Shown here: positions 1 to 64,000 of the stretch, piece after piece | How positions within the stretch are numbered: position 1 is the first letter of the stretch | How the letters are laid out: each line of letters begins with the position of its first letter | Assembly (NCBI GenBank): GCA_024402135.1 | Contig: JAKSJN010000010.1 | Coordinates: forward strand, 6,074 to 70,073 | From: Bacteroidales bacterium | Lineage (GTDB): Bacteria > Bacteroidota > Bacteroidia > Bacteroidales > UBA932 | Direction: 5' to 3' | Length of the DNA: 64,000 nt | Made by a program: the position numbers and the translations under genes | Notes under the pieces: generated by a model | Told to the model about the DNA's origin: nothing | Databases searched by the model: none | Seen by the model: only the letters and a program-made list of their open reading frames with translations

Positions 1-78
1 GGTCTGCTCGACCTCTGTGACAAAGCCTTCCTTGTATTCCTGTTTGATCAGGTCTTTGAGTTCTTCCTGTGCTGCCAT
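1..78 (-). CDS. sufB: 5' end of probable Fe-S cluster assembly protein SufB (runs off window start)
   Basis: Not in the ORF track. ATG at 78 overlaps the aroC stop (TAATG). Translation MAAQEELKDLIKQEYKEGFVTEVEQT resembles the Bacteroidetes SufB N-terminus (Y-K-x-G-F-x-T). Only 26 codons are visible. Confidence 0.55.
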   Translation of the reverse strand, partial: MAAQEELKDLIKQEYKEGFVTEVEQT

Positions 79-1046
79 TACTTGACGAGTTGATCGGCGA
101 GCACGAGGGCTGTCATGGCCTCAACAATAACTGGTGTACGCAGGGCGAAGCATACGTCATGTCTGCCCTTGACCTCCAGTGTGTCCATGCTGCCGTTCTT
201 GAAATTCCAGGTGCTCTGTGCCCTGGCTATGCTTGCGGTAGGCTTGACTGCGATGCGGAAAACAAGTTCCTCGCCGTTTGTAAGACCTCCATTGATACCG
301 CCGGCTCCATTCTTTGCAGGGCGACCGTCCACGTATGGGTCGTTATGCTCGGAACCCTTCATGCGGGATGCGGCAAAGCCGTCGCCGAACTCAACGCCGC
401 GGATTCCTGGAATGGAGAACATTGCGTGTGAGAGAAGAGACTCCATAGAGTCGAAGAAAGGACCGCCGAGGCCTACAGGGAGGCCGTTTGTACGGCATTC
501 AATGATGCCGCCAAGGGAGTCCCCCTCGGCTATGGTCCTGTTGAGGAGATCCTTCCAGTTTTCGCGGTTCGTCTCGCCTCCGATTTCGGTCAGTTCAGCC
601 TTGATCGAAATGTCACCGAGAATTTTCTTGGCAACTACGCCTGCTGCGACTACCGGGAGCGTGATGCGGCCGCTGAAATGACCTCCGCCGCGAGGATCGT
701 TGAAACCGTTCCACTTCACTGCTGCCACGCGGTCTGCATGACCTGGGCGTGGGAGATCCATGAACTGGCTGTAGTCTCCGGAACGGGTGTTGCCGTTACG
801 GAATATGATTGTGAGAGGGGTTCCTGTCGTGTGCCCGTTAAGGAGTCCGCTGAGGACCTCGGGTCTGTCAGCCTCCTTGCGCGGAGTCGTTCCGAGCGCT
901 CCCGATGCCCTGCGCGCGATATCTGCGTCGAAATCAGCCTCGTTCAGTTCAACGCCGGCAGGAACGCCGTCGATGATTACGCCGATGCCGGCTCCGTGTG
1001 ATTCGCCGAAGATGGAAACCCTTATGTTTCTTCCAAATGAATTCAT
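78..1046 (-). CDS. aroC: Chorismate synthase
   Basis: GESHG, RPGHAD, GGGHFSGR, GGINGG, KPTAS and GRHDVC signature motifs. Confidence 0.97.
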   Translation of the reverse strand: MNSFGRNIRVSIFGESHGAGIGVIIDGVPAGVELNEADFDADIARRASGALGTTPRKEADRPEVLSGLLNGHTTGTPLTIIFRNGNTRSGDYSQFMDLPRPGHADRVAAVKWNGFNDPRGGGHFSGRITLPVVAAGVVAKKILGDISIKAELTEIGGETNRENWKDLLNRTIAEGDSLGGIIECRTNGLPVGLGGPFFDSMESLLSHAMFSIPGIRGVEFGDGFAASRMKGSEHNDPYVDGRPAKNGAGGINGGLTNGEELVFRIAVKPTASIARAQSTWNFKNGSMDTLEVKGRHDVCFALRTPVIVEAMTALVLADQLVK

Positions 1047-3106
1047 GATTCAAAGATTGTCAGGAAGTCCGGGAAGGACTTGCATACACACTTCTCGTCG
1101 TCGATGACGATAGGACTGTCAGCACCAAGCGATGCCACCTTGAGCGCCATGACCATGCGGTGGTCATGGTATGAGGTGTATTCTCCGCCCTTGAGAAGCT
1201 TTCCGTTTGCGAGTCGCCAGCTGAGTGAGTGGCCCTCGATTACCATGTCGTCACCCTCGATGTGTGCTGGAACGCCCATCTGGGTTAGGGTGTTGACGAT
1301 TGCTGCGCCACGGTCTGACTCCTTGTTCGAGAGTCTGCCGGTACCGCCGATACGGCTGGTGCCTGGGCAGAAAGCAGCCAGGATCGCTGCGATAGGGAAC
1401 AGGTCAGGAGCATTGTTGAGGTCGAACTCGAACGCTTCGAGCGGTGCCTTTGCGACACAGACATTGCCGGTACGCGGAGCTACGCCGGCCAGGGTCGCTG
1501 CTTCTGCAACCGAGTCGATATAGTCGGTGTCGATCTGGGAGATGCTTGCTCCCGCCTCGACGAGCACGTCCATGATGGTGATGTCCGCCTGGAGCGACAT
1601 CATGTCAAGTCCTGTTATCTGGGCGCTGCCGAAGATGGCTCCTGCTACAAGGAAGTTCGCAGCGCTGCTCCAGTCGCCTTCAAGATCGATGTCCGCAGCC
1701 TTGTATTTCTGACCTCCAGGAATTTTGAAGGTCATGCCTGTGCAGAGTCCCCAGTCCTGGGTCTCGATCAGGTCTTCGCCTCCCTCCATCTCGCTGACGA
1801 TCTTGATTCCGAATTTGCGGAGAACGTCCTCTGTGATGAACATGTAAGGGATGCTCTTAGGCTCGCTGATATAGATGGTGCTCTGGACATCTGCCATAGG
1901 CAGTGCCATCAGCAGGCCTGAGATGAGCTGTGAACCGCCCTTGCCTGAAATGTCGGCCTTGCCAGGGATGAGCCTGCCGCTGACCTTTGCCGGAATATAA
2001 ACCTCCTTAGCATTTTTCTCGCGTGCCACTGCATTGGTAAGCACGACTCCAAAGGCCGCCATTATGTCGTTCGCGCCCTTGAGAGGACGGTTGACCAGAG
2101 TCTTTTCGCCTGTCACGACAATATCCTCGCCATTGAGCATTGCCATGAGAGGTATCATCAGTCGGGTCAGAAGGCCTGATTCGCCGGTGTGAAGCTCATT
2201 CATGCCGAATGGCTTGCATCCTGGACCGACAGGACCGATGCCCTTGATGACCAGAACCTCGTCTTCGATGACTTCCGCACCCAGTGCACGGGCTACGCGG
2301 ACAGCGGACTCGGTGTCGGCGCAAGGAGAGTATCCTTTCAGTCTTGAAGTGCCCTCTGCGAGTGCTGCAGCGATGATCGCACGCTGTGCATAGCTCTTAG
2401 AAGCAGGCATGCGTACCTCGCCGAGATGGAAATCCTGAGATCCGCTGTACAGTGCCTTTACCATGTCGGCGGTCGCCCACTGGCCAGGAGCTGCGGCCTC
2501 GCTTTCGTCAAGAGCGGCGTAAGTATAGGGCGCGCCCATCTTGAGGGCGAGCATGCGGCTCTCACGGCCCTTTTCACCCATGCAGAATGCGATGAGCTGT
2601 CCTTCAGGTGCAAGGCTGTAGAGTGCCATGACTTTCTCGACATCGCCATCATTGACGGCTGTCGTCACTATCTTGGTCAGATCGGCGCCGTATTGACGGC
2701 AGCGCTCGAGCTCCTCGGCTACATTGTCCGAGGTTCCGTTGAAATCGTGGAATGAGCGGATGAATATGGTACCGTTGAGCTTCGCAATGCGACGAAGTCT
2801 CTTTCCCATCGCAGCCGGGGCCTCGGTCTCGAGATCCATGTATTTGGCACCTGCCTCGATGGCAATCTTAAGCTTTTTCTCTGCAATGGATACGGCCTCA
2901 CGTTCAGTCGACACCGATGCCCTGATATCAGAGATACGGCAGGTCGCGACCAGAGGAATGTCGGTGGTCGAAAAAACGGTTTCTATGTCTTCTTCGCTGA
3001 GCTCTGGACAGCGGTCCAGGCGGATTTCCGCCATCTCAATTTCACCGCTGTCCAGGAGAGCCTGGATTTCGTCCAGGTTTCTGTTCTGGATTGTCGTACA
3101 AATCAT
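1043..3106 (-). CDS. aroD-aroA: Bifunctional type I 3-dehydroquinate dehydratase (N-terminal ~220 aa) / EPSP synthase fusion
   Basis: N-terminal AEIRLD, SFHDF, DLTKIV, FCMGEKG, AAPGQ (type I DHQase). C-terminal PASKSYAQR, GESG, SQLISGLL, KESDR, DHRMVM (EPSPS). One uninterrupted 687-aa ORF. Confidence 0.92.
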   Translation of the reverse strand: MICTTIQNRNLDEIQALLDSGEIEMAEIRLDRCPELSEEDIETVFSTTDIPLVATCRISDIRASVSTEREAVSIAEKKLKIAIEAGAKYMDLETEAPAAMGKRLRRIAKLNGTIFIRSFHDFNGTSDNVAEELERCRQYGADLTKIVTTAVNDGDVEKVMALYSLAPEGQLIAFCMGEKGRESRMLALKMGAPYTYAALDESEAAAPGQWATADMVKALYSGSQDFHLGEVRMPASKSYAQRAIIAAALAEGTSRLKGYSPCADTESAVRVARALGAEVIEDEVLVIKGIGPVGPGCKPFGMNELHTGESGLLTRLMIPLMAMLNGEDIVVTGEKTLVNRPLKGANDIMAAFGVVLTNAVAREKNAKEVYIPAKVSGRLIPGKADISGKGGSQLISGLLMALPMADVQSTIYISEPKSIPYMFITEDVLRKFGIKIVSEMEGGEDLIETQDWGLCTGMTFKIPGGQKYKAADIDLEGDWSSAANFLVAGAIFGSAQITGLDMMSLQADITIMDVLVEAGASISQIDTDYIDSVAEAATLAGVAPRTGNVCVAKAPLEAFEFDLNNAPDLFPIAAILAAFCPGTSRIGGTGRLSNKESDRGAAIVNTLTQMGVPAHIEGDDMVIEGHSLSWRLANGKLLKGGEYTSYHDHRMVMALKVASLGADSPIVIDDEKCVCKSFPDFLTIFES

Positions 3107-3130
3107 GAGGCGAAATTAGTAAAAAAAAGC

Positions 3131-3634
3131 CTATTCTCCGCTTCCGGAGAAGCTGGAGCTGTCCCTAGGCGCATCCTTGACCCATACCTGGCGCTCGAAC
3201 GCTTCGTTAAGGGAAATCATGGTGTCGGTCGACTGGATGTTAGGAATCTTCTGGATGGTGTTAAGGAGAATATCCATAAGATGGTCATTGTCATAGCAGT
3301 AGAGCTTCAGCAGGAGCGAAGCCTTTCCGGTTACGAAATGACACTCTACAATCTCTGGAATGTGCTTCAGGCTTGCAATCACCTCTGGATACTTGTTTGC
3401 TTCCGAAAGTGAGACGCTGATGAAGGCACATACATTCAGACCTATGGCCTGCGGCTTTACAAGCAGACGGGACCCGCTGATTACTCCATTGAGTTCCAGC
3501 TTCTTCACTCTCTGGTGGATTGCAGCTCCTGAGACTCCGCACTCGCGGGCGATCTCCAGAAATGGCATTCTGGCATTGTTGACAAGGAAAGAAAGAATCT
3601 TTCTGTCAATTGCGTCAAGGTTGTACTGTGTCAT
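3131..3634 (-). CDS. asnC: Lrp/AsnC family transcriptional regulator
   Basis: LDAIDRKIL...NARMPFLEIARECGVSGAAIHQRVKKLE HTH followed by an AsnC ligand-binding domain. Confidence 0.9.
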   Translation of the reverse strand: MTQYNLDAIDRKILSFLVNNARMPFLEIARECGVSGAAIHQRVKKLELNGVISGSRLLVKPQAIGLNVCAFISVSLSEANKYPEVIASLKHIPEIVECHFVTGKASLLLKLYCYDNDHLMDILLNTIQKIPNIQSTDTMISLNEAFERQVWVKDAPRDSSSFSGSGE

Positions 3635-3665
3635 ATAGGTTATGATTTAAAAGCAATTGGGACGG

Positions 3666-3673
3666 CAAATATA
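3666..3673 (-). promoter_or_regulatory. Bacteroidetes -7 promoter box (TATATTTG) for asnC
   Basis: Exact match to TAnnTTTG about 30 nt upstream of the start. Confidence 0.65.
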
Positions 3674-3733
3674 CGGATTTTCTCCATTTTTGCCATCCCT
3701 TGCTTTCTAAATCTGCTGATTTACTGACGATTG

Positions 3734-6043
3734 TTAGGATCTCCTTGCTCGGGAGCCTCTTCTTGAAGTCGGTTGCGAATTGTTAATGATGTCCTGACAT
3801 GCCGCCTCATCAAGCGCAGTGGTCTCTGTTCCCTTTGGAATCTTGTAGTTCGAACCGTTGAACTTGATGTATGGACCATATCGTCCGTTGAGCAGCTGGA
3901 TACCGCTCGGGAACTCGGCGATGACGTCATTCACCGGCTTCTCGGCTACCGCATTGATGATCTTCACACATTCTTCGAGGCTTATTGAAAGTGGATCGGA
4001 GCCCTTTGGAAGAGAGAAATTGCTGCCGTTGAACTTGATGTACGGTCCGAAACGTCCCTTGAGGACAACTATATCGGCGTTGTCAAGCTGTCCGACGGTG
4101 CGTGGAAGCTGGAAAAGCTTTACAGCCTCTTCGAGGGTGATTGCCTCGAGCAGCTGATTCTTGAGCAGGCTTGCAAACTGGCGGTCGTCGCCTTCGCCTT
4201 TCTGGACGTACGGGCCATACTGGCCACGTTTGGCGATGATCATCTTGCCGTCTGACGGGTCGATGCCGACCTCCCTTGTATAGTCGACGAACTCCCTGTC
4301 CTTGAGGACTTCGTCCACCTTGCTGTGGAATGGTCCGTAGAAGCGGCCGATGTACTCGTTCCAGATTGTGTTACCTTCCGCGATGTCATCGAATTCCTTC
4401 TCGACATTGGCAGTGAATTCATAGTCCATGATGTCGCTGAAATTGCCGCAGAGATAGTCGCATACCTGCATGCCTGAATCCTGAGGGAGCAGCTTGCCTC
4501 TTTCGTTGCCATAGGTCTCGACCTTTGAAGACTCGCTTATGACGCTGCCCTTCAGTGTCAGGTTGACAACCTCGGCCTCAACGCCCTTGTGGTCTCCCTT
4601 GAAGATATATTCGCGTGTCATCAGGGTGCTGATGGTAGGAGCGTAGGTTGACGGACGTCCGATTCCGAGTTCTTCGAGCTTCTTCACGAGTGTGGCCTCG
4701 GAAAAGCGCGGTGGAGCCTGGGTGTACTTGCACTCTGCGCCGATGGTCTTTGCCTCCATGACAGCACCGACCATGGTCTCGGGAAGCATTGCCTCCTCGC
4801 TCTCATCGTTCTCGTCATCGATTCCTTCTGCGTAAACCTTGAGGAATCCGTCAAAGAGTATGGTTGTGGCCTGGGCGCTGAACTTCTCGCTTCTGCGGTC
4901 GTTGCCGATGCGTACGGTGGTGTTCATGACCTTGGCATCCTCCATCTGTGAAGCGACGGTGCGCTTCCAGATAAGGTTGTAGAGTTTCTTCTCCTGGGTG
5001 GTTCCGTCTATGTCGGTGTTGGCAATGAATGTAGGACGGATTGCCTCATGAGCCTCCTGTGCACCCTTGCTGGTGGTACGGAACTGGCGGGTATGTGAAT
5101 ATTCGCTACCGTAGGTTTCCGTGATATATTCCTTTGCTGTGCCAAGCGCAAGGTTGGACAGGTTTGTCGAGTCTGTTCTCATGTAGGTGATGAGACCTCG
5201 TTCATACAGTCCCTGGGCTATGCGCATTGTTGAGCTAACCGACATGTGGAGCTTGCGTGCAGCTTCCTGCTGCAGTGTCGAGGTGGTGAAAGGAGGAGCC
5301 GGATGGCGGGTGCCGTCTGTACTGTCCACGCTGTCCACGCTGAATGAAGCTCCTATGCAGTCATTGAGGAATGCACGTGCCTCCTCTATGCCGTTGAAAC
5401 GGTTGTCCAGACGGGCCTTAAGCTTTACTGCTGCCTCGGTTCCCTGTGGATGGAATATTGCCTGGATACGGTAGAAAGGCTCGGCATTGAAGGCATTGAT
5501 CTCTCTCTCGCGGTCAACGACAAGTCTCAGGGCTACACTCTGGACGCGGCCGGCTGAAAGACCTCTCTTGACCTTGCGCCAGAGTACAGGCGAAAGCTCG
5601 AAACCTACAAGTCTGTCGAGCACACGTCTTGCCTGCTGGGCGTTGACGAGATTCATGTCGATGGTCCTGGGGTTTTCGATAGCCTTCTGGATGGCTGTCT
5701 TCGTGATTTCATGGAAGACGATGCGCTTGGTCTTCTCGGGATTGATGTCAAGGGCCTCGACGAGATGCCATGAGATGGCCTCTCCCTCGCGGTCCTCATC
5801 GGATGCAAGCCATACGGTCTCCGAACTCTTGGCGGCTTTCTTGAGCTCGCTTACGAGTTTCTTCTTGTCGTCCGATATAACGTACTCGGGTATGAACCCG
5901 TGCTCTGTGTCTATGCTGAGTTTCTTTTCCTGGAGATCTCTGATGTGTCCGTGGCTCGATTTTACCACGAAACCGTCTCCGAGGAACTTCTGGATTGTCT
6001 TGGCCTTGGCCGGAGACTCCACGATGACTAAATTCCCCTCCAT
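3734..6043 (-). CDS. topA: DNA topoisomerase I with C-terminal GxxGPY repeats
   Basis: LVIVESPAKAKTI, ASDEDREGEAI, SAGRVQS, LITYMRTDS (catalytic Tyr), AHEAIRPT; three GR/QY/FGPY repeats. Confidence 0.97.
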   Translation of the reverse strand: MEGNLVIVESPAKAKTIQKFLGDGFVVKSSHGHIRDLQEKKLSIDTEHGFIPEYVISDDKKKLVSELKKAAKSSETVWLASDEDREGEAISWHLVEALDINPEKTKRIVFHEITKTAIQKAIENPRTIDMNLVNAQQARRVLDRLVGFELSPVLWRKVKRGLSAGRVQSVALRLVVDREREINAFNAEPFYRIQAIFHPQGTEAAVKLKARLDNRFNGIEEARAFLNDCIGASFSVDSVDSTDGTRHPAPPFTTSTLQQEAARKLHMSVSSTMRIAQGLYERGLITYMRTDSTNLSNLALGTAKEYITETYGSEYSHTRQFRTTSKGAQEAHEAIRPTFIANTDIDGTTQEKKLYNLIWKRTVASQMEDAKVMNTTVRIGNDRRSEKFSAQATTILFDGFLKVYAEGIDDENDESEEAMLPETMVGAVMEAKTIGAECKYTQAPPRFSEATLVKKLEELGIGRPSTYAPTISTLMTREYIFKGDHKGVEAEVVNLTLKGSVISESSKVETYGNERGKLLPQDSGMQVCDYLCGNFSDIMDYEFTANVEKEFDDIAEGNTIWNEYIGRFYGPFHSKVDEVLKDREFVDYTREVGIDPSDGKMIIAKRGQYGPYVQKGEGDDRQFASLLKNQLLEAITLEEAVKLFQLPRTVGQLDNADIVVLKGRFGPYIKFNGSNFSLPKGSDPLSISLEECVKIINAVAEKPVNDVIAEFPSGIQLLNGRYGPYIKFNGSNYKIPKGTETTALDEAACQDIINNSQPTSRRGSRARRS

Positions 6044-6168
6044 GCGTTCAAAATTTGAATTTATGGTGCAAAGAAAACATCAAACCCGGCAATTATCCAA
6101 ACATTTTCGGTAATTTTGCGAGGTTTATACCTTTATTAAAAAGACCTCAACATAGTTGAGAAAAATAT

Positions 6169-8526
6169 ATGAAAGAGACTACGAAAAACAAGTTAGGAAA
6201 GATTTTCTGGATACTCGTCACCGCACCGGTGGCATTGATCATGATACTCCTCGTGCTGGTATGGCTTTTCGCCGAGATCCCTTCTTTCGAGGAACTTGAG
6301 AACCCTGACAGCAAGCTCGCTACCCAGGTCATCGCCGAGGATGGCGAGACCCTTGCGACCTTCCATATCGAGAACCGTACCTTCGCGTCATACGATGAAC
6401 TTTCGGAGCATCTCGTACATGCCGCTGTGGCAACCGAGGACCAGCGCTTCTACAGCCATTCAGGCATCGACATGCGTGGCCTTGCCCGCGTTGCCGTGAA
6501 GACCCTGCTCATGCGGGATTCCAGCCAGGGAGGTGGAAGTACCATCACCCAGCAGCTCGCAAAGACGCTCTATCCACGCCGAGAGGTAAACAGCAGGATT
6601 CCGGGCATGTCAAAGGTCGTGATGGTCTGGACCAAGCTGAAGGAGTGGATTACTGCCGTCAAGCTCGAGAGGAACTATACCAAGGACGAGATCATGAACA
6701 TGTATCTCAACTCCATCTTCTACGGTGGAGGCGCCTTCGGTGTGAAATCGGCTTCCGAAACCTTCTTCGCCAAACTGCCGGGCGAGCTTACCGTCGAGGA
6801 AGCTGCCATGCTGGTCGGAATGGTCAACAAGCCGACCCGCTACAATCCTGCCATCAATCCGGACAAGGCGCTGACACGCCGCAATTTCGTCATTGGCAAG
6901 ATGGCCCGCGCGGGCTATATCACCAAGGCGGAGCGTGACTCCATCCAGGCAATCCCGATAACTCTCCAGTATCAGGTTCAGGATCACAACGCCGGACATG
7001 CTCCATACTTCAGGGACATGCTCCGCAGGACAATGAACGCCCAGAAACCGAAGCGCTCATCATACCAGAACCGTGAGGACTACTCGGCGGACTCGCTCGC
7101 ATGGGCTACGGATGACCTTTACGGATGGCTGAACAAGAACAAGAAGGCTGACGGAAGCAGCTACGATCTTGACCGTGACGGTCTCCGCATCTATACCACC
7201 ATCAACTACAAGATGCAGCAGTATGCCGAAGAGGCCGTTGCCGAGCATCTGGGAAAGAACCTCCAGAAGAGTTTCGAGAATGATCTCCGCCGCAAGCCGA
7301 ACCGTCCGTTCTCGAATGATGTCGACGAGGATACCCGCAACCGCCTCATGTCCCAGGCACGCCGCTGGAGTGACCGCTACCGCATGATGAAGAATGGTGG
7401 AGCCTCCGAGTCGGAGATTCTCAAGAGTTTCAAGGAGCCGACCAAGATGCGTATCTTCTCATGGGATGGAAAGGGTTACATCGATACCCTCATGACACCG
7501 GACGACTCGATCAAATACTACAAGTCAATCCTCCGCGCCGCTTTCATGGCCATCGAGCCTGGCAGCGGCCATATCAAGGCATACGTCGGCGGACCGAACT
7601 ACCGATACTTCAAGTATGACAATGTCCGTCAGGGCAAGCGTCAGGTGGGCTCGACAATCAAGCCATATCTTTACACCCTTGCGATGCAGTCCGGCATGAG
7701 CCCTTGCACCCAGGTTGTGAACGTTCCTCAGTCATTCATCGTCGGCGAGGACGTATGGACTCCGCGAAGCACCGACAAGGCTGAGTACATCGGCCGTACC
7801 GTGACCCTCAAGTGGGGCCTGGCAAACAGTTCGAACAATATCTCCGCATACCTCATGTCCCAGCTCGGACCGGAAGCAATGCTCGGAATGATGCGCGCCA
7901 TGGGAATCAGCAGCTATGTCGATGCTGTTCCTGCCCTCTGTGTGGGCTCGGCTGACATTTCCGTTTACGAGATGGTATCGGCATACAACACCTTCCCTTC
8001 AAAGGGCGTATATGTAACCCCTATGTTCGTGACCCGTATCGAGGATAACCAGGGCAACGTGATCTCGGAGTTTACCAACCGCAAGCGTGAGGCGATCAGC
8101 GAAGAGACAGCATACCTCATGGCGAATCTCATGCAGGGCGTTGTCAATGCAGGAACAGGCTCCCGCCTTCGCGGCACATATGCTCTCCGCGGCGAGATCG
8201 CCGGCAAGACAGGAACCACCAACGACAACTCGGATGGCTGGTTCATCGGCTATACACCATCCCTCACAGCAGGTATCTGGGTAGGTGCCGAGGACCGTCA
8301 GGTACATTTCCAGTCTCTTGCCCTCGGTGGAGGATCCAACATGGCCCTTCCTATCTGGGGTATCTTCATGAAGAAGGTTCTCAAGGACGGCACTCTGGGC
8401 ATCAGCGAGAGTGACAAGTTCCAGGCCCCCGCCGGCATGGTGCTCGATCTGAGCTGCAGCGGTGGTGACGAGGATGCTGCCATGAAGAAGGCTGCCGCAG
8501 AGGAGGAAGAGTATTTCGATTTCTAG
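6169..8526 (+). CDS. Class A penicillin-binding protein (transglycosylase/transpeptidase, PBP1A)
   Basis: N-terminal TM; EDQRFYSHSGID, GGSTITQQLAK, RNYTKDEIMNMYLN; GSTIKP (SxxK), SSN, GKTGT. Confidence 0.95.
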   Translation: MKETTKNKLGKIFWILVTAPVALIMILLVLVWLFAEIPSFEELENPDSKLATQVIAEDGETLATFHIENRTFASYDELSEHLVHAAVATEDQRFYSHSGIDMRGLARVAVKTLLMRDSSQGGGSTITQQLAKTLYPRREVNSRIPGMSKVVMVWTKLKEWITAVKLERNYTKDEIMNMYLNSIFYGGGAFGVKSASETFFAKLPGELTVEEAAMLVGMVNKPTRYNPAINPDKALTRRNFVIGKMARAGYITKAERDSIQAIPITLQYQVQDHNAGHAPYFRDMLRRTMNAQKPKRSSYQNREDYSADSLAWATDDLYGWLNKNKKADGSSYDLDRDGLRIYTTINYKMQQYAEEAVAEHLGKNLQKSFENDLRRKPNRPFSNDVDEDTRNRLMSQARRWSDRYRMMKNGGASESEILKSFKEPTKMRIFSWDGKGYIDTLMTPDDSIKYYKSILRAAFMAIEPGSGHIKAYVGGPNYRYFKYDNVRQGKRQVGSTIKPYLYTLAMQSGMSPCTQVVNVPQSFIVGEDVWTPRSTDKAEYIGRTVTLKWGLANSSNNISAYLMSQLGPEAMLGMMRAMGISSYVDAVPALCVGSADISVYEMVSAYNTFPSKGVYVTPMFVTRIEDNQGNVISEFTNRKREAISEETAYLMANLMQGVVNAGTGSRLRGTYALRGEIAGKTGTTNDNSDGWFIGYTPSLTAGIWVGAEDRQVHFQSLALGGGSNMALPIWGIFMKKVLKDGTLGISESDKFQAPAGMVLDLSCSGGDEDAAMKKAAAEEEEYFDF

Positions 8527-8531
8527 AAACT

Positions 8532-9542
8532 ATGAGCAACTACAAAAGTATAGCGGTTATCTACGGCAGTGATTCCTCTGAATGGGAGGTCGCATGCCGA
8601 AGCGGAGAGTTCACCGCCTCCCGCATTGACGAGAAATATGACGTCTACGAGATTCTTGCCCGTTTCGGCAAGTGGTCGGTAGTGGCAGTGCGAAAGAGCA
8701 ATTCCATGAGAGTGACCTTCCCCGAAGGATCGCAGCCGGAGATTGACAAGACCGACTTCTCTGTCAGCATTCTCGGCGAGAAGGTGAAGTTCGACTACGC
8801 TTATATAATGCAGCATGGCCGTCCAGGCGAGAATGGTCTTCTTCAGGGCTATCTTGAGATGATAGGGGTCCCATACAGCAGCTGCAACGCCTTTGTTTCT
8901 GCTGTGACCTTCGACAAGTTCTCCTGCAAGACATACCTCCGTGACGTTGATTTCATCAGCTGTGCTCCTGACCTGTTTGTCCGTCTGGGAGCGGATCTCA
9001 AGGAGGTTGCGGCAAAAGTCAGCGCCAACCTGCAGTATCCGGTGTTCGTCAAGCCTACGGATTCGGGTTCAAGTTTTGGAATCACCAAGGTCAAATGTGA
9101 GGAGGAACTCGAGTCGGCGATCAACTGTGCGTATCGCGAGAGCTCTACAGTTCTCATCGAGCAGGGCGTTACGGGCCGTGAGCTTACCTGTGCAGCATAC
9201 ATCGACGGAGACGAGGTGAAGACTCTCCCTATCATCGAGATTGTGACCAGCAACGAGTACTTCGACTACGACGCCAAGTACAACGGAAACAGCCAGGAAA
9301 TCTGTCCGGCACCTGTCAGCGAAGAAGAGAAGGCGCATATCCAGGATACCACGGCGCGGATTTACCGTCAGCTCGGCTGCAAGGGCCTTGTACGTGTCGA
9401 CTATATCATGGGCGACAAGCTCTGGTTCCTTGAGGTCAACACCATTCCTGGAATGACCAGTGCATCACTTGTTCCAAAGATGGTACGTACTGCCGGAATG
9501 GACATGACAGAATTCCTCAATATCATCATCGAAAATTCATAG
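8532..9542 (+). CDS. ddl: D-alanine--D-alanine ligase
   Basis: YGSDSSEWEV, HGRPGENG, PVFVKP..SGSSFG, FDYDAKY omega loop, LEVNTIPGMT. Confidence 0.95.
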   Translation: MSNYKSIAVIYGSDSSEWEVACRSGEFTASRIDEKYDVYEILARFGKWSVVAVRKSNSMRVTFPEGSQPEIDKTDFSVSILGEKVKFDYAYIMQHGRPGENGLLQGYLEMIGVPYSSCNAFVSAVTFDKFSCKTYLRDVDFISCAPDLFVRLGADLKEVAAKVSANLQYPVFVKPTDSGSSFGITKVKCEEELESAINCAYRESSTVLIEQGVTGRELTCAAYIDGDEVKTLPIIEIVTSNEYFDYDAKYNGNSQEICPAPVSEEEKAHIQDTTARIYRQLGCKGLVRVDYIMGDKLWFLEVNTIPGMTSASLVPKMVRTAGMDMTEFLNIIIENS

Positions 9543-9545
9543 CCG

Positions 9546-10448
9546 GTGCTCCTTACAGAGTTCATACGCGAAAGCACAGCCTCTCTTGAGGCTCTTTATC
9601 CTACCAAGGAGGCACGCAGCATCGTCCTGATGCTCTGTGAAGCCATCCTCGGAACAAAGAACTATACCCATATCGTCGAGCCGGAGTATCAGATCGACAA
9701 GAAGAAGATGCCGAAGCTGAAGGAGAATCTTCAGCGTCTTGAGCAGGGGGAGCCTATTCAATATGTAATCGGTACCGCCGATTTCTGTGACTATACATTC
9801 AATGTCAATCCGGCCGTTCTTATCCCTCGTCCGGAGACCGAGATGCTCGTCCGTGAAGCAATAAAGATAGCGTCCCGCATACGCCGCATGCGTATACCAT
9901 ACGGCAAGAACGCGACACCTGTCCGCATCCTTGATCTGTGTACGGGCTCGGGCTGCATCGCGTGGCTGCTGGCTCTTTCGGTACCGGGATGTCAGGTCGT
10001 CGGAGTCGACAATTCGGAAGTGGCGCTCAAGGTCGCCCGCACCCAGCCGTTCGCTGCAAAGCTCAAGGAACTCCAGGCTACAGCTCCTGTGTTCGTGAAT
10101 GCTGACGTCCTCGATACGGAACAGGACTTCAAGTATGGTCCGTTCGACCTGATTCTCAGCAACCCTCCTTATATCATGGAGTCCGAGAAACCATCGCTCC
10201 GCAAGAATGTGGTAGACTATGAACCTGCTACTGCCTTGTATGTCCCTGACGAGGATCCACTGCTCTACTACAGAGCCATTGCCCGCTGGTCGGAGCGTCT
10301 CCTCGCACCTGAAGGAAAGTGTCTCACCGAGATCAATTCTCTTCTTGGTCCGGAAACCGAGGTCCTTTTCCGCAACATGGGATTCCGCCAGACCGAGCAG
10401 GTCCGGGATTTCTACGACAAGACACGATTTATCTTCTATTCGAAATAA
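9546..10448 (+). CDS. prmC: Release factor glutamine methyltransferase (HemK/PrmC), GTG start
   Basis: GEPIQYVIG, LIPRPETE, LDLCTGSGCIA, SNPPYI. Confidence 0.93.
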   Translation: MLLTEFIRESTASLEALYPTKEARSIVLMLCEAILGTKNYTHIVEPEYQIDKKKMPKLKENLQRLEQGEPIQYVIGTADFCDYTFNVNPAVLIPRPETEMLVREAIKIASRIRRMRIPYGKNATPVRILDLCTGSGCIAWLLALSVPGCQVVGVDNSEVALKVARTQPFAAKLKELQATAPVFVNADVLDTEQDFKYGPFDLILSNPPYIMESEKPSLRKNVVDYEPATALYVPDEDPLLYYRAIARWSERLLAPEGKCLTEINSLLGPETEVLFRNMGFRQTEQVRDFYDKTRFIFYSK

Positions 10449-10453
10449 CTGTG

Positions 10454-10480
10454 AATCACGCTCTTTGGGGCGTGATTTTC
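10454..10480 (+). terminator. Probable intrinsic terminator after prmC
   Basis: aatcacgc...gcgtgatt hairpin followed by a T-rich tail. Confidence 0.55.
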
Positions 10481-10548
10481 ATTTAGCCGTGTTTCATGAG
10501 GTTAAACGGCTGATTATCGCTCACTTTGCATGAAAAAAGTGAACGACT

Positions 10549-11700
10549 ATGAAAACTTTGCCGATACTGGCTGCCATGACTGTCTTACTTGCATGTGATC
10601 CGGCCACGCCATTTGAACAGCCCGCCGCGTCCGAGTCCATGGAACTCAGCGAAGTGGCAAGCCTGCTTGCTGAACTGCCTCTTGATGCCGAGCATTATCT
10701 TGAGGTCCACGATGCGGTCAAGTCCTCGTCAGACAATGGCTATGACGAGGAATATACTATGGCGTCGCTGTTCGAATGTCCGGGACGCGGAGTCGGAGAA
10801 CAGACCAGCCAGACCAAGGTGTCCAGCTATTCCCATCCTATCAGGTCACTGATAGACGATTATTTTGCGACCAGAACGAAGAGTGACGATATCCTGCATG
10901 GAGCCGATCCGGAGTCTTTCATCACCGGATTGAAAGCATCCGATGTCCAGATATACTGGCCGTATTCGGAGCGTTGGGATGGCAAGACTCCTCCGGTCAT
11001 CACTTTCGATCCGGGAACTGGAGCGGGTGTGAATACCGGCTATGAAATGACTTCCAAGGGCATCCGGACTGTCCTTGTTGACGAAGAGATGGCAATGAAC
11101 CGCCCTGTGTGGGTGATCAATCGCAACGATGATGCATCTTATAAAACCATCGAGATGTTCCGCCGCGAGAATCCGGATTGGGCACAGGGTGGTGCCATTT
11201 CAGTCAGGCCGACAAAGGCAGGCAAAGACTGCCGCACACTGGTCCTCAAAGATTTCCGGATGAACCGGAACTACGATCCATGGTTTGCCGGTGCGAGTGA
11301 ATTCTGGGTCAAGTGCGGTTCTCTCGAAAACTTCACAGCCAGCACGGAGGCTGAACTCAAGCTCTATTATCCCGAGATTACGGATTTTCTGGTCGTTGTA
11401 AAGCGCGGGATGATGGGATATGCCCATGTCCTCAACACCGTGCTGGTTTCGGAATGGACAGACCAGCTGGACCGCTTCGCTTTCATGATTGTCGAGGATG
11501 ACGGAGGAACAATGACCTCCTGGAAATGCTCGTGCATCGCCAAGATCGAATCAAAGAGCTACGGCTTCGATCTGGAAATACCTTTCAGGACGGCTGACGA
11601 CATAGTCTGGAGGGGCCAGCTCTCGAGGAAGTATTTCGAAAAAGACACGATTGTCAAAGGGCACTTCGGCGATGTCGAACTGAGTTTCAGCTTTGAATAG
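10549..11700 (+). CDS. Hypothetical lipoprotein
   Basis: Lipobox VLLAC at residue 16; 383-aa ORF with host-like codon use; no recognised catalytic motif. Confidence 0.75.
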   Translation: MKTLPILAAMTVLLACDPATPFEQPAASESMELSEVASLLAELPLDAEHYLEVHDAVKSSSDNGYDEEYTMASLFECPGRGVGEQTSQTKVSSYSHPIRSLIDDYFATRTKSDDILHGADPESFITGLKASDVQIYWPYSERWDGKTPPVITFDPGTGAGVNTGYEMTSKGIRTVLVDEEMAMNRPVWVINRNDDASYKTIEMFRRENPDWAQGGAISVRPTKAGKDCRTLVLKDFRMNRNYDPWFAGASEFWVKCGSLENFTASTEAELKLYYPEITDFLVVVKRGMMGYAHVLNTVLVSEWTDQLDRFAFMIVEDDGGTMTSWKCSCIAKIESKSYGFDLEIPFRTADDIVWRGQLSRKYFEKDTIVKGHFGDVELSFSFE

Positions 11701-12318
11701 CTAATCTTCGTTGAGAGAAGCCTCGACCTGGACGGCCGCTGCGCACAGAGCTTCATAGAAGTCCTCGCCGTAAAGTCTTGTCAAAGGCTCCTTTAGGAAC
11801 TGGTAAACCCTGACGCCTTCCCGCTTGCCTTTGTCAAAGGCATCCTTGCAGATGTCCCAATGATGGACGTTGAGTGCCTGGCCGCCTCCTGTAAGCTTTG
11901 TAATACGGATAGGATAGAGACTGCAGGAAATCGGCTTGCGGAAATCGCACTTGCCTTCCAGGAATTTCATCTCGATCGAGCAGAGACAGTTCCCGTCCTT
12001 GTCGAAATGACAGAAAGCACATTCCTGGGTGCCTTCGGTAAGCGGGGTTACAATGTCCCCTTCGAAGTCGATCTCGAAGAATCCCTTCGCATCCACGGCA
12101 GCGCATCCTTCCGGCTTCATGAGAGGGGAGCAGACTGGGTACACCCTCTCAAGTTCGTCGAGCTCGTATTCTTCCAGCGGAGCTCCACATTCGCCTACGA
12201 TGCAGCATTTGCCGCGACACTTCTCGTAATCGCAGCTGAAACACTCCATGAATACGTCCTCGGAAACCAGTACGTCTCCTATCTGAACTATTGTGCCGAA
12301 TCTTCTCTTATGTCCCAT
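11701..12318 (-). CDS. DUF3109 family Cys-rich protein
   Basis: FSCDYEKCRGKCCIVGECGAPL, ECAFC, CLCSIE, KPISCSLYPIR pattern. Confidence 0.85.
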   Translation of the reverse strand: MGHKRRFGTIVQIGDVLVSEDVFMECFSCDYEKCRGKCCIVGECGAPLEEYELDELERVYPVCSPLMKPEGCAAVDAKGFFEIDFEGDIVTPLTEGTQECAFCHFDKDGNCLCSIEMKFLEGKCDFRKPISCSLYPIRITKLTGGGQALNVHHWDICKDAFDKGKREGVRVYQFLKEPLTRLYGEDFYEALCAAAVQVEASLNED

Positions 12319-12330
12319 GAATGATGATTG

Positions 12331-14649
12331 TTACTCGTCAGCCAGAACCAGGCGCGGGGCATCCTGGATCGTCGTCAATACATTTCTGATATCTTCCCAG
12401 CGCAGACTCTTTACCTGTGCGGCGCTTCCGATTATGTCTTTCCCGAGTCCGTATCGTGCCGTCGCGATCTTTATGATACCTGCTGCCTCCTTGGAACAAG
12501 CCTGGAATTCAGCGGTCTTTGCATCCTTGAACCCGTCCAGTCCGGTTTCCTTGACAGAGGCGACATTGTCAAGTATCGAGCTTGCGATCCTGGCCGCCTC
12601 ATGAGAACTGATGGAAGCCTCCCTTCCCGGTTTCAAGTGGATATTCATCACCACTCTCTCTACTGGCCTGATATCCAGTCTCGAGTTGATGTCGATCTCA
12701 TATCCCATGTCCGCCAGTGCGAACTCCAGAGTGTCACGGATGATTGTCTCCGCGGCTTCGAGGGAAATCTGGCGCTGGCGCGAATAGTGCGCGGCGGAAG
12801 TTATCTCGATGTGGACGCTGCCCTTGTCCACTGTCGCTCCTTCGATGCCGCTGATTTCGCTGGAACCGCTCTTCGGAACCCAGCTGGCATAGCTGCGAGG
12901 ACCAGGGTCTCCACCTGTCCCGAAGATTCCAAGATGGTGGGTGAGCAGTCTCTTTGCTCTGTCCATCGGCAGGTCTCCGACAAGTATGATCATACTGTCG
13001 TCAAAACGCCTGAAGCAGCTGCTGAAATACTTTTCTACACGCTGAGGCAGGTCATCCTTCATGGAAGATGCGCTCATCCTTCCGCTGAAAGCGAAGGTCG
13101 GTGCGATAAGGCTGTCCATGGCGGCCTCCAGCCCTTTCTGGCTGGAACGCCAGTCCTTCTCGGATATGGCGATCCTCTGTTTCAGCATCTCGAACCTGGC
13201 CTGGTCTGCCGGTCTGCGGGAATTGACCAGTATGTTGAGGACGCGCAGGAGCTTGTCCAGATTGGAATCTTCCACATGGCCGCTGATGATGGTCTCCGAA
13301 ATGCCGACTTCGATGTCCATGGTGACACCCCATGCGTTGATGAGGTCCATGAAATTGTTTCCTTCCATGCCTCCCAGACGTCCGCTGAGCAGTACGTCGT
13401 CAGCAAACTGAAGTTCACTCTCAGACAGGATTCCTCCCGGGCCGCCGTTGAGTATGATGGAGTATTCCATACGGCCTCCGGTCTTCATCTCCTTGTACAG
13501 GACTTTTATTCCATTGCCGAAAGTCCAGACAATACCGCCAGTGAGTTTATCTGTATCATCATTCTTGAGGCGTACCTTTGAAATCGGCAGGTTGAGGCGT
13601 GTGGTATCGGCCATGTCAGGCTTTTCAAGCAGGCCTGGCATCTTGCTGAACCACTGTACGTCGTTATGGGCTGCTGCCGGGCGCAGGTCTGAAACATACT
13701 CCTTTACAAATGCTTTGAAGTATTCGACCTCCTGTTTTCTGCCCAGGCTGTGTTTGCTGAACCAGTCGGCCGCAATCTCGCTGGACGCAAGGTCGGCACC
13801 GTACAGGAATGCGTCGGTGCAGCGCTCCATAGGGCTGCGCAGGTCCATGACATCATCGGCCGGTGGCCAATTCCTGTAACCGCCATCACCCATGCCCAGG
13901 AGGCAGAGCCTCATGATCTGCTTAGCCTTCTCTATGTCTTCGACAGCGACGGAAGCATGTGCGACCAGGGTCTCGTCTCCACCATGACTGTATGAAGGGT
14001 AGTAGTCATATCCGACGTTTCCGTACTGTATTCCTGCATCCCTGAGGGCACGTTGGCATCTTCGTACGTATTCAGCGCCAAGCCAGTTGGAGTAACGCGC
14101 GCTTACACGTGCCACCGTACTTCCTATGTTCTCGCGGGACTGGCGCGGGGTGGTGAGCATTATGCTGCAAGGATACTCCCTTACTGCCGGACCCTTTGCC
14201 CCGGCAATCTCCGGAAGATGGCTGCCGGGATTTGTGAATGCCAGGCTGTCGGCGGCCTTCATGCGCGCGGCAAATACCTTGAGGGAATCCCTCGTGCGCT
14301 TCACGTCGATGTCTCCGCAGATGATGATGGCGCGTTTGCCGATCACGGTCCTTATGCTCTCAAGCATGGAGGTCAGCACGCTGTCCGCAATGATTCCTTC
14401 ATGTGATTTTTCAAGTTTGGCAAGATATTGGTATTGCGAAGAGCCGAGAGGCTCATATGCTGCCAGTGCGGTTTCGACCCTGGAGCCCGGAAAAGGGCTG
14501 CGGACCATGTAAGACATGAGATCCGGAGCGATGGAGTCTACGACGAACTGTGAGGCCTGTGGCAGAGATGCCGGTCTCTGTGCTCCCGCCGAAAAGGCGG
14601 AAAGTATGAGCAAAAGCTGTATGTATATGTACAGAATGCGTTTTCTCAT
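12331..14649 (-). CDS. Secreted degenerate M16 (insulinase/PqqL-like) protein lacking the HXXEH zinc site
   Basis: Start reassigned to MRKRILYIYIQLLL (signal peptide). WTFGNGIKVLYK...ILNGG resembles the start of the C-terminal half of PqqL-type proteases. No HXXEH seen. Confidence 0.6.
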   Translation of the reverse strand: MRKRILYIYIQLLLILSAFSAGAQRPASLPQASQFVVDSIAPDLMSYMVRSPFPGSRVETALAAYEPLGSSQYQYLAKLEKSHEGIIADSVLTSMLESIRTVIGKRAIIICGDIDVKRTRDSLKVFAARMKAADSLAFTNPGSHLPEIAGAKGPAVREYPCSIMLTTPRQSRENIGSTVARVSARYSNWLGAEYVRRCQRALRDAGIQYGNVGYDYYPSYSHGGDETLVAHASVAVEDIEKAKQIMRLCLLGMGDGGYRNWPPADDVMDLRSPMERCTDAFLYGADLASSEIAADWFSKHSLGRKQEVEYFKAFVKEYVSDLRPAAAHNDVQWFSKMPGLLEKPDMADTTRLNLPISKVRLKNDDTDKLTGGIVWTFGNGIKVLYKEMKTGGRMEYSIILNGGPGGILSESELQFADDVLLSGRLGGMEGNNFMDLINAWGVTMDIEVGISETIISGHVEDSNLDKLLRVLNILVNSRRPADQARFEMLKQRIAISEKDWRSSQKGLEAAMDSLIAPTFAFSGRMSASSMKDDLPQRVEKYFSSCFRRFDDSMIILVGDLPMDRAKRLLTHHLGIFGTGGDPGPRSYASWVPKSGSSEISGIEGATVDKGSVHIEITSAAHYSRQRQISLEAAETIIRDTLEFALADMGYEIDINSRLDIRPVERVVMNIHLKPGREASISSHEAARIASSILDNVASVKETGLDGFKDAKTAEFQACSKEAAGIIKIATARYGLGKDIIGSAAQVKSLRWEDIRNVLTTIQDAPRLVLADE

Positions 14650-14668
14650 CACTTTTCTAGACTTTGTG

Positions 14669-14697
14669 CAAATATAAAATATTATTAAGTATATTTG
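14669..14697. promoter_or_regulatory. Back-to-back Bacteroidetes -7 boxes for the divergent M16-like and TPR genes
   Basis: TATATTTG on minus (14669-14676) and on plus (14690-14697). Confidence 0.65.
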
Positions 14698-14743
14698 CAT
14701 TTGCCCCATTGAATAGATAATCATTAAAACAAAAGTACACACC

Positions 14744-15673
14744 ATGAAGAAAATTATTCTTTCCTTGATCGCTCTTGCCCTTTCAGTTGGTTTCGCATCA
14801 GCTCAGGACATGGCACAGGCAACTGACACTTACAACAGCGGTGCAGCAGCTCTCTCTAACGGCGAGAAGGCATCCGCAATCGAATTCTTCACCAAGGCTA
14901 TCAAAGAGGCTGAGGCTTGTGGAGAGGAAGGCGCTGAGATCATCGCAAACTGCAAGGGTGTCATCCCTTCAATCGTTCTTTCAATTGCGAAGGACCTCGT
15001 AAAGGAGGCTGACTATACCGCAGCTTTCGCAAAGATCGACGAGGCTGTCAAGGTAGCTGGTGAGTACGCTTCCGAGGAAGTTGCCACTGAGGCAGCTGAG
15101 CTCCTTCCACAGGTAAAGAAGCTCTGGGCAAAGTCACTCTATGACAAGAAGGATTTCGCAGCAGCAGTTGACGCATACAAGGAGGTTCTTACTCTTGACG
15201 CTGAGGACGGCGCTTCAGCACTCCGTCTTGCAATGGCTCTCGCCAACAGCGGTGCAGCTCAGGCTGATGTTATCGCAGCTTACGAGAAGGCAGCAACTCT
15301 TGGCCAGGAGGCTAACGCCAACAAGCAGATCGCTTCAATCTACCTCAAGGATGCAGCAGCTCAGCTCAAGGCAAAGGCTTACGCAGCAGCAGCTGACGCA
15401 GCAAAGAAGGCTAACGAGTATGGCGACAATGCACAGGCTTACCTCGTTCTCGGTCAGGCTTCACAGCAGCTCAAGAAGAACGCTGACGCTATCTCGGCAT
15501 TCGAGAAGTACCTCGAGCTCTCTCCTAGCGCAAAGAACGCAGGTGCTATCGCACTTACCATCGGCGCTCTCTACCAGGGTGACAAGAACAATGCAAAGGC
15601 TCTCGAGTTCTACAAGAAGGCACAGGAGCTTGGTACTGACGCAAAGCAGTACATCGACGCACTCAGCAAGTAA
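14744..15673 (+). CDS. Secreted tetratricopeptide-repeat protein
   Basis: Signal peptide MKKIILSLIALALSVGFASAQ; Ala-rich helical repeats (AYLVLGQA...AISAFEKYLELSP). Confidence 0.85.
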   Translation: MKKIILSLIALALSVGFASAQDMAQATDTYNSGAAALSNGEKASAIEFFTKAIKEAEACGEEGAEIIANCKGVIPSIVLSIAKDLVKEADYTAAFAKIDEAVKVAGEYASEEVATEAAELLPQVKKLWAKSLYDKKDFAAAVDAYKEVLTLDAEDGASALRLAMALANSGAAQADVIAAYEKAATLGQEANANKQIASIYLKDAAAQLKAKAYAAAADAAKKANEYGDNAQAYLVLGQASQQLKKNADAISAFEKYLELSPSAKNAGAIALTIGALYQGDKNNAKALEFYKKAQELGTDAKQYIDALSK

Positions 15674-15690
15674 TCATCCCGATCGGATAT

Positions 15691-17547
15691 ATGCAGGAAC
15701 TTGAATTGCTCGCTCCTGCGAGAAACAAGGAAATCGGCATCGCGGCAATAGCCTGCGGTGCCGATGCCGTGTATATCGGAGGCGATGGCTTCGGTGCCCG
15801 TAAGGACGCTGGAAACCCGATGGAGGATGTCGCTGAACTATGCAGCTACGCACATCGTTTCGGCGCCAGGGTTTACATGACAGTCAACACAATCATATAC
15901 GACGGGGAATTGGACTCGGCGCACAAGATGATGCTGCGCGCCCAGAAAGCCGGCATCGATGCCTTCATAGTCCAGGATACCGTGATATTCTCCTGGGATG
16001 ATATCACGGTTCCGCTTCATGCCTCGACCCAGTGCGCGATCCGCGACACTGGAAATGCACGCTTCTATGAGTCCCTGGGATGCGGACGCATCGTCCTGGA
16101 ACGGGAGATGACTCTGGAGCGTATAAAGGAGATTCATGAAGCCGTGCCTCAGTGTGAACTGGAATTCTTCGTGCACGGCGCTCTGTGTGTGTGCTACAGC
16201 GGCAACTGCTATATGTCCGAGGCCATAGCCGGACGAAGTGCCAACCGTGGTGCGTGCATCCAGGCGTGCCGCTCGCTCTACGATCTGGTTGACGAGGAAG
16301 GAAAGGTCCTGGTGAAGAACAAGGCCCTGCTGTCACTGAAGGACTACTGTCTGATCAATCGTCTGGGAGACCTTGCCGACGCAGGAGTCTGTTCGTTCAA
16401 GATAGAGGGACGTCTCAAGAATGCGTCTTATGTCAAGAACTGTGTAAGGGCATATTCCGAGGCAATTGACGGACTCGTTGCAGCTCATCCTGACAAGTAT
16501 GTGCGTGCATCGTTCGGACGTGTCAGCGGCGGCTTCAAGCCCGAATTGGACAGGACTTTCAACCGTGGATATACCGAGCTCTTTCTTGATGGAAAGCGCG
16601 GACAGTGGTCATCAATGGATGCTCCTAAGTCGATAGGGGAGTTCGTAGGAAAGATTGCTGCGGTCCGCAAGCCCAAGGGGCGTGGAGTCTATTCGATGTT
16701 TGTCGATATCGAGCCGGCCGGTCCTGACGTCACTTTCAGCAATGGAGACGGTTTCTGTGCCCTGCCGAAGGGCAAGGCTGGCGCGAAATTGCTGGGTTTC
16801 CGTGGCGATGTCTGTACGGGAATGACCATCGAGACAAAGCCGATGGACGGGCTTGTACCCGGAATGAAGGTCTTCCGCAATATCAACGCATCATTCGAGC
16901 GTGAACTTGACAGGAACATGCCGAAGCGCGAGATATCTGTCGCCGTCGACATTAGTATCAGCGGCAACTTTGAAATGGATGTTCATGCCGTGAGCGAGGA
17001 TGGTCGCGAGATTCTGAGTCCGTTCAAGATGGACGTAGAGGCCGCGGAGAACCGTGAGCGCCAGATCGCGATGATGCAGGAACAGCTCTCCAAGCGTGCC
17101 CTGCACTACAATTTCAAGGTGACGGATATCCATACCGACAAGCCGGGTGCGGCAGTTCCGCTTCTCAGTGCATCAACCTTGAACAGCATACGCCGCCTGG
17201 TCGCCGAGGATATCGATGCTCTCAAGATCAAAGCCAGACCGCTTGCAACGGGTACAAGGCACGATGGAGAGAAATGCTCGCATAGCGGTTATAAACTTAA
17301 CATAGCCAACAGGCTCGCCCGCGAGCTCCACGAAGCTCATTCCAGTGACGGGATCGAACCTGCATATGAGCTGTCACATAAGGAAGGCGCGGAGCTCATG
17401 CGTACCCGATACTGCATCCGTCATGAGCTGGGCATGTGCCCTGTCCACCAGGGGGCAAAGGCTTCAGGCCCTCTCTATCTCCTTAACAACGGCCGCCGCT
17501 TCGATCTTGTATTCGACTGTGCCGCCTGCGAGATGGTAGTGAAATGA
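15691..17547 (+). CDS. rlhA: Peptidase U32 family protein, RlhA-like 23S rRNA hydroxylation protein (long form)
   Basis: ELLAPA, HASTQ, FVHGALCVCYSGNCYMS, SANRGACIQACR, SFKIEGR; C-terminal extension ending CIRHELGMCP. Confidence 0.82.
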   Translation: MQELELLAPARNKEIGIAAIACGADAVYIGGDGFGARKDAGNPMEDVAELCSYAHRFGARVYMTVNTIIYDGELDSAHKMMLRAQKAGIDAFIVQDTVIFSWDDITVPLHASTQCAIRDTGNARFYESLGCGRIVLEREMTLERIKEIHEAVPQCELEFFVHGALCVCYSGNCYMSEAIAGRSANRGACIQACRSLYDLVDEEGKVLVKNKALLSLKDYCLINRLGDLADAGVCSFKIEGRLKNASYVKNCVRAYSEAIDGLVAAHPDKYVRASFGRVSGGFKPELDRTFNRGYTELFLDGKRGQWSSMDAPKSIGEFVGKIAAVRKPKGRGVYSMFVDIEPAGPDVTFSNGDGFCALPKGKAGAKLLGFRGDVCTGMTIETKPMDGLVPGMKVFRNINASFERELDRNMPKREISVAVDISISGNFEMDVHAVSEDGREILSPFKMDVEAAENRERQIAMMQEQLSKRALHYNFKVTDIHTDKPGAAVPLLSASTLNSIRRLVAEDIDALKIKARPLATGTRHDGEKCSHSGYKLNIANRLARELHEAHSSDGIEPAYELSHKEGAELMRTRYCIRHELGMCPVHQGAKASGPLYLLNNGRRFDLVFDCAACEMVVK

Positions 17548-17582
17548 AAAACGGCTGACCTTGAAAGTCAGCCGCTTTTCTT
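17547..17582. terminator. Bidirectional intrinsic terminator between rlhA and trpB2
   Basis: Perfect 8-bp stem cggctgac/gtcagccg flanked by A- and T-runs. Confidence 0.8.
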
Positions 17583-17616
17583 ATGCAGATGGGGTCAGAC
17601 CCCTTGCGTCAAATTT

Positions 17617-18990
17617 TTATTCCTCAACCTTAGGGAGCTGCTCGAGGTATGCTGCGATCTGCTCGTCGGTAGGGATCTCGTCGGTCATGACGCCGGTGTT
17701 GTACTTCTCGTATGCAACGAGGTCGAAGTAACCGGTACCAGAGAGGTTGAATACGATGGTCTTTGCCTCGCCGGTCTCCTTGCACTTGAGAGCCTCGTCG
17801 ATGGCGATCTTGATAGCGTGGCTGCTCTCAGGAGCAGGGAGGGTACCCTCGGCACGTGCGAAGGTTACAGCTGCCTTGAATACGTCAGTCTGCTCAACGG
17901 CGCGGCACTCGAAGAGACCGTCATGATAGAGCTGTGAAAGGATGGTTGACATACCGTGGAAGCGGAGACCGCCTGCGTGGTTTGCAGAAGGGATGAACTG
18001 GCTTCCGAGGGTGTACATCTTGGCGAGAGGGCAGATACGGCCTGTGTCAGCGAAGTCGTATGCGAACTTACCCTTGGTGAAGCTTGGGCAAGATGCAGGC
18101 TCGGCAGCGATGATCTTGTAGTTTGCCTCTCCACGGAGCATTTCGCCGATGAATGGGGTAGCGAAACCGCCGAGGTTTGAACCACCACCGGTACATCCGA
18201 TGAGGATGTCTGGCTTGATGTCATACTTCTTGAGTGCAGCCTGTACCTCCTGGCCGATCACGGTCTGATGGAGAAGTACCTGGTTGAGTACTGAACCGAG
18301 AACATATCTGTAGCCCTCCTGGGTAACTGCAGCCTCGACAGCCTCAGAGATGGCGCAACCAAGGCTACCGGTGGTTCCAGGATGCTCCTCAAGGATCTTG
18401 CGGCCTACGTTTGTAGTGTTGCTAGGAGATGGGGTGACCTTTGCGCCGAAGGTACGCATAACCTCGCGACGGAATGGCTTCTGCTCATAAGAGCACTTTA
18501 CCATGTAAACCTGGCAGTCAAGTCCGAAATATGTGCTGGCCATGCTGAGGGCGGTACCCCACTGTCCTGCACCGGTCTCGGTGGTTACACCCTTGAGACC
18601 CTGCTTCTTTGCGTAGTAAGCCTGCGCGATAGCTGAGTTGAGCTTGTGGCTGCCTGAGGTGTTGTTTCCTTCGAACTTGTAGTAGATCTTTGCCGGAGTA
18701 TCGAGAGCCTTCTCAAGGAAGTAAGCTCTTACGAGTGGTGAAGGACGGTACATCTTGTAGAAATCAAGGATCTCTTCAGGGATGTCGAAGTACTTGGTGT
18801 CGTTGTCAAGCTCCTGCTTGTTCAACTCCTCACAGAAGATAGGATTGAGGTCCTCGAGGGTAAGTGGCTGGAGGGTTCCAGGGTTAAGAAGCGGTGCAGG
18901 CTTAACCTTCATGTCCGCACGTACGTTGTACCACTGTCTTGGAATCTCATTCTCATCCAGATAGATCTTGTAGGGAATTTTCTCGCTCAT
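17617..18990 (-). CDS. trpB2: TrpB2-type tryptophan synthase beta-like PLP enzyme
   Basis: IPRQWYN, YRPSPLVRA, SGSHKLNSA (PLP Lys), TETGAGQWG, HAGGLRFHG, PAPESSHA; 457 aa; no trpA adjacent. Confidence 0.93.
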   Translation of the reverse strand: MSEKIPYKIYLDENEIPRQWYNVRADMKVKPAPLLNPGTLQPLTLEDLNPIFCEELNKQELDNDTKYFDIPEEILDFYKMYRPSPLVRAYFLEKALDTPAKIYYKFEGNNTSGSHKLNSAIAQAYYAKKQGLKGVTTETGAGQWGTALSMASTYFGLDCQVYMVKCSYEQKPFRREVMRTFGAKVTPSPSNTTNVGRKILEEHPGTTGSLGCAISEAVEAAVTQEGYRYVLGSVLNQVLLHQTVIGQEVQAALKKYDIKPDILIGCTGGGSNLGGFATPFIGEMLRGEANYKIIAAEPASCPSFTKGKFAYDFADTGRICPLAKMYTLGSQFIPSANHAGGLRFHGMSTILSQLYHDGLFECRAVEQTDVFKAAVTFARAEGTLPAPESSHAIKIAIDEALKCKETGEAKTIVFNLSGTGYFDLVAYEKYNTGVMTDEIPTDEQIAAYLEQLPKVEE

Positions 18991-19044
18991 TTTGTTAAGT
19001 AAATATTAGTTGTTTTATTGAAATTTCAGGAAAAATGTTGTCAT

Positions 19045-19083
19045 AAAAAAATGGAGCTCAGTCGTATTCCGGCTGAACTCCAT
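19045..19083 (-). terminator. Attenuator terminator hairpin upstream of trpB2
   Basis: Minus strand ATGGAGTTCAGCCG-GAATA-CGACTGAGCTCCAT-TTTTTT: 14-bp stem with one G.U pair and one mismatch, then a U run. Confidence 0.85.
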
Positions 19084-19113
19084 CATTATCTATATACGCG
19101 ATGGTCTGACCTT

Positions 19114-19170
19114 TTACGACTGGTTGAGTTGTAACAGGCGCCACCACCAATATGCATTCTTATTGAACAT
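19114..19170 (-). CDS. trpL: Trp attenuator leader peptide MFNKNAYWWWRLLQLNQS
   Basis: Hand translation: three tandem TGG codons, positioned upstream of the terminator hairpin and trpB2. Confidence 0.88.
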   Translation of the reverse strand: MFNKNAYWWWRLLQLNQS

Positions 19171-19259
19171 TCTTGTCTGATGTATACGGCAAATATGAAA
19201 ATCATTTTTCGTAAATCCAAAGCTTTTCCAAAAAAAATCAATTTGCAGCAGGTCCCAGA

Positions 19260-20030
19260 CTAATCTCCGACAAAAGCCAGAGTCGCGACGGAAATCTTCA
19301 CATCACTTCCGAAATGCTGGCGCAGCACCCTGCGGCAGGCGAATAGGGTAGAGCCGCTCGTGAATACATCGTCAATCAGGAGGATGTGACGTGGAACCGA
19401 CTCTTTGAATCTGTGCCTCAGAGCAAATGCTGATTCCATGTTCCCGACTTTGCTCTCGCCGGAGAGGGCTGTCTGTGTCCTGGTGTTACGGACCCGTCGC
19501 AGAATGTCCGTCCGCATTTCCGGTTCCCTGCCCCCTGCGCGCAAGGCGTAAACCCGGACTATCTCGGAAGCGATTATCTCGGCCTGATTGTAGCCGCGTT
19601 TCCATCGGCGCAGAGGATGAAGCGGTACGGGAATCACCATGTCGACATCTTCGAATTCCGGACTGGAACAGAGCCGCCGGCCAAGCATCGCCGAAAAGAA
19701 CTGTCCCATCTTTATGTTGTGGTAGTATTTCAGCTGCGGAGTGATGTGCGCATACGGGGATTCCGTACCATAATAGAATAATGCACAGGCGTTGGCGTAC
19801 GGCTCGTATCCATCCTCCCCAAGATCATTCTGAATAAGGGCGTTCAGCTTGTCGGCCATGGGGTTGCGGCTCTGGTTCCAGAACCGCGTCAGGGGCAGCT
19901 GTGCCAGGCAGTCCGTACAGATGTGACGTTCCCGGAGCAGCAGTTCACGTCCGCATACAACGCAAAGGCGCGGCATCGCAATATCCAGCAATGCCGTGCC
20001 AATATCTTCAAGGCTGATCTCTCTCCACAT
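19260..20030 (-). CDS. comF: ComF family protein (zinc ribbon + phosphoribosyltransferase fold)
   Basis: CVVC..C..C, PVPLH..R...RGYNQA, ILLIDDVFTSGSTL. Confidence 0.88.
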   Translation of the reverse strand: MWREISLEDIGTALLDIAMPRLCVVCGRELLLRERHICTDCLAQLPLTRFWNQSRNPMADKLNALIQNDLGEDGYEPYANACALFYYGTESPYAHITPQLKYYHNIKMGQFFSAMLGRRLCSSPEFEDVDMVIPVPLHPLRRWKRGYNQAEIIASEIVRVYALRAGGREPEMRTDILRRVRNTRTQTALSGESKVGNMESAFALRHRFKESVPRHILLIDDVFTSGSTLFACRRVLRQHFGSDVKISVATLAFVGD

Positions 20031-20084
20031 TCTCTCGCTCTTTCAGTCGTTATCAATCAAAAGTCGCTGCCGTAGCAGGAAACC

Positions 20085-20552
20085 CTAGCTGATGAATTTA
20101 ATTATATAGTACATCATCACCCCGGAGCATGCCAGCTTCATCCCTGTTCCGAAAATGAAGCCGAGAAAGGCTCCTATCGATGCCTTGAACGATGACCACA
20201 TGCCCTTGTCCTCGATGAGAAGTTCCGCAAGGAAGGCTCCTCCCATGGTGCCGAGGAATATTCCGATAGGCGGGTATAGCAGCCCGAGGAAAAGCCCGAC
20301 CAATGCACCGCGTCCGGCCGTCTTCGATCCACCGGTTGCCCTTGTGAGCATTGAAGGGACTACATAGTCCATGATGGTCACGGCAACCGTTATCGCCAGC
20401 CAGATGAGCAGGACGGCAGTCGTCATTTCGCTGCTTCCGGCCAGATAGACCAGAAGAAGACCGATCCAGCTGACAGGAGGCCCAGGAAGTCCAGGAAGGA
20501 TGCTGCCCAGAATGCCGATCACTCCGGCTATGATTGCAAAGGTTTCAAGCAT
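20085..20552 (-). CDS. DUF456 (YqgC-like) membrane protein
   Basis: GILGSILPGLPGPP; GGSKTAGRGALVG; TAATG coupling to pepP. Confidence 0.85.
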   Translation of the reverse strand: MLETFAIIAGVIGILGSILPGLPGPPVSWIGLLLVYLAGSSEMTTAVLLIWLAITVAVTIMDYVVPSMLTRATGGSKTAGRGALVGLFLGLLYPPIGIFLGTMGGAFLAELLIEDKGMWSSFKASIGAFLGFIFGTGMKLACSGVMMYYIIKFIS

Positions 20553-21979
20553 TATTCGGAAGTCATTGCGGCCTCTACATCATCAGGAGAGATAGGGAGG
20601 CGCTTGCCACCAAGTCTGCGCGCTCCGTCAGGAGTGACAAGGACGTCATCCTCGAGGCGTATGCCGCCGAAGTCCATGTATGACTCGAGAGCGTCGTAGT
20701 TCACCATGCCCTTGTCTGTACCGTCAGCCTTCCACTGGCGGATGAGAGCAGGGATGAAGTAGATTCCAGGCTCGTCGGTGACGATGTTGCCAGGCTCGAG
20801 TCTGCGTGCCATGCGGAGGCTGCCGAGGCCGAGCTGCTTTGAACGCTCCTGATCCGCATCGTAGCCTACCAAGTTCTCGCCGTAGTCCTCCATGTCATGT
20901 ACGTCAAGACCCATGTTGTGGCCGAGACCGTGAGGCATGAACAGTCCGCCGATGCCCTCATGAACCATCTCGTCGACGTCTCCGCGTACGAGGTCGAGCT
21001 CCTTGAGGCCCTTCAGCATGCCGCGTACGGTAGAGAGGTGGACATCCCTGTAGGCAACGCCCGGAGCTGTAAGCTTGAATGCATGCTCGTTGGCGTCGCA
21101 GACGATCTGATAGATCTCTCTCTGCTGCTGGGTGTATTTTCCGCCTGTAGGGTATGTGCGGGTGAAGTCTGAAGCATAGTGGCTGTTGCTCTCGACTCCG
21201 GCATCGATCACGAGGAGCTTGCCGGGAACGATAGGCATCTCATGCGAGTGACAGTGGAAAACCTCGCCGTGCTGTGTAAGGATGGTCGCGAAGCTGACGC
21301 CCCAGCCCTTGCTCAGTGCCACACCCTCCATGTCGCCTACGATCTGCTGCTCGATGGTTCCGACCTTGACGCCACGGCGTGCAACTGTGTGCATCTCCTG
21401 GCCGAGTATGCAGGCCTTGTCTATCTCTTCGATCTCGACATCTTCCTTGACAAGACGCATGCTGATGACTGCGCGGAGGAGAGCCTCCGATGCATTCGGA
21501 CATCCCGCCTTGGACGCACTTACGACCTCTGCTGGCTTGAGACCGGTCAGGTCTGCGATCTTCATGGCATTGTACTGGCGGGTCGCGGGCAGGAAATGGA
21601 TCTCGCGCTTGAGTTCACGGGCACGTGCGACCACCTTGTCAATCTCTGCATATGGAGCCGACTTTTCGATGCCGACCGATGCGGCTATGCTTGCCACCGA
21701 TGGGGTAGGACCGTTCCAGATGATGTCGTCCAGGTCTGCGTCGTCGGCGTAGATGGTCTGCTCGCCGCTTTCGATATCGATGGTGGCAGCGTAGCGGGGC
21801 TCATCGATGCCGAAGAGGTACAGCCAGCTGCTGTCCTGGCGGAACTTGTAGCAGTTGTCGCGGTACTGTGCCGGAGACTCGACGTTTCCGATGAAGATTG
21901 CAATTCCTGTGGCGCCCTCAGCCTGCATCATTTCGATCATGTGCCGGCGACGTCCGATGTATACGTTCTTGTCAAACAT
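20552..21979 (-). CDS. pepP: Xaa-Pro aminopeptidase (M24B)
   Basis: Start reassigned to MFDKNVY; FRQDSSWLYLFG, DAG...YASDFTR, PHGLGHNMGLDVHD, TDEPGIY, GGIRLEDD. Confidence 0.92.
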   Translation of the reverse strand: MFDKNVYIGRRRHMIEMMQAEGATGIAIFIGNVESPAQYRDNCYKFRQDSSWLYLFGIDEPRYAATIDIESGEQTIYADDADLDDIIWNGPTPSVASIAASVGIEKSAPYAEIDKVVARARELKREIHFLPATRQYNAMKIADLTGLKPAEVVSASKAGCPNASEALLRAVISMRLVKEDVEIEEIDKACILGQEMHTVARRGVKVGTIEQQIVGDMEGVALSKGWGVSFATILTQHGEVFHCHSHEMPIVPGKLLVIDAGVESNSHYASDFTRTYPTGGKYTQQQREIYQIVCDANEHAFKLTAPGVAYRDVHLSTVRGMLKGLKELDLVRGDVDEMVHEGIGGLFMPHGLGHNMGLDVHDMEDYGENLVGYDADQERSKQLGLGSLRMARRLEPGNIVTDEPGIYFIPALIRQWKADGTDKGMVNYDALESYMDFGGIRLEDDVLVTPDGARRLGGKRLPISPDDVEAAMTSE

Positions 21980-21990
21980 TCTATGTGGTT

Positions 21991-23028
21991 TTAAACTATT
22001 TCGATTCCGGCTGCATGGCACTCGGCGATCATGTCCTCAGGCCAGATGCTGCTCTGGATCTCGCCGATGTGTGCCTTGCGGAGAAGGAACATGCACAGAC
22101 GTGACTGGCCGATACCGCCTCCGATCGTGTATGGCAGCTCGCCGGCAAGCAGACGCTTGTGGAACATGAGTTCCTTCTTCTGCTCCTGACCGCATATTGC
22201 CAGCTGGCGCTCCATGGCAACCTCATCCACGCGGATACCCATGCTGGATACCTCGAATGCCCTTTCAAGCACAGGATTCCAGAGCATGATGTCTCCGTTG
22301 AGACCGTTGAAACCGTCGCTGTTGAGGGTGCTCCAGTCGTCGTAGTCAGCTGCGCGGCCGTCGTGCTTCTCACCGTTGCTGAGTGCACCGCCGATGCCCA
22401 TGATGAACACGGCCTTGTGCTCGCGTACGATAGCGTCCTCGCGCTCCTTCGGGCTGAGGTCTGGATACTTCTGGAGAAGTTCCTCGGCGTGGATGAAGTA
22501 GATGTCTTCAGGAAGCTGAGGCTCGATCTGCGGGAACTCGACGTAGAGCTTGTTCTCGGTCACCTTGATCGCTTCGTAGATGCGGCGTACGGTCTTCTTG
22601 AGGAAGTCGAGGTTGCGGTCTTCCTTGCGGATCACCTTTTCCCAGTCCCACTGGTCGACGTAGATCGAGTGAAGGTTGTCCAGGTCCTCGTCAGGGCGCA
22701 GCGCGTTCATGTCTGTATAGATACCGCGGCCAGGCTGGATCCCCATCTCGCCGAGCTTGAGGCGCTTCCACTTTGCCAGCGAGTGTACGACCTCTGCCTT
22801 GCGCTCATCCATTCCCTTGATAGGGAAGCGTACAGGACGCTCGACGCTGTTGAGGTCGTCGTTGATACCTGTGCCGGAAAGCACCACCATAGGAGCAGTC
22901 ACTCGAAGGAGGGCGAGCTGGGCAGACAGGTTGGTCTGGAACATATCTTTCACGGCCTTGATGGCCTTCTCTGTGTTTTCAACGTTTCCAAGCAGGTTGG
23001 AGTACTCTTTGGGGATGAATAGTGGCAT
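21991..23028 (-). CDS. asnA: Aspartate--ammonia ligase
   Basis: Start reassigned to MPLFIP; EVVHSLAKWKR, SIYVDQWDWEK, HDGRAADYDDW, GGGIGQSR. Confidence 0.96.
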   Translation of the reverse strand: MPLFIPKEYSNLLGNVENTEKAIKAVKDMFQTNLSAQLALLRVTAPMVVLSGTGINDDLNSVERPVRFPIKGMDERKAEVVHSLAKWKRLKLGEMGIQPGRGIYTDMNALRPDEDLDNLHSIYVDQWDWEKVIRKEDRNLDFLKKTVRRIYEAIKVTENKLYVEFPQIEPQLPEDIYFIHAEELLQKYPDLSPKEREDAIVREHKAVFIMGIGGALSNGEKHDGRAADYDDWSTLNSDGFNGLNGDIMLWNPVLERAFEVSSMGIRVDEVAMERQLAICGQEQKKELMFHKRLLAGELPYTIGGGIGQSRLCMFLLRKAHIGEIQSSIWPEDMIAECHAAGIEIV

Positions 23029-23121
23029 TTTGATATCCGTTTTATTAGCAGAGGTAAAAATAACCATTTTATTTTAACAAATGCCTATCTTTGTACCATT
23101 AATATTCTAACCGATCAACTT

Positions 23122-25707
23122 ATGAAAATAAAAGCATTGGCAGGGGCTGCCGTGCTGCTTCTTGCAGCAGCATCATGCAAGCCTGCCTACCAGAACCCGA
23201 ATGCAGATCCTCAGAAGCGTGCTGAAGACATCGTAAGCCGCATGACCCTCGAGGAAAAGGTATCGCTCATGCAGCATGCCTCACCAGCAATCCCACGCCT
23301 CGGAATCAAGCAGTACAACTGGTGGAACGAGGCACTTCACGGAGTAGGCCGTGCAGGTCTCGCTACCGTATTCCCACAGCCTATCGGTATGGGAGCAAGC
23401 TTCGATGACGACATGGTTTACCGTGTATTCGACGCAGTATCTGACGAGGCTCGCGCAAAGAACACCCAGTTCAAGCAGGAAGGCGACCTCAACATCTACC
23501 AGTGCCTTACCTTCTGGACTCCGAACGTAAACATCTTCCGTGACCCACGCTGGGGCCGTGGACATGAGACCTACGGTGAGGACCCATATCTTACCTCACG
23601 TCTCGGTGTACAGGTTGTCAACGGTCTTCAGGGCCCAAGCGACAGCAAGTATGCAAAGCTCTTTGCGTGTGCAAAGCATTTTGCCGTTCATAGCGGACCT
23701 GAGTGGAACCGCCACACCTTCAACGCAAAGGACATCAGCGACCGTGACCTCTATGAGACATATCTCCCTGCATTCCAGACTCTCGTACAGGAGGGTGACG
23801 TAAAGCAGGTGATGTGTGCATACAACCGTTACGAGGACGATCCTTGCTGCGGTAGCGACAAGCTTCTCCAGCAGATTCTCCGCAACGACTGGAACTACCA
23901 GCACATCGTCGTTTCAGACTGTTGGGCAATCAACGACTTCTATCAGGAGGGCCACCACGAGACTGAGCCTGATCCTGCACATTCAGCTGCCAAGGCTGTA
24001 CGTACCGGTACCGATGTAGAGTGTGGTTCTACCTATGCAAACCTCGTTGAGGCAGTAGAGCAGGGCCTTATCGACGAGACTACCATCGACCGTTCGGTTA
24101 TCCGCCTCATGAAGGGACGTTTCGAGCTCGGTGAGATGGATGACGACAAGCTTGTCGAGTGGACCAAGATCCCTTATTCAGTAGTTGACAGCAAGGAGCA
24201 CAAGGCTCTCGCACTCGAGGCTGCCCTCAAGAGCATGGTACTCCTCAAGAACGACGGCACCCTTCCTCTCAAGAAGAACATGAAGGTCGCTCTTCTCGGA
24301 CCAAACGCAGCTGACTCGCTTGTAATGTGGGGTAACTATAACGGATATCCTTCAAAGACTGTCACCCTCCTCGAGGCTCTCCAGTCAAGATATCCTGAGG
24401 CTCAGTTCATCTATGACCAGGGTTGCGACCTCACCTCTGACGTTGCAATCGTGAGCCTTATCAACGACTGTATGACCGAGGATGGCCACAAGGGTTTCTC
24501 TGCAACATACTGGAACAGCCTCAGACCAGAGGGTGATCCTGCAGCAAAGGTATTTATCGACACCCAGGTCAACCTCTCTGCAGCTGGCGCTACCGTATTC
24601 GCTCCAGGCGTAAACCTCGAGAACTTCTGCGGTGTTTACGAGACCGTATTCACTCCTAAGACATCAGGCAAGGTTGCATTCAGCTATCAGGTACAGGGTA
24701 CTCTCAGCATGGAGATCGACGGCGAGACCGTATTCCGTGGCCGTAACAACAAGAATGCTTTCGCATACTCAATGGACGTAAAGGCTGGAAAGTCTTACAA
24801 GATCAAGGTTAACTATGGTACTACCGATGGCCGTGTTGCTGCTGTAAGCTTCAACTTCGGTCACCAGGTTCCACTTGACCTCAATGCAGTTGCAAACAAG
24901 GTCAAGGACGCTGACGTAATCGTTTACGCAGGTGGTATCGCTGCTCAGCTCGAGGGCGAGGAAATGCCTGTTTCTATCGATGGTTTCAAGGGTGGCGACC
25001 GTACCAAGATCGAGCTTCCTAAGGTTCAGACCGCTCTTCTCGAGCGTCTCGCAAAGACCGGCAAGCCTATCGTATACGTGAACTACTCAGGTTCTGCAAT
25101 CGCAATGACCCGCGAGTCTGAGATCTGCAACGCCGTTCTCCAGGCATGGTATCCTGGTCAGGCTGGTGGCGAGGCTATCGCACAGGTTCTTACCGGTGAG
25201 TACAACCCTGCAGGCCGTCTGCCTCTTACCTTCTACAAGTCATCTGCAGACCTTCCTGACTTCATGGACTACAACATGACCAACCGTACCTACCGCTACT
25301 TCAAGGGTGAGCCTCTCTATCCATTCGGATTCGGCCTCAGCTACACCACCTTCGCATATGGTGACGCAACCCTTTCAACCGACAGCTACAAGGCAGGCAG
25401 CAGCATGACCATCGAGATTCCTGTAAGCAATACCGGTTCTATCGACGGTGAGGAGGTTGTTCAGGTTTATCTCCGTCGCGTAGGTGACAACGAGGGCCCT
25501 TCACACGCTCTCCGTGCATTCCGCCGCGTAAATGTAGCAAAGGGCGCTACCGCAAATGTAAGCTTCAAGCTTGATGACAGCAGCTTCCAGTGGTTCGACA
25601 CTACCACCAGCCGCAACAACATCATCCCTGGTGACTACGAGCTCCTCTATGGTCCTTCATCAGACCTCGCATCGCTCAAGGTTGCAAAGCTTACCATCGT
25701 AAAGTAA
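23122..25707 (+). CDS. GH3 beta-xylosidase/beta-glucosidase lipoprotein with PA14-like insert and Fn3-like C-terminus
   Basis: Lipobox AASC; WWNEALHGV, WTPNVNIFRDPRWGRG, CAKHFAVH, VSDCWA (nucleophile Asp), LEGEEM; -7 box TATCTTTG at 23086-23093. Confidence 0.93.
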   Translation: MKIKALAGAAVLLLAAASCKPAYQNPNADPQKRAEDIVSRMTLEEKVSLMQHASPAIPRLGIKQYNWWNEALHGVGRAGLATVFPQPIGMGASFDDDMVYRVFDAVSDEARAKNTQFKQEGDLNIYQCLTFWTPNVNIFRDPRWGRGHETYGEDPYLTSRLGVQVVNGLQGPSDSKYAKLFACAKHFAVHSGPEWNRHTFNAKDISDRDLYETYLPAFQTLVQEGDVKQVMCAYNRYEDDPCCGSDKLLQQILRNDWNYQHIVVSDCWAINDFYQEGHHETEPDPAHSAAKAVRTGTDVECGSTYANLVEAVEQGLIDETTIDRSVIRLMKGRFELGEMDDDKLVEWTKIPYSVVDSKEHKALALEAALKSMVLLKNDGTLPLKKNMKVALLGPNAADSLVMWGNYNGYPSKTVTLLEALQSRYPEAQFIYDQGCDLTSDVAIVSLINDCMTEDGHKGFSATYWNSLRPEGDPAAKVFIDTQVNLSAAGATVFAPGVNLENFCGVYETVFTPKTSGKVAFSYQVQGTLSMEIDGETVFRGRNNKNAFAYSMDVKAGKSYKIKVNYGTTDGRVAAVSFNFGHQVPLDLNAVANKVKDADVIVYAGGIAAQLEGEEMPVSIDGFKGGDRTKIELPKVQTALLERLAKTGKPIVYVNYSGSAIAMTRESEICNAVLQAWYPGQAGGEAIAQVLTGEYNPAGRLPLTFYKSSADLPDFMDYNMTNRTYRYFKGEPLYPFGFGLSYTTFAYGDATLSTDSYKAGSSMTIEIPVSNTGSIDGEEVVQVYLRRVGDNEGPSHALRAFRRVNVAKGATANVSFKLDDSSFQWFDTTTSRNNIIPGDYELLYGPSSDLASLKVAKLTIVK

Positions 25708-25723
25708 GATTTGCTCAATAGAT

Positions 25724-25759
25724 AAAAACGGCCCCCGGTTTCCCGGAGGCCGTTTTTTT
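25724..25759. terminator. Bidirectional intrinsic terminator between GH3 and rmuC
   Basis: aaaaacggcc-cccgg...ccgg-a-ggccgttttttt hairpin. Confidence 0.85.
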
Positions 25760-25782
25760 GTACGCGTGGTCGACTCTTGGCG

Positions 25783-27048
25783 TCACTGTTCAGGCAAAGG
25801 CTTGGAAGGATTGACAGGGACACCGTAACGGATTACCTGGTTGGCGGAGACGAGTATGCTCTGGCCATGGTCGGAAATCTTCGCTGAGCATCTGTCGTAG
25901 CAGGCCTTGGCATCGTCCAGCTTCCTGCCCATCTCGGCGTGTGCCTTTGCGAAGTCTGCCACGCGCTCGATCATGGTCTGGGCGGACTGGATGATCTTCT
26001 GCTGGTTCTTGACCTGCTCGATGTTTGTCCATGCTATGGATATCATGCGCAGGAAAGGCATGATGGTCTCTTCGGTAGTGATGAGAACTTTCTGGGCATA
26101 GGCGCTGCGCCAGAGTGTCTGGTCCATCGAAAGCGCCAGCTGGTACGCAGAGCTGTTCGGAATGAACATTATGACATAGTCCAGAAGCCGGTTCCCGCTC
26201 CGCAGGTATTTGCTGTAGTCCTTCTTCGCAAGACGCTTTACCTGGGTGCGGATTGCATCCAGATTGCGTGTCGCGGCATCCTGTCGTGCAGCATCGTCAG
26301 CGGCCTCGATATAGTCGGAAAATGCATTCAGGGACACCTTGGCGTCCAGGATGACATCCTGGCGGTCAGGATAGTGAAGTATGAAGTCGGGACGCATGCG
26401 GCTGTCGCTGTCCTCGCCGACAAGAACAAAGCCGAGTTCATCGCGCAGTGTCTCCTCCTTGTCGAAATCACGCCCTTCCACCAGTCCTTCGGAGGACAGC
26501 ATGTTCAGCAGGATTGTCTCGCCCCAGCATCCCTGGAATTTCTTCTGGCCACGCATCGCTTCCGCAAGACGGTCTGCCTTCTCTCCGACCTTGCTGCTTT
26601 GTTCCCTGAGGGTATCGACAGCGCTCCTGAAGCTTGCTCCAAGCTCACTGTTGCCTTTGATCTGGCTTTCGCGTGCTGCCTGGAATGCCTCTTTCATGGA
26701 TTTGAGTTCCTTCTCGAAATCTCCTGAAATGCTCCTTACCGTCTCTTCTGCCTTGCGGCTGAGTTCTTCTTCCCTCTGTTTGAGAAGGGCGTCGGTGTGT
26801 TCGGTCATTTCGGCCTTGAGTGTCTCTTTCTGGAACTCGAGCGCCTGGGTGTGGGCGTGCTCCATGTCCGAGATACGGGTCTCGTAGTGCCTTTTCATGT
26901 CTTCAAGGTCGCTCTTTCTCTCCTCGATCCTGATGGCGGCTTTCTCTGCCTCGTGCTTCCATTTTGACACGCCAAGTATGTATGTGAGCGCCCAGGATAC
27001 GGCTGCTCCAGCTGCGAAAAATGCGCAGAGTATGGTTGTGTTATCCAT
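25783..27048 (-). CDS. rmuC: DNA recombination protein RmuC
   Basis: N-terminal TM and coiled coil; KFQGCWGE..L, RPDFILHYPD, LDAKVSL, DYVIMFIP. Confidence 0.9.
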   Translation of the reverse strand: MDNTTILCAFFAAGAAVSWALTYILGVSKWKHEAEKAAIRIEERKSDLEDMKRHYETRISDMEHAHTQALEFQKETLKAEMTEHTDALLKQREEELSRKAEETVRSISGDFEKELKSMKEAFQAARESQIKGNSELGASFRSAVDTLREQSSKVGEKADRLAEAMRGQKKFQGCWGETILLNMLSSEGLVEGRDFDKEETLRDELGFVLVGEDSDSRMRPDFILHYPDRQDVILDAKVSLNAFSDYIEAADDAARQDAATRNLDAIRTQVKRLAKKDYSKYLRSGNRLLDYVIMFIPNSSAYQLALSMDQTLWRSAYAQKVLITTEETIMPFLRMISIAWTNIEQVKNQQKIIQSAQTMIERVADFAKAHAEMGRKLDDAKACYDRCSAKISDHGQSILVSANQVIRYGVPVNPSKPLPEQ

Positions 27049-27084
27049 GATAAAGGATTCTATGTGCGGTGATCCCGTACAGTT

Positions 27085-28119
27085 TTAGACGTTGTATACG
27101 TTGGAAACCGTTTCGAGAGGCTCTCCTCCCCAGCGCTCGCTGACATAGTCCAGAGTGTCGTAGAGTTCCTGGACATCCATGCTGGTGACGAGCTTGATTC
27201 TGGTATCCTTGAAGTCCGGCAGCCCCTTGAAATAGCAGCTGAGATGCCTGCGCATCTCGAAAATGCCGCGCACGTCTCCCTTGTACTGTAGGGACAGGGC
27301 AAGATGACGCTTGGCAAGCGCTACGCGATCGTTGACGCTCATAGGTGGCAGCAGTTCGCCAGTGTCCAGATAGTGACGCATCTCGCGGAAGATCCATGGA
27401 TGACCGAAGGATGCGCGTCCGACCATGATTCCGTCGACACCCCAGCGGTCAAACTGTTCCTTGGCGATCTCTGCCGAGGTCACATCTCCGTTGCCGATGA
27501 TAGGGATATGCATGCGCGGATTGTTCTTGACGGCTCCGATCAGGCTCCAGTCGGCTTCGCCCTTGTACATCTGGCAGCGGGTGCGGCCGTGTATGGTCAG
27601 CGCCGCGATTCCGACATCCTGCAGCCTTTCCGCAAGCTCGACTATGATCTTGGAATTGTCGTCCCAGCCAAGCCGGGTCTTCACTGTGACTGGCTTGTCG
27701 CACGCCTCGACGACGGCTTTTGTTATCGCCACCATCTTGTCGGGTTCCCGCATCATGCCGCTTCCGGCACCGCGGCCGGCAATCTTGCTGACGGGACAGC
27801 CGAAGTTGATGTCGACTATCTCGCAGCCATGTCCACCGGCGATCGTCTCCGCCTTGTCGGCCATCTTTGCGGCCTGGACCATCGCTTCCGGGATGTTTCC
27901 GTAAATCTGGATTGCAACCGGGGATTCCTCGGGGAGGGTACGCATCTTCTCTATGGTCTTCTGGGCGTCGCGTATCAGTCCGTCGGAAGATACGAACTCA
28001 GTGTACACCATCGCGGCACCCTGCTCGCGGCAGAGTACGCGGAATGACACGTCAGTCACATCCTCCATCGGCGCCAGAAGGACAGGGCGCTCTCCAAGGT
28101 CAACATTCCCGATTTTCAT
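27085..28119 (-). CDS. dusB: tRNA-dihydrouridine synthase B
   Basis: LAPMEDVTD, VDINFGCPV, VTVKTRLGW, LTIHGRT, IGNGDV, MVGRA; start set at MKIGN. Confidence 0.95.
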   Translation of the reverse strand: MKIGNVDLGERPVLLAPMEDVTDVSFRVLCREQGAAMVYTEFVSSDGLIRDAQKTIEKMRTLPEESPVAIQIYGNIPEAMVQAAKMADKAETIAGGHGCEIVDINFGCPVSKIAGRGAGSGMMREPDKMVAITKAVVEACDKPVTVKTRLGWDDNSKIIVELAERLQDVGIAALTIHGRTRCQMYKGEADWSLIGAVKNNPRMHIPIIGNGDVTSAEIAKEQFDRWGVDGIMVGRASFGHPWIFREMRHYLDTGELLPPMSVNDRVALAKRHLALSLQYKGDVRGIFEMRRHLSCYFKGLPDFKDTRIKLVTSMDVQELYDTLDYVSERWGGEPLETVSNVYNV

Positions 28120-28264
28120 AGACACAAAATTAGGTGTTGTTTTGAAAACTCACAACCTGTTATAATGCCATCTTCATATCCAAGGTGTCAAGATTTGCCT
28201 TTGCTAAAAGCAACCGCTATTGATTTGTCGTATTACACGAAATCAATTATCTTTGCCAGACCAA

Positions 28265-28349
28265 GCCTTGATGGTGAAATGGTAGACACGAGGGACTTAA
28301 AATCCCTTGGGCAGTAATGTCCGTGCGGGTTCGATTCCCGCTCGAGGCA
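28265..28349 (+). tRNA. tRNA-Leu (anticodon TAA)
   Basis: Acceptor stem GCCTTGA/TCGAGGC, D arm TGGTAGAC, anticodon arm ggga-cTTAAaa-tccc, long variable arm, T arm GGTTCGATTCC; CCA not encoded; -7 box TATCTTTG at 28248-28255. Confidence 0.96.
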
Positions 28350-28352
28350 CAG

Positions 28353-28380
28353 AAAAAGACAGCTATTCAGCTGTCTTTTT
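28353..28380. terminator. Bidirectional terminator after tRNA-Leu
   Basis: Perfect 12-bp stem aaaaagacagct/agctgtcttttt. Confidence 0.9.
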
Positions 28381-28381
28381 C

Positions 28382-28556
28382 CTATTCATTGGATGAGCGA
28401 CCACCCTGTAAGGTTGCAGCCTGTATTGGTTGGAGGATTTTCCACAGGAAGAAGGCGGAAATGATGGTGCCAAGAAGCAGCGCGATGACCGAGGCCTCGG
28501 GACCGAATGAGCCGCCGGTGATGATATCGGGGCCGTTGATATTCGCCGTAAAAATG
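28382..28556 (-). pseudogene. Duplicated 3' fragment of the CPBP gene
   Basis: Encodes IFTANINGPDIITGG...GGRSSNE, matching the C-terminus of 34158-35024; unrelated sequence upstream. Confidence 0.85.
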
Positions 28557-28665
28557 AATGCCGCCAAAGCCACGAAAGAGGAAAGAACTGCTGAAAGAAA
28601 ATGTCTTTCTCAGTCGTCCGTCCGAGGAAGACACATGTAGAAACATATCAGGATGGCATCAATGC

Positions 28666-29262
28666 TTATTCCTCGTACGACTCAAGGGTGCTGACTATTT
28701 CATCGGCGGCGTTGATTATCGTCTTTGAGTTCAGATATTCTATGCCCAAGCACACGATAATTACAAGGATTAATAGAGCCACGGCGCACATCGCCTTGGT
28801 TGGAGTACTCCAGGAGGAATAAATTCTTGGTATGAAATACATTATCACAAGTAAGACGGCACCCCAGACTATAATCAGATAGCGGAAGTAAGCCTTTTTG
28901 AATTGCTTGACAGCAATGATGCTTGTCAGGACGTCACAAGAAAGCATCCTGTTGATATCGTACTTCTTGTAAAAAACCAAGTTCAAGACAAAGAGGAATA
29001 CAATCAGTGAACCGGCAACGATAGGATAATACAGCGGAATCTTTTTCAAAATGGTTATTATGATAACCACGGCCATTGCAATTGGAGCTGCGATGTTTGA
29101 GATTATCTTGTCTCTTTCAATTACCGCCACATTTCTCTTGAAGGTCGCCTTCATGATTTCATCATTGACAATCTTCTGCTTGTCAAGATCCTGCTTGAGG
29201 GTATGATATTGCTCTTTAAGCTGTTTCAGCTCTTCGGAGCAGTTCAATTCTTCGTTCATCAT
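28666..29262 (-). CDS. Membrane protein, putative anti-sigma factor
   Basis: Short N-terminal coiled coil plus about 4 TM segments; starts 8 bp after the ECF sigma stop. Confidence 0.6.
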   Translation of the reverse strand: MMNEELNCSEELKQLKEQYHTLKQDLDKQKIVNDEIMKATFKRNVAVIERDKIISNIAAPIAMAVVIIITILKKIPLYYPIVAGSLIVFLFVLNLVFYKKYDINRMLSCDVLTSIIAVKQFKKAYFRYLIIVWGAVLLVIMYFIPRIYSSWSTPTKAMCAVALLILVIIVCLGIEYLNSKTIINAADEIVSTLESYEE

Positions 29263-29270
29263 TCTGAGTG

Positions 29271-29750
29271 TTAATTGTTCATCTGTTTCAATTCTTCTTT
29301 GATTCTGTGAAGCTGGAAGGAAACGTTCTTGACTGATATGCCGATTATGGCTCCTATCTCCTCATACGACATTCCCTCAAGCCAGAGGAGAATAATGGCA
29401 CGGTCAATCAGCCCCAGGCCGTTGATCCTGTCATAAAGGCGCTTGGTCTGAAGCGATCTGTCGCTGATACCTTCAAACGGGTCGATGTCAATGCTGAGAG
29501 GCAGGTGCTGCCCTTCGCGTTTCCTTTTCTTCTGCAAGTTCAGGCAGCAGTTCATGGCGATTCTGAACACCCATGTTCTGGCATCGGATTCCCCGCGAAA
29601 ATCATCGTAGCCCTTCCACAGTTTGACAAGTACTTCCTGGAACAGGTCGTCGACTTCATCCCTGTCCTTTGAAAACATCAGGCAAACAGTATAGATTGTG
29701 CTCTTATGCCGTTCGACCATTTTTGTGAATTCCAGTTCCTTTATGTCCAT
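29271..29750 (-). CDS. ECF RNA polymerase sigma-70 factor
   Basis: Start reassigned to MDIKELEF; DDLFQEVLVKLWK, RTWVFRIAMN, LWLEGMSYEEIGAIIGIS. Confidence 0.92.
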   Translation of the reverse strand: MDIKELEFTKMVERHKSTIYTVCLMFSKDRDEVDDLFQEVLVKLWKGYDDFRGESDARTWVFRIAMNCCLNLQKKRKREGQHLPLSIDIDPFEGISDRSLQTKRLYDRINGLGLIDRAIILLWLEGMSYEEIGAIIGISVKNVSFQLHRIKEELKQMNN

Positions 29751-29943
29751 CTTCAAGTGAATCAAACACTCATTAGACAACGAAGTTGCATAAAAACTAT
29801 ATAAAAACACTAAAAATAGCTGTGGGTATGATTATCCCTTGATAGTCGACACTCAATATTTATTGATATTCGCAATAATATTTATCGTTTTTCGTAAAAT
29901 TGGCATTACCTTTGCTTTTGAGTTTTGAAAACGATAAATCATT

Positions 29944-30420
29944 ATGAAACTTTCAAATCAAAGGGCTATCAAAACCATCAGTCTCGTTGCTCTTGCTATA
30001 GGAGCCATTTATCTGTTCTTTGTCTATTACAGCACCGTCTGTTGTTTGTGGTTCAATGAAGCTCCCGACAGAATCATATGGAGCACAACTCAGAAACCTT
30101 GGCAGATTGCTGTTCTGGCGGGCTATGTATTAGGGGCAACGGCAGTATTCTCACTGTGCTCAGCTATAGAGATTAACATTCTGAAGGGCTTGAAGTCCGG
30201 TAATCTCTTTCCTTTCAAGAATTTCGTCCTCATTATCCTTACAGCCATAATGGTAGGAGTCACAATATTCTTCAAGGCCAATGTCAATGATGTGATGAAA
30301 GGAGTCGAATGCTCTGTCCTGGACAGCAACTGCATTTTCGTTCCACTCGTCATAATTGTATTCGGTCTTCTATATAAACAAGCCTCCCTTGCGATGGAGG
30401 ATAGTAATCTTGCCATTTAA
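29944..30420 (+). CDS. DUF2975-like membrane protein
   Basis: 4 TMs; GNLF motif; C-terminus A..EDSNLAI; upstream of a Cro/C1 HTH gene. Confidence 0.72.
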   Translation: MKLSNQRAIKTISLVALAIGAIYLFFVYYSTVCCLWFNEAPDRIIWSTTQKPWQIAVLAGYVLGATAVFSLCSAIEINILKGLKSGNLFPFKNFVLIILTAIMVGVTIFFKANVNDVMKGVECSVLDSNCIFVPLVIIVFGLLYKQASLAMEDSNLAI

Positions 30421-30432
30421 TCTTAGAAAAGT

Positions 30433-30888
30433 ATGAAAATCAAGAATCAGAGGTCGCTGATCTCATTATGCTATTTAACCCTCTTCTTTTGTGCTCTATG
30501 CCTGTATGTCGCGGCAGCTGATATTATTTCAGGCCTTAAAGGATTTGAATTCTCCCCTGACCCGAAATTTCCGCATTACTTTATATTCTATGGGAAGCAT
30601 TTTTTCTCCATTGCTCTGGTTGGGGTACTGTCTGCCATAATTGTCAACACTCTCAAGGGGATAAAGACCAACAATGCTTTCCCAAAAAAGAATGTCACAC
30701 TGATTTATGTTCTTGCGGTTGTGGATATGCTGATGCATTTCTGCTCTTGCAACTGGCATATTCTGAATGGAGAAAGATATATCAGTATTGATGGCGATGT
30801 CCTGATTACTCCTATGGTGCTGGTTATATTTGGAATACTATACTCAATGGCACATAAAGCATCTGTTGACAGCAATCTTGCGATATGA
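30433..30888 (+). CDS. DUF2975-like membrane protein (paralog)
   Basis: 4 TMs; NAFPKKN; C-terminus ASVDSNLAI; ATGA overlap with the HTH gene. Confidence 0.72.
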   Translation: MKIKNQRSLISLCYLTLFFCALCLYVAAADIISGLKGFEFSPDPKFPHYFIFYGKHFFSIALVGVLSAIIVNTLKGIKTNNAFPKKNVTLIYVLAVVDMLMHFCSCNWHILNGERYISIDGDVLITPMVLVIFGILYSMAHKASVDSNLAI

Positions 30889-31124
30889 TTACAATTAACC
30901 TTGACATAGTCCTTGCCACAAGGCGGATGACTCTAAGCGAATTGTCCGAAAAGGTGGATGTGAACCTGACAAACCTATCCATCCTCAAGACCGGCAAGGC
31001 GAGGGCCATACGCTTCACCACCCTCAATGCCATCTGCCGTGTTTTGAACTGTAAACCCGGGGATATTCTTGACTATGAGCCGGATCCGGAAGGAATCCAG
31101 ATCCTGGAGGAAGACGATGAATAA
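30885..31124 (+). CDS. Cro/C1-type HTH regulator (YozG-like)
   Basis: NLDIVLATRRMTLSELSEKV...NLSILKTGKARAIRFTTLNAICRVLNCKPGDIL. Confidence 0.92.
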   Translation: MITINLDIVLATRRMTLSELSEKVDVNLTNLSILKTGKARAIRFTTLNAICRVLNCKPGDILDYEPDPEGIQILEEDDE

Positions 31125-31126
31125 TA

Positions 31127-31777
31127 ATGCGAGAACTTCTTTGCATATCTATTTTGCTGAGTCTGGGCGTAATCGGTCTTAGGGCGCAGGAGTATCCAGT
31201 TACCGTCCTTGACGGGCAGAAAATGCAGATCGATTCAACATTCTTGAGTACAATGACGAAGCCGGCAGTGTCGTCAACCTTCCTGCATCCGCGGTTCAAT
31301 GAGTTACAGGTCCCATCAATATTGGTGATGCCCCAAGGTTTCGAGACCATGGAACAGCGGGCTGCGAGAATCAATTTCCAGACTTTCAACTCTGTAATGA
31401 CGTCCGTTGACCTGAATCTGTACTGGCACAGACTCCCAAAGATGCCAAAGCCCTGGAAGCAGACACTTGGAGCGGCAAAACTATTTCTGTCGAATCCCAA
31501 TGGCTTCCCGGAAGGATGCGTGCCGTTGATGAATGCATCATTTCCTTTTATCTATGCAAAGATTCCCGGCATGGCGCCTTATGACAATCCGTATACGTCC
31601 GATCAGTTCCCGAAATGCATAGATTCCGAATATGATTTCGCAACAGGGACTTATAAACAAGTGATGGTTGACTGGGCGGAAGTGCAGAATAGAATGTCCG
31701 CCACCGGCCAGTCTAGCCAACCTGTTCCTTCCGTTCCTATTACTCCAGTCGAGAGGATGATGCACGGAACGCAATAA
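31127..31777 (+). CDS. Hypothetical secreted protein
   Basis: Signal peptide ending LRAQ; 2-bp gap after the HTH gene; Pro-rich; no recognised motif. Confidence 0.65.
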   Translation: MRELLCISILLSLGVIGLRAQEYPVTVLDGQKMQIDSTFLSTMTKPAVSSTFLHPRFNELQVPSILVMPQGFETMEQRAARINFQTFNSVMTSVDLNLYWHRLPKMPKPWKQTLGAAKLFLSNPNGFPEGCVPLMNASFPFIYAKIPGMAPYDNPYTSDQFPKCIDSEYDFATGTYKQVMVDWAEVQNRMSATGQSSQPVPSVPITPVERMMHGTQ

Positions 31778-31792
31778 AAGCACCTCAAAAAG

Positions 31793-32165
31793 ATGTATAG
31801 AAATTCTATTGTCCATAATAGCCATTCTTCATATCACTATTATCGCAAATGCTCAGAGCGATCATACGATATTCGAACGAGTCGTCAATGAGCAGGGACA
31901 AGGGATAGAATAAGTCAACATCGGAATACCGAAGGACACCGTTTTCACCGTTTCCGATATCAACGGCTATTTCTCCCTGGATATTCCAAAAAGCAAAACC
32001 AATTCGGACGAATATGGCACCGTACTTTTTGAAGAGGCGCAAAAAATCCTTCCAAATTACGGGATGACACTAAGAAAAGATATGACAGACGGAGACCCTG
32101 ACTATGAAGAAAATTTCACAGTTATCTATAAAACAAAATGCCCCTCAGCATTGGTCTGCGTGTAG
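31793..32165 (+). pseudogene. Chimeric pseudogene: signal peptide + carboxypeptidase-regulatory-like domain fused to an N-acetylmuramoyl-L-alanine amidase (amidase_3) fragment
   Basis: Removing one A near 31801 gives MYRILLSIIAILHITIIANAQ...VVNEQGQGIE*(TAA 31911)VNIGI...TVSDINGYFSLDIP, then in frame KTNSDEYGTVLFEEAQKILP..GMTLRKDMTDGDPDYEENFTVIYKTKCPSAL. Confidence 0.75.
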
Positions 32166-32309
32166 TTGGTATAGAATATCTTGACTAGTTCTTTGGCTTG
32201 AAATACTTATGTCGACAATTAGTCGGTAAACATGAGCGATCGAATAGGGGGAAATACAGAATAAGACATATTTTTTGCTAAGCATCGAGTTTTTTCTTAC
32301 ATTTACCCA

Positions 32310-32317
32310 TAATTTTG
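32310..32317 (+). promoter_or_regulatory. Candidate -7 box (TAATTTTG) for the TIGR04255 operon
   Basis: TAnnTTTG match 47 nt upstream of ATG 32365; AT-rich context makes a chance match possible. Confidence 0.4.
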
Positions 32318-32364
32318 GGGATGTTGGCCTCATATTTGTGTAATTTGAAGAAAAACATTTGGTT

Positions 32365-33096
32365 ATGACTAATCAACACCTTCCTATAAGGCTTAAAAAT
32401 TGCCCTATTGTTGATGCTCTTCTTGAGATACGCTTCACTTCAAATCTCAATAGAAGTGCAGTGTTTGGTTACATTTATAGCCTTTTGCAGAATTCTTATC
32501 CAGGACCTGTATGTAATCTTCCTTTGTCTCAGATTCCTGATGCAATAAGAGAAAAGGATCCGAATCTTCAATTTAAACCCATCTATAGAATAGATGGTAC
32601 TGAAACAGTCCTTCAAATTGGGCCTGATGTGATTACTCTTAGCTCCAAGTTGCCCTATATCGGGTGGGACAAATTAGAGTTACAAGCAATTGAAATTATC
32701 TCTCGGCTTAAAGACAAGGGTGCGATAGACAAGGTCCTTCGTTTTGGGCATAGGTATATTAATTTCTTTGAAGGATGCATTGATGAACGATTGAATATGT
32801 CTGTCAACTTTGTTGATGGCTATTGTGCAAAGAATATCCAAATTAGGTCAGAAGTTAGCGATGGTTTTTTCACGAACACTTTGCAATATTCTAATTCCGC
32901 CGAGTATCGCCCAGTAGATATCTCCGTTGTAAAAAAAGGCTCCATTATTGATATTGATACATTTAGGTTTTACTCTGATGATTATTTTCTTAACAACATT
33001 AAGGAAGAAATCAACACAGCTCACGTTAGCGAAAAGAATCTATTTTATTCTTTGTTAAAACCCGATTTCATCATTGAACTTAATCCAGAATATTAA
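32365..33096 (+). CDS. TIGR04255 family protein
   Basis: LKNCPIVDALLEIRF, YP, LQIGPDVI, PYIGWD, RFGHRYINFF, IIDID, C-terminal LFYSLL pattern; ATG at 32365 (track start is an upstream TTG). Confidence 0.8.
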   Translation: MTNQHLPIRLKNCPIVDALLEIRFTSNLNRSAVFGYIYSLLQNSYPGPVCNLPLSQIPDAIREKDPNLQFKPIYRIDGTETVLQIGPDVITLSSKLPYIGWDKLELQAIEIISRLKDKGAIDKVLRFGHRYINFFEGCIDERLNMSVNFVDGYCAKNIQIRSEVSDGFFTNTLQYSNSAEYRPVDISVVKKGSIIDIDTFRFYSDDYFLNNIKEEINTAHVSEKNLFYSLLKPDFIIELNPEY

Positions 33097-33098
33097 AC

Positions 33099-33413
33099 AT
33101 GGATACATATTCTTCTAATTATTTGCTTCTCCCTGGTCTTTCTGCGATTACATTGACAGTAACAGGAGTGTCCCCGATAAATGTATGTGATATTGATTAT
33201 TCCCCTAGTAAAATAGTGGAAGTATTCGTTAATCCAACTTGTCCATATTCACCTTCTACTAGTTCAACGACTAACGAAACCATAATCATTAATAAAGATT
33301 TGGATGATCTTCTTGCAATCGAGTCTTTTGCCCGTAAAATATTGGATGGGATGACTCCTATTGAAGAGTCAATACAATCAGTGATTAACGACCATTTCTG
33401 GGAGATGCTATGA
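33099..33413 (+). CDS. Small acidic protein (candidate antitoxin)
   Basis: 2-bp gap from the upstream stop and ATGA overlap with the downstream gene; S/T/P-rich N-half and helical acidic C-half ending DHFWEML. Confidence 0.7.
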   Translation: MDTYSSNYLLLPGLSAITLTVTGVSPINVCDIDYSPSKIVEVFVNPTCPYSPSTSSTTNETIIINKDLDDLLAIESFARKILDGMTPIEESIQSVINDHFWEML

Positions 33414-34042
33414 TTCTAGATGATGAGATAAAAATATATCTCCCAAAATATTTATCTGCGGAAAATTACGAAACTCTCATTAGAGAATTAAAGTCTTTCC
33501 CAGATAATATCGATGGTAGGATGTATACTACAATAGCAGAAGAAAATCTGCTCTGTCAAGGTGATGTTATTAGCAATATGCCTGTCGTAGAAATTGAGCA
33601 TCTGGATAAACCAATAAAAAATAAGGATTGTATCATTCTTTCAAATACTTGCGATATCAATTTAGACAATTCGAGATTATTCCCCGCCCGCATAATGTAT
33701 GCGCCACTAGTTGAATTAAAGAAGTATAAGGAAGTTCTTCTAAAATATCCAGGCAATAGTGAGCAGAAAGTAAACGACCACATTGCAAGTATAAAGAGTC
33801 AAAAAATATCACAGATTTTATATCTTCCTACTAATGGGGAAATGCAGGAATCTATTGTGTTCCTTGACCGAGTCCTGAATATTGATAGCCGATATATAGA
33901 TAGGATGACGCTCAAAGAAAGACGAGTGGTATCTTTAAGTGATTATGGATTTTACATGTTTCTTTTCAAAATATCGGTTCATTTTTCTAGAATGCAGGAA
34001 AATGTAACCAGAGGCTGCAAAGAAAAATCAGGGGATAATTGA
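33410..34042 (+). CDS. Hypothetical protein with PemK/MazF-like motif order (candidate toxin)
   Basis: QGDVI...CIILSNTCD...MYAPL...LYLP...IVFLDRVLNID...VSLS...C-terminal helix follows the PemK/MazF strand order; fold call is by eye. Confidence 0.6.
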   Translation: MILDDEIKIYLPKYLSAENYETLIRELKSFPDNIDGRMYTTIAEENLLCQGDVISNMPVVEIEHLDKPIKNKDCIILSNTCDINLDNSRLFPARIMYAPLVELKKYKEVLLKYPGNSEQKVNDHIASIKSQKISQILYLPTNGEMQESIVFLDRVLNIDSRYIDRMTLKERRVVSLSDYGFYMFLFKISVHFSRMQENVTRGCKEKSGDN

Positions 34043-34106
34043 TTCTTGCCATTTGTCAACGGAACTGTAAACGAAAACAGATAACCGACTGATGCACAAC
34101 GGTATA

Positions 34107-34332
34107 TCGATTCCCGCTCGAGGCACAGAAAAAGACAGCTATTCAGCTGTCTTTTTCCTATTCATTGGATGAGCGACCACCCTGTAAGGTTGCAGCCTGT
34201 ATTGGTTGGAGGATTTTCCACAGGAAGAAGGCGGAAATGATGGTGCCAAGAAGCAGCGCGATGACCGAGGCCTCGGGACCGAATGAGCCGCCGGTGATGA
34301 TATCGGGGCCGTCGATATTCGCCGTAAAAATG
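34107..34332 (+). repeat. 226-bp direct repeat, copy 2 (attR side)
   Basis: Begins with the last 19 nt of tRNA-Leu (tcgattcccgctcgaggca), includes the terminator copy at 34129-34156 and the true CPBP 3' end. Confidence 0.95.
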
Positions 34333-35024
34333 GATTCTCCCGCATCTTCTCCAGATACTGCGAAGCCAAAGACATTGCCTTGGGTGAAGTTCCATGCCCA
34401 ATGGATGCCGATTGGCAACCATAGAGAATTCGAGTATTTGTAGGCGGCTCCGAGCAGGATTCCAGCTTCCATCACAATTGCAACAGAACTCCATATGCTT
34501 GCGCCTGGATTGAACATATGGGCAAACCCAAAGATCAGGGCAGAAATACCCAATGCCCACCACAATCCGAATCTGTCATCTATCAGCCTGAAGATGACGC
34601 CGCGGAATATGACTTCTTCGCAACAGGCTACAAGAAAAAAGAGGCAAAGGTTCGAGATTATATCGGACCAGTGCGGCGAGACGTATTGTATACTGTAACA
34701 ACCTGTCACATAGAGCAGCCCTGTCAGCAATACGAAGAATGAGAATCCGATCAAGACGCCGCAGAGAATGTTCTTTCCTTCATTTCTGGCCAATAATTCC
34801 CATTTCCATTGCTTTTCAAACAACCGTGTCCATCGCCGGAATATCGCAAGAATGAATACAGCAACAATGAGCACTGCAACATCTTTTGCGACCGGCTGAG
34901 GGATACCCCAGAAGCCTATGCCAATACCGTAAAGGACAGTAAAGAGGATAACGCCAAGGATTAATTCCAATATCCATTTCCACAATGGAAGTGAATCACT
35001 CTTATATTGTCTGCCAATCGACAT
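34158..35024 (-). CDS. CPBP family (Abi/CAAX-like) intramembrane glutamic endopeptidase
   Basis: ACCEEVIFRG, FGFAH, IGIHWAWN, TGGSFGPEAS; multiple TMs. Confidence 0.92.
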   Translation of the reverse strand: MSIGRQYKSDSLPLWKWILELILGVILFTVLYGIGIGFWGIPQPVAKDVAVLIVAVFILAIFRRWTRLFEKQWKWELLARNEGKNILCGVLIGFSFFVLLTGLLYVTGCYSIQYVSPHWSDIISNLCLFFLVACCEEVIFRGVIFRLIDDRFGLWWALGISALIFGFAHMFNPGASIWSSVAIVMEAGILLGAAYKYSNSLWLPIGIHWAWNFTQGNVFGFAVSGEDAGESIFTANIDGPDIITGGSFGPEASVIALLLGTIISAFFLWKILQPIQAATLQGGRSSNE

Positions 35025-35070
35025 GATACTGGTTGTTTAGTTCTCTGGAAGGAATAATATCAAACACTGC

Positions 35071-36114
35071 CTATTTCTTCGCTGCAGGGCTGTATTTTTT
35101 CTTCAGGTCTTCAAGATACTGACCGCTGAAGTCAACCTTGAGCTCTACCCAAAGAGGAAGGTGGTCTGACATCTGGAAAGTTCTCCATGTCTTCCTGAAG
35201 TAGTCCTGGACATTGCCCTTTGCCACCTGCTTTGCATCCATCAGTGGGACATATGCCTCATAGTCGTTCTCGTTGTAGACTGTCTTGGTAAAGTTGAACG
35301 AGCCCGCATGCTGTATGTTCTCGTCGAATATCTGCATGGTATCGGACAGATGAAGGTTGAATGCAATCTGGTCGTAGTGGTTAGTTTCTCCAAGGTCAGT
35401 CGGATGCTCCTTGATCGGGGACGGAATGTGGAAACCGTTCTCCTCGAGGGCGGTCATATATCTGTCGTCCACCTTAGGGATGTTGAAGTCACCGAGGACA
35501 ACGTAGTTCGTATCTTCCTTGGCTGCTCTCTTGGTCAGGAATTTTGCAAGACTGGCAATCTCTTTCTCTCTCCTGGCCAGACCTTCCTTGCCGCTGCCGT
35601 AGTAGATATGGACGGTTGCGATGTTAAACTTGAACCAACCTGCCTGGAACGACACACAGAACGGGGTACGGGCAAACTGCAGCTCGTCAATGAGTCCATC
35701 CTTCGGCAGGACTATTTCGCCAGCCATATTCTTGAACGTGACCTTGTTTGTATCATACAGGAAAGCTATGCACTCTCCATTGCCAGGAGCGCCCTCGGTG
35801 GTATCGGTGGCTATATGGCTCCAGTTCTTTCCAAGTATCGACACAACTTTCTCCAGCTCCTGCCTCTGGTCACGGACTTCCTGGATGGCGATGAGGTCGA
35901 AGCGGCTAAGGATCTCAGCTATATAGTACAGACTCTCCTTGGTGCGGGAGTCCTTTCCGAATGCACGAATGTTCCAGGTCGCCAGCAGGAGGGAGTTGCG
36001 TGCGGTCTTTTCGGGGATTTCCCTGTCAAGCTGCGCCCTGAGGGCAATCAGGTTGTCGATGGTACGCTGTCTCATTGCAGCATCCTTGATCTGTTTGATT
36101 CCGGTGTATAGCAT
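35071..36114 (-). CDS. Endonuclease/exonuclease/phosphatase (DNase I-like) family protein without signal peptide
   Basis: ATWNIRAF, IAIQEV, VHIYYG, LGDFNI, YDQI, SDHLP. Confidence 0.88.
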   Translation of the reverse strand: MLYTGIKQIKDAAMRQRTIDNLIALRAQLDREIPEKTARNSLLLATWNIRAFGKDSRTKESLYYIAEILSRFDLIAIQEVRDQRQELEKVVSILGKNWSHIATDTTEGAPGNGECIAFLYDTNKVTFKNMAGEIVLPKDGLIDELQFARTPFCVSFQAGWFKFNIATVHIYYGSGKEGLARREKEIASLAKFLTKRAAKEDTNYVVLGDFNIPKVDDRYMTALEENGFHIPSPIKEHPTDLGETNHYDQIAFNLHLSDTMQIFDENIQHAGSFNFTKTVYNENDYEAYVPLMDAKQVAKGNVQDYFRKTWRTFQMSDHLPLWVELKVDFSGQYLEDLKKKYSPAAKK

Positions 36115-36218
36115 AATCTTGGTTCATGTGTGGTGAACAAATATATAAAAAGAATTAAAATCTTCACCTGTCTCTATCATCTTCTCGAGGTTGGGAAAAG
36201 CCGTTGCTCCAGCCACAG

Positions 36219-36256
36219 AAAAAGCCTGGTATTCAGAACTAGAATACCAGGCTTTT
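36219..36256. terminator. Intrinsic terminator downstream of the esterase
   Basis: Perfect 15-bp stem aaaagcctggtattc/gaataccaggctttt. Confidence 0.85.
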
Positions 36257-36292
36257 GTTTTCTACACCCCGGATAAGCTGGACTGTGCCATG

Positions 36293-37441
36293 CTATTTGA
36301 AAGCCTTCTGAGCGAACTCGTAAAGGCTGCGGCGCCATGTGTGCCACTCGTGGGCTGTGCCCTCGGATACGTAGCTTACTGCATTCACACCGATCTTCTT
36401 GAGAGCCGCAGCCTGCTCTACTGCAGGACGGTTCTCCTTGCTGCCTGTGCTCATGAAGATGAGCTTCGCAGTCTTCTCGAGTCCCTTTGCCTCCTGGAAA
36501 GCCTCGACTGTCATGCTGCCGCCGCTGAACATTCCGATGTAACCGAACATTGTAGGGTTTGCAAGAGCGATTCGGCCTGTCTGGCCGCCACCCATTGAAA
36601 GACCTGCCATACCGCGATGTGCAGCATCGGTATAAACACGGAACTCAGTTTCTACCATAGGGATGATGTCATTGAGAAGAACAACCTGGAATGCATCGTT
36701 TGCGGCTGCACCCTCAGCTGGAGCATACTTGCCGGTGAGGTGGATGTTCTGTCCCTGGCCATAATCCATGACGATGATGAACGGAACGGCCTTCTTCTCT
36801 GCGATCAGGTTGTCCATGATCTGGGCGGTGTGACCCTGAACTGCCCATCCGTACTCATTCTCGGCATTTCCATGCTGAAGGTAAAGGACTGGATATTTCT
36901 TGGTTGGATTCAGGTCGTACTCGTGAGGGAGATATACATAGCAGTGACGCATGCTCTCGGTTGTCTTTGACCAGTAGTACTTCTCTACGATAGAGCCCTG
37001 AGGAACATCCTTGACCTGCCAGAAATCCATGTCGGTTGACGGAATCTCGATTCCGCTGCCCCAACGGCCTGCGCCGAAGAATGACACGGTGCCTGGATCA
37101 GGCATAGGGGTGCCGTCAACGATGATCTGGTAATAGTGGAAGCCGACATCCTGCGGAGCTGAAGTACCGGTCCATACGCCGTTCTCATCCTTGGTCATCT
37201 CGTAGCGGCGGCCCAGGTCGAGCTGAACTGAGGTAGCGCCTGGTGCACGGAGCTGTACACGAACGGCACCCTCGGAATTGACCATAGGATACTGCTTGCC
37301 TGGCTGGTTTACGAGATTGGGCTTGAAATCCTCTTTTGTGGCTGTGTAAGAAGGAACGGTAGCGTTTCTCTGCTGCTGGGCATTTGCCGAAACAGCGGTA
37401 AGCATCATGATAGACATGATGGGGAGAAGAAACTTTTTCAT
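36293..37441 (-). CDS. Secreted carbohydrate esterase (CE1-like feruloyl/acetylxylan esterase) with N-terminal CBM48-like domain
   Basis: Signal peptide; YPVLYLQHG, GLSMGG nucleophile elbow, HEWHTWRRSL. Confidence 0.88.
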   Translation of the reverse strand: MKKFLLPIMSIMMLTAVSANAQQQRNATVPSYTATKEDFKPNLVNQPGKQYPMVNSEGAVRVQLRAPGATSVQLDLGRRYEMTKDENGVWTGTSAPQDVGFHYYQIIVDGTPMPDPGTVSFFGAGRWGSGIEIPSTDMDFWQVKDVPQGSIVEKYYWSKTTESMRHCYVYLPHEYDLNPTKKYPVLYLQHGNAENEYGWAVQGHTAQIMDNLIAEKKAVPFIIVMDYGQGQNIHLTGKYAPAEGAAANDAFQVVLLNDIIPMVETEFRVYTDAAHRGMAGLSMGGGQTGRIALANPTMFGYIGMFSGGSMTVEAFQEAKGLEKTAKLIFMSTGSKENRPAVEQAAALKKIGVNAVSYVSEGTAHEWHTWRRSLYEFAQKAFK

Positions 37442-37477
37442 GATTTGGTTATTAATATGGTTAGTAAATATAGCAGA

Positions 37478-37960
37478 TCAATAATTCGCGGTGTCGCCGT
37501 TCGGGTCGGAGAGACGATAGTCAAGACCGGAAACGATTGGCTGGACCTCACGGGAAGGACCCTCGACCTCGAATCCGCCGGTGCACGAAGAGATAGTTAT
37601 GCGGTCCTCGCCCAGACGAAGGATGCGAAGGAATATCGAACGCTTCACGTAAGTCACGACCTCAGCTTCGGATGTCTCGAGCTTGTATCCGCGGCCTTCC
37701 ATATATCCGCCGATCTCGGACTTGAGCTGGGACACAGGCTTTGCTGTGTGGACCATGCGGGTCAGGTAGCCGAAACGTGGATAGAAAGCCGATACGAATG
37801 CGAACATCGCCGCGATCAGGCCGACTGATTTCCAGCCCTCGCGGAACATCACATTGACGTCGGAGCTGACGAATCCAAGGACAACAAGGATAGCCAGGGT
37901 AAGGCACACGATGACGCTGGTATACACGAAATATTTGACTGCGCGGATGATGTACTTCAT
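37478..37960 (-). CDS. Hypothetical membrane protein
   Basis: Start reassigned to MKYIIRAVKYF; two N-terminal TMs plus a small soluble domain. Confidence 0.7.
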   Translation of the reverse strand: MKYIIRAVKYFVYTSVIVCLTLAILVVLGFVSSDVNVMFREGWKSVGLIAAMFAFVSAFYPRFGYLTRMVHTAKPVSQLKSEIGGYMEGRGYKLETSEAEVVTYVKRSIFLRILRLGEDRITISSCTGGFEVEGPSREVQPIVSGLDYRLSDPNGDTANY

Positions 37961-38085
37961 GATTGGTGTCGTTTTTGTTTGTACAAAGGTATGGAAAACT
38001 TGGTTATTGTAGATTTTTGGCGAACCAAAAAGATGCATAACCGCAGGGAAATTGTATCTTTGTAAGTCTTTAAAAGCAAAAAATC

Positions 38086-38994
38086 ATGAAAGAAGATCCA
38101 ATCGAGCGCCTCGACCGCGAGGCAAGAGAGAAGAAGTCAGGTCTCAGAACTATCATGTACGCGCTTGCGGCAGTCGCTGTGCTGCTCGCAGCTGCCCTTG
38201 CATACATCTGGATCCAGAAGTCAAGTCTGGTCAAGGAACTTAACGTCGAGAAGCAGGATCTCACCGAGCAGATCGTTGCCCTCCAGCAGGACTATGAAAG
38301 CCTCAGCACCGAGTACGACGTGATCAACACTCAGCTCGACTCTTCAAAGGAGGAGGTCGCTCAGCTCGTTGAGCGCATCCAGAAGACCGACGCAACCAAC
38401 CGCGCAAAGATCCGTCAGTACGAGAAGGAGCTCGGAACCCTCCGCAGCATCATGCGCAACTACATCGTACAGATCGATTCACTCAATACCCTGAACAAGC
38501 AGCTCACCGCAGATGCAGCAGCAGCAAGACGCGACGCAGCAGAGAGCAAGAGAGCTAACGCAGCACTTACCCAGCAGGTTGAGAACCTCAGCAGCCAGGT
38601 TGCTGTCGGTTCAGTGATCAAGGCCCGTGGCATCGGCATCGAGGCATACAACAGCACCGGCAAGGTAACCGACCGCAGCAAGAACGTTGTCCGCATGCTT
38701 ACCACCCTCAGCCTTGTCGAGAACGATCTCGCACCTAAGGGACCTGTAAGAGTCTATATCGTGGTAAAGGATCCTGATGGAAACATCCTCACCAACGAGA
38801 ACAGCGCAGGTTTCGAGTGCGCAGGCGAGGCCCGCACCGCATCCGCTTCCCGCGAGGTTGACTACGAAGGCAACGAGGTTACCATGAGCATCTACCTCAA
38901 CGACCTTGCTGACAAGTGCGTCAAGGGTATCTACAAGGTTGAGGCATATACTTCAATGTCATACCTTGGCAGCGCCGAGACCATGCTCAGATAA
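38086..38994 (+). CDS. Membrane-anchored coiled-coil protein (conserved hypothetical)
   Basis: Single TM, long heptad region, beta-rich C-terminal domain; -7 box TATCTTTG about 25 nt upstream. Confidence 0.75.
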   Translation: MKEDPIERLDREAREKKSGLRTIMYALAAVAVLLAAALAYIWIQKSSLVKELNVEKQDLTEQIVALQQDYESLSTEYDVINTQLDSSKEEVAQLVERIQKTDATNRAKIRQYEKELGTLRSIMRNYIVQIDSLNTLNKQLTADAAAARRDAAESKRANAALTQQVENLSSQVAVGSVIKARGIGIEAYNSTGKVTDRSKNVVRMLTTLSLVENDLAPKGPVRVYIVVKDPDGNILTNENSAGFECAGEARTASASREVDYEGNEVTMSIYLNDLADKCVKGIYKVEAYTSMSYLGSAETMLR

Positions 38995-38997
38995 GAC

Positions 38998-40128
38998 GTG
39001 ATCTACGTTCACGTTCCATTCTGCAACAGTTTCTGCACCTATTGCGATTTCTATTCGGAGATCTGCTCCGCAAAAGACTCGCAGCAGGTGCAGAGCCGTT
39101 ATATAGCCTCCCTTCTTGATGAGATCAATGCCAGGAAGGAAGAACTTGCCAGATCCAGGAAAGGCGAGCCGGACACTCTCTATTTCGGAGGCGGTACTCC
39201 TTCGGTCCTTTACCCGGGAGCAATCAGGACCATCATTGACGCCATCAATGAAGCCAGCGGCAACGCCATGCCGTTCGAGGAATGCACCATCGAAGTCAAT
39301 CCCGATGACGTCGTGAAACGCGGTGGCGCTTATGTGAAGGAATTGCTCGAAACAGGGGTCAACAGGGTAAGCATGGGCGTTCAGTCCCTCGACAACGGCA
39401 TACTGAAATGGATGAACCGCCGCCATGACTCGGACGAGGCAAGACAGGCTGTCCAGATTTTGCGTGAGGCGGGAGTCGCCAACATCAGCATAGACCTCAT
39501 CTTCGGCCTGTCGCAGCTGAGTGACGCGGAATGGGACAATACTGTAAGACAGGCGCTGGATCTTCAGCCAGACCATATCTCCGCCTATGCGCTCAGCATC
39601 GAGCCCGGCAGCGCACTGAACAGGATGGTAGAGAATGGCAGCTATATCCCCGCTGACGAAGAATGCTGCGAACGCCAGTACAATAGACTCTGCCAGCTTC
39701 TCAAAGAAGCCGGATTCCACCATTACGAAATATCCAACTTTGCAAAGCCGGGCCGGGAGGCAGTCCACAACTCCGCATATTGGACCAGGGTACCATATGC
39801 CGGACTCGGTCCTGGAGCTCACTCGTTCATCAAGACTGGCGATGTCGAAAAGCGGCTCTGGAACAGCCAGGAGCTCCATTCATGGACCAGCGATGAAGAA
39901 CTGCTCAGCATCGAAGATGCCGCGACCGAGAAAGTGATGCTGGCGCTCAGGACTGACAAAGGCATGGACAGAACGGAACTCGAACAGATCTGCGGCAGGG
40001 ACAGGATAGAAAAAATGCTCGGGGAAGGTCTCCTTGAGCTCCATTCCCCGAGTCATTCTCAATTTATACGGATTCCCGAGAGCCGCTGGTTCATCTCAGA
40101 CGGCATAATCTCGGATCTGTTATCCTAG
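38998..40128 (+). CDS. hemW: Radical SAM heme chaperone HemW (HemN-like), GTG start
   Basis: YVHVPFCNSFCTYCDF, YFGGGTPS, RVSMGVQS, DLIFGL, HYEISNF, HNSAYW. Confidence 0.88.
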   Translation: MIYVHVPFCNSFCTYCDFYSEICSAKDSQQVQSRYIASLLDEINARKEELARSRKGEPDTLYFGGGTPSVLYPGAIRTIIDAINEASGNAMPFEECTIEVNPDDVVKRGGAYVKELLETGVNRVSMGVQSLDNGILKWMNRRHDSDEARQAVQILREAGVANISIDLIFGLSQLSDAEWDNTVRQALDLQPDHISAYALSIEPGSALNRMVENGSYIPADEECCERQYNRLCQLLKEAGFHHYEISNFAKPGREAVHNSAYWTRVPYAGLGPGAHSFIKTGDVEKRLWNSQELHSWTSDEELLSIEDAATEKVMLALRTDKGMDRTELEQICGRDRIEKMLGEGLLELHSPSHSQFIRIPESRWFISDGIISDLLS

Positions 40129-42011
40129 ATTCCGATAGGCTCACACTTCTCCTTGAGCCACTCAGCCACCTCGGCAGGAAGCCTTGGTGAAAGGGTGTCG
40201 TATACTCTCTTGTTATATGCGTTCAGCCACTCGATCTCGTCTCTGTTCATAAGTTCTGGAAGGACTGCCGATGTATCGATATGGCAGAGGGTAAGAACCT
40301 CGAACTTGAGCCATGTGCCGAACTCGCTTGTTCCGTCCTCGACAACGAGCATCTGGCTCTCGTGACGGACACCGTGCATGCCCTCGCGGTAGAGACCTGG
40401 CTCATTGGTAAGGATCATGCCTGGCTGGAATACGATATTGTTGAAGTTCTGGCGGAACTCCTGCGGGCCTTCGTGTACTCCGAGGTAGAAACCTACGCCG
40501 TGTCCGGTACCGTGACCGAAGTTGCGATGGGTCTGCCAGAGCGGATTGCGGGCAAGGATATCAAGGTGCGGGCCGCAGGTTCCGATAGGGAACACAGCCT
40601 TGGCAAGGTTGATATGGCAGCGGAGCACGAGGGTATAGTCCTCCTTTTCGAGTTGGGTGCACTCGCCCATAGGGGTTGTCCGGGTGATGTCGGTGGTTCC
40701 GAAGAGGTAGTGACCGCCTGAATCGTTGAGGTAGAGGCCGTGAGGCTCGATCTCCGGAGCGCCGACCTGTGGGGTTACGTAATGAGGAAGAGCTGCGCCT
40801 GGACCATATGCGGAAATGGTAGAGAAGCTGTCTCCACGGGTTCCGTCACATTCAGCACGGTATGCAGTAAGACGAAGGGAAGCGTCCCATTCTGTGACTG
40901 GCTTGCCGCCGTCTGCGCTGTCCTGGACTGCTGCCTCGAGCCAGTAGAGGAACTTCTCCATCGCTATACCGTCTTCGACGTGAGATGCGCGCATTCCGTC
41001 CATCTCGCTCTGGTTCTTGATCGACTTCATCATCTGGACAGGAGAATCTCCGCGTACAACGGCTCCTGGAGCGGCATTCTTGTCGAATACCTGCTGGAGG
41101 TAGAAGTTCAGGGTTGAAGGATCCACGAAGATCTTCTTGATGCTGCCGTCGGTCATCGACTGTGCGAGTACGTCTGCAACCTCGTCGTAAGCGTAAAGAC
41201 TAACTCCGCCTGCGCAGACTGCCTTGAGGGTCTCCTTGCTCTCGTCGTCAAGCTCGTCATAGCTGTCCTTGATCACGAACCATTTTGCATCCTCTGCGGT
41301 AACAAGAAGGTAAGAGATGGTAACCGGAACGTACTCGATATCGTTTCCGCGGACGTTGAGGGTCCATGCAATCTCGTCGAGTGCGGTGAGCATCATCGCG
41401 TCGCAGCCCTTATCGGCGATAGCCTCGCGGATGCGTGCAAGACGTGTCTCGCGGGTTTCACCGGTATAGCTTGCGCTAAGGTTGAACATCGGGGTCTGCG
41501 GAATGGCAGGACGATCCTCCCAAAGTTCGGACATGAAATCCGGGGCGCTTACGATGCTGAATGTGTCGCCCTCGCCGTCAGCCTGGCGTCCTGTAGCCTT
41601 GAATGCGTCGGCAAGAGTATCGATTGCGCTGACACGCTGGCAGAGTCCATCCACTGCAACCGTGACGCAGCGGCCGCTGCCGTCAGCAGGGAATGCATAT
41701 TTTGAAAGCCACTCCGGGATGAGTACCTGCTCAGGGACGCGGGTCTTGTGGAGCTCCACTCCGGTGCCGGGAAGCTGTATGCCAGCCTGGATGAAGAAAC
41801 GTGTGTCGGTCCAGAGGCCGGCATGGTCGGCTGTCACAACGACGTCGCCGCACTCGCCGGAGAAGCCGGTGAGCCACTCGACCTGCTTCCATCTCTGTCC
41901 TGGGTATTCGCTGCTGTGTGGATCCGAGCCGGTAAGGATGATTGCATCCCATCCGTTCTTGTCCATCAAGGCACGCAGTGCCTCTATTCTCTTTGCGTAT
42001 TTGTTTTCCAT
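40125..42011 (-). CDS. Aminopeptidase P family (M24B, creatinase N-domain type)
   Basis: DPHSSEY, LWTDTRF, DSGGHYLFGTTDITR, HGTGHGVG, VHEGP, NEPGLY. Confidence 0.92.
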   Translation of the reverse strand: MENKYAKRIEALRALMDKNGWDAIILTGSDPHSSEYPGQRWKQVEWLTGFSGECGDVVVTADHAGLWTDTRFFIQAGIQLPGTGVELHKTRVPEQVLIPEWLSKYAFPADGSGRCVTVAVDGLCQRVSAIDTLADAFKATGRQADGEGDTFSIVSAPDFMSELWEDRPAIPQTPMFNLSASYTGETRETRLARIREAIADKGCDAMMLTALDEIAWTLNVRGNDIEYVPVTISYLLVTAEDAKWFVIKDSYDELDDESKETLKAVCAGGVSLYAYDEVADVLAQSMTDGSIKKIFVDPSTLNFYLQQVFDKNAAPGAVVRGDSPVQMMKSIKNQSEMDGMRASHVEDGIAMEKFLYWLEAAVQDSADGGKPVTEWDASLRLTAYRAECDGTRGDSFSTISAYGPGAALPHYVTPQVGAPEIEPHGLYLNDSGGHYLFGTTDITRTTPMGECTQLEKEDYTLVLRCHINLAKAVFPIGTCGPHLDILARNPLWQTHRNFGHGTGHGVGFYLGVHEGPQEFRQNFNNIVFQPGMILTNEPGLYREGMHGVRHESQMLVVEDGTSEFGTWLKFEVLTLCHIDTSAVLPELMNRDEIEWLNAYNKRVYDTLSPRLPAEVAEWLKEKCEPIGI

Positions 42012-42156
42012 GATATGAGGTTATTGTTCAAGTGTCTTCAAATATACTGATGTTTTGTCTTATTGCCAACCGTTGAGGGTACTAATATGGAACGTGAGCC
42101 ACAAGCTTGCCTTTACGGAAGGAAATGTATTCGGCGAGAATTGTTAACTTTGCGCC

Positions 42157-43533
42157 ATGAACGCACTTAACGACTTTCTTGGAGCCATCTCGGGATTTCT
42201 GTGGGGATGGCCGATGATCATCATGCTATTGGGAACGCATCTGTTCCTGACCATAAGATTGCGCTTCCCCCAGCGTCACATCTTCAAGGCAATCAAACTT
42301 TCGGTACGCAAGGATAAGGACGCCCAAGGCGATGTAAGCCAGTTCGGCGCCCTCGTGACCGCACTTGCGGCAACCATTGGAACAGGCAACATCGTCGGTG
42401 TAGGTACAGCCATCGCGCTCGGTGGCCCCGGTGCCGTATTCTGGTGCTGGCTGACCGGAGTCTTCGGTATCGCGACCAAGTACGGCGAGGGACTTCTGGC
42501 CATCAAGTACCGCGTGACTGACGAGGACGGCAGGATGCAGGGCGGCCCTATGTACGCTCTTGAGCGCGGACTTGGCATGAAGTGGCTTGGTGTCCTCTTT
42601 GCCCTTTTTACAGCTGTTGCATCATTCGGTATCGGCAGCACGGTGCAGGCAAACGCAATCAGCACCATGACACATAATGTCTTCGGCATCGACCCTGTCG
42701 TGATCGGAGGTATCATCACCATACTCGCTGCCATGGTCATCGTAGGCGGCGTGAAGAACATCGCAAAGGTCTGCACTGCCCTTGTCCCTCTGATGGCAAT
42801 CCTCTATGTGATCGGCTGTATTGTCATATTGATCATGAATTCAGCCTTCGTGGTCCCTGCCGTCAAGCTGATCGTCAGCTCGGCATTCAATCCTTCTGCC
42901 GTTGGCGGTGGTCTGGCCGGCGGCGGTATCATGATGGCGGCGAGATACGGTATCGCCCGCGGTCTGTTCAGCAACGAGTCGGGTCTCGGTTCAGCTCCTA
43001 TCGTGGCGGCAGCGGCACAGACCAGAAACCCTGTCCGTCAGGCCCTCGTATCCAGCACCGGCACATTCTGGGACACTGTCGTGATCTGCGCAATCACCGG
43101 TATCGTGATCGTCAGCAGCATCCTTGCCTTCTCGGACATCAGCTTCGAGAACGGCGGCGTCCTGACGACCATGGCGTTCAGCAAGATTCCATATATAGGT
43201 TCACCGCTGCTCGCGTTCGGTTCGCTTACCTTTGCATTCAGCACCATACTTGGCTGGAGCTATTACGGTGAGCGTGCTGTCGAGTATATGGCTGCAAAGA
43301 CAAAGATTACAAAGAAGGTCGGAATGAAGGCCTTCATCAACACATACAGGACATTCTTCCTCATAACCGTCTATCTCGGTGCGGTTGTCAGCCTTGACCT
43401 TGTGTGGAATCTGGCGGACATCTTCAACGCCCTTATGGCAATCCCTAACCTCATCGCTCTGCTCCTGCTCAGCGGCGTGATAGTGAAGGAGACCAGAAAG
43501 TACCTGTGGGAAGGCGATATTGACAAGGACTAA
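42157..43533 (+). CDS. Alanine/glycine:cation symporter (AGCS family)
   Basis: ALAATIGTGNIVG, GGPGAVFW, GGPMY, RGLFSNESGLGS, MAIPNLIALL. Confidence 0.95.
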   Translation: MNALNDFLGAISGFLWGWPMIIMLLGTHLFLTIRLRFPQRHIFKAIKLSVRKDKDAQGDVSQFGALVTALAATIGTGNIVGVGTAIALGGPGAVFWCWLTGVFGIATKYGEGLLAIKYRVTDEDGRMQGGPMYALERGLGMKWLGVLFALFTAVASFGIGSTVQANAISTMTHNVFGIDPVVIGGIITILAAMVIVGGVKNIAKVCTALVPLMAILYVIGCIVILIMNSAFVVPAVKLIVSSAFNPSAVGGGLAGGGIMMAARYGIARGLFSNESGLGSAPIVAAAAQTRNPVRQALVSSTGTFWDTVVICAITGIVIVSSILAFSDISFENGGVLTTMAFSKIPYIGSPLLAFGSLTFAFSTILGWSYYGERAVEYMAAKTKITKKVGMKAFINTYRTFFLITVYLGAVVSLDLVWNLADIFNALMAIPNLIALLLLSGVIVKETRKYLWEGDIDKD

Positions 43534-43556
43534 TGAGTAATAATTTAAATACATCT

Positions 43557-45983
43557 ATGAAAAAGATTCTGATCATGGGCGCGTTCCTTCTTGGAGCGGC
43601 GTCCGTTTTCGCGCAGCAGAAACCGAACTACGAGCTCGCATCGCACTTTTCGGCAAAAAAGGTGAACTCGATGGTTTTCAGCACCAAGGTAAACCCTAAT
43701 CCGTTCGAGAAGTCGGACAGGTTCTGGTACGAGTGGCAGAGTACGGAAGGTACCTCATGGTATATCGTAGACCCTGTCAAGAAAACCCAGACCCCGGTAT
43801 TCGACCTCGACAGGCTCGCACGTCAGATCACCGAGATCATCGGCGACCCGTTCGATGCACAGCACCTCCCGCTCCAGGGCATGAAGCTCGTGGACGACAA
43901 GAAGTTCACATTCTCGGTAAAGAGCACCCTGCCGGCTCCGAAGAAGGATGGCAAGGAACCTCGCAAGGGAGAGAAGAAGACCTTCTACTTCGAGTATGAT
44001 ATCGCAAGCGGCACTCTCAGCCAGTGCGAGGAGGAGAAGTCTGAGTTCCCACGCTGGGCAAACATGTCTCCTGACGGCACCATCGGCGTGTTCGCAAAGG
44101 GCGGCGACATCTATGTGATGGACAGCCTCAACCTCCACAAGGCCGCAAAAGACGAGAAGGATTCAACCCTCGTGGAGTACAGGATCACCAGCGACGCAGT
44201 CAAGAACTTCGCCTATACCACCAGCAGCTACTCCGGAGACGAACAGCTTGACACCACCCGCCGCACAGGTATCTACAGCGTGCTCTGGTCTCCTGATTCA
44301 AAGCACTTCACTGCCATGAAGACCGACATGCGCGAGATCAAGGATCTCTGGGTGATTAATTCTGTCAGCCAGCCACGTCCTACCCTCGAGACCTACAAGT
44401 ACCAGATGCCAGGCGAGCCTGGACCAAAGATCTATCTCTACGTATTCGACGTCAATGACATAAAGGCACCGGTTGCAAAGCAGTATCATATCAATGCTTT
44501 CAAGGACCAGGATTTCGAAGTCCAGAGCGCACCATCGGTAAAGGCTGACATGGGCATGAAGTGGCGCAGCCGCAAGTGGCTCGGTGACGAGAAGGGTTTC
44601 TATGCCTTCCGCAAGTCCCGCGACCTCAAGCGTACTGACCTCTGTTACATCGCGCTTGATGCCGACTCGACCAAGACCATCGTAAGCGAGCGCCTTAACA
44701 CCTATGTTGAGGAGCGTAGTACAAAGTTCATCAAGAACAATACACAGTTCATCCACTGGAGCGAGCGCAACGGCTGGGCAAACCTCTATCTCTACAACGC
44801 CGACGGTACTCTCGTACGCAACCTCACCGAGGGCTCATACCATGTCGAGGATGTACTTGCCGTGAACGAGAAGGAAGGCTATGTGGTTTTCTCTGCATGT
44901 GGTGTCAACAAGGGTGAGAATCCTTACCAGATGCATACCTACAGGGTTTCCCTGTCTGGCGGTCCTATCCGTCAGCTTGACATGGACGACATGAATGTCG
45001 ATGCAGTTGTCACCGAGAATGGAAAGTACTATGTTGCCAACTATTCACGTGTAGACTGCGGTCCGAGATCTGCACTCTACGACTGCAACGGAGTAAAGCT
45101 TCTCGACCTTCAGGAGACCGACCTCAGCCTTCTTTACGCTGCCGGATACAAGCTCCCACAGCGCTTCTCAGTCAAGGCTGCAGACGGTATCACCGATCTT
45201 TATGGTGTAATGTACAAGCCATTCGATTTTGACAGCACCAAGACCTATCCTATCATCGAGTATGTATATCCCGGTCCGCAGGTTGAGGCAAACAACATCG
45301 CCTGGAGCAAGAGCATGCTCCGCCTCGAGCGTCTCGCCCAGATCGGCTTCATCGTAATCACTGTCGGCAACCGCGGAGGTCATCCGAACCGCTCGAAGTG
45401 GTACCACAACTATGGCTACGGCAATCTCCGCGACTATGGTCTGGAGGATCAGAAGACCGCAGTGCAGCGCCTCGCCGCACGTTATCCTTTCATCGATGAA
45501 TCAAAGGTCGGTATCCATGGTCATTCAGGCGGTGGCTTCATGTCAACCGCTGCCATCCTGACCTATCCTGATTTCTATACCGCTGCAGTATCATGCGCTG
45601 GAAACCACGACAACAGCATCTATAACCGCTGGTGGAGCGAGCAGCATCATGGTATCCTCGAGGAGATTACCGAGAAGGGTGATACAACCTTCCGTTACAG
45701 CATCGACAAGAACCAGGATCTCGCAAAGAACCTGAAGGGCCATCTCATGCTCGTGCATGGTGACGTCGACAACAATGTACACCCTGGAAACACCATCCGC
45801 GTGGCAAATGCCCTCATCCGTGCCAACAAGCGCTTTGACATGCTCATCCTCCCGGGACAGCGTCACAGCTTCGGCGATATGGACGAGTACTTCTTCTGGC
45901 GACTCGCAGATTACTTCAGCGAGTGGCTCCTTGGAGACAGCGACCGCGACAAGGTCGATATCAAGGAACTCAACAACGACTGA
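43557..45983 (+). CDS. S9 family dipeptidyl peptidase IV-like protein
   Basis: Signal peptide MKKILIMG (an alternative ATG at 43533 overlaps the upstream stop); YVYPGP, GHSGGG nucleophile, DNNVH, QRH. Confidence 0.92.
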   Translation: MKKILIMGAFLLGAASVFAQQKPNYELASHFSAKKVNSMVFSTKVNPNPFEKSDRFWYEWQSTEGTSWYIVDPVKKTQTPVFDLDRLARQITEIIGDPFDAQHLPLQGMKLVDDKKFTFSVKSTLPAPKKDGKEPRKGEKKTFYFEYDIASGTLSQCEEEKSEFPRWANMSPDGTIGVFAKGGDIYVMDSLNLHKAAKDEKDSTLVEYRITSDAVKNFAYTTSSYSGDEQLDTTRRTGIYSVLWSPDSKHFTAMKTDMREIKDLWVINSVSQPRPTLETYKYQMPGEPGPKIYLYVFDVNDIKAPVAKQYHINAFKDQDFEVQSAPSVKADMGMKWRSRKWLGDEKGFYAFRKSRDLKRTDLCYIALDADSTKTIVSERLNTYVEERSTKFIKNNTQFIHWSERNGWANLYLYNADGTLVRNLTEGSYHVEDVLAVNEKEGYVVFSACGVNKGENPYQMHTYRVSLSGGPIRQLDMDDMNVDAVVTENGKYYVANYSRVDCGPRSALYDCNGVKLLDLQETDLSLLYAAGYKLPQRFSVKAADGITDLYGVMYKPFDFDSTKTYPIIEYVYPGPQVEANNIAWSKSMLRLERLAQIGFIVITVGNRGGHPNRSKWYHNYGYGNLRDYGLEDQKTAVQRLAARYPFIDESKVGIHGHSGGGFMSTAAILTYPDFYTAAVSCAGNHDNSIYNRWWSEQHHGILEEITEKGDTTFRYSIDKNQDLAKNLKGHLMLVHGDVDNNVHPGNTIRVANALIRANKRFDMLILPGQRHSFGDMDEYFFWRLADYFSEWLLGDSDRDKVDIKELNND

Positions 45984-46022
45984 AAAAAGGCCGCGAGGGA
46001 TTGAATCTCTCGCGGCTTTTTT
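45983..46022. terminator. Bidirectional terminator
   Basis: gccgcgagggatt/aatctctcgcggc stem flanked by A6/T6. Confidence 0.85.
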
Positions 46023-46030
46023 AGCTATTC

Positions 46031-46684
46031 TTAAACCAGAATTTCTGAAGGTTTTTCGACAAGGCAATCGGCTCCGACTGACTCGAGAAAAGACCGTGTG
46101 CGGAATCCCCACAGGACACTGATACATGGAAGCCCGCTGTTCCTTGCCGTCGCCAGGTCCACGTCACTGTCGCCGATATAGACGGTGTCTTCCTTTGTCC
46201 GTCCCATGCGCCGCAGGGCCTCGTCAACCATGTCCGGGGCAGGTTTGCGACGAAGGTTTGGATTGTCGCCTACGACAGCGCCGAATATGTCTCCGAAGAA
46301 TGTTCTGACTATGTCTTCGGCAGCCTCCTGCATCTTGTTTGTCACGACAGCCATGGCCTTGCCGCGGCATCTGAGTTCATTGATGAGTTCGGGAATGCCT
46401 TCGTATGGCCTGGACAGGTCCATGCTGTGAGCTTTGTAGTATGTCTTGAACTCCAGGAAGACCTTGTCAAAGAAGGCCTGGTCGAATTCTATTTCTCTTC
46501 CGTCGTATATAGCCAGCTCCATCAGCCTCTGGACCCCGTTGCCCACGAAGCCGAGAACTTCCTTCTCGCTGCGGGGCTCCAGGCCGTTGAGGGTGAGGGA
46601 ATGGTTGACTGCAGCAGCAAGGTCGCCGATGGTATCGATCAATGTGCCGTCAAGGTCGAATACATATGTGCTGTAGTCTTTCAC
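46031..46684 (-). CDS. HAD-family phosphatase (Gph-like)
   Basis: FDLDGTLIDT, VVTNK, KPAPD, GDSDVD; GTG start at 46684 preceded by AGGAG overlapping the exuT stop. Confidence 0.88.
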   Translation of the reverse strand: MKDYSTYVFDLDGTLIDTIGDLAAAVNHSLTLNGLEPRSEKEVLGFVGNGVQRLMELAIYDGREIEFDQAFFDKVFLEFKTYYKAHSMDLSRPYEGIPELINELRCRGKAMAVVTNKMQEAAEDIVRTFFGDIFGAVVGDNPNLRRKPAPDMVDEALRRMGRTKEDTVYIGDSDVDLATARNSGLPCISVLWGFRTRSFLESVGADCLVEKPSEILV

Positions 46685-46691
46685 GCTTCTC

Positions 46692-48137
46692 CTAGAGGAC
46701 GATTGGCTTGTACTTAGGTACAAGAGTCTTCATTACAGTCCATCCGACAAGGTAGCAGACTGCGCATATACAGAATACGATGAAGTATGCGGCAGGCTTG
46801 CCCTCGAAGCCCATGAACGAGAACTGGCTGCCAAGATTCTCGGCATATACGAAGAACTTTCCGGAGAGCCAGTTGATGAGGAATGAGCTGATACCGCCCG
46901 CCATGGTTCCGATTCCGACAATGGTAGCGACTGCGCTCTTAGGGAACATGTCACCGATGGTCGAGAAGATGTTGGCTGACCATGCCTGGTGTCCTGCGCC
47001 GACGAGACCGATGATGATTGCCGGCCACCATGCCGAGTAGGCGCCCAGAGGCTGCGCAAGAAGACCTACAAGAGGAATGAGTGCGATAAGGAACATCGCG
47101 CGCATGCGTCCTGAGTAGATCTCCATGCCCTTCTTGTCCACAAAGTAGTTCGGAAGCTTGCACAGGGCGATCGACAGGAATGTCACGATGAAGTAGAGGG
47201 TCATGATGAGCAGCATGCCGGTGCCTGACGATGCCTTGTAGCCATAGACGTCCTGGAAGTAGTTAGGAGCCCAGAAGAGCATGAACCACCATACGCCGTC
47301 GGAGAAGAACTTGCCGGCACAGAAGCTCCAGGTTTGCTTGAATGTGAGGCAGCGGAGGAACGGTACAGACTGCTCTGCGACAGGCTGCTCCTCAGTGGTG
47401 ACGGCCACCTGGTCGTCCTGCTGGATATACGCCAGCTCCTCGGCATTGACATGCTTCGAGTCCTCAGGCTTGTCGTACCACTTTACAAAGAAGCCCATCC
47501 AGATGAAACCGAGGGCACCGATGATGATGAATGCCCACTCCCAGCCCATTGCCTTTGCAAGAGGCGGAATAACGAGCGGAGCGATGAGAGCGCCTACAGA
47601 AGCACCGGAGTTGAAGATTGATGTCGCAAAAGCGCGGTCCTTCTTAGGGAAGTACTCCGCTGTCACCTTGATGGCAGCAGGGAAGTTGCCGCTCTCGCCA
47701 AGTCCGAGAAGTCCTCGGCAGCAGAGGAAGAGCCAGACACCGGTACTTGCGATCGCGGTGGCGGCAGCAGTGCCGTCCTCGACCATGCGCATAGCCTCGA
47801 GGCTCTCATAGCCATGTATCCACTGAGTCGCAACACCGCAGAATGCGTGCAGGCAGGCTGCGGTGCTCCAGAGACCGATGGCGATGAGGTAACCCTTCTT
47901 GGTTCCGATCCAGTCGACGAACTTGCCGACGAACAGTGTACAGAAAGCGTAGAAGAGTGAGAAATAAGAGGTGATGATGCCGTAGTCCGCATCAGTCCAG
48001 TGGAAATCAGGATAGATGAACTCCTTTGCAGTCAGGGACAGCACCTGTCGGTCAAGATAGTTGACAGTCGTTGCCACGAAGAGAAGGCTGCAGATCCACC
48101 ATCTCCAGTTCGTCATCAGTTTTTTCTGTGTGCTCAT
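46692..48137 (-). CDS. exuT: MFS hexuronate transporter (ExuT-like)
   Basis: WRWWICSLLFVATTVNYLDRQVLS, GESGNFPAAIK, EYFPKKDRAFAT, HQAWSAN. Confidence 0.85.
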   Translation of the reverse strand: MSTQKKLMTNWRWWICSLLFVATTVNYLDRQVLSLTAKEFIYPDFHWTDADYGIITSYFSLFYAFCTLFVGKFVDWIGTKKGYLIAIGLWSTAACLHAFCGVATQWIHGYESLEAMRMVEDGTAAATAIASTGVWLFLCCRGLLGLGESGNFPAAIKVTAEYFPKKDRAFATSIFNSGASVGALIAPLVIPPLAKAMGWEWAFIIIGALGFIWMGFFVKWYDKPEDSKHVNAEELAYIQQDDQVAVTTEEQPVAEQSVPFLRCLTFKQTWSFCAGKFFSDGVWWFMLFWAPNYFQDVYGYKASSGTGMLLIMTLYFIVTFLSIALCKLPNYFVDKKGMEIYSGRMRAMFLIALIPLVGLLAQPLGAYSAWWPAIIIGLVGAGHQAWSANIFSTIGDMFPKSAVATIVGIGTMAGGISSFLINWLSGKFFVYAENLGSQFSFMGFEGKPAAYFIVFCICAVCYLVGWTVMKTLVPKYKPIVL

Positions 48138-48155
48138 GTGGTTATGTGGTAATTA

Positions 48156-48821
48156 TTATCGTACTTTCTCGATTATGCTGAGCGCGTCTGCGCAGAGCTC
48201 GGTGATCCTGCTCCATTCTCCTGCAGCGATCACGTCCTTAGGAAAGAGGTTGGATCCCATGCCGACGCAGGTCACTCCCGCGCTGAACCATCCCTTGAGG
48301 TTCTCTTCCTCAGGTTTGACGCCTCCGGTCACCATGATCTTGCTCCATGGCATCGGAGCGCGCAGTCCCTTCACGAACTTTGGACCGAGGACATCGCCAG
48401 GGAATACCTTGCAGATGTCACATCCTGCCTCCTGGGCTGCGCCGACCTCTGATACAGTGCCGCATCCAGGGCAGTATGGGATGTTTCTGCGGTTGCATAC
48501 AGGTGCGATAGCCGGATTGAAGAGCGGGCCGACAACGAAGTTCGCTCCAAGCTGGATATACAGGGCAGCGGTCGCAGGATCCACTACGCTGCCGACGCCC
48601 ATGATCATGCCCGGGAGCTCCTTGTTTGCGTACTTGACAAGCTCGCCGAACACCTCGTGTGCGAAATCGCCGCGGTTGGTGAACTCGAAAGCGCGTACAC
48701 CGCCGTCATAGCAGGCCTTGAGCACTTTCTTTGCGGTTTCTGGGTCGCTGTGATAGAATACCGGAACCATGCCGGTCTCCTTCATGGTCGTTATGACCTG
48801 GATCTTATCGTATTTTGCCAT
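48156..48821 (-). CDS. eda: KDPG/KHG aldolase
   Basis: EFTNRG, GVGSV, KVFPG, MVTGGV. Confidence 0.93.
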
Positions 48822-48832
48822 TGTTTTCGGGA

Positions 48833-49858
48833 TTATCTCTGGACACGTCCGTTTGCGCTTCCGCCGGCGAGAGCAAGGACCTCTGCCTCGCTTACATGGT
48901 TGAAGTCACCGTTGATGGTATGCTTGAGTGCTGAAGCGGCCACTGCGAATTCAAGAGCCGAAGCCTGGTCGCCAGGGTATTTGAGCATTCCGTGGATGAG
49001 ACCGCCGGAGAATGAGTCTCCACCTCCTACACGGTCGATGATAGGGTCGATGTCATATCTCTTGCTCTGGTAGAATTCCTTGCCGTCATATATGAGCGCC
49101 TTCCAGCCGTTGTGGGTCGCTGAGAACGACTCGCGCAGGGTAGAAACGACATACTTGAATCCGAACTGTTCCTTCATCTGCTTGAAGATTCCCTCGTATC
49201 CGGCAGCATTGGTGTCGCCGCCTTCTACGTCTGCATCAGGCTTGAAGCCGAGGCAGAGTTCTGCGTCTTCCTCGTTGCCGATGCATACGTCTACGTACTG
49301 CATAAGAGGGCGCATGATCGAGATTGCCTTCTCGGAGGTCCAGAGCTTCTTGCGGAAGTTGAGGTCTACAGATACGGTCACGCCATGTCGCTTTGCTGCC
49401 TCGCATGCAAGTTTGGTCAGTTCAGCAGCCTTGTCGGAGATGGCAGGGGTGATGCCTGACCAGTGGAACCAGGTTGCACCTTCCATGATTGCATCGAAGT
49501 CGAAGTCCTCTGCAGATGCCTCTGCAATCGACGAGTGAGCACGGTCATAGATGACCTTTGAAGGACGCATCGACGCGCCGGTCTCGCAGTAGTAGATTCC
49601 TACTCTGTCACCGCCGCGGGTGATATACTGTGTGTTCACGCCGTAGCGGCGCAATGAATTGACTGCGATCTGACCGATCTCGTGTGAAGGGAGCTTGGTC
49701 ACGAAGCATGCATCGTGTCCGTAGTTAGCGAGGCTGACTGCGACATTTGCCTCGCCGCCTCCGGGGATTATGCGGAATGACTCGCTCTGGACGAAGCGGT
49801 CGCATCCTTCCGGGCTGAGTCGGAGCATGATTTCTCCGAATGTGATAACCTTTGCCAT
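48833..49858 (-). CDS. kdgK: 2-dehydro-3-deoxygluconokinase (PfkB family)
   Basis: Start reassigned to [14 protein letters not shown]; [26 protein letters not shown]. Confidence 0.93.
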
Positions 49859-49868
49859 ATCTGTTCTG

Positions 49869-51311
49869 TTAGAATCCGAAATACTTGTCTGCGTTGTTGT
49901 AACTGATGTCGCTGACCATGCGGTGGATGGTATCCATCTCGCTGACCGGAAGCTTGCCGTTTGCAAGGTCCTCGCCGAGCAGGTTGCACAGGATTCTGCG
50001 GAAGTACTCGTGGCGTGGATATGAAAGGAAGCTGCGTGAATCGGTGAGCATGCCGACGAAACGGCTGATCAGGCCGAGCGCGCTGAGTGCATTCATCTGC
50101 TTGCGCATTCCGTCCTCCTGATCAAGGAACCACCAGCCGCTGCCGAGCTGCATCTTGCCTGGCACGGTTCCGTCGTTGAATGTATATGCCATGGTGGCAA
50201 GCACCTCATTGTCCTTAGGGTTGAGGCAGTAGAGGATGGTCTTTGCGAGCTTGTCCTCCATTGCGAGCTTGTCGAAGAATTTGTGTCCTGCCGCGGCTAC
50301 CTGTACATCGTGGATTGCATCGTAGCCCGTGTCCGGTCCGATGCTGAGGAACATCTTTGTGTTGTTGTTGCGGATCGCGCCGACGTGGAACTGCTGGGTC
50401 CATCCGGATGCTGCATCCATCCTTGCGAAGTCAAGCAGGATTGCGCTGCGGAACTTGAGCACGTCTTCGTCGCTTGGAACTATTCCGATGAGGGTGTTCT
50501 TGAAGATGCGGTCGATGTCTGCAAGGTCGAAATCCTCGGCGTAGAAGGTCTCCAGGCCATGGTCGCTGAGACGGCAGCCCATGCTCTCGAAGAAATCGTG
50601 GCGGATCTGGAGCGCGTCAAGAAGGTCTGCATAGTCGCGGATCTCCTTTCCTGAAACCTCGCTCAGCTTTGCGATATATGCCTTGTATGCGATCGGCTCC
50701 TCAATGGCCATTGCCTTGTCCGGACGCCAGGTAGGGAGGACCTTGGTACCGAATGGATTTTCGGCGATCTGCTTGTGGTATTCAAGGCTGTCGGCAGGGT
50801 CATCGGTTGTACAGACAACCTTGACATTGAAGCGTGTCATGAGAGCCTGGCCGCGGAACTCCTCGGTCTGGAGCATTTCTGTACACTGGTCGTAGATGCG
50901 TCTTGCATTCTCTGGCTTGAGCACCTCGTTGATGCCGAATACACGTGACAGCTCGAGATGCGTCCAATGGTACAGAGGGTTTCGCATCGTGTATGGCACA
51001 GTCTCGGCCCATTTCTCGAATTTCTCGTAGCTGCTGCGGTCACCGGTGATGAATTCCTCTGGAACGCCGTTGCCTCGCATAGCGCGCCATTTGTAGTGGT
51101 CGCCGCCAAGCCATACCTCGGTGAGATCCTTGAACTTGTAGTTCGATGCGATCATCGAAGGAATGAGATGACAGTGATAGTCGATGATAGGAAGGCCCTC
51201 AGCACTCTCGTGATAAAGCTCACGTGCGTATGAGTTGGTGAGCATGAAGTCTTCGTTGATGAAAGGCTTGCCGCCGGCAAGTGCCTTTTCAAGCTTGTCT
51301 TTAATGTCCAT
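49869..51311 (-). CDS. uxaC: Uronate isomerase
   Basis: IIDYHCHL, DHYKWRAMR, CTTDDP, GSGWWFLD, DSRSFLSYPRHEYFRR. Confidence 0.96.
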   Translation of the reverse strand: MDIKDKLEKALAGGKPFINEDFMLTNSYARELYHESAEGLPIIDYHCHLIPSMIASNYKFKDLTEVWLGGDHYKWRAMRGNGVPEEFITGDRSSYEKFEKWAETVPYTMRNPLYHWTHLELSRVFGINEVLKPENARRIYDQCTEMLQTEEFRGQALMTRFNVKVVCTTDDPADSLEYHKQIAENPFGTKVLPTWRPDKAMAIEEPIAYKAYIAKLSEVSGKEIRDYADLLDALQIRHDFFESMGCRLSDHGLETFYAEDFDLADIDRIFKNTLIGIVPSDEDVLKFRSAILLDFARMDAASGWTQQFHVGAIRNNNTKMFLSIGPDTGYDAIHDVQVAAAGHKFFDKLAMEDKLAKTILYCLNPKDNEVLATMAYTFNDGTVPGKMQLGSGWWFLDQEDGMRKQMNALSALGLISRFVGMLTDSRSFLSYPRHEYFRRILCNLLGEDLANGKLPVSEMDTIHRMVSDISYNNADKYFGF

Positions 51312-51377
51312 ATCGGTTTTCTTATGATGCAAATGTAATGTTTTTTACCGTATTATTTTTCAAATAATCAGCCTCTC

Positions 51378-51391
51378 CGTGAACGTTCACG
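51378..51391. promoter_or_regulatory. Perfect 14-bp palindrome CGTGAACGTTCACG, candidate LacI-type operator between divergent uxaC and uxaB
   Basis: Lies between the -7 boxes TACATTTG (minus, 51330-51337) and TATATTTG (plus, 51403-51410). Confidence 0.7.
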
Positions 51392-51459
51392 CTAAAATTA
51401 TCTATATTTGTCCTGCTTGCGTTCCGAGACCGGAGATTTAACGGAGCAAAGTATTGATT

Positions 51460-52899
51460 ATGGAGAATCTGAACAGACGCACGGTGCAGGCTCAGAGCCG
51501 CCCGGACAAGATCATCCAGTTCGGCGAAGGAAACTTCCTTCGTGCCTTTGTGGACTGGATCATATGGAACACCAACAAGGCTACGGATTTCAATGCCGGT
51601 GTCGTTGTTGTCCAGCCAATCGAAAAGGGCATGGTCGACGTGCTCAACAGTCAGGATGGCCTTTATCATGTCAATCTCCAGGGTATCGACAACGGAAAGC
51701 CTGTGGACAGCATCGAGATGATCGATGTGATCAACAGGGGAATCAATCCATATCGTGATTTTGATGACTATATCGCTCTGGCCGAGAATCCGGACATCCG
51801 CTTCGTGATTTCCAATACGACCGAGGCGGGCATAGCTTACGATCCGTCATGCAGGCTTGAGGACATGCCCGCAAGTTCATATCCCGGCAAGCTCGTCCAG
51901 CTCCTGTATCATAGGTATGAGTTCTTCAAGGGAGATGTTTCGAAAGGACTGATCATCTTCCCCTGTGAACTGATCTTCCTCAATGGAAAGGAACTCAAGA
52001 AATGCATATACCAGTATATCGATCTCTGGAACCTCGGAGAGGGCTTCAAGGCTTGGTTTGAACAGGCTTGCGGAGTATACTGTACCCTCGTGGACCGTAT
52101 TGTTCCGGGATACCCTCGCGACACCATCGGCCAGATTCTGGACCGTATCGGCATCGAGGACAAGATGGTCGTGAAGGCCGAAATCTTCCATCTTTGGGTG
52201 ATCGAGGCTCCAGAAGAGATCGCCGAAGAGTTCCCGGCTCCAAAGGCGGGGCTCAATGTGCTTTTCGTCCCTAGCGAGGCTCCATACCATGCACGCAAGG
52301 TTACCTTGCTGAATGGTCCTCATACCGTGTTGTCTCCTGTAGGATACCTCAGCGGACTCGACACCGTAAGGGAGTGTGTGGAGGATGAACTCATCGGAAA
52401 GTTCGTCCGCAAGGTGATGTTCGGGGAGCTTCTCGAGACTCTGGACCTTCCAAAGGCAGAACTCGAACAGTTTGCGAATGCAGTTCTGGAGCGTTTCGTG
52501 AATCCTTATGTGAAGCATTTCGTCACCAGCATCATGCTGAATTCGTTCCCTAAGTACAAGACCCGTGACCTGCCTGGTCTCAAGACCTATCTCGAGCGCA
52601 AGGGCAGCCTTCCGGAGGGTCTGGTGCTTGGCCTCGCGGCAATCATCACTTACTACAAGGGAGGAAAGCGCGGAGATGTCGAAATCATTCCGAATGATGA
52701 TGCCGCAATCATGGCCTTGCTGAAGGATCTATGGGCAAGCGGCGACTGCGCCAAGGTGGCGGAGGGAGTCCTGGCGGCTTCAGATCTCATCTGGGGCGAG
52801 AATCTCAACCTTATCCCTGGCCTGACCGCAGCAGTTACCGAGAAGCTCGAGCTTATTGCCGCAAAGGGTATGCGCGCGGCAGTGGAATCAATAATCTAG
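51460..52899 (+). CDS. uxaB: Tagaturonate (altronate) reductase
   Basis: IIQFGEGNFLRAF, SNTTEAGI, PCELI, LVDRIVPG, KVTLLNGPH, RFVNP. Confidence 0.95.
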   Translation: MENLNRRTVQAQSRPDKIIQFGEGNFLRAFVDWIIWNTNKATDFNAGVVVVQPIEKGMVDVLNSQDGLYHVNLQGIDNGKPVDSIEMIDVINRGINPYRDFDDYIALAENPDIRFVISNTTEAGIAYDPSCRLEDMPASSYPGKLVQLLYHRYEFFKGDVSKGLIIFPCELIFLNGKELKKCIYQYIDLWNLGEGFKAWFEQACGVYCTLVDRIVPGYPRDTIGQILDRIGIEDKMVVKAEIFHLWVIEAPEEIAEEFPAPKAGLNVLFVPSEAPYHARKVTLLNGPHTVLSPVGYLSGLDTVRECVEDELIGKFVRKVMFGELLETLDLPKAELEQFANAVLERFVNPYVKHFVTSIMLNSFPKYKTRDLPGLKTYLERKGSLPEGLVLGLAAIITYYKGGKRGDVEIIPNDDAAIMALLKDLWASGDCAKVAEGVLAASDLIWGENLNLIPGLTAAVTEKLELIAAKGMRAAVESII

Positions 52900-52900
52900 G

Positions 52901-54394
52901 ATGTCAACGTTCATAAAGATAAATGCCGCGGACAATGTCGCTGTTGCAGTCAATGACGCGGCAGTCGGCGATGTGTTCGAATGTGGCGGAGCCTGCATCA
53001 GTGCAGCTGCCCCGATTCCATCGGGTCACAAGATGGCATTGGAGCCGTTGAAGACCGGCGACAACGTCGTGAAATATGGTTTTCCTATCGGGCATGTCAT
53101 CGCAGACGTGCCTGCCGGAGGGCTGATAGACCACAGCAATCTCAAGACAAACCTGTCAGGACTGCTGGAGTACAGCTACGAGCCGGAATTGAAAGAAATC
53201 CCCGTCACTGAGAATCCGGCCATGTTCAAGGGTTATCGCCGTGCCGATGGACGTGTCGGCATAAGAAATTCGCTCTGGATCATCCCTACCGTGGGATGTG
53301 TGAACGGTGTCGTCCAGTCGATTGCCCGCGAGTTCGAGAAAGAGATAGCTGCGTATCCATGGATAGACAAGGTTGTGGCTTTCCCGCACAACTATGGCTG
53401 CTCCCAGCTTGGTGATGACCATGAGAACACCCGCAGGATACTGGCCGACATGGTGCATCATCCGAATGCCGCCGGAGTCCTTGTCGTGTCTCTCGGCTGT
53501 GAAAATAATCAGCTGGCGGCTTTCAAGGGGCTCGTCGGCGAAGTTGATGAGTCCCGTGTCAAGTTCTTTGTGAGCCAGGAGGTCCAGGGTGACGAGGTCG
53601 TTTATGGTCTTGACCTGCTGCGCCAGATCGCTTCGGCGGCGAAGGATGACCGTCGCGAAGATGTGCCTGCCAGTGAACTCAAGGTCGGCCTGAAATGCGG
53701 TGGATCGGATGGCTTTTCGGGCATTACAGCCAATCCGCTTCTTGGACGTTTTTCCGACTGGCTGGTCGCACAGGGCGGCACGACCGTATTGACAGAAGTG
53801 CCGGAGATGTTCGGTGCGGAGACCATTCTCATGTCCCGCTGTCAGGATGAGGATACTTTCAACAAGACGGTCTCGCTGATCAATGACTTCAAGGAATATT
53901 TCATGGAGAACAATCAGCCCGTATACGAGAATCCTTCTCCGGGCAACAAGGCCGGAGGCATATCGACCTTGGAGGAAAAGTCCCTTGGATGTACCCAGAA
54001 GGCCGGCAGCAGCATAGTCCGCGGAGTCCTGGGTTACGGCGAAAGGCTGTGCGAGAAGGGACTGAACCTGCTCAGTGCCCCGGGCAACGACCTTGTCGCG
54101 TCGACTGCTCTGGCTGCGTCCGGCTGTCAGATAGTGCTGTTCACCACGGGTCGCGGTACACCTTTCGGGACATTCGTACCTACTGCAAAGATATCGACCA
54201 ATTCCGCACTGGCCGCAAAGAAGCCGGGCTGGATAGATTTCAATGCAGGAAAAATCCTCGAGGCAGGGGATACCTCGAGGATCGATGAAGAATTTATCCG
54301 TTTTGTGCTGGGTGTAGCTGGAGGCGAACAGACCGGCAACGAGAAATCAGGCTATACCGAGATAGCAATCTTCAAGACCGGAGTGACGCTCTGA
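52901..54394 (+). CDS. uxaA: Altronate dehydratase
   Basis: N-terminal SAF (DNVAVA, GHKMA, KYG), GIRN, HNYGC, LKCGGSD, FTTGRGTP. Confidence 0.95.
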   Translation: MSTFIKINAADNVAVAVNDAAVGDVFECGGACISAAAPIPSGHKMALEPLKTGDNVVKYGFPIGHVIADVPAGGLIDHSNLKTNLSGLLEYSYEPELKEIPVTENPAMFKGYRRADGRVGIRNSLWIIPTVGCVNGVVQSIAREFEKEIAAYPWIDKVVAFPHNYGCSQLGDDHENTRRILADMVHHPNAAGVLVVSLGCENNQLAAFKGLVGEVDESRVKFFVSQEVQGDEVVYGLDLLRQIASAAKDDRREDVPASELKVGLKCGGSDGFSGITANPLLGRFSDWLVAQGGTTVLTEVPEMFGAETILMSRCQDEDTFNKTVSLINDFKEYFMENNQPVYENPSPGNKAGGISTLEEKSLGCTQKAGSSIVRGVLGYGERLCEKGLNLLSAPGNDLVASTALAASGCQIVLFTTGRGTPFGTFVPTAKISTNSALAAKKPGWIDFNAGKILEAGDTSRIDEEFIRFVLGVAGGEQTGNEKSGYTEIAIFKTGVTL

Positions 54395-54399
54395 CGCCG

Positions 54400-54855
54400 C
54401 TATGCATGTGCGGCGAAACGGGTCTCGGCGAGAGTCTCGTACTTGGTCCCGGGCCGGCCGTAATTGGCGTACGGATGGATGCTGATTCCACCGCGTGGAG
54501 TGAACAGTCCGGTGACCTCGATGTACTTTGGATCCATGAGCTTGATGAGATCCTTCATGATGATGTTCACGCAGTCCTCGTGGAAATCTCCGTGGTTGCG
54601 GAAACTGAAGAGATAGAGCTTGAGACTCTTGCTCTCCACCATTCTCTCGTCAGGAATGTAGCTGATGACAATCTCCGCGAAGTCCGGCTGGCCGGTGATA
54701 GGGCAGAGGCTGGTGAATTCCGGGCAGTTGAACTTTACCCAGTAGTCATTCTCTGGATGCTTGTTGGTGAATGTCTCCAGCACTTCCGGAGCATAGTCCA
54801 TACGGTATTCGGTCTTGCGGCCAAGCTGCTGAAGACCCTCGTTTTCTCTTGTCAT
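54400..54855 (-). CDS. queF: NADPH-dependent preQ0 reductase (short QueF)
   Basis: [37 protein letters not shown]. Confidence 0.96.
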
Positions 54856-55517
54856 TTCTTTTCTCTGATTGATAGATATTCATCCAGTCCTTTCTTTCTG
54901 AGCCTGCAGGAAGGACATTCTCCACAGCCGTCACCGACGACTCCATTGTAGCAGGTGATGGTTTTTTCACGTACCAGGTCGAATACGCCCAGTTCATCCG
55001 AGAGCGCCCAGACCTGGGCCTTGTCCTTCCACATGAGCGGTGTGTGGATTACGAACTGCTCTTCCATCGCAAGGTTTATGGTGACGTTCAGGCTCTTTAT
55101 GAAGTTGTCCCTGCAGTCGGGATATCCGCTGAAATCGGTCTGGGATACTCCAGTCACGATGTGACGTATGCCACGTTCGCGGGCGAATACCGCTGCGATG
55201 GAGATGAAGAACATGTTGCGTCCTGGAACGAACGTGTTCGGAAGTGAGTCCGACGGTTTTTCCTTGTCGACAGAGATGCTCATGTCGGTAAGGGAATTGT
55301 GCGACAGGCTGCTTATGAATCCTGCATCCATGCAGTGCCATTCCACACCGGCGTCTTCTGCGATCTCGCGGGCTATGTCAACTTCGTTGGCATGTCGCTG
55401 GCCATAACTGAAGGATAGGGCGATGACTTCCTTGAAGTTCTCCTTCGCCCAGAACAGGCATGTGGTGGAGTCCTGGCCTCCGCTGAATACCACAAGTGCT
55501 TTCTCGTCGTACTTCAT
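54852..55517 (-). CDS. queC: 7-cyano-7-deazaguanine synthase
   Basis: [34 protein letters not shown]. Confidence 0.96.
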
Positions 55518-55520
55518 GGC

Positions 55521-56210
55521 CTAGAGATCAAACAGTTTGAAAACATTGTACGATACTTTCTCGTCGTATACGTCCTCGTTCTCGACTTCCTTTACCTTCT
55601 TTACAATACGGATGGTAAGAGGCAGTATGACAATTTCGTAGGCTGTCTTGAGAATCACCTGGTATAGCATGAGCCATGGGAGTTCCTTCGCAGGAACGAT
55701 GCCGCCGAGGGCGAGAGGGAAGAAGATGATCGAATCCACGCACTCTCCGAACACCGAACTGAGTACGGCGCGGAGCGGGAAACGCTTCTCACGGTCGCGG
55801 AGCTTCATCTTGGACATGGTGATCGCATTGATGAATGATCCGCAGAGGAACGCTATGAATGAAGCGGCGGCGATACGGGGAGCAAGTCCGAACACGTTGT
55901 GGAAACCTTCCTGGTTCTCCCAATACTCTGCACCGGGCAGCCAGTCGCAGAAAGCACCTACCGTGACGAAGAAGAAGTTCATCGCGAAACCGAGCCAGAT
56001 CAGAAGACGGGTCCTCTTGTAGCCCCAGACTTCGCTGACGACGTCATTGATGATGTAGGAGATTGGAAATACGATCACGCCGGCAGTCTGGCTGTGACCG
56101 AAGAAGGCGATCTGCTTTGTCTCGAATACGTTTGCCGCGATAAGGCAGACGCAGAACAGTGTGCTCAAAAGCATAAACAGCACACTGACCTTTGGTGTGT
56201 CTTTTTTCAT
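55521..56210 (-). CDS. yhhQ: Queuosine precursor transporter (YhhQ/VUT family)
   Basis: ANVFETK, FPISYIINDVVSEVWG, RIAAASFIAF, ECVDSIIF. Confidence 0.9.
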   Translation of the reverse strand: MKKDTPKVSVLFMLLSTLFCVCLIAANVFETKQIAFFGHSQTAGVIVFPISYIINDVVSEVWGYKRTRLLIWLGFAMNFFFVTVGAFCDWLPGAEYWENQEGFHNVFGLAPRIAAASFIAFLCGSFINAITMSKMKLRDREKRFPLRAVLSSVFGECVDSIIFFPLALGGIVPAKELPWLMLYQVILKTAYEIVILPLTIRIVKKVKEVENEDVYDEKVSYNVFKLFDL

Positions 56211-56212
56211 TC

Positions 56213-56243
56213 CTTGTTTTTTAAGAGGTTACCAAGCACTCTT
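56213..56243 (-). ncRNA. preQ1 class I riboswitch
   Basis: AAGAG-UGCUUGGUAAC-CUCUU-AAAAAA-CAAG: 5-bp P1, loop ending GUAAC, A-rich tail, possible loop/tail pairing; directly upstream of yhhQ-queC-queF; -7 box TATCTTTG at 56271-56278. Confidence 0.88.
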
Positions 56244-56335
56244 CCGGTATGGTCCGGAATTTTTCGGCCGCAAAGATAGGAATTTTTCCATAAAAGCTGC
56301 GACTTTGTTATCTTAGTATGATTTTTTGCTAGACT

Positions 56336-57475
56336 ATGCTGGACCAGATCATATTGTTTCCCTATTGGCTTACCCTCAAGTTGAGGAACAGGATGTATAA
56401 CCGCGGCTTTATCCTTAAATCGCAGAAGGCGGAACTGCCTTCTATCTGCGTTGGAAACATAGCTGCGGGTGGCACAGGAAAGACTCCTCACGTGGAAATG
56501 ATAATACATATGCTTGCCGGAATTCCCGAGTGGTGCGGCAAGGACGTGGCTGTCCTGTCAAGGGGATACAAACGCAAGAGCAAGGGATTCCAACAGGTCA
56601 TGGAGGACGGCAGTGCCGCATTCTGTGGTGACGAGCCGCTCCAGATAAAGAGAAACTGTCCGACGGCCACCGTCGCTGTCCATAATGACAGGCTTGAAGG
56701 ATGCCGCATCCTGGCACACCCCGATCTTCTTTCCGATCCAAAGCATGCCCGTACAGTCGACAAGACCTTTCCCAGACCCGAGATAGTGATACTCGATGAC
56801 GCTTTCCAGCACAGGAAGATCTCGCCGGATGTCAACATCGTGCTGGTCGACTACAACCATATGCCAGACCGCGATCATCTCCTGCCTCTGGGGCGTCTCC
56901 GTGATCTTCCTGAGCGTTTGGGCGAAGCGGACATCCTGATTGTTTCCAAGTGCCCGGCATACATGACAGACGAGGAAAAGGTCGAGGCTGCGGCGCGTGC
57001 CGGGGTAAGGAACTATGACTGCTCGACCTGCGAAGGAGAGAGACGCAACGGGGCCCGCCAGAAACTGTTCTTCACCTTTATCGCCTATGAGAGTCCGCGT
57101 CCTGTCTTCGAAGGTGCGGATACAAGATACGTCTATTCAAAGAAGGCGATACTCTTTACAGGCATAGCGAAAGATACCCCGTTGCGCAGGTATCTAAGTG
57201 ACAGCTACAAGCTGGTCCGTACTTTTTCGTTCCCTGACCATCATGCATTCACCAAGGGCGACCTGCGCTCGATTGATTCTGCCATCAAGGCATGGCCTAC
57301 CGCGGCTGTTGCGACCACCCAGAAGGATGCCTGCCGTATGAGGGACTGCAAAAAAAATGTCTCCCCTGCATTGCAGGAGAGACTTTTCGAAGTTCCTATC
57401 AGGGTTGAGTTCCTGTCTCCGGAAGAGAAGTCGGAATTCAGGGAAACCCTTGCCGGGCTGCTTAGACGGTCATGA
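56336..57475 (+). CDS. lpxK: Tetraacyldisaccharide (lipid A) 4'-kinase
   Basis: VGNIAAGGTGKTP, LSRGY, GDEP, ILDDAFQH, LPLGRLR, FPDHH, TQKD. Confidence 0.93.
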   Translation: MLDQIILFPYWLTLKLRNRMYNRGFILKSQKAELPSICVGNIAAGGTGKTPHVEMIIHMLAGIPEWCGKDVAVLSRGYKRKSKGFQQVMEDGSAAFCGDEPLQIKRNCPTATVAVHNDRLEGCRILAHPDLLSDPKHARTVDKTFPRPEIVILDDAFQHRKISPDVNIVLVDYNHMPDRDHLLPLGRLRDLPERLGEADILIVSKCPAYMTDEEKVEAAARAGVRNYDCSTCEGERRNGARQKLFFTFIAYESPRPVFEGADTRYVYSKKAILFTGIAKDTPLRRYLSDSYKLVRTFSFPDHHAFTKGDLRSIDSAIKAWPTAAVATTQKDACRMRDCKKNVSPALQERLFEVPIRVEFLSPEEKSEFRETLAGLLRRS

Positions 57476-58031
57476 TTTCCTTTTCCTTTGCGGAAACGAT
57501 AGCATCGATGTTCTTGATCTTTGCGTCGGTGATCTTCTGAACCTCGTCCTCAGCCTCGCGCTCGGCATCCTCGCTGAGACCATCGTTCTTCATAGCCTTC
57601 TTGAGAGCGTCGATGGCGTCGCGTCTTGAGTTGCGTACGACTACCTTTGAGTTCTCACCGGCAGCCTTTGCCTTCTTGATGAGCTCCTTTCTTCTGTCCT
57701 CGGTAAGAGGTGGGATGGTGCAGCGGATCATTTCGCCGTTGTTCTGTGGGGTCATGCCCAGGTTGGCGTCGATGATTGCCTTCTCGATCTTTGCAATCAT
57801 GCTGCGCTCCCATGGCTGGATGGTAAGTGTCCTTGCGTCTGGAGCAGAAACTGAACCTACCTGTGGAACAGGGGTAGGTGATCCGTAGTAGTCAACCATT
57901 ACATTGTTGAATACTGAAGGGTTCGCCTTGCCTACGCGGTATGTCTTGAGGTCTTCCTCGAGGAAGCTCACAGCGTCCTGCATCTTTCCATCAGCAGTGC
58001 TTACGATTTCCTTTGCTTTGTCGGTCAACAT
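57462..58031 (-). CDS. frr: Ribosome recycling factor
   Basis: Start reassigned to MLTDKAK; RVGKANP, YYGSPTP, IQPWE, PPLTEDRR. Confidence 0.95.
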   Translation of the reverse strand: MLTDKAKEIVSTADGKMQDAVSFLEEDLKTYRVGKANPSVFNNVMVDYYGSPTPVPQVGSVSAPDARTLTIQPWERSMIAKIEKAIIDANLGMTPQNNGEMIRCTIPPLTEDRRKELIKKAKAAGENSKVVVRNSRRDAIDALKKAMKNDGLSEDAEREAEDEVQKITDAKIKNIDAIVSAKEKEIMTV

Positions 58032-58051
58032 GTGATATCTGTTTTTAAAGT

Positions 58052-58756
58052 TTATGCGTGTACAGTTGTTCCTACCTTCTCGCCGGCAAGAAGCTTCAGC
58101 AGATTGCCTTCGCCGTTCATGTCGAATACGATGATAGGGATGTTTCCACTCTCGCAAAGTGCGAATGCGGTCTGGTCCATTACCTTGAGCTTGTCTGCCA
58201 TTGCCTTTGCGAAGGTCAGCTCGTCATACTTGACAGCGGTCGGATCCTTCTCCGGATCGGCGGTATATACTCCATCGACGCGGGTGCCCTTGAGGAGTGC
58301 GTCAGCTCCGATCTCGAGGGCGCGGAGGGCTGCGCCGGAGTCAGTGGTGAAGAAAGGATTGCCGGTTCCGCCTGCGATGAGAGCGACACCTCCGCGCTCG
58401 ATGAGCTCGACGGCCTTTTCACGTACATAATAACGAGCGATAGGCTCCATCGGAGTAGCGGTGAATACTTCGGCCTCGACTCCTAGGGAACGGATGGCCA
58501 TTGCCAATCCCATCGAGTTGATCACGGTAGCAAGCATTCCCATCTTGTCGCCATTGACGCGGTCGAATCCCTTGCCTACGCCCTGCAGTCCACGGAAAAT
58601 GTTTCCGCCGCCGTTTACGATGGCAATCTGCATTCCGGCCTTGACAGCCTGGGCTACCTGGGCTGCCATAGCGTTCATGCTCGCAGCGTCGATTCCCTGT
58701 CCAGAAGGGCCTCCAAGGCTCTCTCCGCTGACTTTCAGCAATACTCTCTTATACAT
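58052..58756 (-). CDS. pyrH: Uridylate kinase
   Basis: RVLLKVSGE, GGGNIFRG, DKMGMLAT, GNPFFTTD, DGVYTADP. Confidence 0.96.
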   Translation of the reverse strand: MYKRVLLKVSGESLGGPSGQGIDAASMNAMAAQVAQAVKAGMQIAIVNGGGNIFRGLQGVGKGFDRVNGDKMGMLATVINSMGLAMAIRSLGVEAEVFTATPMEPIARYYVREKAVELIERGGVALIAGGTGNPFFTTDSGAALRALEIGADALLKGTRVDGVYTADPEKDPTAVKYDELTFAKAMADKLKVMDQTAFALCESGNIPIIVFDMNGEGNLLKLLAGEKVGTTVHA

Positions 58757-58870
58757 TTCAGAATGTGTTCTATGGTGATACACAAAAGTATTTGAAAATT
58801 ATGAAACTTGCAAGAAAGACTATATATTTGCACCTCGGATAGATTATAAAGTAAAAAAAACAATACACAA

Positions 58871-59578
58871 ATGTTCATCTTCAACTCATCAATCGGAAAG
58901 AAATTCATCCAGAGTATCAGTGGTGCTTTCCTTATCATCTTCCTGCTTCTGCACGCTACCATCAATTTCTTCTCGGTGATCGACGCTATTACCGGCAAGT
59001 TCGGTGCAGTTGCTGCTGACGACAAGCTTTTCTCAGCAGGTGACGGTCTCTTCAAGCTCGGTTGCGACTTCATGTCAACCCCAGTGATCACCATCATGGT
59101 CCCTGTACTCGCACTCGGTTTCCTCGTGCATATCGTATATGGTATCTGGCTTTCATACCAGAACCTCAAGGCTCGTGGCCCGCAGAAGTATGAGGTTGCA
59201 AGCAAGGCTGCAGCAGACAGCTGGTCAGCAAAGAACATGCTCGTCCTCGGTATCGTGATTCTCGGTATCATCGCATTCCACCTCACCCATTTCTGGGCTG
59301 ACATGCAGCTCCAGGAGTTCATCGGCAACGAGGCTGAGAACAACCCATATCTTCTCCTTACCCAGACCTTCGGCAGCCCTGTAGTCCTCATCATCTACAT
59401 CGCTTGGTTCGCCGCTGTATGGTTCCACCTCATCCACGGTTTCTGGAGCATGTTCCAGACCATCGGCTGGAATGGCCAGACCTGGTTCAAGAGAGTAAAG
59501 GTGATCGGTGTCATCGTGGCAAGCGTAATCTGCCTCATGTTCGTTGCTACCGCAGTGACCGCTTTCATCATGGCATAA
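58871..59578 (+). CDS. sdhC: Succinate dehydrogenase/fumarate reductase cytochrome b subunit (stand-alone)
   Basis: SSIGKKFIQSISG start, 5 TMs, four His in helices (LLH, LVH, AFH, WFH), HGFWSMFQTIG; own -7 box at 58823-58830. Confidence 0.88.
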   Translation: MFIFNSSIGKKFIQSISGAFLIIFLLLHATINFFSVIDAITGKFGAVAADDKLFSAGDGLFKLGCDFMSTPVITIMVPVLALGFLVHIVYGIWLSYQNLKARGPQKYEVASKAAADSWSAKNMLVLGIVILGIIAFHLTHFWADMQLQEFIGNEAENNPYLLLTQTFGSPVVLIIYIAWFAAVWFHLIHGFWSMFQTIGWNGQTWFKRVKVIGVIVASVICLMFVATAVTAFIMA

Positions 59579-59696
59579 ATGATGCGAGTATTCCACTGTT
59601 AATAAATTTGTTGAAAATATAAATTTTCCGTATCTTTGCGGTCCCTATTTTGTGTAGGGATCGCAATTTTTTATTAACTAATTAAAGATCAAGACA

Positions 59697-60149
59697 GTGG
59701 ACACACAAAGCTACAAGACAGTATCGCTCAATGCAGCGACTGTAAAGAAAGAGTGGGTTCTCATCGATGCTACCGATCTGGTACTCGGACGTCTTAGCTC
59801 AAGAGTTGCTCTCGTCCTCCGTGGCAAGAACAAGCCTGGCTTCACTCCTCACGTTGACTGTGGTGACAACGTCATCATCATCAACGCCGAGAAGGTCGCT
59901 CTCAAGGGCAACAAGATGACCGATCGCGTCTACACCCGTTACACCGGTTATCCGGGCGGACAGCGCTTCACCACACCTAAGGAGATCCTTGAGAAGCGCC
60001 CTACCGAACTCATCAGGATGGCTGTCAAGGGAATGCTCCCTAAGACCCGCCTCGGAGACAAGATTATCAACAATCTTCACATCTACGCAGGTCCTGAGCA
60101 CCCACATCAGGCACAGAATCCTAGAGAAATTAAGTTGAACGAAATCTAA
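59697..60149 (+). CDS. rplM: 50S ribosomal protein L13 (GTG start)
   Basis: LGRLSS, LRGKNKP.FTPHVDCGD, GMLPK; -7 box at 59631-59638. Confidence 0.97.
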   Translation: MDTQSYKTVSLNAATVKKEWVLIDATDLVLGRLSSRVALVLRGKNKPGFTPHVDCGDNVIIINAEKVALKGNKMTDRVYTRYTGYPGGQRFTTPKEILEKRPTELIRMAVKGMLPKTRLGDKIINNLHIYAGPEHPHQAQNPREIKLNEI

Positions 60150-60158
60150 ACAGAGCAA

Positions 60159-60548
60159 ATGGAACAAATTCACGCCCTTGGAAGACGTAAGGCAGCAGTA
60201 GCTCGCGTTTATATCGTAGCTGGCTCAGGCAAGATCGCAATCAACGGCCGCTCCCTCGAAGAGTACTTCGCAGAGGACTCACTCCGTTATGTTGTGAACC
60301 AGCCTATGTCAGTGACCAAGACTGAAGGCCAGTTTGACCTCAAGATCACCGTCGTTGGTGGTGGTATCAAGGGTCAGGCTGAGGCAATAAGACTCGGCAT
60401 CTCTCGCGCTCTTTGCGAGGTTGATAAAGAGGCTTATCGTTCTGCACTCAAGGCAGCCGGTTTCCTCACCCGCGATCCACGCGAGGTCGAGAGAAAGAAG
60501 CCAGGACAGCCAGGCGCACGCAGACGCTTCCAGTTCAGCAAACGTTAA
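60159..60548 (+). CDS. rpsI: 30S ribosomal protein S9
   Basis: [33 protein letters not shown]. Confidence 0.97.
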
Positions 60549-60726
60549 TCTTACTCCTGTTTTACAAACAAGCACAGTCCGGTTGATAAACTTTCTGACC
60601 TTCGGCGAGATGAGAATCCACGAAGCTGCTTGAAGGTTGCCGGGACTGCGGAAAAGTCCGGAGATTGGCAAGGCCACTACTTCGAACTTGAAGAAAAGAG
60701 AAAAATTCTTATAATTTTTAAAAGAA

Positions 60727-61551
60727 ATGTCAAGATCAAATTTCCAGGAACTGCTTGACTCAGGTGTACACTTCGGTCACCTGTCGAGAAAGTGGAATCC
60801 TAAGATGGCTCCATACATCTTCATCGAGAGAAACGGAATCCACATCATCGATCTGCACAAGACCCTCGTTCAGCTTGACGAGGCTGCAGAAGTTATGAAG
60901 GAGCTTGCACGCTCAGGCCGCAAGATTCTCTTCGTCGCTACAAAGAAGCAGGCTAAAGATATTGTTTCAGAGAAGGCAGCATCTGTAAACATGCCTTCAA
61001 TCACCGAGCGCTGGGCAGGTGGTATGCTTACCAACTTCCCTACCATCCGCAAGGCCATCAAGAAGATGAGCACCATCGACAAGATGAAGGAGGATGGTAC
61101 TTTCGACAAGCTCGCAAAGAGAGAGCGTCTCCAGATCGACCGCCAGAGAGCAAAGCTCGAGAAGAACCTCGGTTCCATCAGGGACATGAGCCGTCTTCCA
61201 TCAGCTCTCTTCGTCGTAGACATCCAGAAAGAAGCTAACGCAGTCAAGGAGGCTAACCGCCTCAACATTCCGGTATTCGCTATGGTTGATACATGTTGCG
61301 ATCCTACACCGATTGATTACGTGATTCCGGCTAATGATGATGCAGCAAAGTCTATCGAATGTGTAATGAACGTACTTTGCAAGGCTATTCAGGAAGGTCT
61401 CGAGGAGAGAAAGCTTGAGAAGGATAAGGAAGTGGCAGCCGAGGAGGCAGCAGCTCCTGCAACCAAGAAGCTCCGTCCACGCAAGGGCGCAAAGGCTGAG
61501 GAGGCAGAAGAGGCAGCAGCTCCAGCAGCTGAGGCTCCAGCAGCCGAGTAA
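60727..61551 (+). CDS. rpsB: 30S ribosomal protein S2
   Basis: GVHFGH...WNPKM, FVATKKQA, RWAGGMLTN, PANDD. Confidence 0.97.
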   Translation: MSRSNFQELLDSGVHFGHLSRKWNPKMAPYIFIERNGIHIIDLHKTLVQLDEAAEVMKELARSGRKILFVATKKQAKDIVSEKAASVNMPSITERWAGGMLTNFPTIRKAIKKMSTIDKMKEDGTFDKLAKRERLQIDRQRAKLEKNLGSIRDMSRLPSALFVVDIQKEANAVKEANRLNIPVFAMVDTCCDPTPIDYVIPANDDAAKSIECVMNVLCKAIQEGLEERKLEKDKEVAAEEAAAPATKKLRPRKGAKAEEAEEAAAPAAEAPAAE

Positions 61552-61586
61552 TTCAAGTTCTGTTTAACTAATATAACTACGCAAAA

Positions 61587-62582
61587 ATGGCTATTTCAGC
61601 ACAGGACGTAATGAAACTGCGCAAGATGACCTCTGCCGGTATGATGGATTGCAAGAAGGCTCTCACCGAGGCTGACGGCGATTTCAACAAGGCAATGGAC
61701 ATCATCCGCGAGAAGGGTAAGCTCGTCGCTGCAAAGCGCGCTGACCGTGAGACTTCCGAGGGTGCAGTAAAGGCAAGAGTAGAGGGTGGCAAGGCTATTC
61801 TCGTATGCCTTGGTTGTGAGACTGACTTCGTTTCAAGAAACGAGGACTTCCAGAACCTCGCAGACAAGATCGCAGACGCTGCAATCGCAGCTTTCCCTGC
61901 TGATCTCGAGGCTCTCAAGGAGGTTAAGCTCGCTGACGGTCAGACCATCGCAGAGGCAGTTGAGGCTCAGACCGGCAAGACCGGTGAGAAGCACGTCATC
62001 GCTTACTATGCATGTGTAGAGGCTCCTTACATCAAGGAGTACATCCATAAGATCAACGGCAAGCTCGGTGCTCTCGTTGGCTTCAACAAGGAAGTTTCAG
62101 AGGAGCTCGCAAAGGGCGTTGCAATGCAGATCGCTTCAATGAACCCAGTTGCCATCTCTCCAGAGGAGTGCTCACAGGAGGTTATCGATAACGAGTACAA
62201 GGTCGCTATCGAGAAGACCAAGGAGGAGCTCGTTCTCAAGGCTGTTGAGGCTGCTCTCAAGAAGGCAGGCATCAACCCAGCTCACGTTGACAGCGAGGCT
62301 CACATCGAGTCTAACACCGCTAAGGGCTGGCTCACTCAGGAGCAGGCTGACCAGGCTCGCGAGATCATCAAGACCGTTTCTGAGGCAAAGGCAGCTGAGC
62401 TTCCTGCACAGATGGTTGAGAATATCGCAAAGGGTCGTCTCCAGAAGTTCTTCAAGGAGCAGACTCTTACCGAGCAGGAGTATCAGATGAGCGACGACAA
62501 GCAGACCGTAAAGGCTGCTATCGCTGCTGCTGACAAGGAGGCTAAGGTAGTTGCAATGAAGAGATTCTCTCTCGCTGACTAA
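61587..62582 (+). CDS. tsf: Elongation factor Ts
   Basis: LRKMTSAGMMDCKKAL, CETDFV, MQIASMNP, GRLQKFFKE. Confidence 0.97.
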   Translation: MAISAQDVMKLRKMTSAGMMDCKKALTEADGDFNKAMDIIREKGKLVAAKRADRETSEGAVKARVEGGKAILVCLGCETDFVSRNEDFQNLADKIADAAIAAFPADLEALKEVKLADGQTIAEAVEAQTGKTGEKHVIAYYACVEAPYIKEYIHKINGKLGALVGFNKEVSEELAKGVAMQIASMNPVAISPEECSQEVIDNEYKVAIEKTKEELVLKAVEAALKKAGINPAHVDSEAHIESNTAKGWLTQEQADQAREIIKTVSEAKAAELPAQMVENIAKGRLQKFFKEQTLTEQEYQMSDDKQTVKAAIAAADKEAKVVAMKRFSLAD

Positions 62583-62600
62583 TTACCTGTCACCATAAAG

Positions 62601-62633
62601 AAAAAAGGAGGGCGTTTACCGCTCTCCTTTTTT
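62601..62633 (+). terminator. Intrinsic terminator after tsf
   Basis: ggagggcg/cgctctcc stem flanked by A6 and T6. Confidence 0.85.
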
Positions 62634-62675
62634 GCGTATATTTGCAATGGGTAATCCCGTACCGAAACTTTAACC

Positions 62676-64000
62676 ATGGCAAATCCACTCAAGCAGCTTG
62701 CGGGCGAGACCGCGATATATGGTCTGAGCACCATTCTTGCCCGAATAATAAACTTCCTTTTTGTCCCGTTCTATACCAGACTTCTCACAACGGCTGAGTA
62801 TGGAGTAGTGACCGAATTCATGGCTTACATCGCCGTCCTCCAGGTCGTGATGGTCCTTGGACTCGAGACTGGCTGTTTCCGTTTCGCCAACAAGGAAGGC
62901 TGTTCGCCAAAGGCGGTCTATTCGAATGCGCTGGCGACTGTGACAGGTCTTGGTCTGGCATTCTTTGCCGCTATGATCGTGTTCGCCGAGCCTCTTGCCG
63001 GACTGCTGGGATATGCGGGTTACAAGAGCATGATGATCTATCTCGGAGGAATCCTTGCTTCCGACTCGATAACCGCCATACTCTTTGCCAAACTCCGTCA
63101 GGAGCATAAGGCCACCCGTTTTGCTGTACTCAAGACCGTCAAGATACTTACTGAGACAGGAGCAAACCTGTTCCTGTTCTTCGTATGGCCAGCTCAGCCT
63201 GATTTCAGCTATCCGCTGCTTGCGACCTTCATCAGCTGCGTGGTATGTCTGCTGCTCTTCGTTCCAGAGCTCCTTCGCTTCAGGTTTGAACTTGACGGCG
63301 ACCTGCTCAAGCGGATGCTTGCATACTCGATTCCGCTGATGATAGCAGGACTTCCAGGAGTGGCTAACGACTTCCTTGACAGAATCCTGTTCAGATGGTG
63401 TGATACTTCGTCAGAGGCTTGGAGAAGCAGCCTTGGAGTTTATCAGGCGGCAGTAAAACTGGCGGTAATCATGAACCTGTTCATCCAGATGTTCCGCTTC
63501 GCTGCCGAGCCATTCTTCTTCCAGCGTTCGAAGGATAAGAAATCGAAAGAACTGTATGCTGTCGTGCTGGAGTTCTTCACCGCTTTCTGTGGTCTCGTTT
63601 TCCTTGGGGTGATTCTTTATATCGACATCATCTCCCTCCTGCTGGGCCGTGACTTCCGTTCAGGCGTAGGTGTCGTTCCTATCATGCTTCTTTCGTATAT
63701 GCTGCTTGGAATGCAGTTCAATGTCAGCATGTGGTACAAGCTGTCCGGAAAGACTGGAATGGCCATATGGATCACCATGGCCGGCTTGTTTGTCACAGCC
63801 GTCATAAACCTGACTTTCATGCCGACATATTCCTACTGGGCATCGGCATTCGGCCATCTTGCAAGCTATCTTGTGATGTTCGTGCTCTGTGCGGCTCTTG
63901 GCGCAAAATATAACCCTTTCCCTTACCGCTGGGGACGTATCCTCGGCTTCTTCGGGCTCATGGGGGTATTCTATCTTGCTGCATTCCTGCTCGACAAGAC
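62676..64000 (+). CDS. Polysaccharide flippase / MATE-like membrane protein (runs off window end)
   Basis: Not in the ORF track because it is truncated. Translation begins MANPLKQLAGETAIYGLSTILARIINFLFVPFYTRLL...GLETGCFRF and appears open to 64000. Confidence 0.85.
   Translation, partial: MANPLKQLAGETAIYGLSTILARIINFLFVPFYTRLLTTAEYGVVTEFMAYIAVLQVVMVLGLETGCFRFANKEGCSPKAVYSNALATVTGLGLAFFAAMIVFAEPLAGLLGYAGYKSMMIYLGGILASDSITAILFAKLRQEHKATRFAVLKTVKILTETGANLFLFFVWPAQPDFSYPLLATFISCVVCLLLFVPELLRFRFELDGDLLKRMLAYSIPLMIAGLPGVANDFLDRILFRWCDTSSEAWRSSLGVYQAAVKLAVIMNLFIQMFRFAAEPFFFQRSKDKKSKELYAVVLEFFTAFCGLVFLGVILYIDIISLLLGRDFRSGVGVVPIMLLSYMLLGMQFNVSMWYKLSGKTGMAIWITMAGLFVTAVINLTFMPTYSYWASAFGHLASYLVMFVLCAALGAKYNPFPYRWGRILGFFGLMGVFYLAAFLLDK

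Follow-up and report, generated by a model that had tools for sequence, protein, structure and literature searches.

The window, a 64,000-nt stretch of a contig from a Bacteroidales bacterium, contains an intact tRNA-Leu(UAA) gene followed by a 5.5-kb interval between two direct repeats, hereafter the cargo, and then by genes for a CPBP/Rce1-like intramembrane protease and an endonuclease/exonuclease/phosphatase-family protein (EEP). Across the cargo, the GC content drops from about 55% to 33–45%. The features of the locus are listed in Table 1, with sister-species contig L091 as the comparison.

Table 1 Features of the tRNA-Leu(UAA) islet and its flanks (window coordinates).
Feature	Position	Strand	Basis or remark
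tRNA-Leu(UAA), intact, intron-less	28265..28350	+	ARAGORN; Rfam RF00005, 59.8 bits
Repeat copy 1 (element-borne)	28331..28559	.	tRNA 3' core 28331-28350, terminator 28352-28381
CPBP 3' fragment in copy 1 (pseudogene)	28382-28556	-	ends in GGAT microhomology, read GAAT in the window
Illegitimate joint, host CPBP / islet interior	28556..28560	.	= L091 342-346, ~315 nt inside the canonical islet; three-way alignments
198-aa membrane protein, downstream of sigma factor, same operon	28666-29262	-	operon 28666..29810
ECF sigma-70 factor	29271-29750/29810	-	Pfam Sigma70_r2, r4_2; TIGR02937, 92 bits
Two paralogous ~150-aa membrane proteins	29944-30420, 30433-30888	+	translations, profile scans
HTH_26 regulator	30885-31124	+	profile scans
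216-aa protein, signal-peptide-like N-terminus	31127-31777	+	
TIGR04255-family protein	32359-33096	+	phrog_5464
104-aa protein	33099-33413	+	middle gene of three-gene module 32359..34042
210-aa protein	33410-34042	+	phrog_4575
Right arm of islet	34043..34106	.	identical in sibling L091
Repeat copy 2 (resident host)	34107..34335	.	tRNA 3' remnant 34107-34126, terminator 34128-34157, CPBP 3' end
CPBP / Rce1-like intramembrane protease, intact, 288 aa	34158-35024	-	Pfam PF02517, 73 bits
EEP-family gene	35071..36114	-	always with CPBP in this species
Degenerate 'tRNA end + terminator start'	36206-36236	+	26/31 nt; overlaps hairpin 36220-36256

Base-by-base reading of the direct repeats gave 226 nt (28331–28556 and 34107–34332) with one mismatch (28537 T/34313 C), exactly as a sequence-only reading of this DNA had described them. 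A repeat search extended the pair to 229 nt at 99% identity, taking in a second mismatch (28557 A/34333 G) and two further matching bases, after which the copies diverge. The spacing between the copies is 5776 bp, and their length rules out a chance origin. Each copy comprises a 20-nt 3' end of tRNA-Leu(UAA), a hairpin terminator of 13 pairs with a T-rich tail after it, and the 3' end of the CPBP gene, including the stop codon and about 58 codons; the tRNA 3' end had been recognised within the repeat before, at a length of 19 nt that is corrected here to 20 nt. The intact CPBP gene is the source of the captured fragment, and copy 1 shows 99.6% identity to this resident gene.

Scans of the nine cargo ORFs against Pfam, NCBIfam, PADLOC and PHROGs returned no integrase or recombinase family, bearing out the earlier statement that no integrase lies between the copies, and no transfer genes. 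Neither tyrosine integrase nor MobP relaxase domains occur in the cargo, and genes for replication, partition or mobilisation were not recognisable in profile scans, which also returned no Rep family. Comparison with PLSDB by blastn gave only short matches to the regulator gene. Six of the nine ORFs lack an informative family, four of them having no match at all, so an enzyme of a novel type could in principle be among them. The 198-aa membrane protein may be the anti-sigma partner of the ECF sigma factor with which it shares an operon. Family matches suggest that the three-gene module at the right end of the cargo is phage-borne and accessory or defence-like; as an identified defence system the cargo was rejected, with zero PADLOC matches, and no mention of TIGR04255 was found in the literature. 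A metagenome scan with the 210-aa protein recovered one short locus, 70% identical and without context. The right arm contains the sequence AACTGTAAACGAAA (34063–34076), which recurs in the left arm of L091 and may be an arm-type binding site.

The tRNA-Leu(UAA) gene is the integration target of the islet: the 20-nt tRNA core is present at both islet ends, and the sibling L091 carries canonical core repeats. A strain comparison of the tRNA-Leu locus, which the sequence-only reading had proposed, revealed single-copy empty sites in the same species, where two contigs (L081 and L083) hold the tRNA 3' half, the terminator and CPBP once and contiguously. Copy 2 has the layout of this single copy, with differences at polymorphic bases only, and copy 1 corresponds to the 206 nt after the core in the empty site. 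In one species, at least five states were observed at this tRNA-Leu site, namely empty, A (the window islet), B (AbiEii and a metallophosphatase), C (a HipA-like protein and HNH) and D (an integrase and Fic). Island D encodes a tyrosine integrase, with matches to Phage_int_SAM_5 (41 bits) and Phage_integrase (29 bits). The gene lies 200 nt from the island's junction on the tRNA remnant, which is at most 1 nt away from the 34106/34107 junction of the window. Several unrelated elements use the 3' end of tRNA-Leu(UAA) in this Bacteroidales lineage. Island D was rejected as the parent of island A, with zero similarity outside the core and the arm motif missing, and its integrase has no homologue within the 64-kb window.

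The loci compared here came from exact-protein matches of EEP, the 210-aa protein, the 198-aa membrane protein, the sigma factor and the HTH regulator; those for CPBP, Dus and a 245-aa protein gave nothing usable. L091, with a sister-species context, holds the cargo at its tRNA-Leu with 99.1% identity over 5567 nt, bounded by repeats of about 20 nt, of which the left one is an intact tRNA-Leu 3' end and the right one the remnant TCTATTCCCGCTCGAGGCAC. The tRNA, the islet and host genes follow one another on this single contig, so the cargo is chromosomal there, and its right flank is 93.5% identical to the sister-species MAG L002. The latter is the closest species representative (86–91% nucleotide identity), found by a genome-contig scan with the Dus protein; it was discarded as a locus comparison, its dus having no adjoining tRNA-Leu, CPBP, EEP or cargo and the gene order differing, and was later used as the anchor for the L091 flank.

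The left arm in L091 consists of 319 nt of the islet's own DNA with its own hairpin and a GC content of 39.5%, close to that of the island (40%) and below that of the flank (49.5%), and L091 contains no CPBP. In the window, this arm is replaced by the host terminator and CPBP 3' end. About 315 of its 319 nt are missing, the last bases of the arm being the GGAT microhomology, and an open frame of about 100 codons that spans the breakpoint in L091 is truncated. The island-like GC of the arm and this truncation point to a change from the L091 form to the window form. The joint lies at a 4-nt microhomology within the CPBP coding sequence, not at the att core. The sequences at this point are ATGGATT in native CPBP, TGGGATG in L091 and ATGAATG in the window; since the window reads GAAT where both parents have GGAT, and also differs from L091 at 28561–62, the joint is not a clean splice of these two sequences. 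The canonical form is known from the one context recovered, L091. No parent element with an integrase and matching arms was found among the recovered loci, and the reciprocal scar, in which the left arm is fused to a truncated CPBP, was not seen.

The two novel junctions, 28556/57 and 34106/07, are also present in Logan contigs from at least four runs belonging to three studies. In run X2, the cargo differs from that of the window at 2 of 5630 nt, compared with 0.9–4% for the host flanks; the islet has been transferred across host backgrounds. The captured fragment in this run has element alleles and the resident CPBP gene host alleles, with 28537T/28547C staying linked to the cargo; site 34323 reads T in the CPBP contig (depth 22.9) and C in the island contig (depth 20.7). 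Site 34313 is polymorphic in the population, and the T allele at 28537 circulates in this species. Island and flank depths were 32.6 vs 28–32 in run X1 and 20.7 vs 21–24 in X2, and the best reading of these depths, together with the lack of replication and mobilisation genes and of plasmid-like similarity, is that the islet is integrated and single-copy.

In Logan contigs, which are built at k=31, the repeat collapses to a single contig of 206 nt that two paths enter and two paths leave, so that a circle or an empty site cannot be revealed in these runs; the window itself is the only contig or read that spans a whole repeat copy. The repeat contig has 1.2–1.5x depth, not 2x, even in the source sample, which makes depth unreliable as a copy-number test there. 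Logan contig building pops SNP bubbles. Three sites distinguish the single repeat contig of X2 and X3 from the window (Fisher p = 5e-4 vs the cargo). A reading of these differences as concerted evolution of the two copies was withdrawn; the contig probably shows only the better-covered host copy.

Taken together, we consider it likely that the 5.5-kb cargo is an integrase-less, att-flanked islet of the CIME (cis-mobilizable element) type, reshaped by aberrant excision of the lambda-dgal type, or by an unequal exchange with the same outcome, and by Campbell-type integration. The two 226–229-bp repeats would surround the islet because illegitimate recombination swapped its own left end for host DNA. 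In this pathway, a canonical islet, as in the sister species, would have had core repeats of about 20 nt and its own 319-nt left arm. One illegitimate recombination at GGAT, with one breakpoint about 315 nt into the islet and the other in CPBP, 206 nt downstream of the tRNA, would have yielded a product that lost the left arm and gained the core, terminator and CPBP 3' end from the other side. Campbell-type integration of this 5776-bp unit into an empty tRNA-Leu/CPBP site would then produce the order R1–cargo–right arm–R2–CPBP, where R1 and R2 are repeat copies 1 and 2. It could have proceeded at the 20-nt core with an integrase acting in trans, or by homologous recombination at any point of the 226-nt repeat. 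A route through unequal sister exchange, with the first copy then excised, would be equivalent. We infer the order of these events and the catalyst of integration, as well as the loss of arm-type sites and the exit and entry by RecA only that would now be possible. Imprecise excision that captured downstream DNA was one of two options raised by the sequence-only reading, and it is supported by the L091 arm, the microhomology joint, the empty sites and the X2 alleles.

Given the length of the repeat, RecA-mediated excision across the 226 nt, and with it phase variation of the cargo, is plausible; in the source sample, the island has the same depth as its flanks. It is doubtful that the 5776-bp unit behaves as an integrase-free, homology-driven cassette, crossing in and out of tRNA-Leu/CPBP strains by a single RecA-dependent crossover, having inserted independently into at least two strain backgrounds and leaving the sigma-factor and defence-like cargo reversibly present or absent.

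The other option raised earlier was that two related islands sit in tandem, each beginning with a tRNA 3' remnant, terminator and CPBP, the left CPBP fragment being a decayed gene of the first and 34107–36114 an older island. The slightly low GC of CPBP-EEP (44–50%), its absence from the sister species at the syntenic place, and the degenerate tRNA end and terminator start beyond it are compatible with this. In empty-site strains, however, CPBP-EEP directly adjoins the tRNA with no other island, and L091 lacks any CPBP. Copy 1 is a near-identical piece of the resident gene (99.6%) and carries an allele circulating in the species, so it is not a diverged paralogue, while the third copy matches 9/11 of the last core bases and 0/9 of the first. 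These observations make tandem islands highly improbable. We also regard as very unlikely an assembly ambiguity in which an empty tRNA-Leu/CPBP chromosome and a 5776-bp circular episome or excised form were threaded through the shared 226 nt. Both solutions of the k=31 graph, the integrated form and the empty site plus circle, fit with balanced flow, but the cargo shows no plasmid-like similarity and encodes nothing recognisable for replication, partition or mobilisation. Its depth is about 1:1 with the chromosome in independent samples, a ratio that a circle unable to replicate could not maintain, and the same cargo is chromosomal in L091.

An origin in situ would involve a microhomology-mediated unequal sister exchange, giving a tandem duplication, then loss of its first copy by excision at the cores, and spread between strains by flank recombination only, with no circle at any stage. 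The end product would be the same as that of aberrant excision and re-integration, transfer of a non-replicating circle would be unnecessary, and inter-strain recombination is evident throughout the locus. This origin nevertheless predicts copies that were identical at birth, whereas copy 1 has T and copy 2 has C at a polymorphic site in two backgrounds. The near-identity of the X2 cargo moreover ends at R2 or inside it, and sites 34323 and 34443 carry host alleles. Under ordinary flank-mediated replacement, the right-hand crossover would have to fall within about 200 nt, which is unlikely. An origin in situ appears unlikely, although the data do not separate unequal exchange and excision in situ from aberrant excision and re-integration.

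As a natural case, the islet clearly illustrates a known process and does not represent a new kind of element. Aberrant excision of lambda gives specialised transducing genomes (dgal, bio), with duplication on lysogeny according to the Campbell model. Like lambda dgal, the islet lost DNA at one end and gained adjacent host DNA from the other, through an illegitimate joint at a microhomology of a few bases, and in both cases re-insertion leaves two direct copies of the host segment that was captured. It differs in having no phage, packaging or helper in evidence, and in the small size of the captured DNA, 206 nt with a terminator and a gene fragment but no functional gene. NBU1 has an oriT and a short common core. 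NBU1 from Bacteroides and MTnPi4 from Prevotella intermedia are mobilisable elements that integrate at the tRNA-Leu 3' end, both of which encode a tyrosine integrase, accompanied in NBU1 by a MobP relaxase (PMC5704250). The islet resembles them in phylum, in its tRNA-Leu 3' end target and in restoring the tRNA on insertion, but has no integrase, relaxase, oriT or short common core. CIMEs, known from Streptococcus thermophilus and other bacteria, are defined in the same paper (PMC5704250). The islet is similar to them in carrying attL/attR-type repeats at a tRNA gene 3' end without integrase or transfer genes, and in occupying a site also used by the integrase-bearing island D, which makes tandem accretion and cis-mobilisation conceivable. 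CIMEs derive from an ICE or IME by decay; for the islet such descent is conceivable, but no parent ICE or IME with matching arms was among the recovered loci. It also differs from CIMEs in that 206 nt of host DNA replace one attachment arm, giving a 226-nt repeat and not a short core. Its site, with at least five states in one species, is comparable to tRNA hot spots with alternative defence or toxin-antitoxin islets, although interest here centres on the long repeat of host origin in state A and not on the hot spot as such.

The locus provides a natural case, with both the ancestral form and the empty site in hand, of an integrase-less islet that trades an attachment arm for host sequence. 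In this way, candidate arm-type sites that site-specific excision requires have probably been lost, and the new repeat is of sufficient length for ordinary homologous recombination. This may be one route by which islands become fixed or turn to host-driven mobility. Because island-finding software expects att repeats of 15–60 bp and an integrase, such an islet would be mis-delimited or missed. The locus also illustrates how many alternative small cargoes (TA, Abi and sigma-factor modules) occur at one tRNA site in an uncultured gut species.

On the right, the conserved CPBP-EEP block stops at 36132. This block is missing from the sister species at the syntenic place and is followed by the third, weak repeat, in which 9/11 of the last core bases match and none of the first nine; it may therefore be older accessory DNA, and the segment 36206–36256 may be a relic of an older att site, judged from that weak repeat. 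An inversion of the block 28218–36132 was rejected as the source of loose contig ends in runs X2 and X4, which are accounted for by other indels. These are a 5.9-kb BlaI/BlaR-like block (dus–tRNA interval) and an alternative AraC/DHOdh context past 36132.

A repeat search of the window returned a direct repeat of 229 nt with 99% identity and a spacing of 5776 nt (28331-28559, copy 1; 34107-34335, copy 2). Reading base by base upheld the length and single mismatch noted from the sequence alone: 226 nt (28331-28556) match except at 28537 T / 34313 C, while a second mismatch, 28557 A / 34333 G, is followed by two further matching bases. The GC content between the copies is 33-45%, compared with about 55% outside. 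Family searches of the nine ORFs between the copies detected no integrase, relaxase or replication protein, in agreement with the earlier statement that the islet (island A) carries no integrase. The TIGR04255 protein belongs to PHROG family 5464 (E = 1e-34) and the 210-aa protein to family 4575 (E = 1e-46), neither of which has an assigned function; homologues of the latter, 28-34% identical and annotated as hypothetical, occur in Pseudomonas phages. PADLOC gave no match for the TIGR04255/210-aa module; these family assignments make it a candidate accessory or defence module related to phages.

Features of the tRNA-Leu(UAA) locus and states of the tRNA-Leu-to-CPBP gap (window positions unless a contig is named)
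Feature	Position	Strand	Content or contigs
tRNA-Leu(UAA) gene	28265-28350		Last 20 nt present in each repeat copy
Terminator hairpin			13 pairs; present in each repeat copy
CPBP/Rce1-like gene, intact	34158-35024	minus	Stop codon and about 58 codons present in each repeat copy
Cargo set 1			ECF sigma factor, with membrane protein downstream
Cargo set 2			Two small membrane proteins and HTH_26 regulator
Cargo gene			216-aa protein
Cargo set 3	32359-34042		TIGR04255-family protein with 104-aa and 210-aa partners
State 1, empty			L081, L083; tRNA 3' half, terminator and CPBP each once
State 2, island A			Window
State 3, island B, about 2.4 kb			L082, L084, L085, L088; 192-aa protein, AbiEii, metallophosphatase
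State 4, island C, about 2.9 kb			L087, L089, L090; same 192-aa gene, HTH, HNH protein, HipA-like kinase in two ORFs
State 5, island D	L086:5694-8635		474-aa tyrosine recombinase, then Fic-domain gene

The host is an uncultured gut Bacteroidales bacterium, Candidatus Cryptobacteroides-like, whose nearest species representative (L002, a sister-species MAG) has 86-91% DNA identity and lacks the window's arrangement at this locus. Exact-protein look-ups with the endonuclease/exonuclease/phosphatase-family (EEP) gene beside CPBP recovered ten same-species contigs with flanks 97-99% identical (L081-L090). Among these and the window, at least five different states of the tRNA-Leu-to-CPBP gap occur, which makes it a hot spot. 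Both empty-site contigs carry C at the mismatch site, as does copy 2. The island D recombinase matches Phage_int_SAM_5 (41 bits) and Phage_integrase (29 bits), and its gene begins 200 nt from the tRNA remnant, the far end of the island lying past the contig edge. Since the junction of island D with the tRNA remnant falls at most 1 nt from the 34106/34107 junction of the window, the right junction of island A is an ordinary att junction, and the core is also used by a real integrase-bearing element. Island D is a candidate source of integrase for this core.

A look-up with the 210-aa cargo protein recovered L091, a contig with cargo 99.1% identical over 5567 nt (window 28563-34129). On its left side, the intact tRNA-Leu 3' end is followed by the element's own hairpin, with an arm of 319 nt; on its right side, the remnant TCTATTCCCGCTCGAGGCAC is followed by another terminator and other genes. 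The right-flank genes are 93.5% identical to those of L002, identifying L091 as sister-species DNA with a tRNA-Leu neighbourhood devoid of CPBP and EEP. The islet has crossed between species only 86-93% alike in their own DNA. The L091 repeats have the usual length of ~20 nt, again with no integrase between them; in its canonical form the islet is thus bounded by att sites and integrase-less, in line with the definition of a CIME in PMC5704250. As a separate observation, 19 of the 53 columns that differ between the window cargo and L091 fall within 265 nt at 30456-30720, in the second small membrane-protein gene (30433-30888); this cluster could mark a patch introduced by recombination or a segment that evolves fast.

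In the window, about 315 of the 319 nt of the L091 left arm are missing, and the host terminator and CPBP 3' end stand in their place. GC content and an interrupted reading frame mark the L091 form as the older: its arm, at 39.5% GC, resembles the island (40%) and not the host flank (49.5%), and an open frame of about 100 codons spanning the breakpoint is truncated in the window. Three-way comparison revealed a 4-nt microhomology at the new joint, where native CPBP reads ...AAAATGGATTC, L091 ...TTTGGGATGATGCC and the window ...AAAATGAATGCC; the left-arm side of the breakpoint in L091 reads ...TTTGGGAT. The motif TGTAAACGAAA is shared by the two arms: the right arm has it at window 34063-34076, and the L091 left arm has it together with a further, partial copy that lies 15 nt upstream. 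Arm sharing of this type was seen in 0.9% of shuffles. Should the motifs be arm-type sites, the window copy has lost the left ones and may have lost site-specific excision with them, in which case homologous recombination between the repeats would be its only remaining route.

Logan contigs (k=31) of four sequencing runs were mapped to the locus. Run X1, the source sample, contains the source strain, with zero differences. Run X2 contains another strain, differing by 1.4-4.2% in the dus/rmuC flank and 0.9% in CPBP-EEP, and its island contig (5630 nt, 28507-34136) has just 2 differing positions. Two alleles were found at 34323 in X2, T on the CPBP-side contig (depth 22.9) and C on the cargo-side contig (depth 20.7). 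By this split, 28537 T and 28547 C, at the right-hand end of copy 1, stay linked to the cargo, and copy 2 has the host alleles. Position 34313 varies in the population, with T in L084, L086, L088 and L090 and C in the remaining contigs; copy 1 thus bears a CPBP allele circulating in the species, consistent with a piece captured in one strain and later inserted in a different one. Concerted evolution of the copies, considered for three repeat-contig variants common to X2 and X3, was dropped, as bubble popping probably accounts for them.

The arm replacement, the joint, the empty sites and the X2 alleles support the proposal in the sequence-only reading that imprecise excision captured host DNA, and the long repeat was left by an aberrant-excision-type event, of a kind known from specialised transducing phages. 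In the proposed pathway, which the data fit, a single illegitimate exchange would link a position some 315 nt within the islet to one in CPBP 206 nt past the core. Within one molecule, this exchange would release a 5776-bp circle containing the cargo, right arm, core, terminator and CPBP fragment, with the same geometry as lambda dgal formation. Insertion of the circle into an empty site, via the core with integrase supplied in trans or by homologous crossover at any point of the 226 nt, would give the exact window arrangement. The same product would also arise from an unequal sister exchange after which the first copy was excised; the T/C difference and the abrupt end of near-identity at copy 2 in X2 mildly favour the circle route.

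The other earlier proposal, two related islands in tandem of which 34107-36114 is the older, is not supported, since the empty-site strains have CPBP-EEP beside the tRNA and copy 1 is nearly identical to part of the resident gene. CPBP-EEP may itself be older accessory DNA: the sister species lacks it at the syntenic position. Beyond it, 36206-36236 matches the tRNA end and terminator start at 26 of 31 positions, with the first nine core bases missing, and may be an old att relic or merely a similar terminator. The 31-nt match overlaps a strong 15-pair hairpin, the two together covering 36206-36256, with an esterase gene upstream. An empty site accompanied by a separate circle would fit the k=31 contigs as well as the integrated form does, the repeat being collapsed to a single 206-nt contig that two paths enter and two leave. 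Integration of island A in the chromosome is nevertheless judged far more likely: the depth ratio of island to flank is about 1:1 in independent samples, neither replication functions nor plasmid-like relatives are known for the cargo, and the sibling L091 is plainly chromosomal. In X1 the island depth of 32.6 is not lower than that of the flank (28-32), and the lower island depth in X4 is due to a co-resident strain with island B.

The islet appears to behave like a CIME at a tRNA hot spot, and tRNA-Leu 3' ends are used by the Bacteroidota elements NBU1 and MTnPi4 (PMC5704250). Nothing requires a new mechanism for island A. The unusual point is the joint availability of an empty site, a canonical form and a derivative that has swapped its site-specific arm for host homology.

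In strains of the species that have an empty site or one of islands B and C, the tRNA-Leu(UAA) gene is split between U34 and A35 (window equivalent 28298/28299) by a 211-nt insert (L081:11220-11430, minus strand; L082, L085, L089), and ARAGORN fails to call these genes. The last base of the 5' exon is U and that of the insert is G; the insert scores 36.4 bits (E = 1.5e-7) against the full Rfam Intron_gpI model, below the gathering score of 50. The insertion point is the classic cyanobacterial/plastid group I intron position. The window gene is intron-less, so a group I intron is polymorphic within this gut Bacteroidales species; a full-text literature search returned no report of a tRNA-Leu group I intron in Bacteroidetes.

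The left ~740 nt (the 192-aa gene and its own terminator) are common to islands B and C, whose joints correspond to window 28350/28351 and 34209/34210. Both right ends lie inside CPBP, 1 nt apart at most (34208-34210), so that the native terminator is lost along with the final 17 codons of CPBP; the right joints have no tRNA remnant, and the island sequences touching them are unrelated. A secondary recombination site in CPBP (GGATTTTCC, like core GATTCCC) could possibly cause this end point.

Compared with L002 (window 20002-42069), rmuC-dus (25785-28133) and esterase-to-hemW (36293-42069) are each inverted, side by side, reflecting either between-species rearrangement or a misjoin in one MAG contig. 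The right neighbour of CPBP-EEP is the esterase gene in L082, L084, L088 and L090, as in the window, and an AraC regulator with a DHO_dh/4Fe-4S protein adjoining EEP in L081, L083, L085-L087 and L089; 36132/36133 is a further rearrangement breakpoint in the species. Between dus and tRNA-Leu, other strains have a block of ~5.9 kb (L081:11523-17437) that is absent from the window (28177-28218). Its products are a BlaI-like repressor, an M56/BlaR-like protein, a TPR protein and a CarboxypepD_reg TonB-type receptor, and its presence explains why the contigs of runs X2 and X4 have loose ends at 28177 and 28218.

What the first reader, a model, noticed from the sequence alone, without database searches (positions are those of the whole stretch)
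32365..34042. Candidate undescribed tripartite toxin-antitoxin-chaperone-like / anti-phage system: TIGR04255 + small acidic protein + PemK/MazF-like protein
Seen: three tightly coupled genes (2-bp gap, ATGA overlap) in strongly AT-rich DNA, e.g. 14 G+C in 60 nt at 32941-33000 versus 38 in 60 at 6301-6360. They are intact although neighbours are decayed, and they sit between an endolysin remnant and attR. Gene 3 follows the PemK/MazF motif order but has S-N-T-C-D and lacks the usual R-P, so its chemistry may differ. Gene 2 has a low-complexity S/T/P-rich N-half and an acidic amphipathic C-terminal helix (…VINDHFWEML), like antitoxin tails that bind MazF dimers. Known: TIGR04255 is a sporadically distributed family for which I know no function; the lysin-to-att interval is a classic site for prophage defence morons; SecB-dependent TAC systems (HigBAC, CmdTAC) sense phage proteins through the chaperone. 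Inference: TIGR04255 is a chaperone or sensor that stabilises gene 2, which neutralises an RNase toxin, giving abortive infection or addiction that keeps the islet in place. Novelty cannot be confirmed without searches.
Basis: partly seen in the sequence, partly recalled or inferred. Interest (0 to 1): 0.88.

Follow-up and report, generated by a model that had tools for sequence, protein, structure and literature searches.

The report
TIGR04255-led three-gene MazF-fold toxin cassette
Three tightly coupled, co-transcribed genes (a TIGR04255 protein, a small acidic protein and a divergent MazF-fold protein) form a conserved, mobile, often phage-borne cassette that looks like an undescribed three-part toxin-antitoxin or anti-phage module, though nobody has tested what it does.

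Summary
Three intact genes (32365-33096, 33099-33413, 33410-34042) lie in 35% G+C DNA, separated by a 2-nt gap and an ATGA overlap. One metatranscriptome contig (32234-34097) covers exactly these three genes.

- **Gene 1** is TIGR04255 (114 bits). Its confident model shows a duplicated alpha/beta fold that resembles TBP only weakly and is not SecB-like.
- **Gene 2** is an acidic protein with a variable, low-complexity middle and a conserved C-terminal helical module.
- **Gene 3** has no Pfam or PADLOC hit, but its model matches MazF/Kid/CcdB structures.

The same gene order recurs in about 160 loci from roughly ten phyla and in phages, often in accessory loci next to integrase, CI repressor or portal genes. 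TIGR04255 also heads sister cassettes with swapped partners. One of these carries a true PemK toxin in slot three.

There is no endolysin remnant, and gene 1 is not SecB-like. The att repeat is real.

My best reading is a new tripartite toxin-antitoxin/abortive-infection module. Toxicity and phage protection are untested. It matches no named system that I could search.

The parts
32234..34097 (+). Transcribed unit covering g1, g2 and g3. The ends are those of an assembled RNA contig, not mapped transcript ends.
   Evidence: Metatranscriptome run X6 gives one 1,864-nt contig at 32234-34097 with depth 10.8. Depth is 0 at 31944-32177 and from 34284 onward.
32310..32317 (+). TAATTTTG, a match to the Bacteroidetes-type -7 promoter element, 47 nt upstream of the g1 ATG.
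   Evidence: Pattern search. This is a consensus match only. The RNA contig starts further upstream, so the real promoter is not mapped.
32365..33096 (+). Gene 1: TIGR04255 family protein, 243 aa, acidic. The predicted fold is a duplicated beta-alpha-beta3-alpha unit. It is the constant first gene of several cassette types.
   Evidence: NCBIfam TIGR04255 at 114 bits; phrog_5464; AF2 pLDDT 94.5; only weak Foldseek matches to TBP and AdoMetDC, and none to SecB; pI 5.3.
33099..33413 (+). Gene 2: 104-aa acidic protein, the putative antitoxin or adaptor. It has a short conserved N-terminal motif, a hypervariable low-complexity middle, and a conserved C-terminal two-helix module ending in NFWDL(I/L).
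   Evidence: No family hit; alignment of 70 homologs; pI 4.05, family median 4.4; stop codon overlaps the g3 start (ATGA).
33410..34042 (+). Gene 3: 210-aa divergent MazF/CcdB-fold protein, the putative toxin or effector. It has an N-terminal extension of about 45 aa, a helical insert (103-129), and invariant QGD, SNTCD, N87 and R89.
   Evidence: AF2 pLDDT 74, with the core at 84-95; the top 28 or so Foldseek PDB hits are all MazF, Kid, CcdB or CptN; phrog_4575; invariant residues; family of 1,036 clusters at 50% identity.
34107..34335 (+). Right-hand att-type direct repeat. The first 20 nt copy the 3' end of tRNA-Leu, and in this genome the repeat runs to 229 nt. It includes the hairpin at 34128-34157.
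   Evidence: the repeat finder D1: 28331-28559 equals 34107-34335 at 99%. L058 has the 20-nt repeat only. Terminator-like hairpin.
28265..28350 (+). tRNA-Leu (anticodon taa), the integration target and left boundary of the 5.5-kb low-G+C islet that carries the trio.
   Evidence: ARAGORN; repeat analysis.

Best explanation
The three genes form one horizontally mobile operon that works as a three-component toxin-antitoxin-type module.

- **Gene 3** is the effector. It is a divergent member of the MazF/Kid/CcdB fold, most likely a nuclease (RNase) with a modified active site built around the invariant QGD, SNTCD and N..R residues.
- **Gene 2** is the neutraliser. Its conserved acidic C-terminal helices bind and block gene 3. 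Its short N-terminal motif contacts gene 1, and the disordered middle is a tether or a degradation-prone segment.
- **Gene 1** (TIGR04255) is the constant regulatory partner. It stabilises or monitors gene 2. A trigger such as a phage product or loss of the element would then free gene 3 and stop growth. The outcome would be abortive infection or superinfection exclusion when the cassette is carried by a prophage, and addiction of the element otherwise.

Shown here: co-transcription, translational coupling, conservation of the unit, the folds of g1 and g3, partner swapping, and location on mobile elements and phages.

Inferred, not shown: toxicity, who binds whom, the trigger, and the biological outcome.
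For: - One RNA contig spans exactly g1-g3. The genes are joined by a 2-nt gap and an ATGA overlap.
- The order g1-g2-g3 is kept in 80 of 96 loci found through g3 and 81 of 91 found through g1. These come from about ten phyla, IMG/VR contigs and cultured Pseudomonas phages.
- The g3 model matches only MazF, Kid, CcdB and CptN structures at the top of the list (E 2e-4, TM 0.6-0.69 relative to the target).
- In contig L100, a TIGR04255 gene 51% identical to g1 is followed by a small protein and a bona fide PemK_toxin (25.9 bits, cutoff 23.1; also phrog_1936 'MazF-like growth inhibitor').
- Type C cassettes carry a shorter g3 homolog (hhalign 92%, E 5.5e-7).
- g2 is strongly acidic and sits directly upstream of the putative toxin with an overlapping stop/start, the classic type II antitoxin position.
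- Saprospiraceae loci keep g3 with only a different small upstream gene and no g1, so g1 appears to be accessory to the toxin/neutraliser pair.
- TIGR04255 stays constant while the second and third genes vary across types A-E, as expected of a regulatory or sensor hub.
- The cassette lies between integrase and CI repressor, next to CI, or between integrase and portal in prophages and phages. The region upstream of the portal gene is an established anti-phage hotspot in P2-like phages (PMC9122126).
Against: - No experiment or sequence-level homology links g3 to MazF.
- The g3 model is only moderately confident (pLDDT 74), and three of the five models are poor.
- The canonical MazF catalytic Arg-Pro is absent, and the fold is shared by the gyrase poison CcdB, so the target is open.
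- g2 has no DNA-binding domain, unlike MazE or PemI.
- g1 has few invariant residues and no informative structural neighbour, so its role is a guess.
- Immediate chromosomal neighbours in about 45 species are mostly housekeeping genes. Restriction-modification, HipA or integrase genes appear in only a few loci, so defence-island enrichment is weak.
- PADLOC-DB dates from 2023 and DefenseFinder and TADB were not available, so a recent naming cannot be excluded.
Confidence: 0.5

Rival explanations
1. The cassette is purely an addiction (post-segregational killing) module. It keeps the islet, prophage or cassette in place and has no role in phage defence. Gene 1 only tunes the stability or expression of the antitoxin.
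For: Many chromosomal copies are solitary cassettes among housekeeping genes, next to transposases, or in small islets without other defence genes. The window's islet has lost any integrase yet keeps the trio intact and expressed. CcdB-type folds are classic plasmid addiction toxins.
Against: The cassette recurs in prophage accessory loci that are known reservoirs of anti-phage genes. The swapping of effectors behind a constant first gene is typical of defence systems. Many toxin-antitoxin modules do both jobs, so the two readings do not exclude each other.
Confidence: 0.2
2. Genes 1 and 3 together form a two-subunit nuclease. Gene 1, with two TBP-like repeats, binds and positions the nucleic-acid substrate, as the tandem TBP-like domains of the anti-phage RNase RnlA do. 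Gene 3 cuts, and gene 2 is the inhibitor.
For: The only structural neighbours of g1 are TBP-like or AdoMetDC-like duplicated alpha/beta folds. [quoted passage not shown] TBP-like domains also serve RNase H3 (PMC8266594 and PMC3710099).
Against: The TBP match is weak (TM about 0.3), and RnlA is not among the top 50 hits. g1 is acidic (pI 5.3, family median 5.7), which is unusual for a nucleic-acid binder. g1 pairs with third genes of unrelated sequence (types B and E). g3 occurs without g1 in Saprospiraceae.
Confidence: 0.12
3. The trio is not a toxin system at all. It is a phage or mobile-element accessory module with another role, such as control of lysogeny, anti-defence or a structural function. 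The MazF-like fold of gene 3 would then be a non-toxic binding scaffold, and gene 1 could be an omega-like transcriptional regulator.
For: There are no functional data. All public names are 'hypothetical protein', and both PHROG families are of unknown function. The gene order regulator-antitoxin-toxin also fits omega-epsilon-zeta-type layouts (my own knowledge). The g3 model is imperfect.
Against: g3 has about 20 invariant, mostly polar residues clustered in motifs, which suggests catalysis. A true PemK toxin occupies the same slot in a sister cassette. The cassette is frequent in chromosomes far from any phage. g1 is acidic and lacks any DNA-binding motif.
Confidence: 0.1

Closest known systems
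MazEF / PemIK (Kid-Kis) / CcdAB type II toxin-antitoxin systems
   Same: The predicted fold of gene 3 matches MazF, Kid and CcdB. An acidic small protein is encoded immediately upstream with overlapping stop/start. The cassette is carried by mobile elements and phages. A sister cassette contains a genuine PemK_toxin.
   Different: There is no Pfam PF02452 hit and no significant profile similarity. Gene 3 is twice the size, with an N-terminal extension and a helical insert. SNTCD replaces the usual R-P region. Gene 2 has no AbrB or RHH DNA-binding domain. A conserved third gene (TIGR04255) leads the operon.
Toxin-antitoxin-chaperone systems (HigBA-SecB-like TAC; CmdTAC)
   Same: Both are three-gene operons in which one constant accessory protein is combined with different toxin/antitoxin pairs, and both are plausible phage-sensing designs.
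   Different: Gene 1 is not SecB-like: no Pfam hit and no SecB among the fold matches. It is encoded first rather than last. The conserved short motif of gene 2 is N-terminal, whereas the chaperone-addiction segment of TAC antitoxins is C-terminal (my own knowledge). The toxin family also differs.
RnlAB / LsoAB anti-phage toxin-antitoxin systems
   Same: An RNase-type effector is associated with two tandem TBP-like modules and a small protein inhibitor (PMC8266594).
   Different: In RnlA the TBP-like domains are fused to a HEPN nuclease. Here they form a separate protein alongside a MazF-fold protein. The structural similarity of g1 to TBP is weak, and RnlA itself was not retrieved.
Type II Gabija GajC (split MazF-like domain with helical insertion)
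   Same: [quoted passage not shown] That architecture resembles gene 3.
   Different: GajC pairs with the GajB helicase, not with TIGR04255 and a small acidic protein. No sequence was available to test for homology.
Rst_3HP ('hp+hp+hp') system of the E. coli P2 hotspot
   Same: It is a three-gene cassette of hypothetical proteins in a P2-like phage hotspot and protects against P1 (PMC9122126).
   Different: Its proteins are 334, 366 and 226 aa, and the two compared (the 334- and 226-aa ones) show no similarity to g3 or g1 (hhalign probability below 1%). It is unrelated.

Membership tests
TIGR04255 family (gene 1) | Full-length match to the NCBIfam TIGR04255 HMM above the curated cutoff (30 bits). 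| tested here: met
   114 bits, E 9.8e-33, profile positions 1-248 of 252. Homologs are named 'TIGR04255 family protein' by NCBI and JGI.
PemK/MazF toxin family (gene 3) | Sequence match to Pfam PF02452 PemK_toxin. | tested here: not met
   No Pfam hit at E up to 1. The PDB profile search is empty.
PemK/MazF toxin family (gene 3) | MazF/Kid/CcdB-type beta-barrel fold. | tested here: met
   The top 28 or so Foldseek PDB hits are MazF, Kid, CcdB or CptN (E 2e-4 to 0.2, TM relative to target 0.6-0.69). Caveat: the model's mean pLDDT is 74, and three of five models were poor.
PemK/MazF toxin family (gene 3) | Conserved catalytic Arg (R-P before strand 2) and Thr/Ser of MazF. | tested here: inconclusive
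   No R-P is present. K70 is nearly invariant at the equivalent place, and SNTCD, N87 and R89 are invariant. No residue-level structural alignment was available.
PemK/MazF toxin family (gene 3) | Growth inhibition by RNA cleavage, relieved by the cognate antitoxin. | not testable with these tools
   Needs expression and cleavage assays.
MazE/PemI-type antitoxin (gene 2) | N-terminal DNA-binding domain (AbrB/SpoVT or RHH) plus an acidic C-terminal toxin-binding tail. | tested here: not met
   No Pfam, NCBIfam or PHROG domain. Only the acidic C-terminal helical module is present.
Toxin-antitoxin-chaperone (TAC) systems | SecB-like chaperone as the third component. | tested here: not met
   g1 has no SecB Pfam hit and no SecB chain among the top 50 Foldseek PDB hits.
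Toxin-antitoxin-chaperone (TAC) systems | Three co-transcribed genes, with one accessory protein shared among different toxin/antitoxin pairs. | tested here: met
   A single RNA contig covers the trio. TIGR04255 precedes five different downstream pairs.
Known anti-phage systems in PADLOC-DB v2.0.0 | HMM match of any component to a catalogued defence or candidate-defence protein. | tested here: not met
   No hit for any of the three proteins at E up to 1. The database dates from 2023. DefenseFinder and TADB could not be run.
Rst_3HP (Rousset et al. 2022) | Homology to the Hp1, Hp2 and Hp3 proteins of the cloned E. coli E1114 system. | tested here: not met
   hhalign probability is below 1% for g1 against Hp3 and for g3 against Hp1. 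The sizes also differ.
RnlA-like TBP-domain plus RNase systems | Tandem TBP-like domains associated with the nuclease. | tested here: inconclusive
   g1 matches TBP chains at TM 0.22-0.35 and probability 0.35-0.95. RnlA itself is not retrieved. The internal-repeat test is not significant, though the two halves align in register.

The most novel reading that the evidence does not exclude
TIGR04255 is the common hub of a large, unrecognised superfamily of three-gene immune cassettes. In this reading, one constant sensor or adaptor with a duplicated TBP-like fold is wired, through a modular intrinsically disordered adaptor protein, to interchangeable effectors: the g3-type MazF-fold enzyme with SNTCD chemistry, canonical PemK, and at least two further unknown effector families. 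Temperate phages spread these cassettes through their accessory hotspots. Gene 3 would then define a new catalytic variant of the MazF/CcdB fold.
Probability: 0.3. Interest if true: 0.8.

Novelty: new variant of a known kind. Interest (0 to 1): 0.62.

Why it matters
If the model is right, it gives a function to TIGR04255, a widespread 'sporadic' family with no known role. It would also add a new branch with altered chemistry to the MazF/CcdB toxin fold. And it would define a modular three-component design, comparable in logic to TAC/CmdTAC, that temperate phages of gut Bacteroidales, Pseudomonas and Acinetobacter carry in their accessory loci.

The g3 family alone has about 1,000 clusters at 50% identity, and the cassette is expressed in a gut metatranscriptome. 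It could therefore affect phage-host dynamics in the gut and the stability of prophages. It is directly testable, because cultured carriers exist: phages Dobby and VW-6S, Acinetobacter baylyi DSM 14961, and Parabacteroides goldsteinii.

Tried and rejected
1. Rst_3HP identity: rejected. The trio's position in a P2-like phage suggested it, but the published sequences are unrelated.
2. SecB-like chaperone for gene 1: rejected by the fold search.
3. Endolysin remnant upstream: rejected. The ORF is a small signal-peptide protein with one nonsense mutation.
4. Sequence-level link of g3 to MazF: not significant.
5. BFVD fold search for g1: only unnamed or giant-virus proteins, nothing informative.
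6. PDB sequence searches for g1 and for the type B third gene: nothing.
7. Internal duplication of g1 by profile comparison: not significant.
8. Strong defence-island enrichment: not found among 148 flanking proteins from about 45 species.
9. Literature searches for TIGR04255, the accession numbers, the PHROG ids, and 'MazF-like' or 'TBP-like' three-gene systems: no description of this cassette.
10. GajC sequence for a direct comparison: not available in the held supplements.
11. DNA-level search of the phage collection with the trio: no match.
12. g1 as a DNA-binding regulator: considered unlikely, because g1 is acidic and has no DNA-binding motif.
Full report
**1. What is in the window**

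Three same-strand ORFs occupy 32365-33096 (g1, 243 aa), 33099-33413 (g2, 104 aa) and 33410-34042 (g3, 210 aa). The junctions are TAAacATG (a 2-nt gap) and an ATGA overlap. The trio is 35.2% G+C, the surrounding islet 40.4%, and the rest of the window 53.2%.

A tRNA-Leu gene lies at 28265-28350. Its last 20 nt, plus 209 further nt, are repeated at 34107-34335 at 99% identity. So a 5.5-kb low-G+C islet is bracketed by att-type repeats.

An independent contig from another sample (L058) carries the same islet at 99.1% identity. There it is bounded only by the 20-nt tRNA-end repeat and has different flanks. The islet is therefore a discrete inserted unit, and the 'attR' reading is reasonable.

The islet holds these other genes:
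- an ECF sigma factor and a 198-aa partner of unknown family;
- two paralogous membrane proteins and an HTH_26 regulator;
- a 216-aa protein with an N-terminal signal-peptide-like sequence.

It has no integrase and no lysin. The ORF just upstream of g1 is a small signal-peptide protein. It is intact in L058 (117 aa) and has one TAT>TAA nonsense change here. It has no lysin signature. The 'endolysin remnant' and the general 'decayed neighbours' are therefore not supported.

**2. Expression**

A gut metatranscriptome run (X6) contains a single 1,864-nt contig that maps to 32234-34097. That is from 131 nt upstream of the g1 ATG to 55 nt past the g3 stop. It has the highest depth in the islet (10.8). 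Depth is zero in the bins directly on either side of the operon, 31944-32177 and 34284 onward. This pattern argues for RNA rather than contaminating DNA, and for one tricistronic transcript. The contig ends are assembly ends, not mapped transcript ends. A Bacteroidetes-type -7 box (TAATTTTG) lies at 32310, but the true promoter is not mapped.

**3. The three proteins**

*g1.* It matches NCBIfam TIGR04255 (114 bits, cutoff 30) and phrog_5464, a family of unknown function. It has no Pfam or PADLOC hit. With 30 homologs, AlphaFold2 gives a confident model (pLDDT 94.5, pTM 0.89) made of two similar beta-alpha-beta3-alpha halves. Foldseek against the PDB finds only weak matches (TM about 0.3) to AdoMetDC/prozyme and TATA-binding protein, and no SecB chain among the top 50. 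BFVD adds nothing useful. A profile comparison of the two halves is not significant, although the aligned segment is in register. g1 is acidic (pI 5.3, family median 5.7), and only W101, Y131 and H220 are invariant. This looks like a binding or scaffold protein rather than an enzyme or a DNA binder.

*g2.* It has no family hit. An alignment of 70 homologs shows three parts:
- a short semi-conserved N-terminal hydrophobic motif (LLxxALSxS-like);
- a hypervariable low-complexity middle;
- a well-conserved C-terminal module of about 45 aa, probably two helices, ending in NFWDL(I/L).

It is very acidic (pI 4.05, median 4.4).

*g3.* It has no Pfam, NCBIfam or PADLOC hit. It matches phrog_4575, of unknown function. 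An exhaustive profile search finds 1,036 clusters at 50% identity with E up to 1e-3. Among the 150 listed, all are standalone proteins of about 200 aa, or shorter fragments, and none is fused to another domain. Twenty positions are at least 95% conserved in 81 diverse sequences, including Q50-G51-D52, S78-N79-T80-C81-D82, N87, R89, D153, R194 and R201. The AlphaFold2 model is moderate (mean pLDDT 74, core 84-95, termini poor, and three of five models poor). The best model's top 28 or so PDB matches are all MazF, MoxT, Kid, CcdB or CptN (E from 2e-4, TM relative to target 0.6-0.69). Similarity at sequence level is not detectable. Relative to MazF, g3 has an N-terminal extension of about 45 aa carrying a conserved LPKYLS motif, a two-helix insert (103-129) and a long conserved C-terminal helix.

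**4. The trio is a conserved unit**

Loci were retrieved through g3 from one-genome-per-species contigs, from IMG/VR and from a handful of g3-anchored contig and phage-record look-ups. Of these 96 loci, 80 have g1, g2 and g3 in the same order and with the same tight spacing. Most exceptions are truncated contigs or divergent first and second genes.

The carriers span Bacteroidota, Ignavibacteriota, Cloacimonadota, Spirochaetota, Desulfobacterota, Fibrobacterota, Hydrogenedentota, Pseudomonadota (Acinetobacter, Psychrobacter, Marinobacter, Magnetococcales) and others.

Among 91 loci anchored on g1 instead, 81 have the full trio, 5 are truncated, 1 has g1 and g3 with no g2 detected, and 4 have different downstream partners. 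Three Saprospiraceae loci keep g3 with only an unrelated small upstream gene and no g1.

**5. Partner swapping**

TIGR04255 genes, all above the family cutoff, head at least five cassette types.

| Type | Example loci | Gene sizes (aa) | Third gene |
|---|---|---|---|
| A | this window | about 240 + 105 + 205 | g3, MazF-fold |
| B | L101, L188-190, L194-196 | about 235 + 176-186 + 152-153 | unknown; abundant in gut phage contigs after the tape-measure or Amidase_2 lysin genes |
| C | L103, L191-193 | 243 + 95-99 + 180-186 | shorter g3 homolog (hhalign 92%, E 5.5e-7) |
| D | L100 | 244 + 129 + 123 | true Pfam PemK_toxin (25.9 bits, cutoff 23.1) and phrog_1936 'MazF-like growth inhibitor' |
| E | L105 | 239 + 166 + 233 | unknown |

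The middle proteins are mostly acidic. In type D, g1 is 51% identical to the window's g1. The middle protein keeps N-terminal motifs of its closest g2 relatives (S-C-I/V-T and I-P-S) but has a different C-terminus. That is suggestive only, because the region is low-complexity.

Taken together, g1 is the constant component, slot three is an effector that can be a genuine MazF/PemK toxin, and slot two looks like an adaptor whose C-terminal half goes with the effector.

**6. Genomic setting**

In Bacteroidales prophages the trio lies between the integrase and the CI-like S24 repressor (L065-L068), or just after the repressor at the prophage edge in Parabacteroides goldsteinii (L062).

In Pseudomonas phage VW-6S it lies between CI and the integrase. 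In the P2-like Pseudomonas phage Dobby, the complete trio lies between the integrase and the portal gene. The region upstream of the portal gene is the cos-proximal anti-phage hotspot of E. coli P2-like phages (PMC9122126). In Dobby the other flank is int rather than gpA, so the equivalence is positional.

Elsewhere the cassette sits next to a DDE transposase or a type I restriction-modification S subunit.

A bulk scan of 148 flanking proteins from about 45 species found mostly housekeeping genes. Type I or IIG restriction-modification, HipA_N, integrase or excisionase genes appeared in only two or three loci each. So the cassette behaves as a small self-mobile unit, frequent in phage accessory loci. 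It is not demonstrably enriched in chromosomal defence islands.

**7. How it most likely works**

The architecture is a constant first gene, then a small acidic protein whose stop overlaps the next start, then a MazF-fold protein with a sharply conserved polar motif. The best fit is a three-component toxin-antitoxin-type module:
- g3 is the toxin, probably a nuclease with a modified active site;
- g2 is the neutraliser;
- g1 is a regulatory partner that stabilises or monitors g2.

When the cassette is carried by a prophage, the expected outcome is abortive infection or superinfection exclusion. Otherwise it is addiction of the element.

My rough step confidences are: g3 is the effector, about 0.7; g2 neutralises it, about 0.6; g1 acts through g2 as stabiliser or sensor, about 0.35-0.4; the cassette has an anti-phage role, about 0.45.

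The main rivals are a pure addiction module; a split RnlA-like nuclease in which g1's TBP-like repeats bind the substrate (PMC8266594); and a non-toxic accessory function.

**8. Comparison with known systems and novelty**

g1 is a member of TIGR04255. g3 shares the MazF/CcdB fold but fails the sequence definition of PemK_toxin, so I do not file it as a family member. g2 lacks the DNA-binding domain of MazE and PemI.

The operon resembles TAC/CmdTAC in logic but not in components, since g1 is not SecB-like. It is unrelated to Rst_3HP and matches nothing in PADLOC-DB 2023. Type II Gabija's GajC is an independent example of a MazF-like domain with a helical insert used as a defence effector (PMC13069673).

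No paper in the held library mentions TIGR04255, these accession numbers or these PHROGs. Every public name is 'hypothetical protein'.

I rate it a new variant of a known kind: a tripartite toxin-antitoxin/abortive-infection module with a novel accessory component and a divergent toxin branch.

Limits: there are no functional data, no multimer models and no AFDB search. DefenseFinder and TADB were not available. The g3 model is only moderately confident.

Noticed in passing
window 28265-34335: A 5.5-kb low-G+C islet is inserted at tRNA-Leu(taa). It is flanked by a 229-nt direct repeat (28331-28559 and 34107-34335, 99% identical) that also duplicates the 3' end of the neighbouring CPBP/Rce1-like protease gene. 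The islet has no integrase. In another strain (L058) the same islet is bounded only by the 20-nt tRNA-end repeat and has different flanks.
   Followed up: partly
window 28666-29810 (- strand): An ECF-type sigma factor (Sigma70_r2/r4_2) is followed by a 198-aa protein with no family hit, possibly its anti-sigma partner. Both lie inside the islet.
   Followed up: no
window 29944-31124 (+ strand): Two paralogous small membrane proteins (158 and 151 aa) are followed by an overlapping 79-aa HTH_26 (Cro/CI-type) regulator. The metatranscriptome shows them weakly transcribed.
   Followed up: no
window about 31809-32165 (+ strand): A small signal-peptide ORF, intact in L058 (117 aa), is interrupted here by a TAT>TAA nonsense change near 31917. 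It has no family hit and is not a lysin.
   Followed up: yes
L101, L188-L190, L194-L196: A second, abundant TIGR04255-led cassette (type B) has genes of about 235, 176-186 and 152-153 aa. The third protein carries a conserved LLRAIYSPSF...GISV motif and has no known family. It lies in gut phage contigs after the tape-measure or Amidase_2 lysin genes. It may be another effector family.
   Followed up: partly
L191-L193 (5001-6575) and flanks: The type C cassette (TIGR04255 + 95 aa + 186-aa g3 paralog) sits next to RHS/YD-repeat toxin-like genes in a chromosomal context.
   Followed up: no
P0046 (296 aa): This protein joins the N-terminal two-thirds of a g2-like protein directly to a full g3. It is either a real fusion or a deletion derivative. 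It is seen on two contigs.
   Followed up: no
MF975720.1 (L095 4843-4983): In Pseudomonas phage VW-6S, a 47-aa ORF in the g2 slot is annotated 'integrase, XerC', probably wrongly. g2 was not detected there by the profile.
   Followed up: no
OY726032.1 (plasmid collection): A 14,960-bp Phocaeicola massiliensis record filed as a non-mobilizable plasmid encodes a g3 homolog (56% identity). The record has no annotation. It might be an excised element or a phage-plasmid.
   Followed up: no
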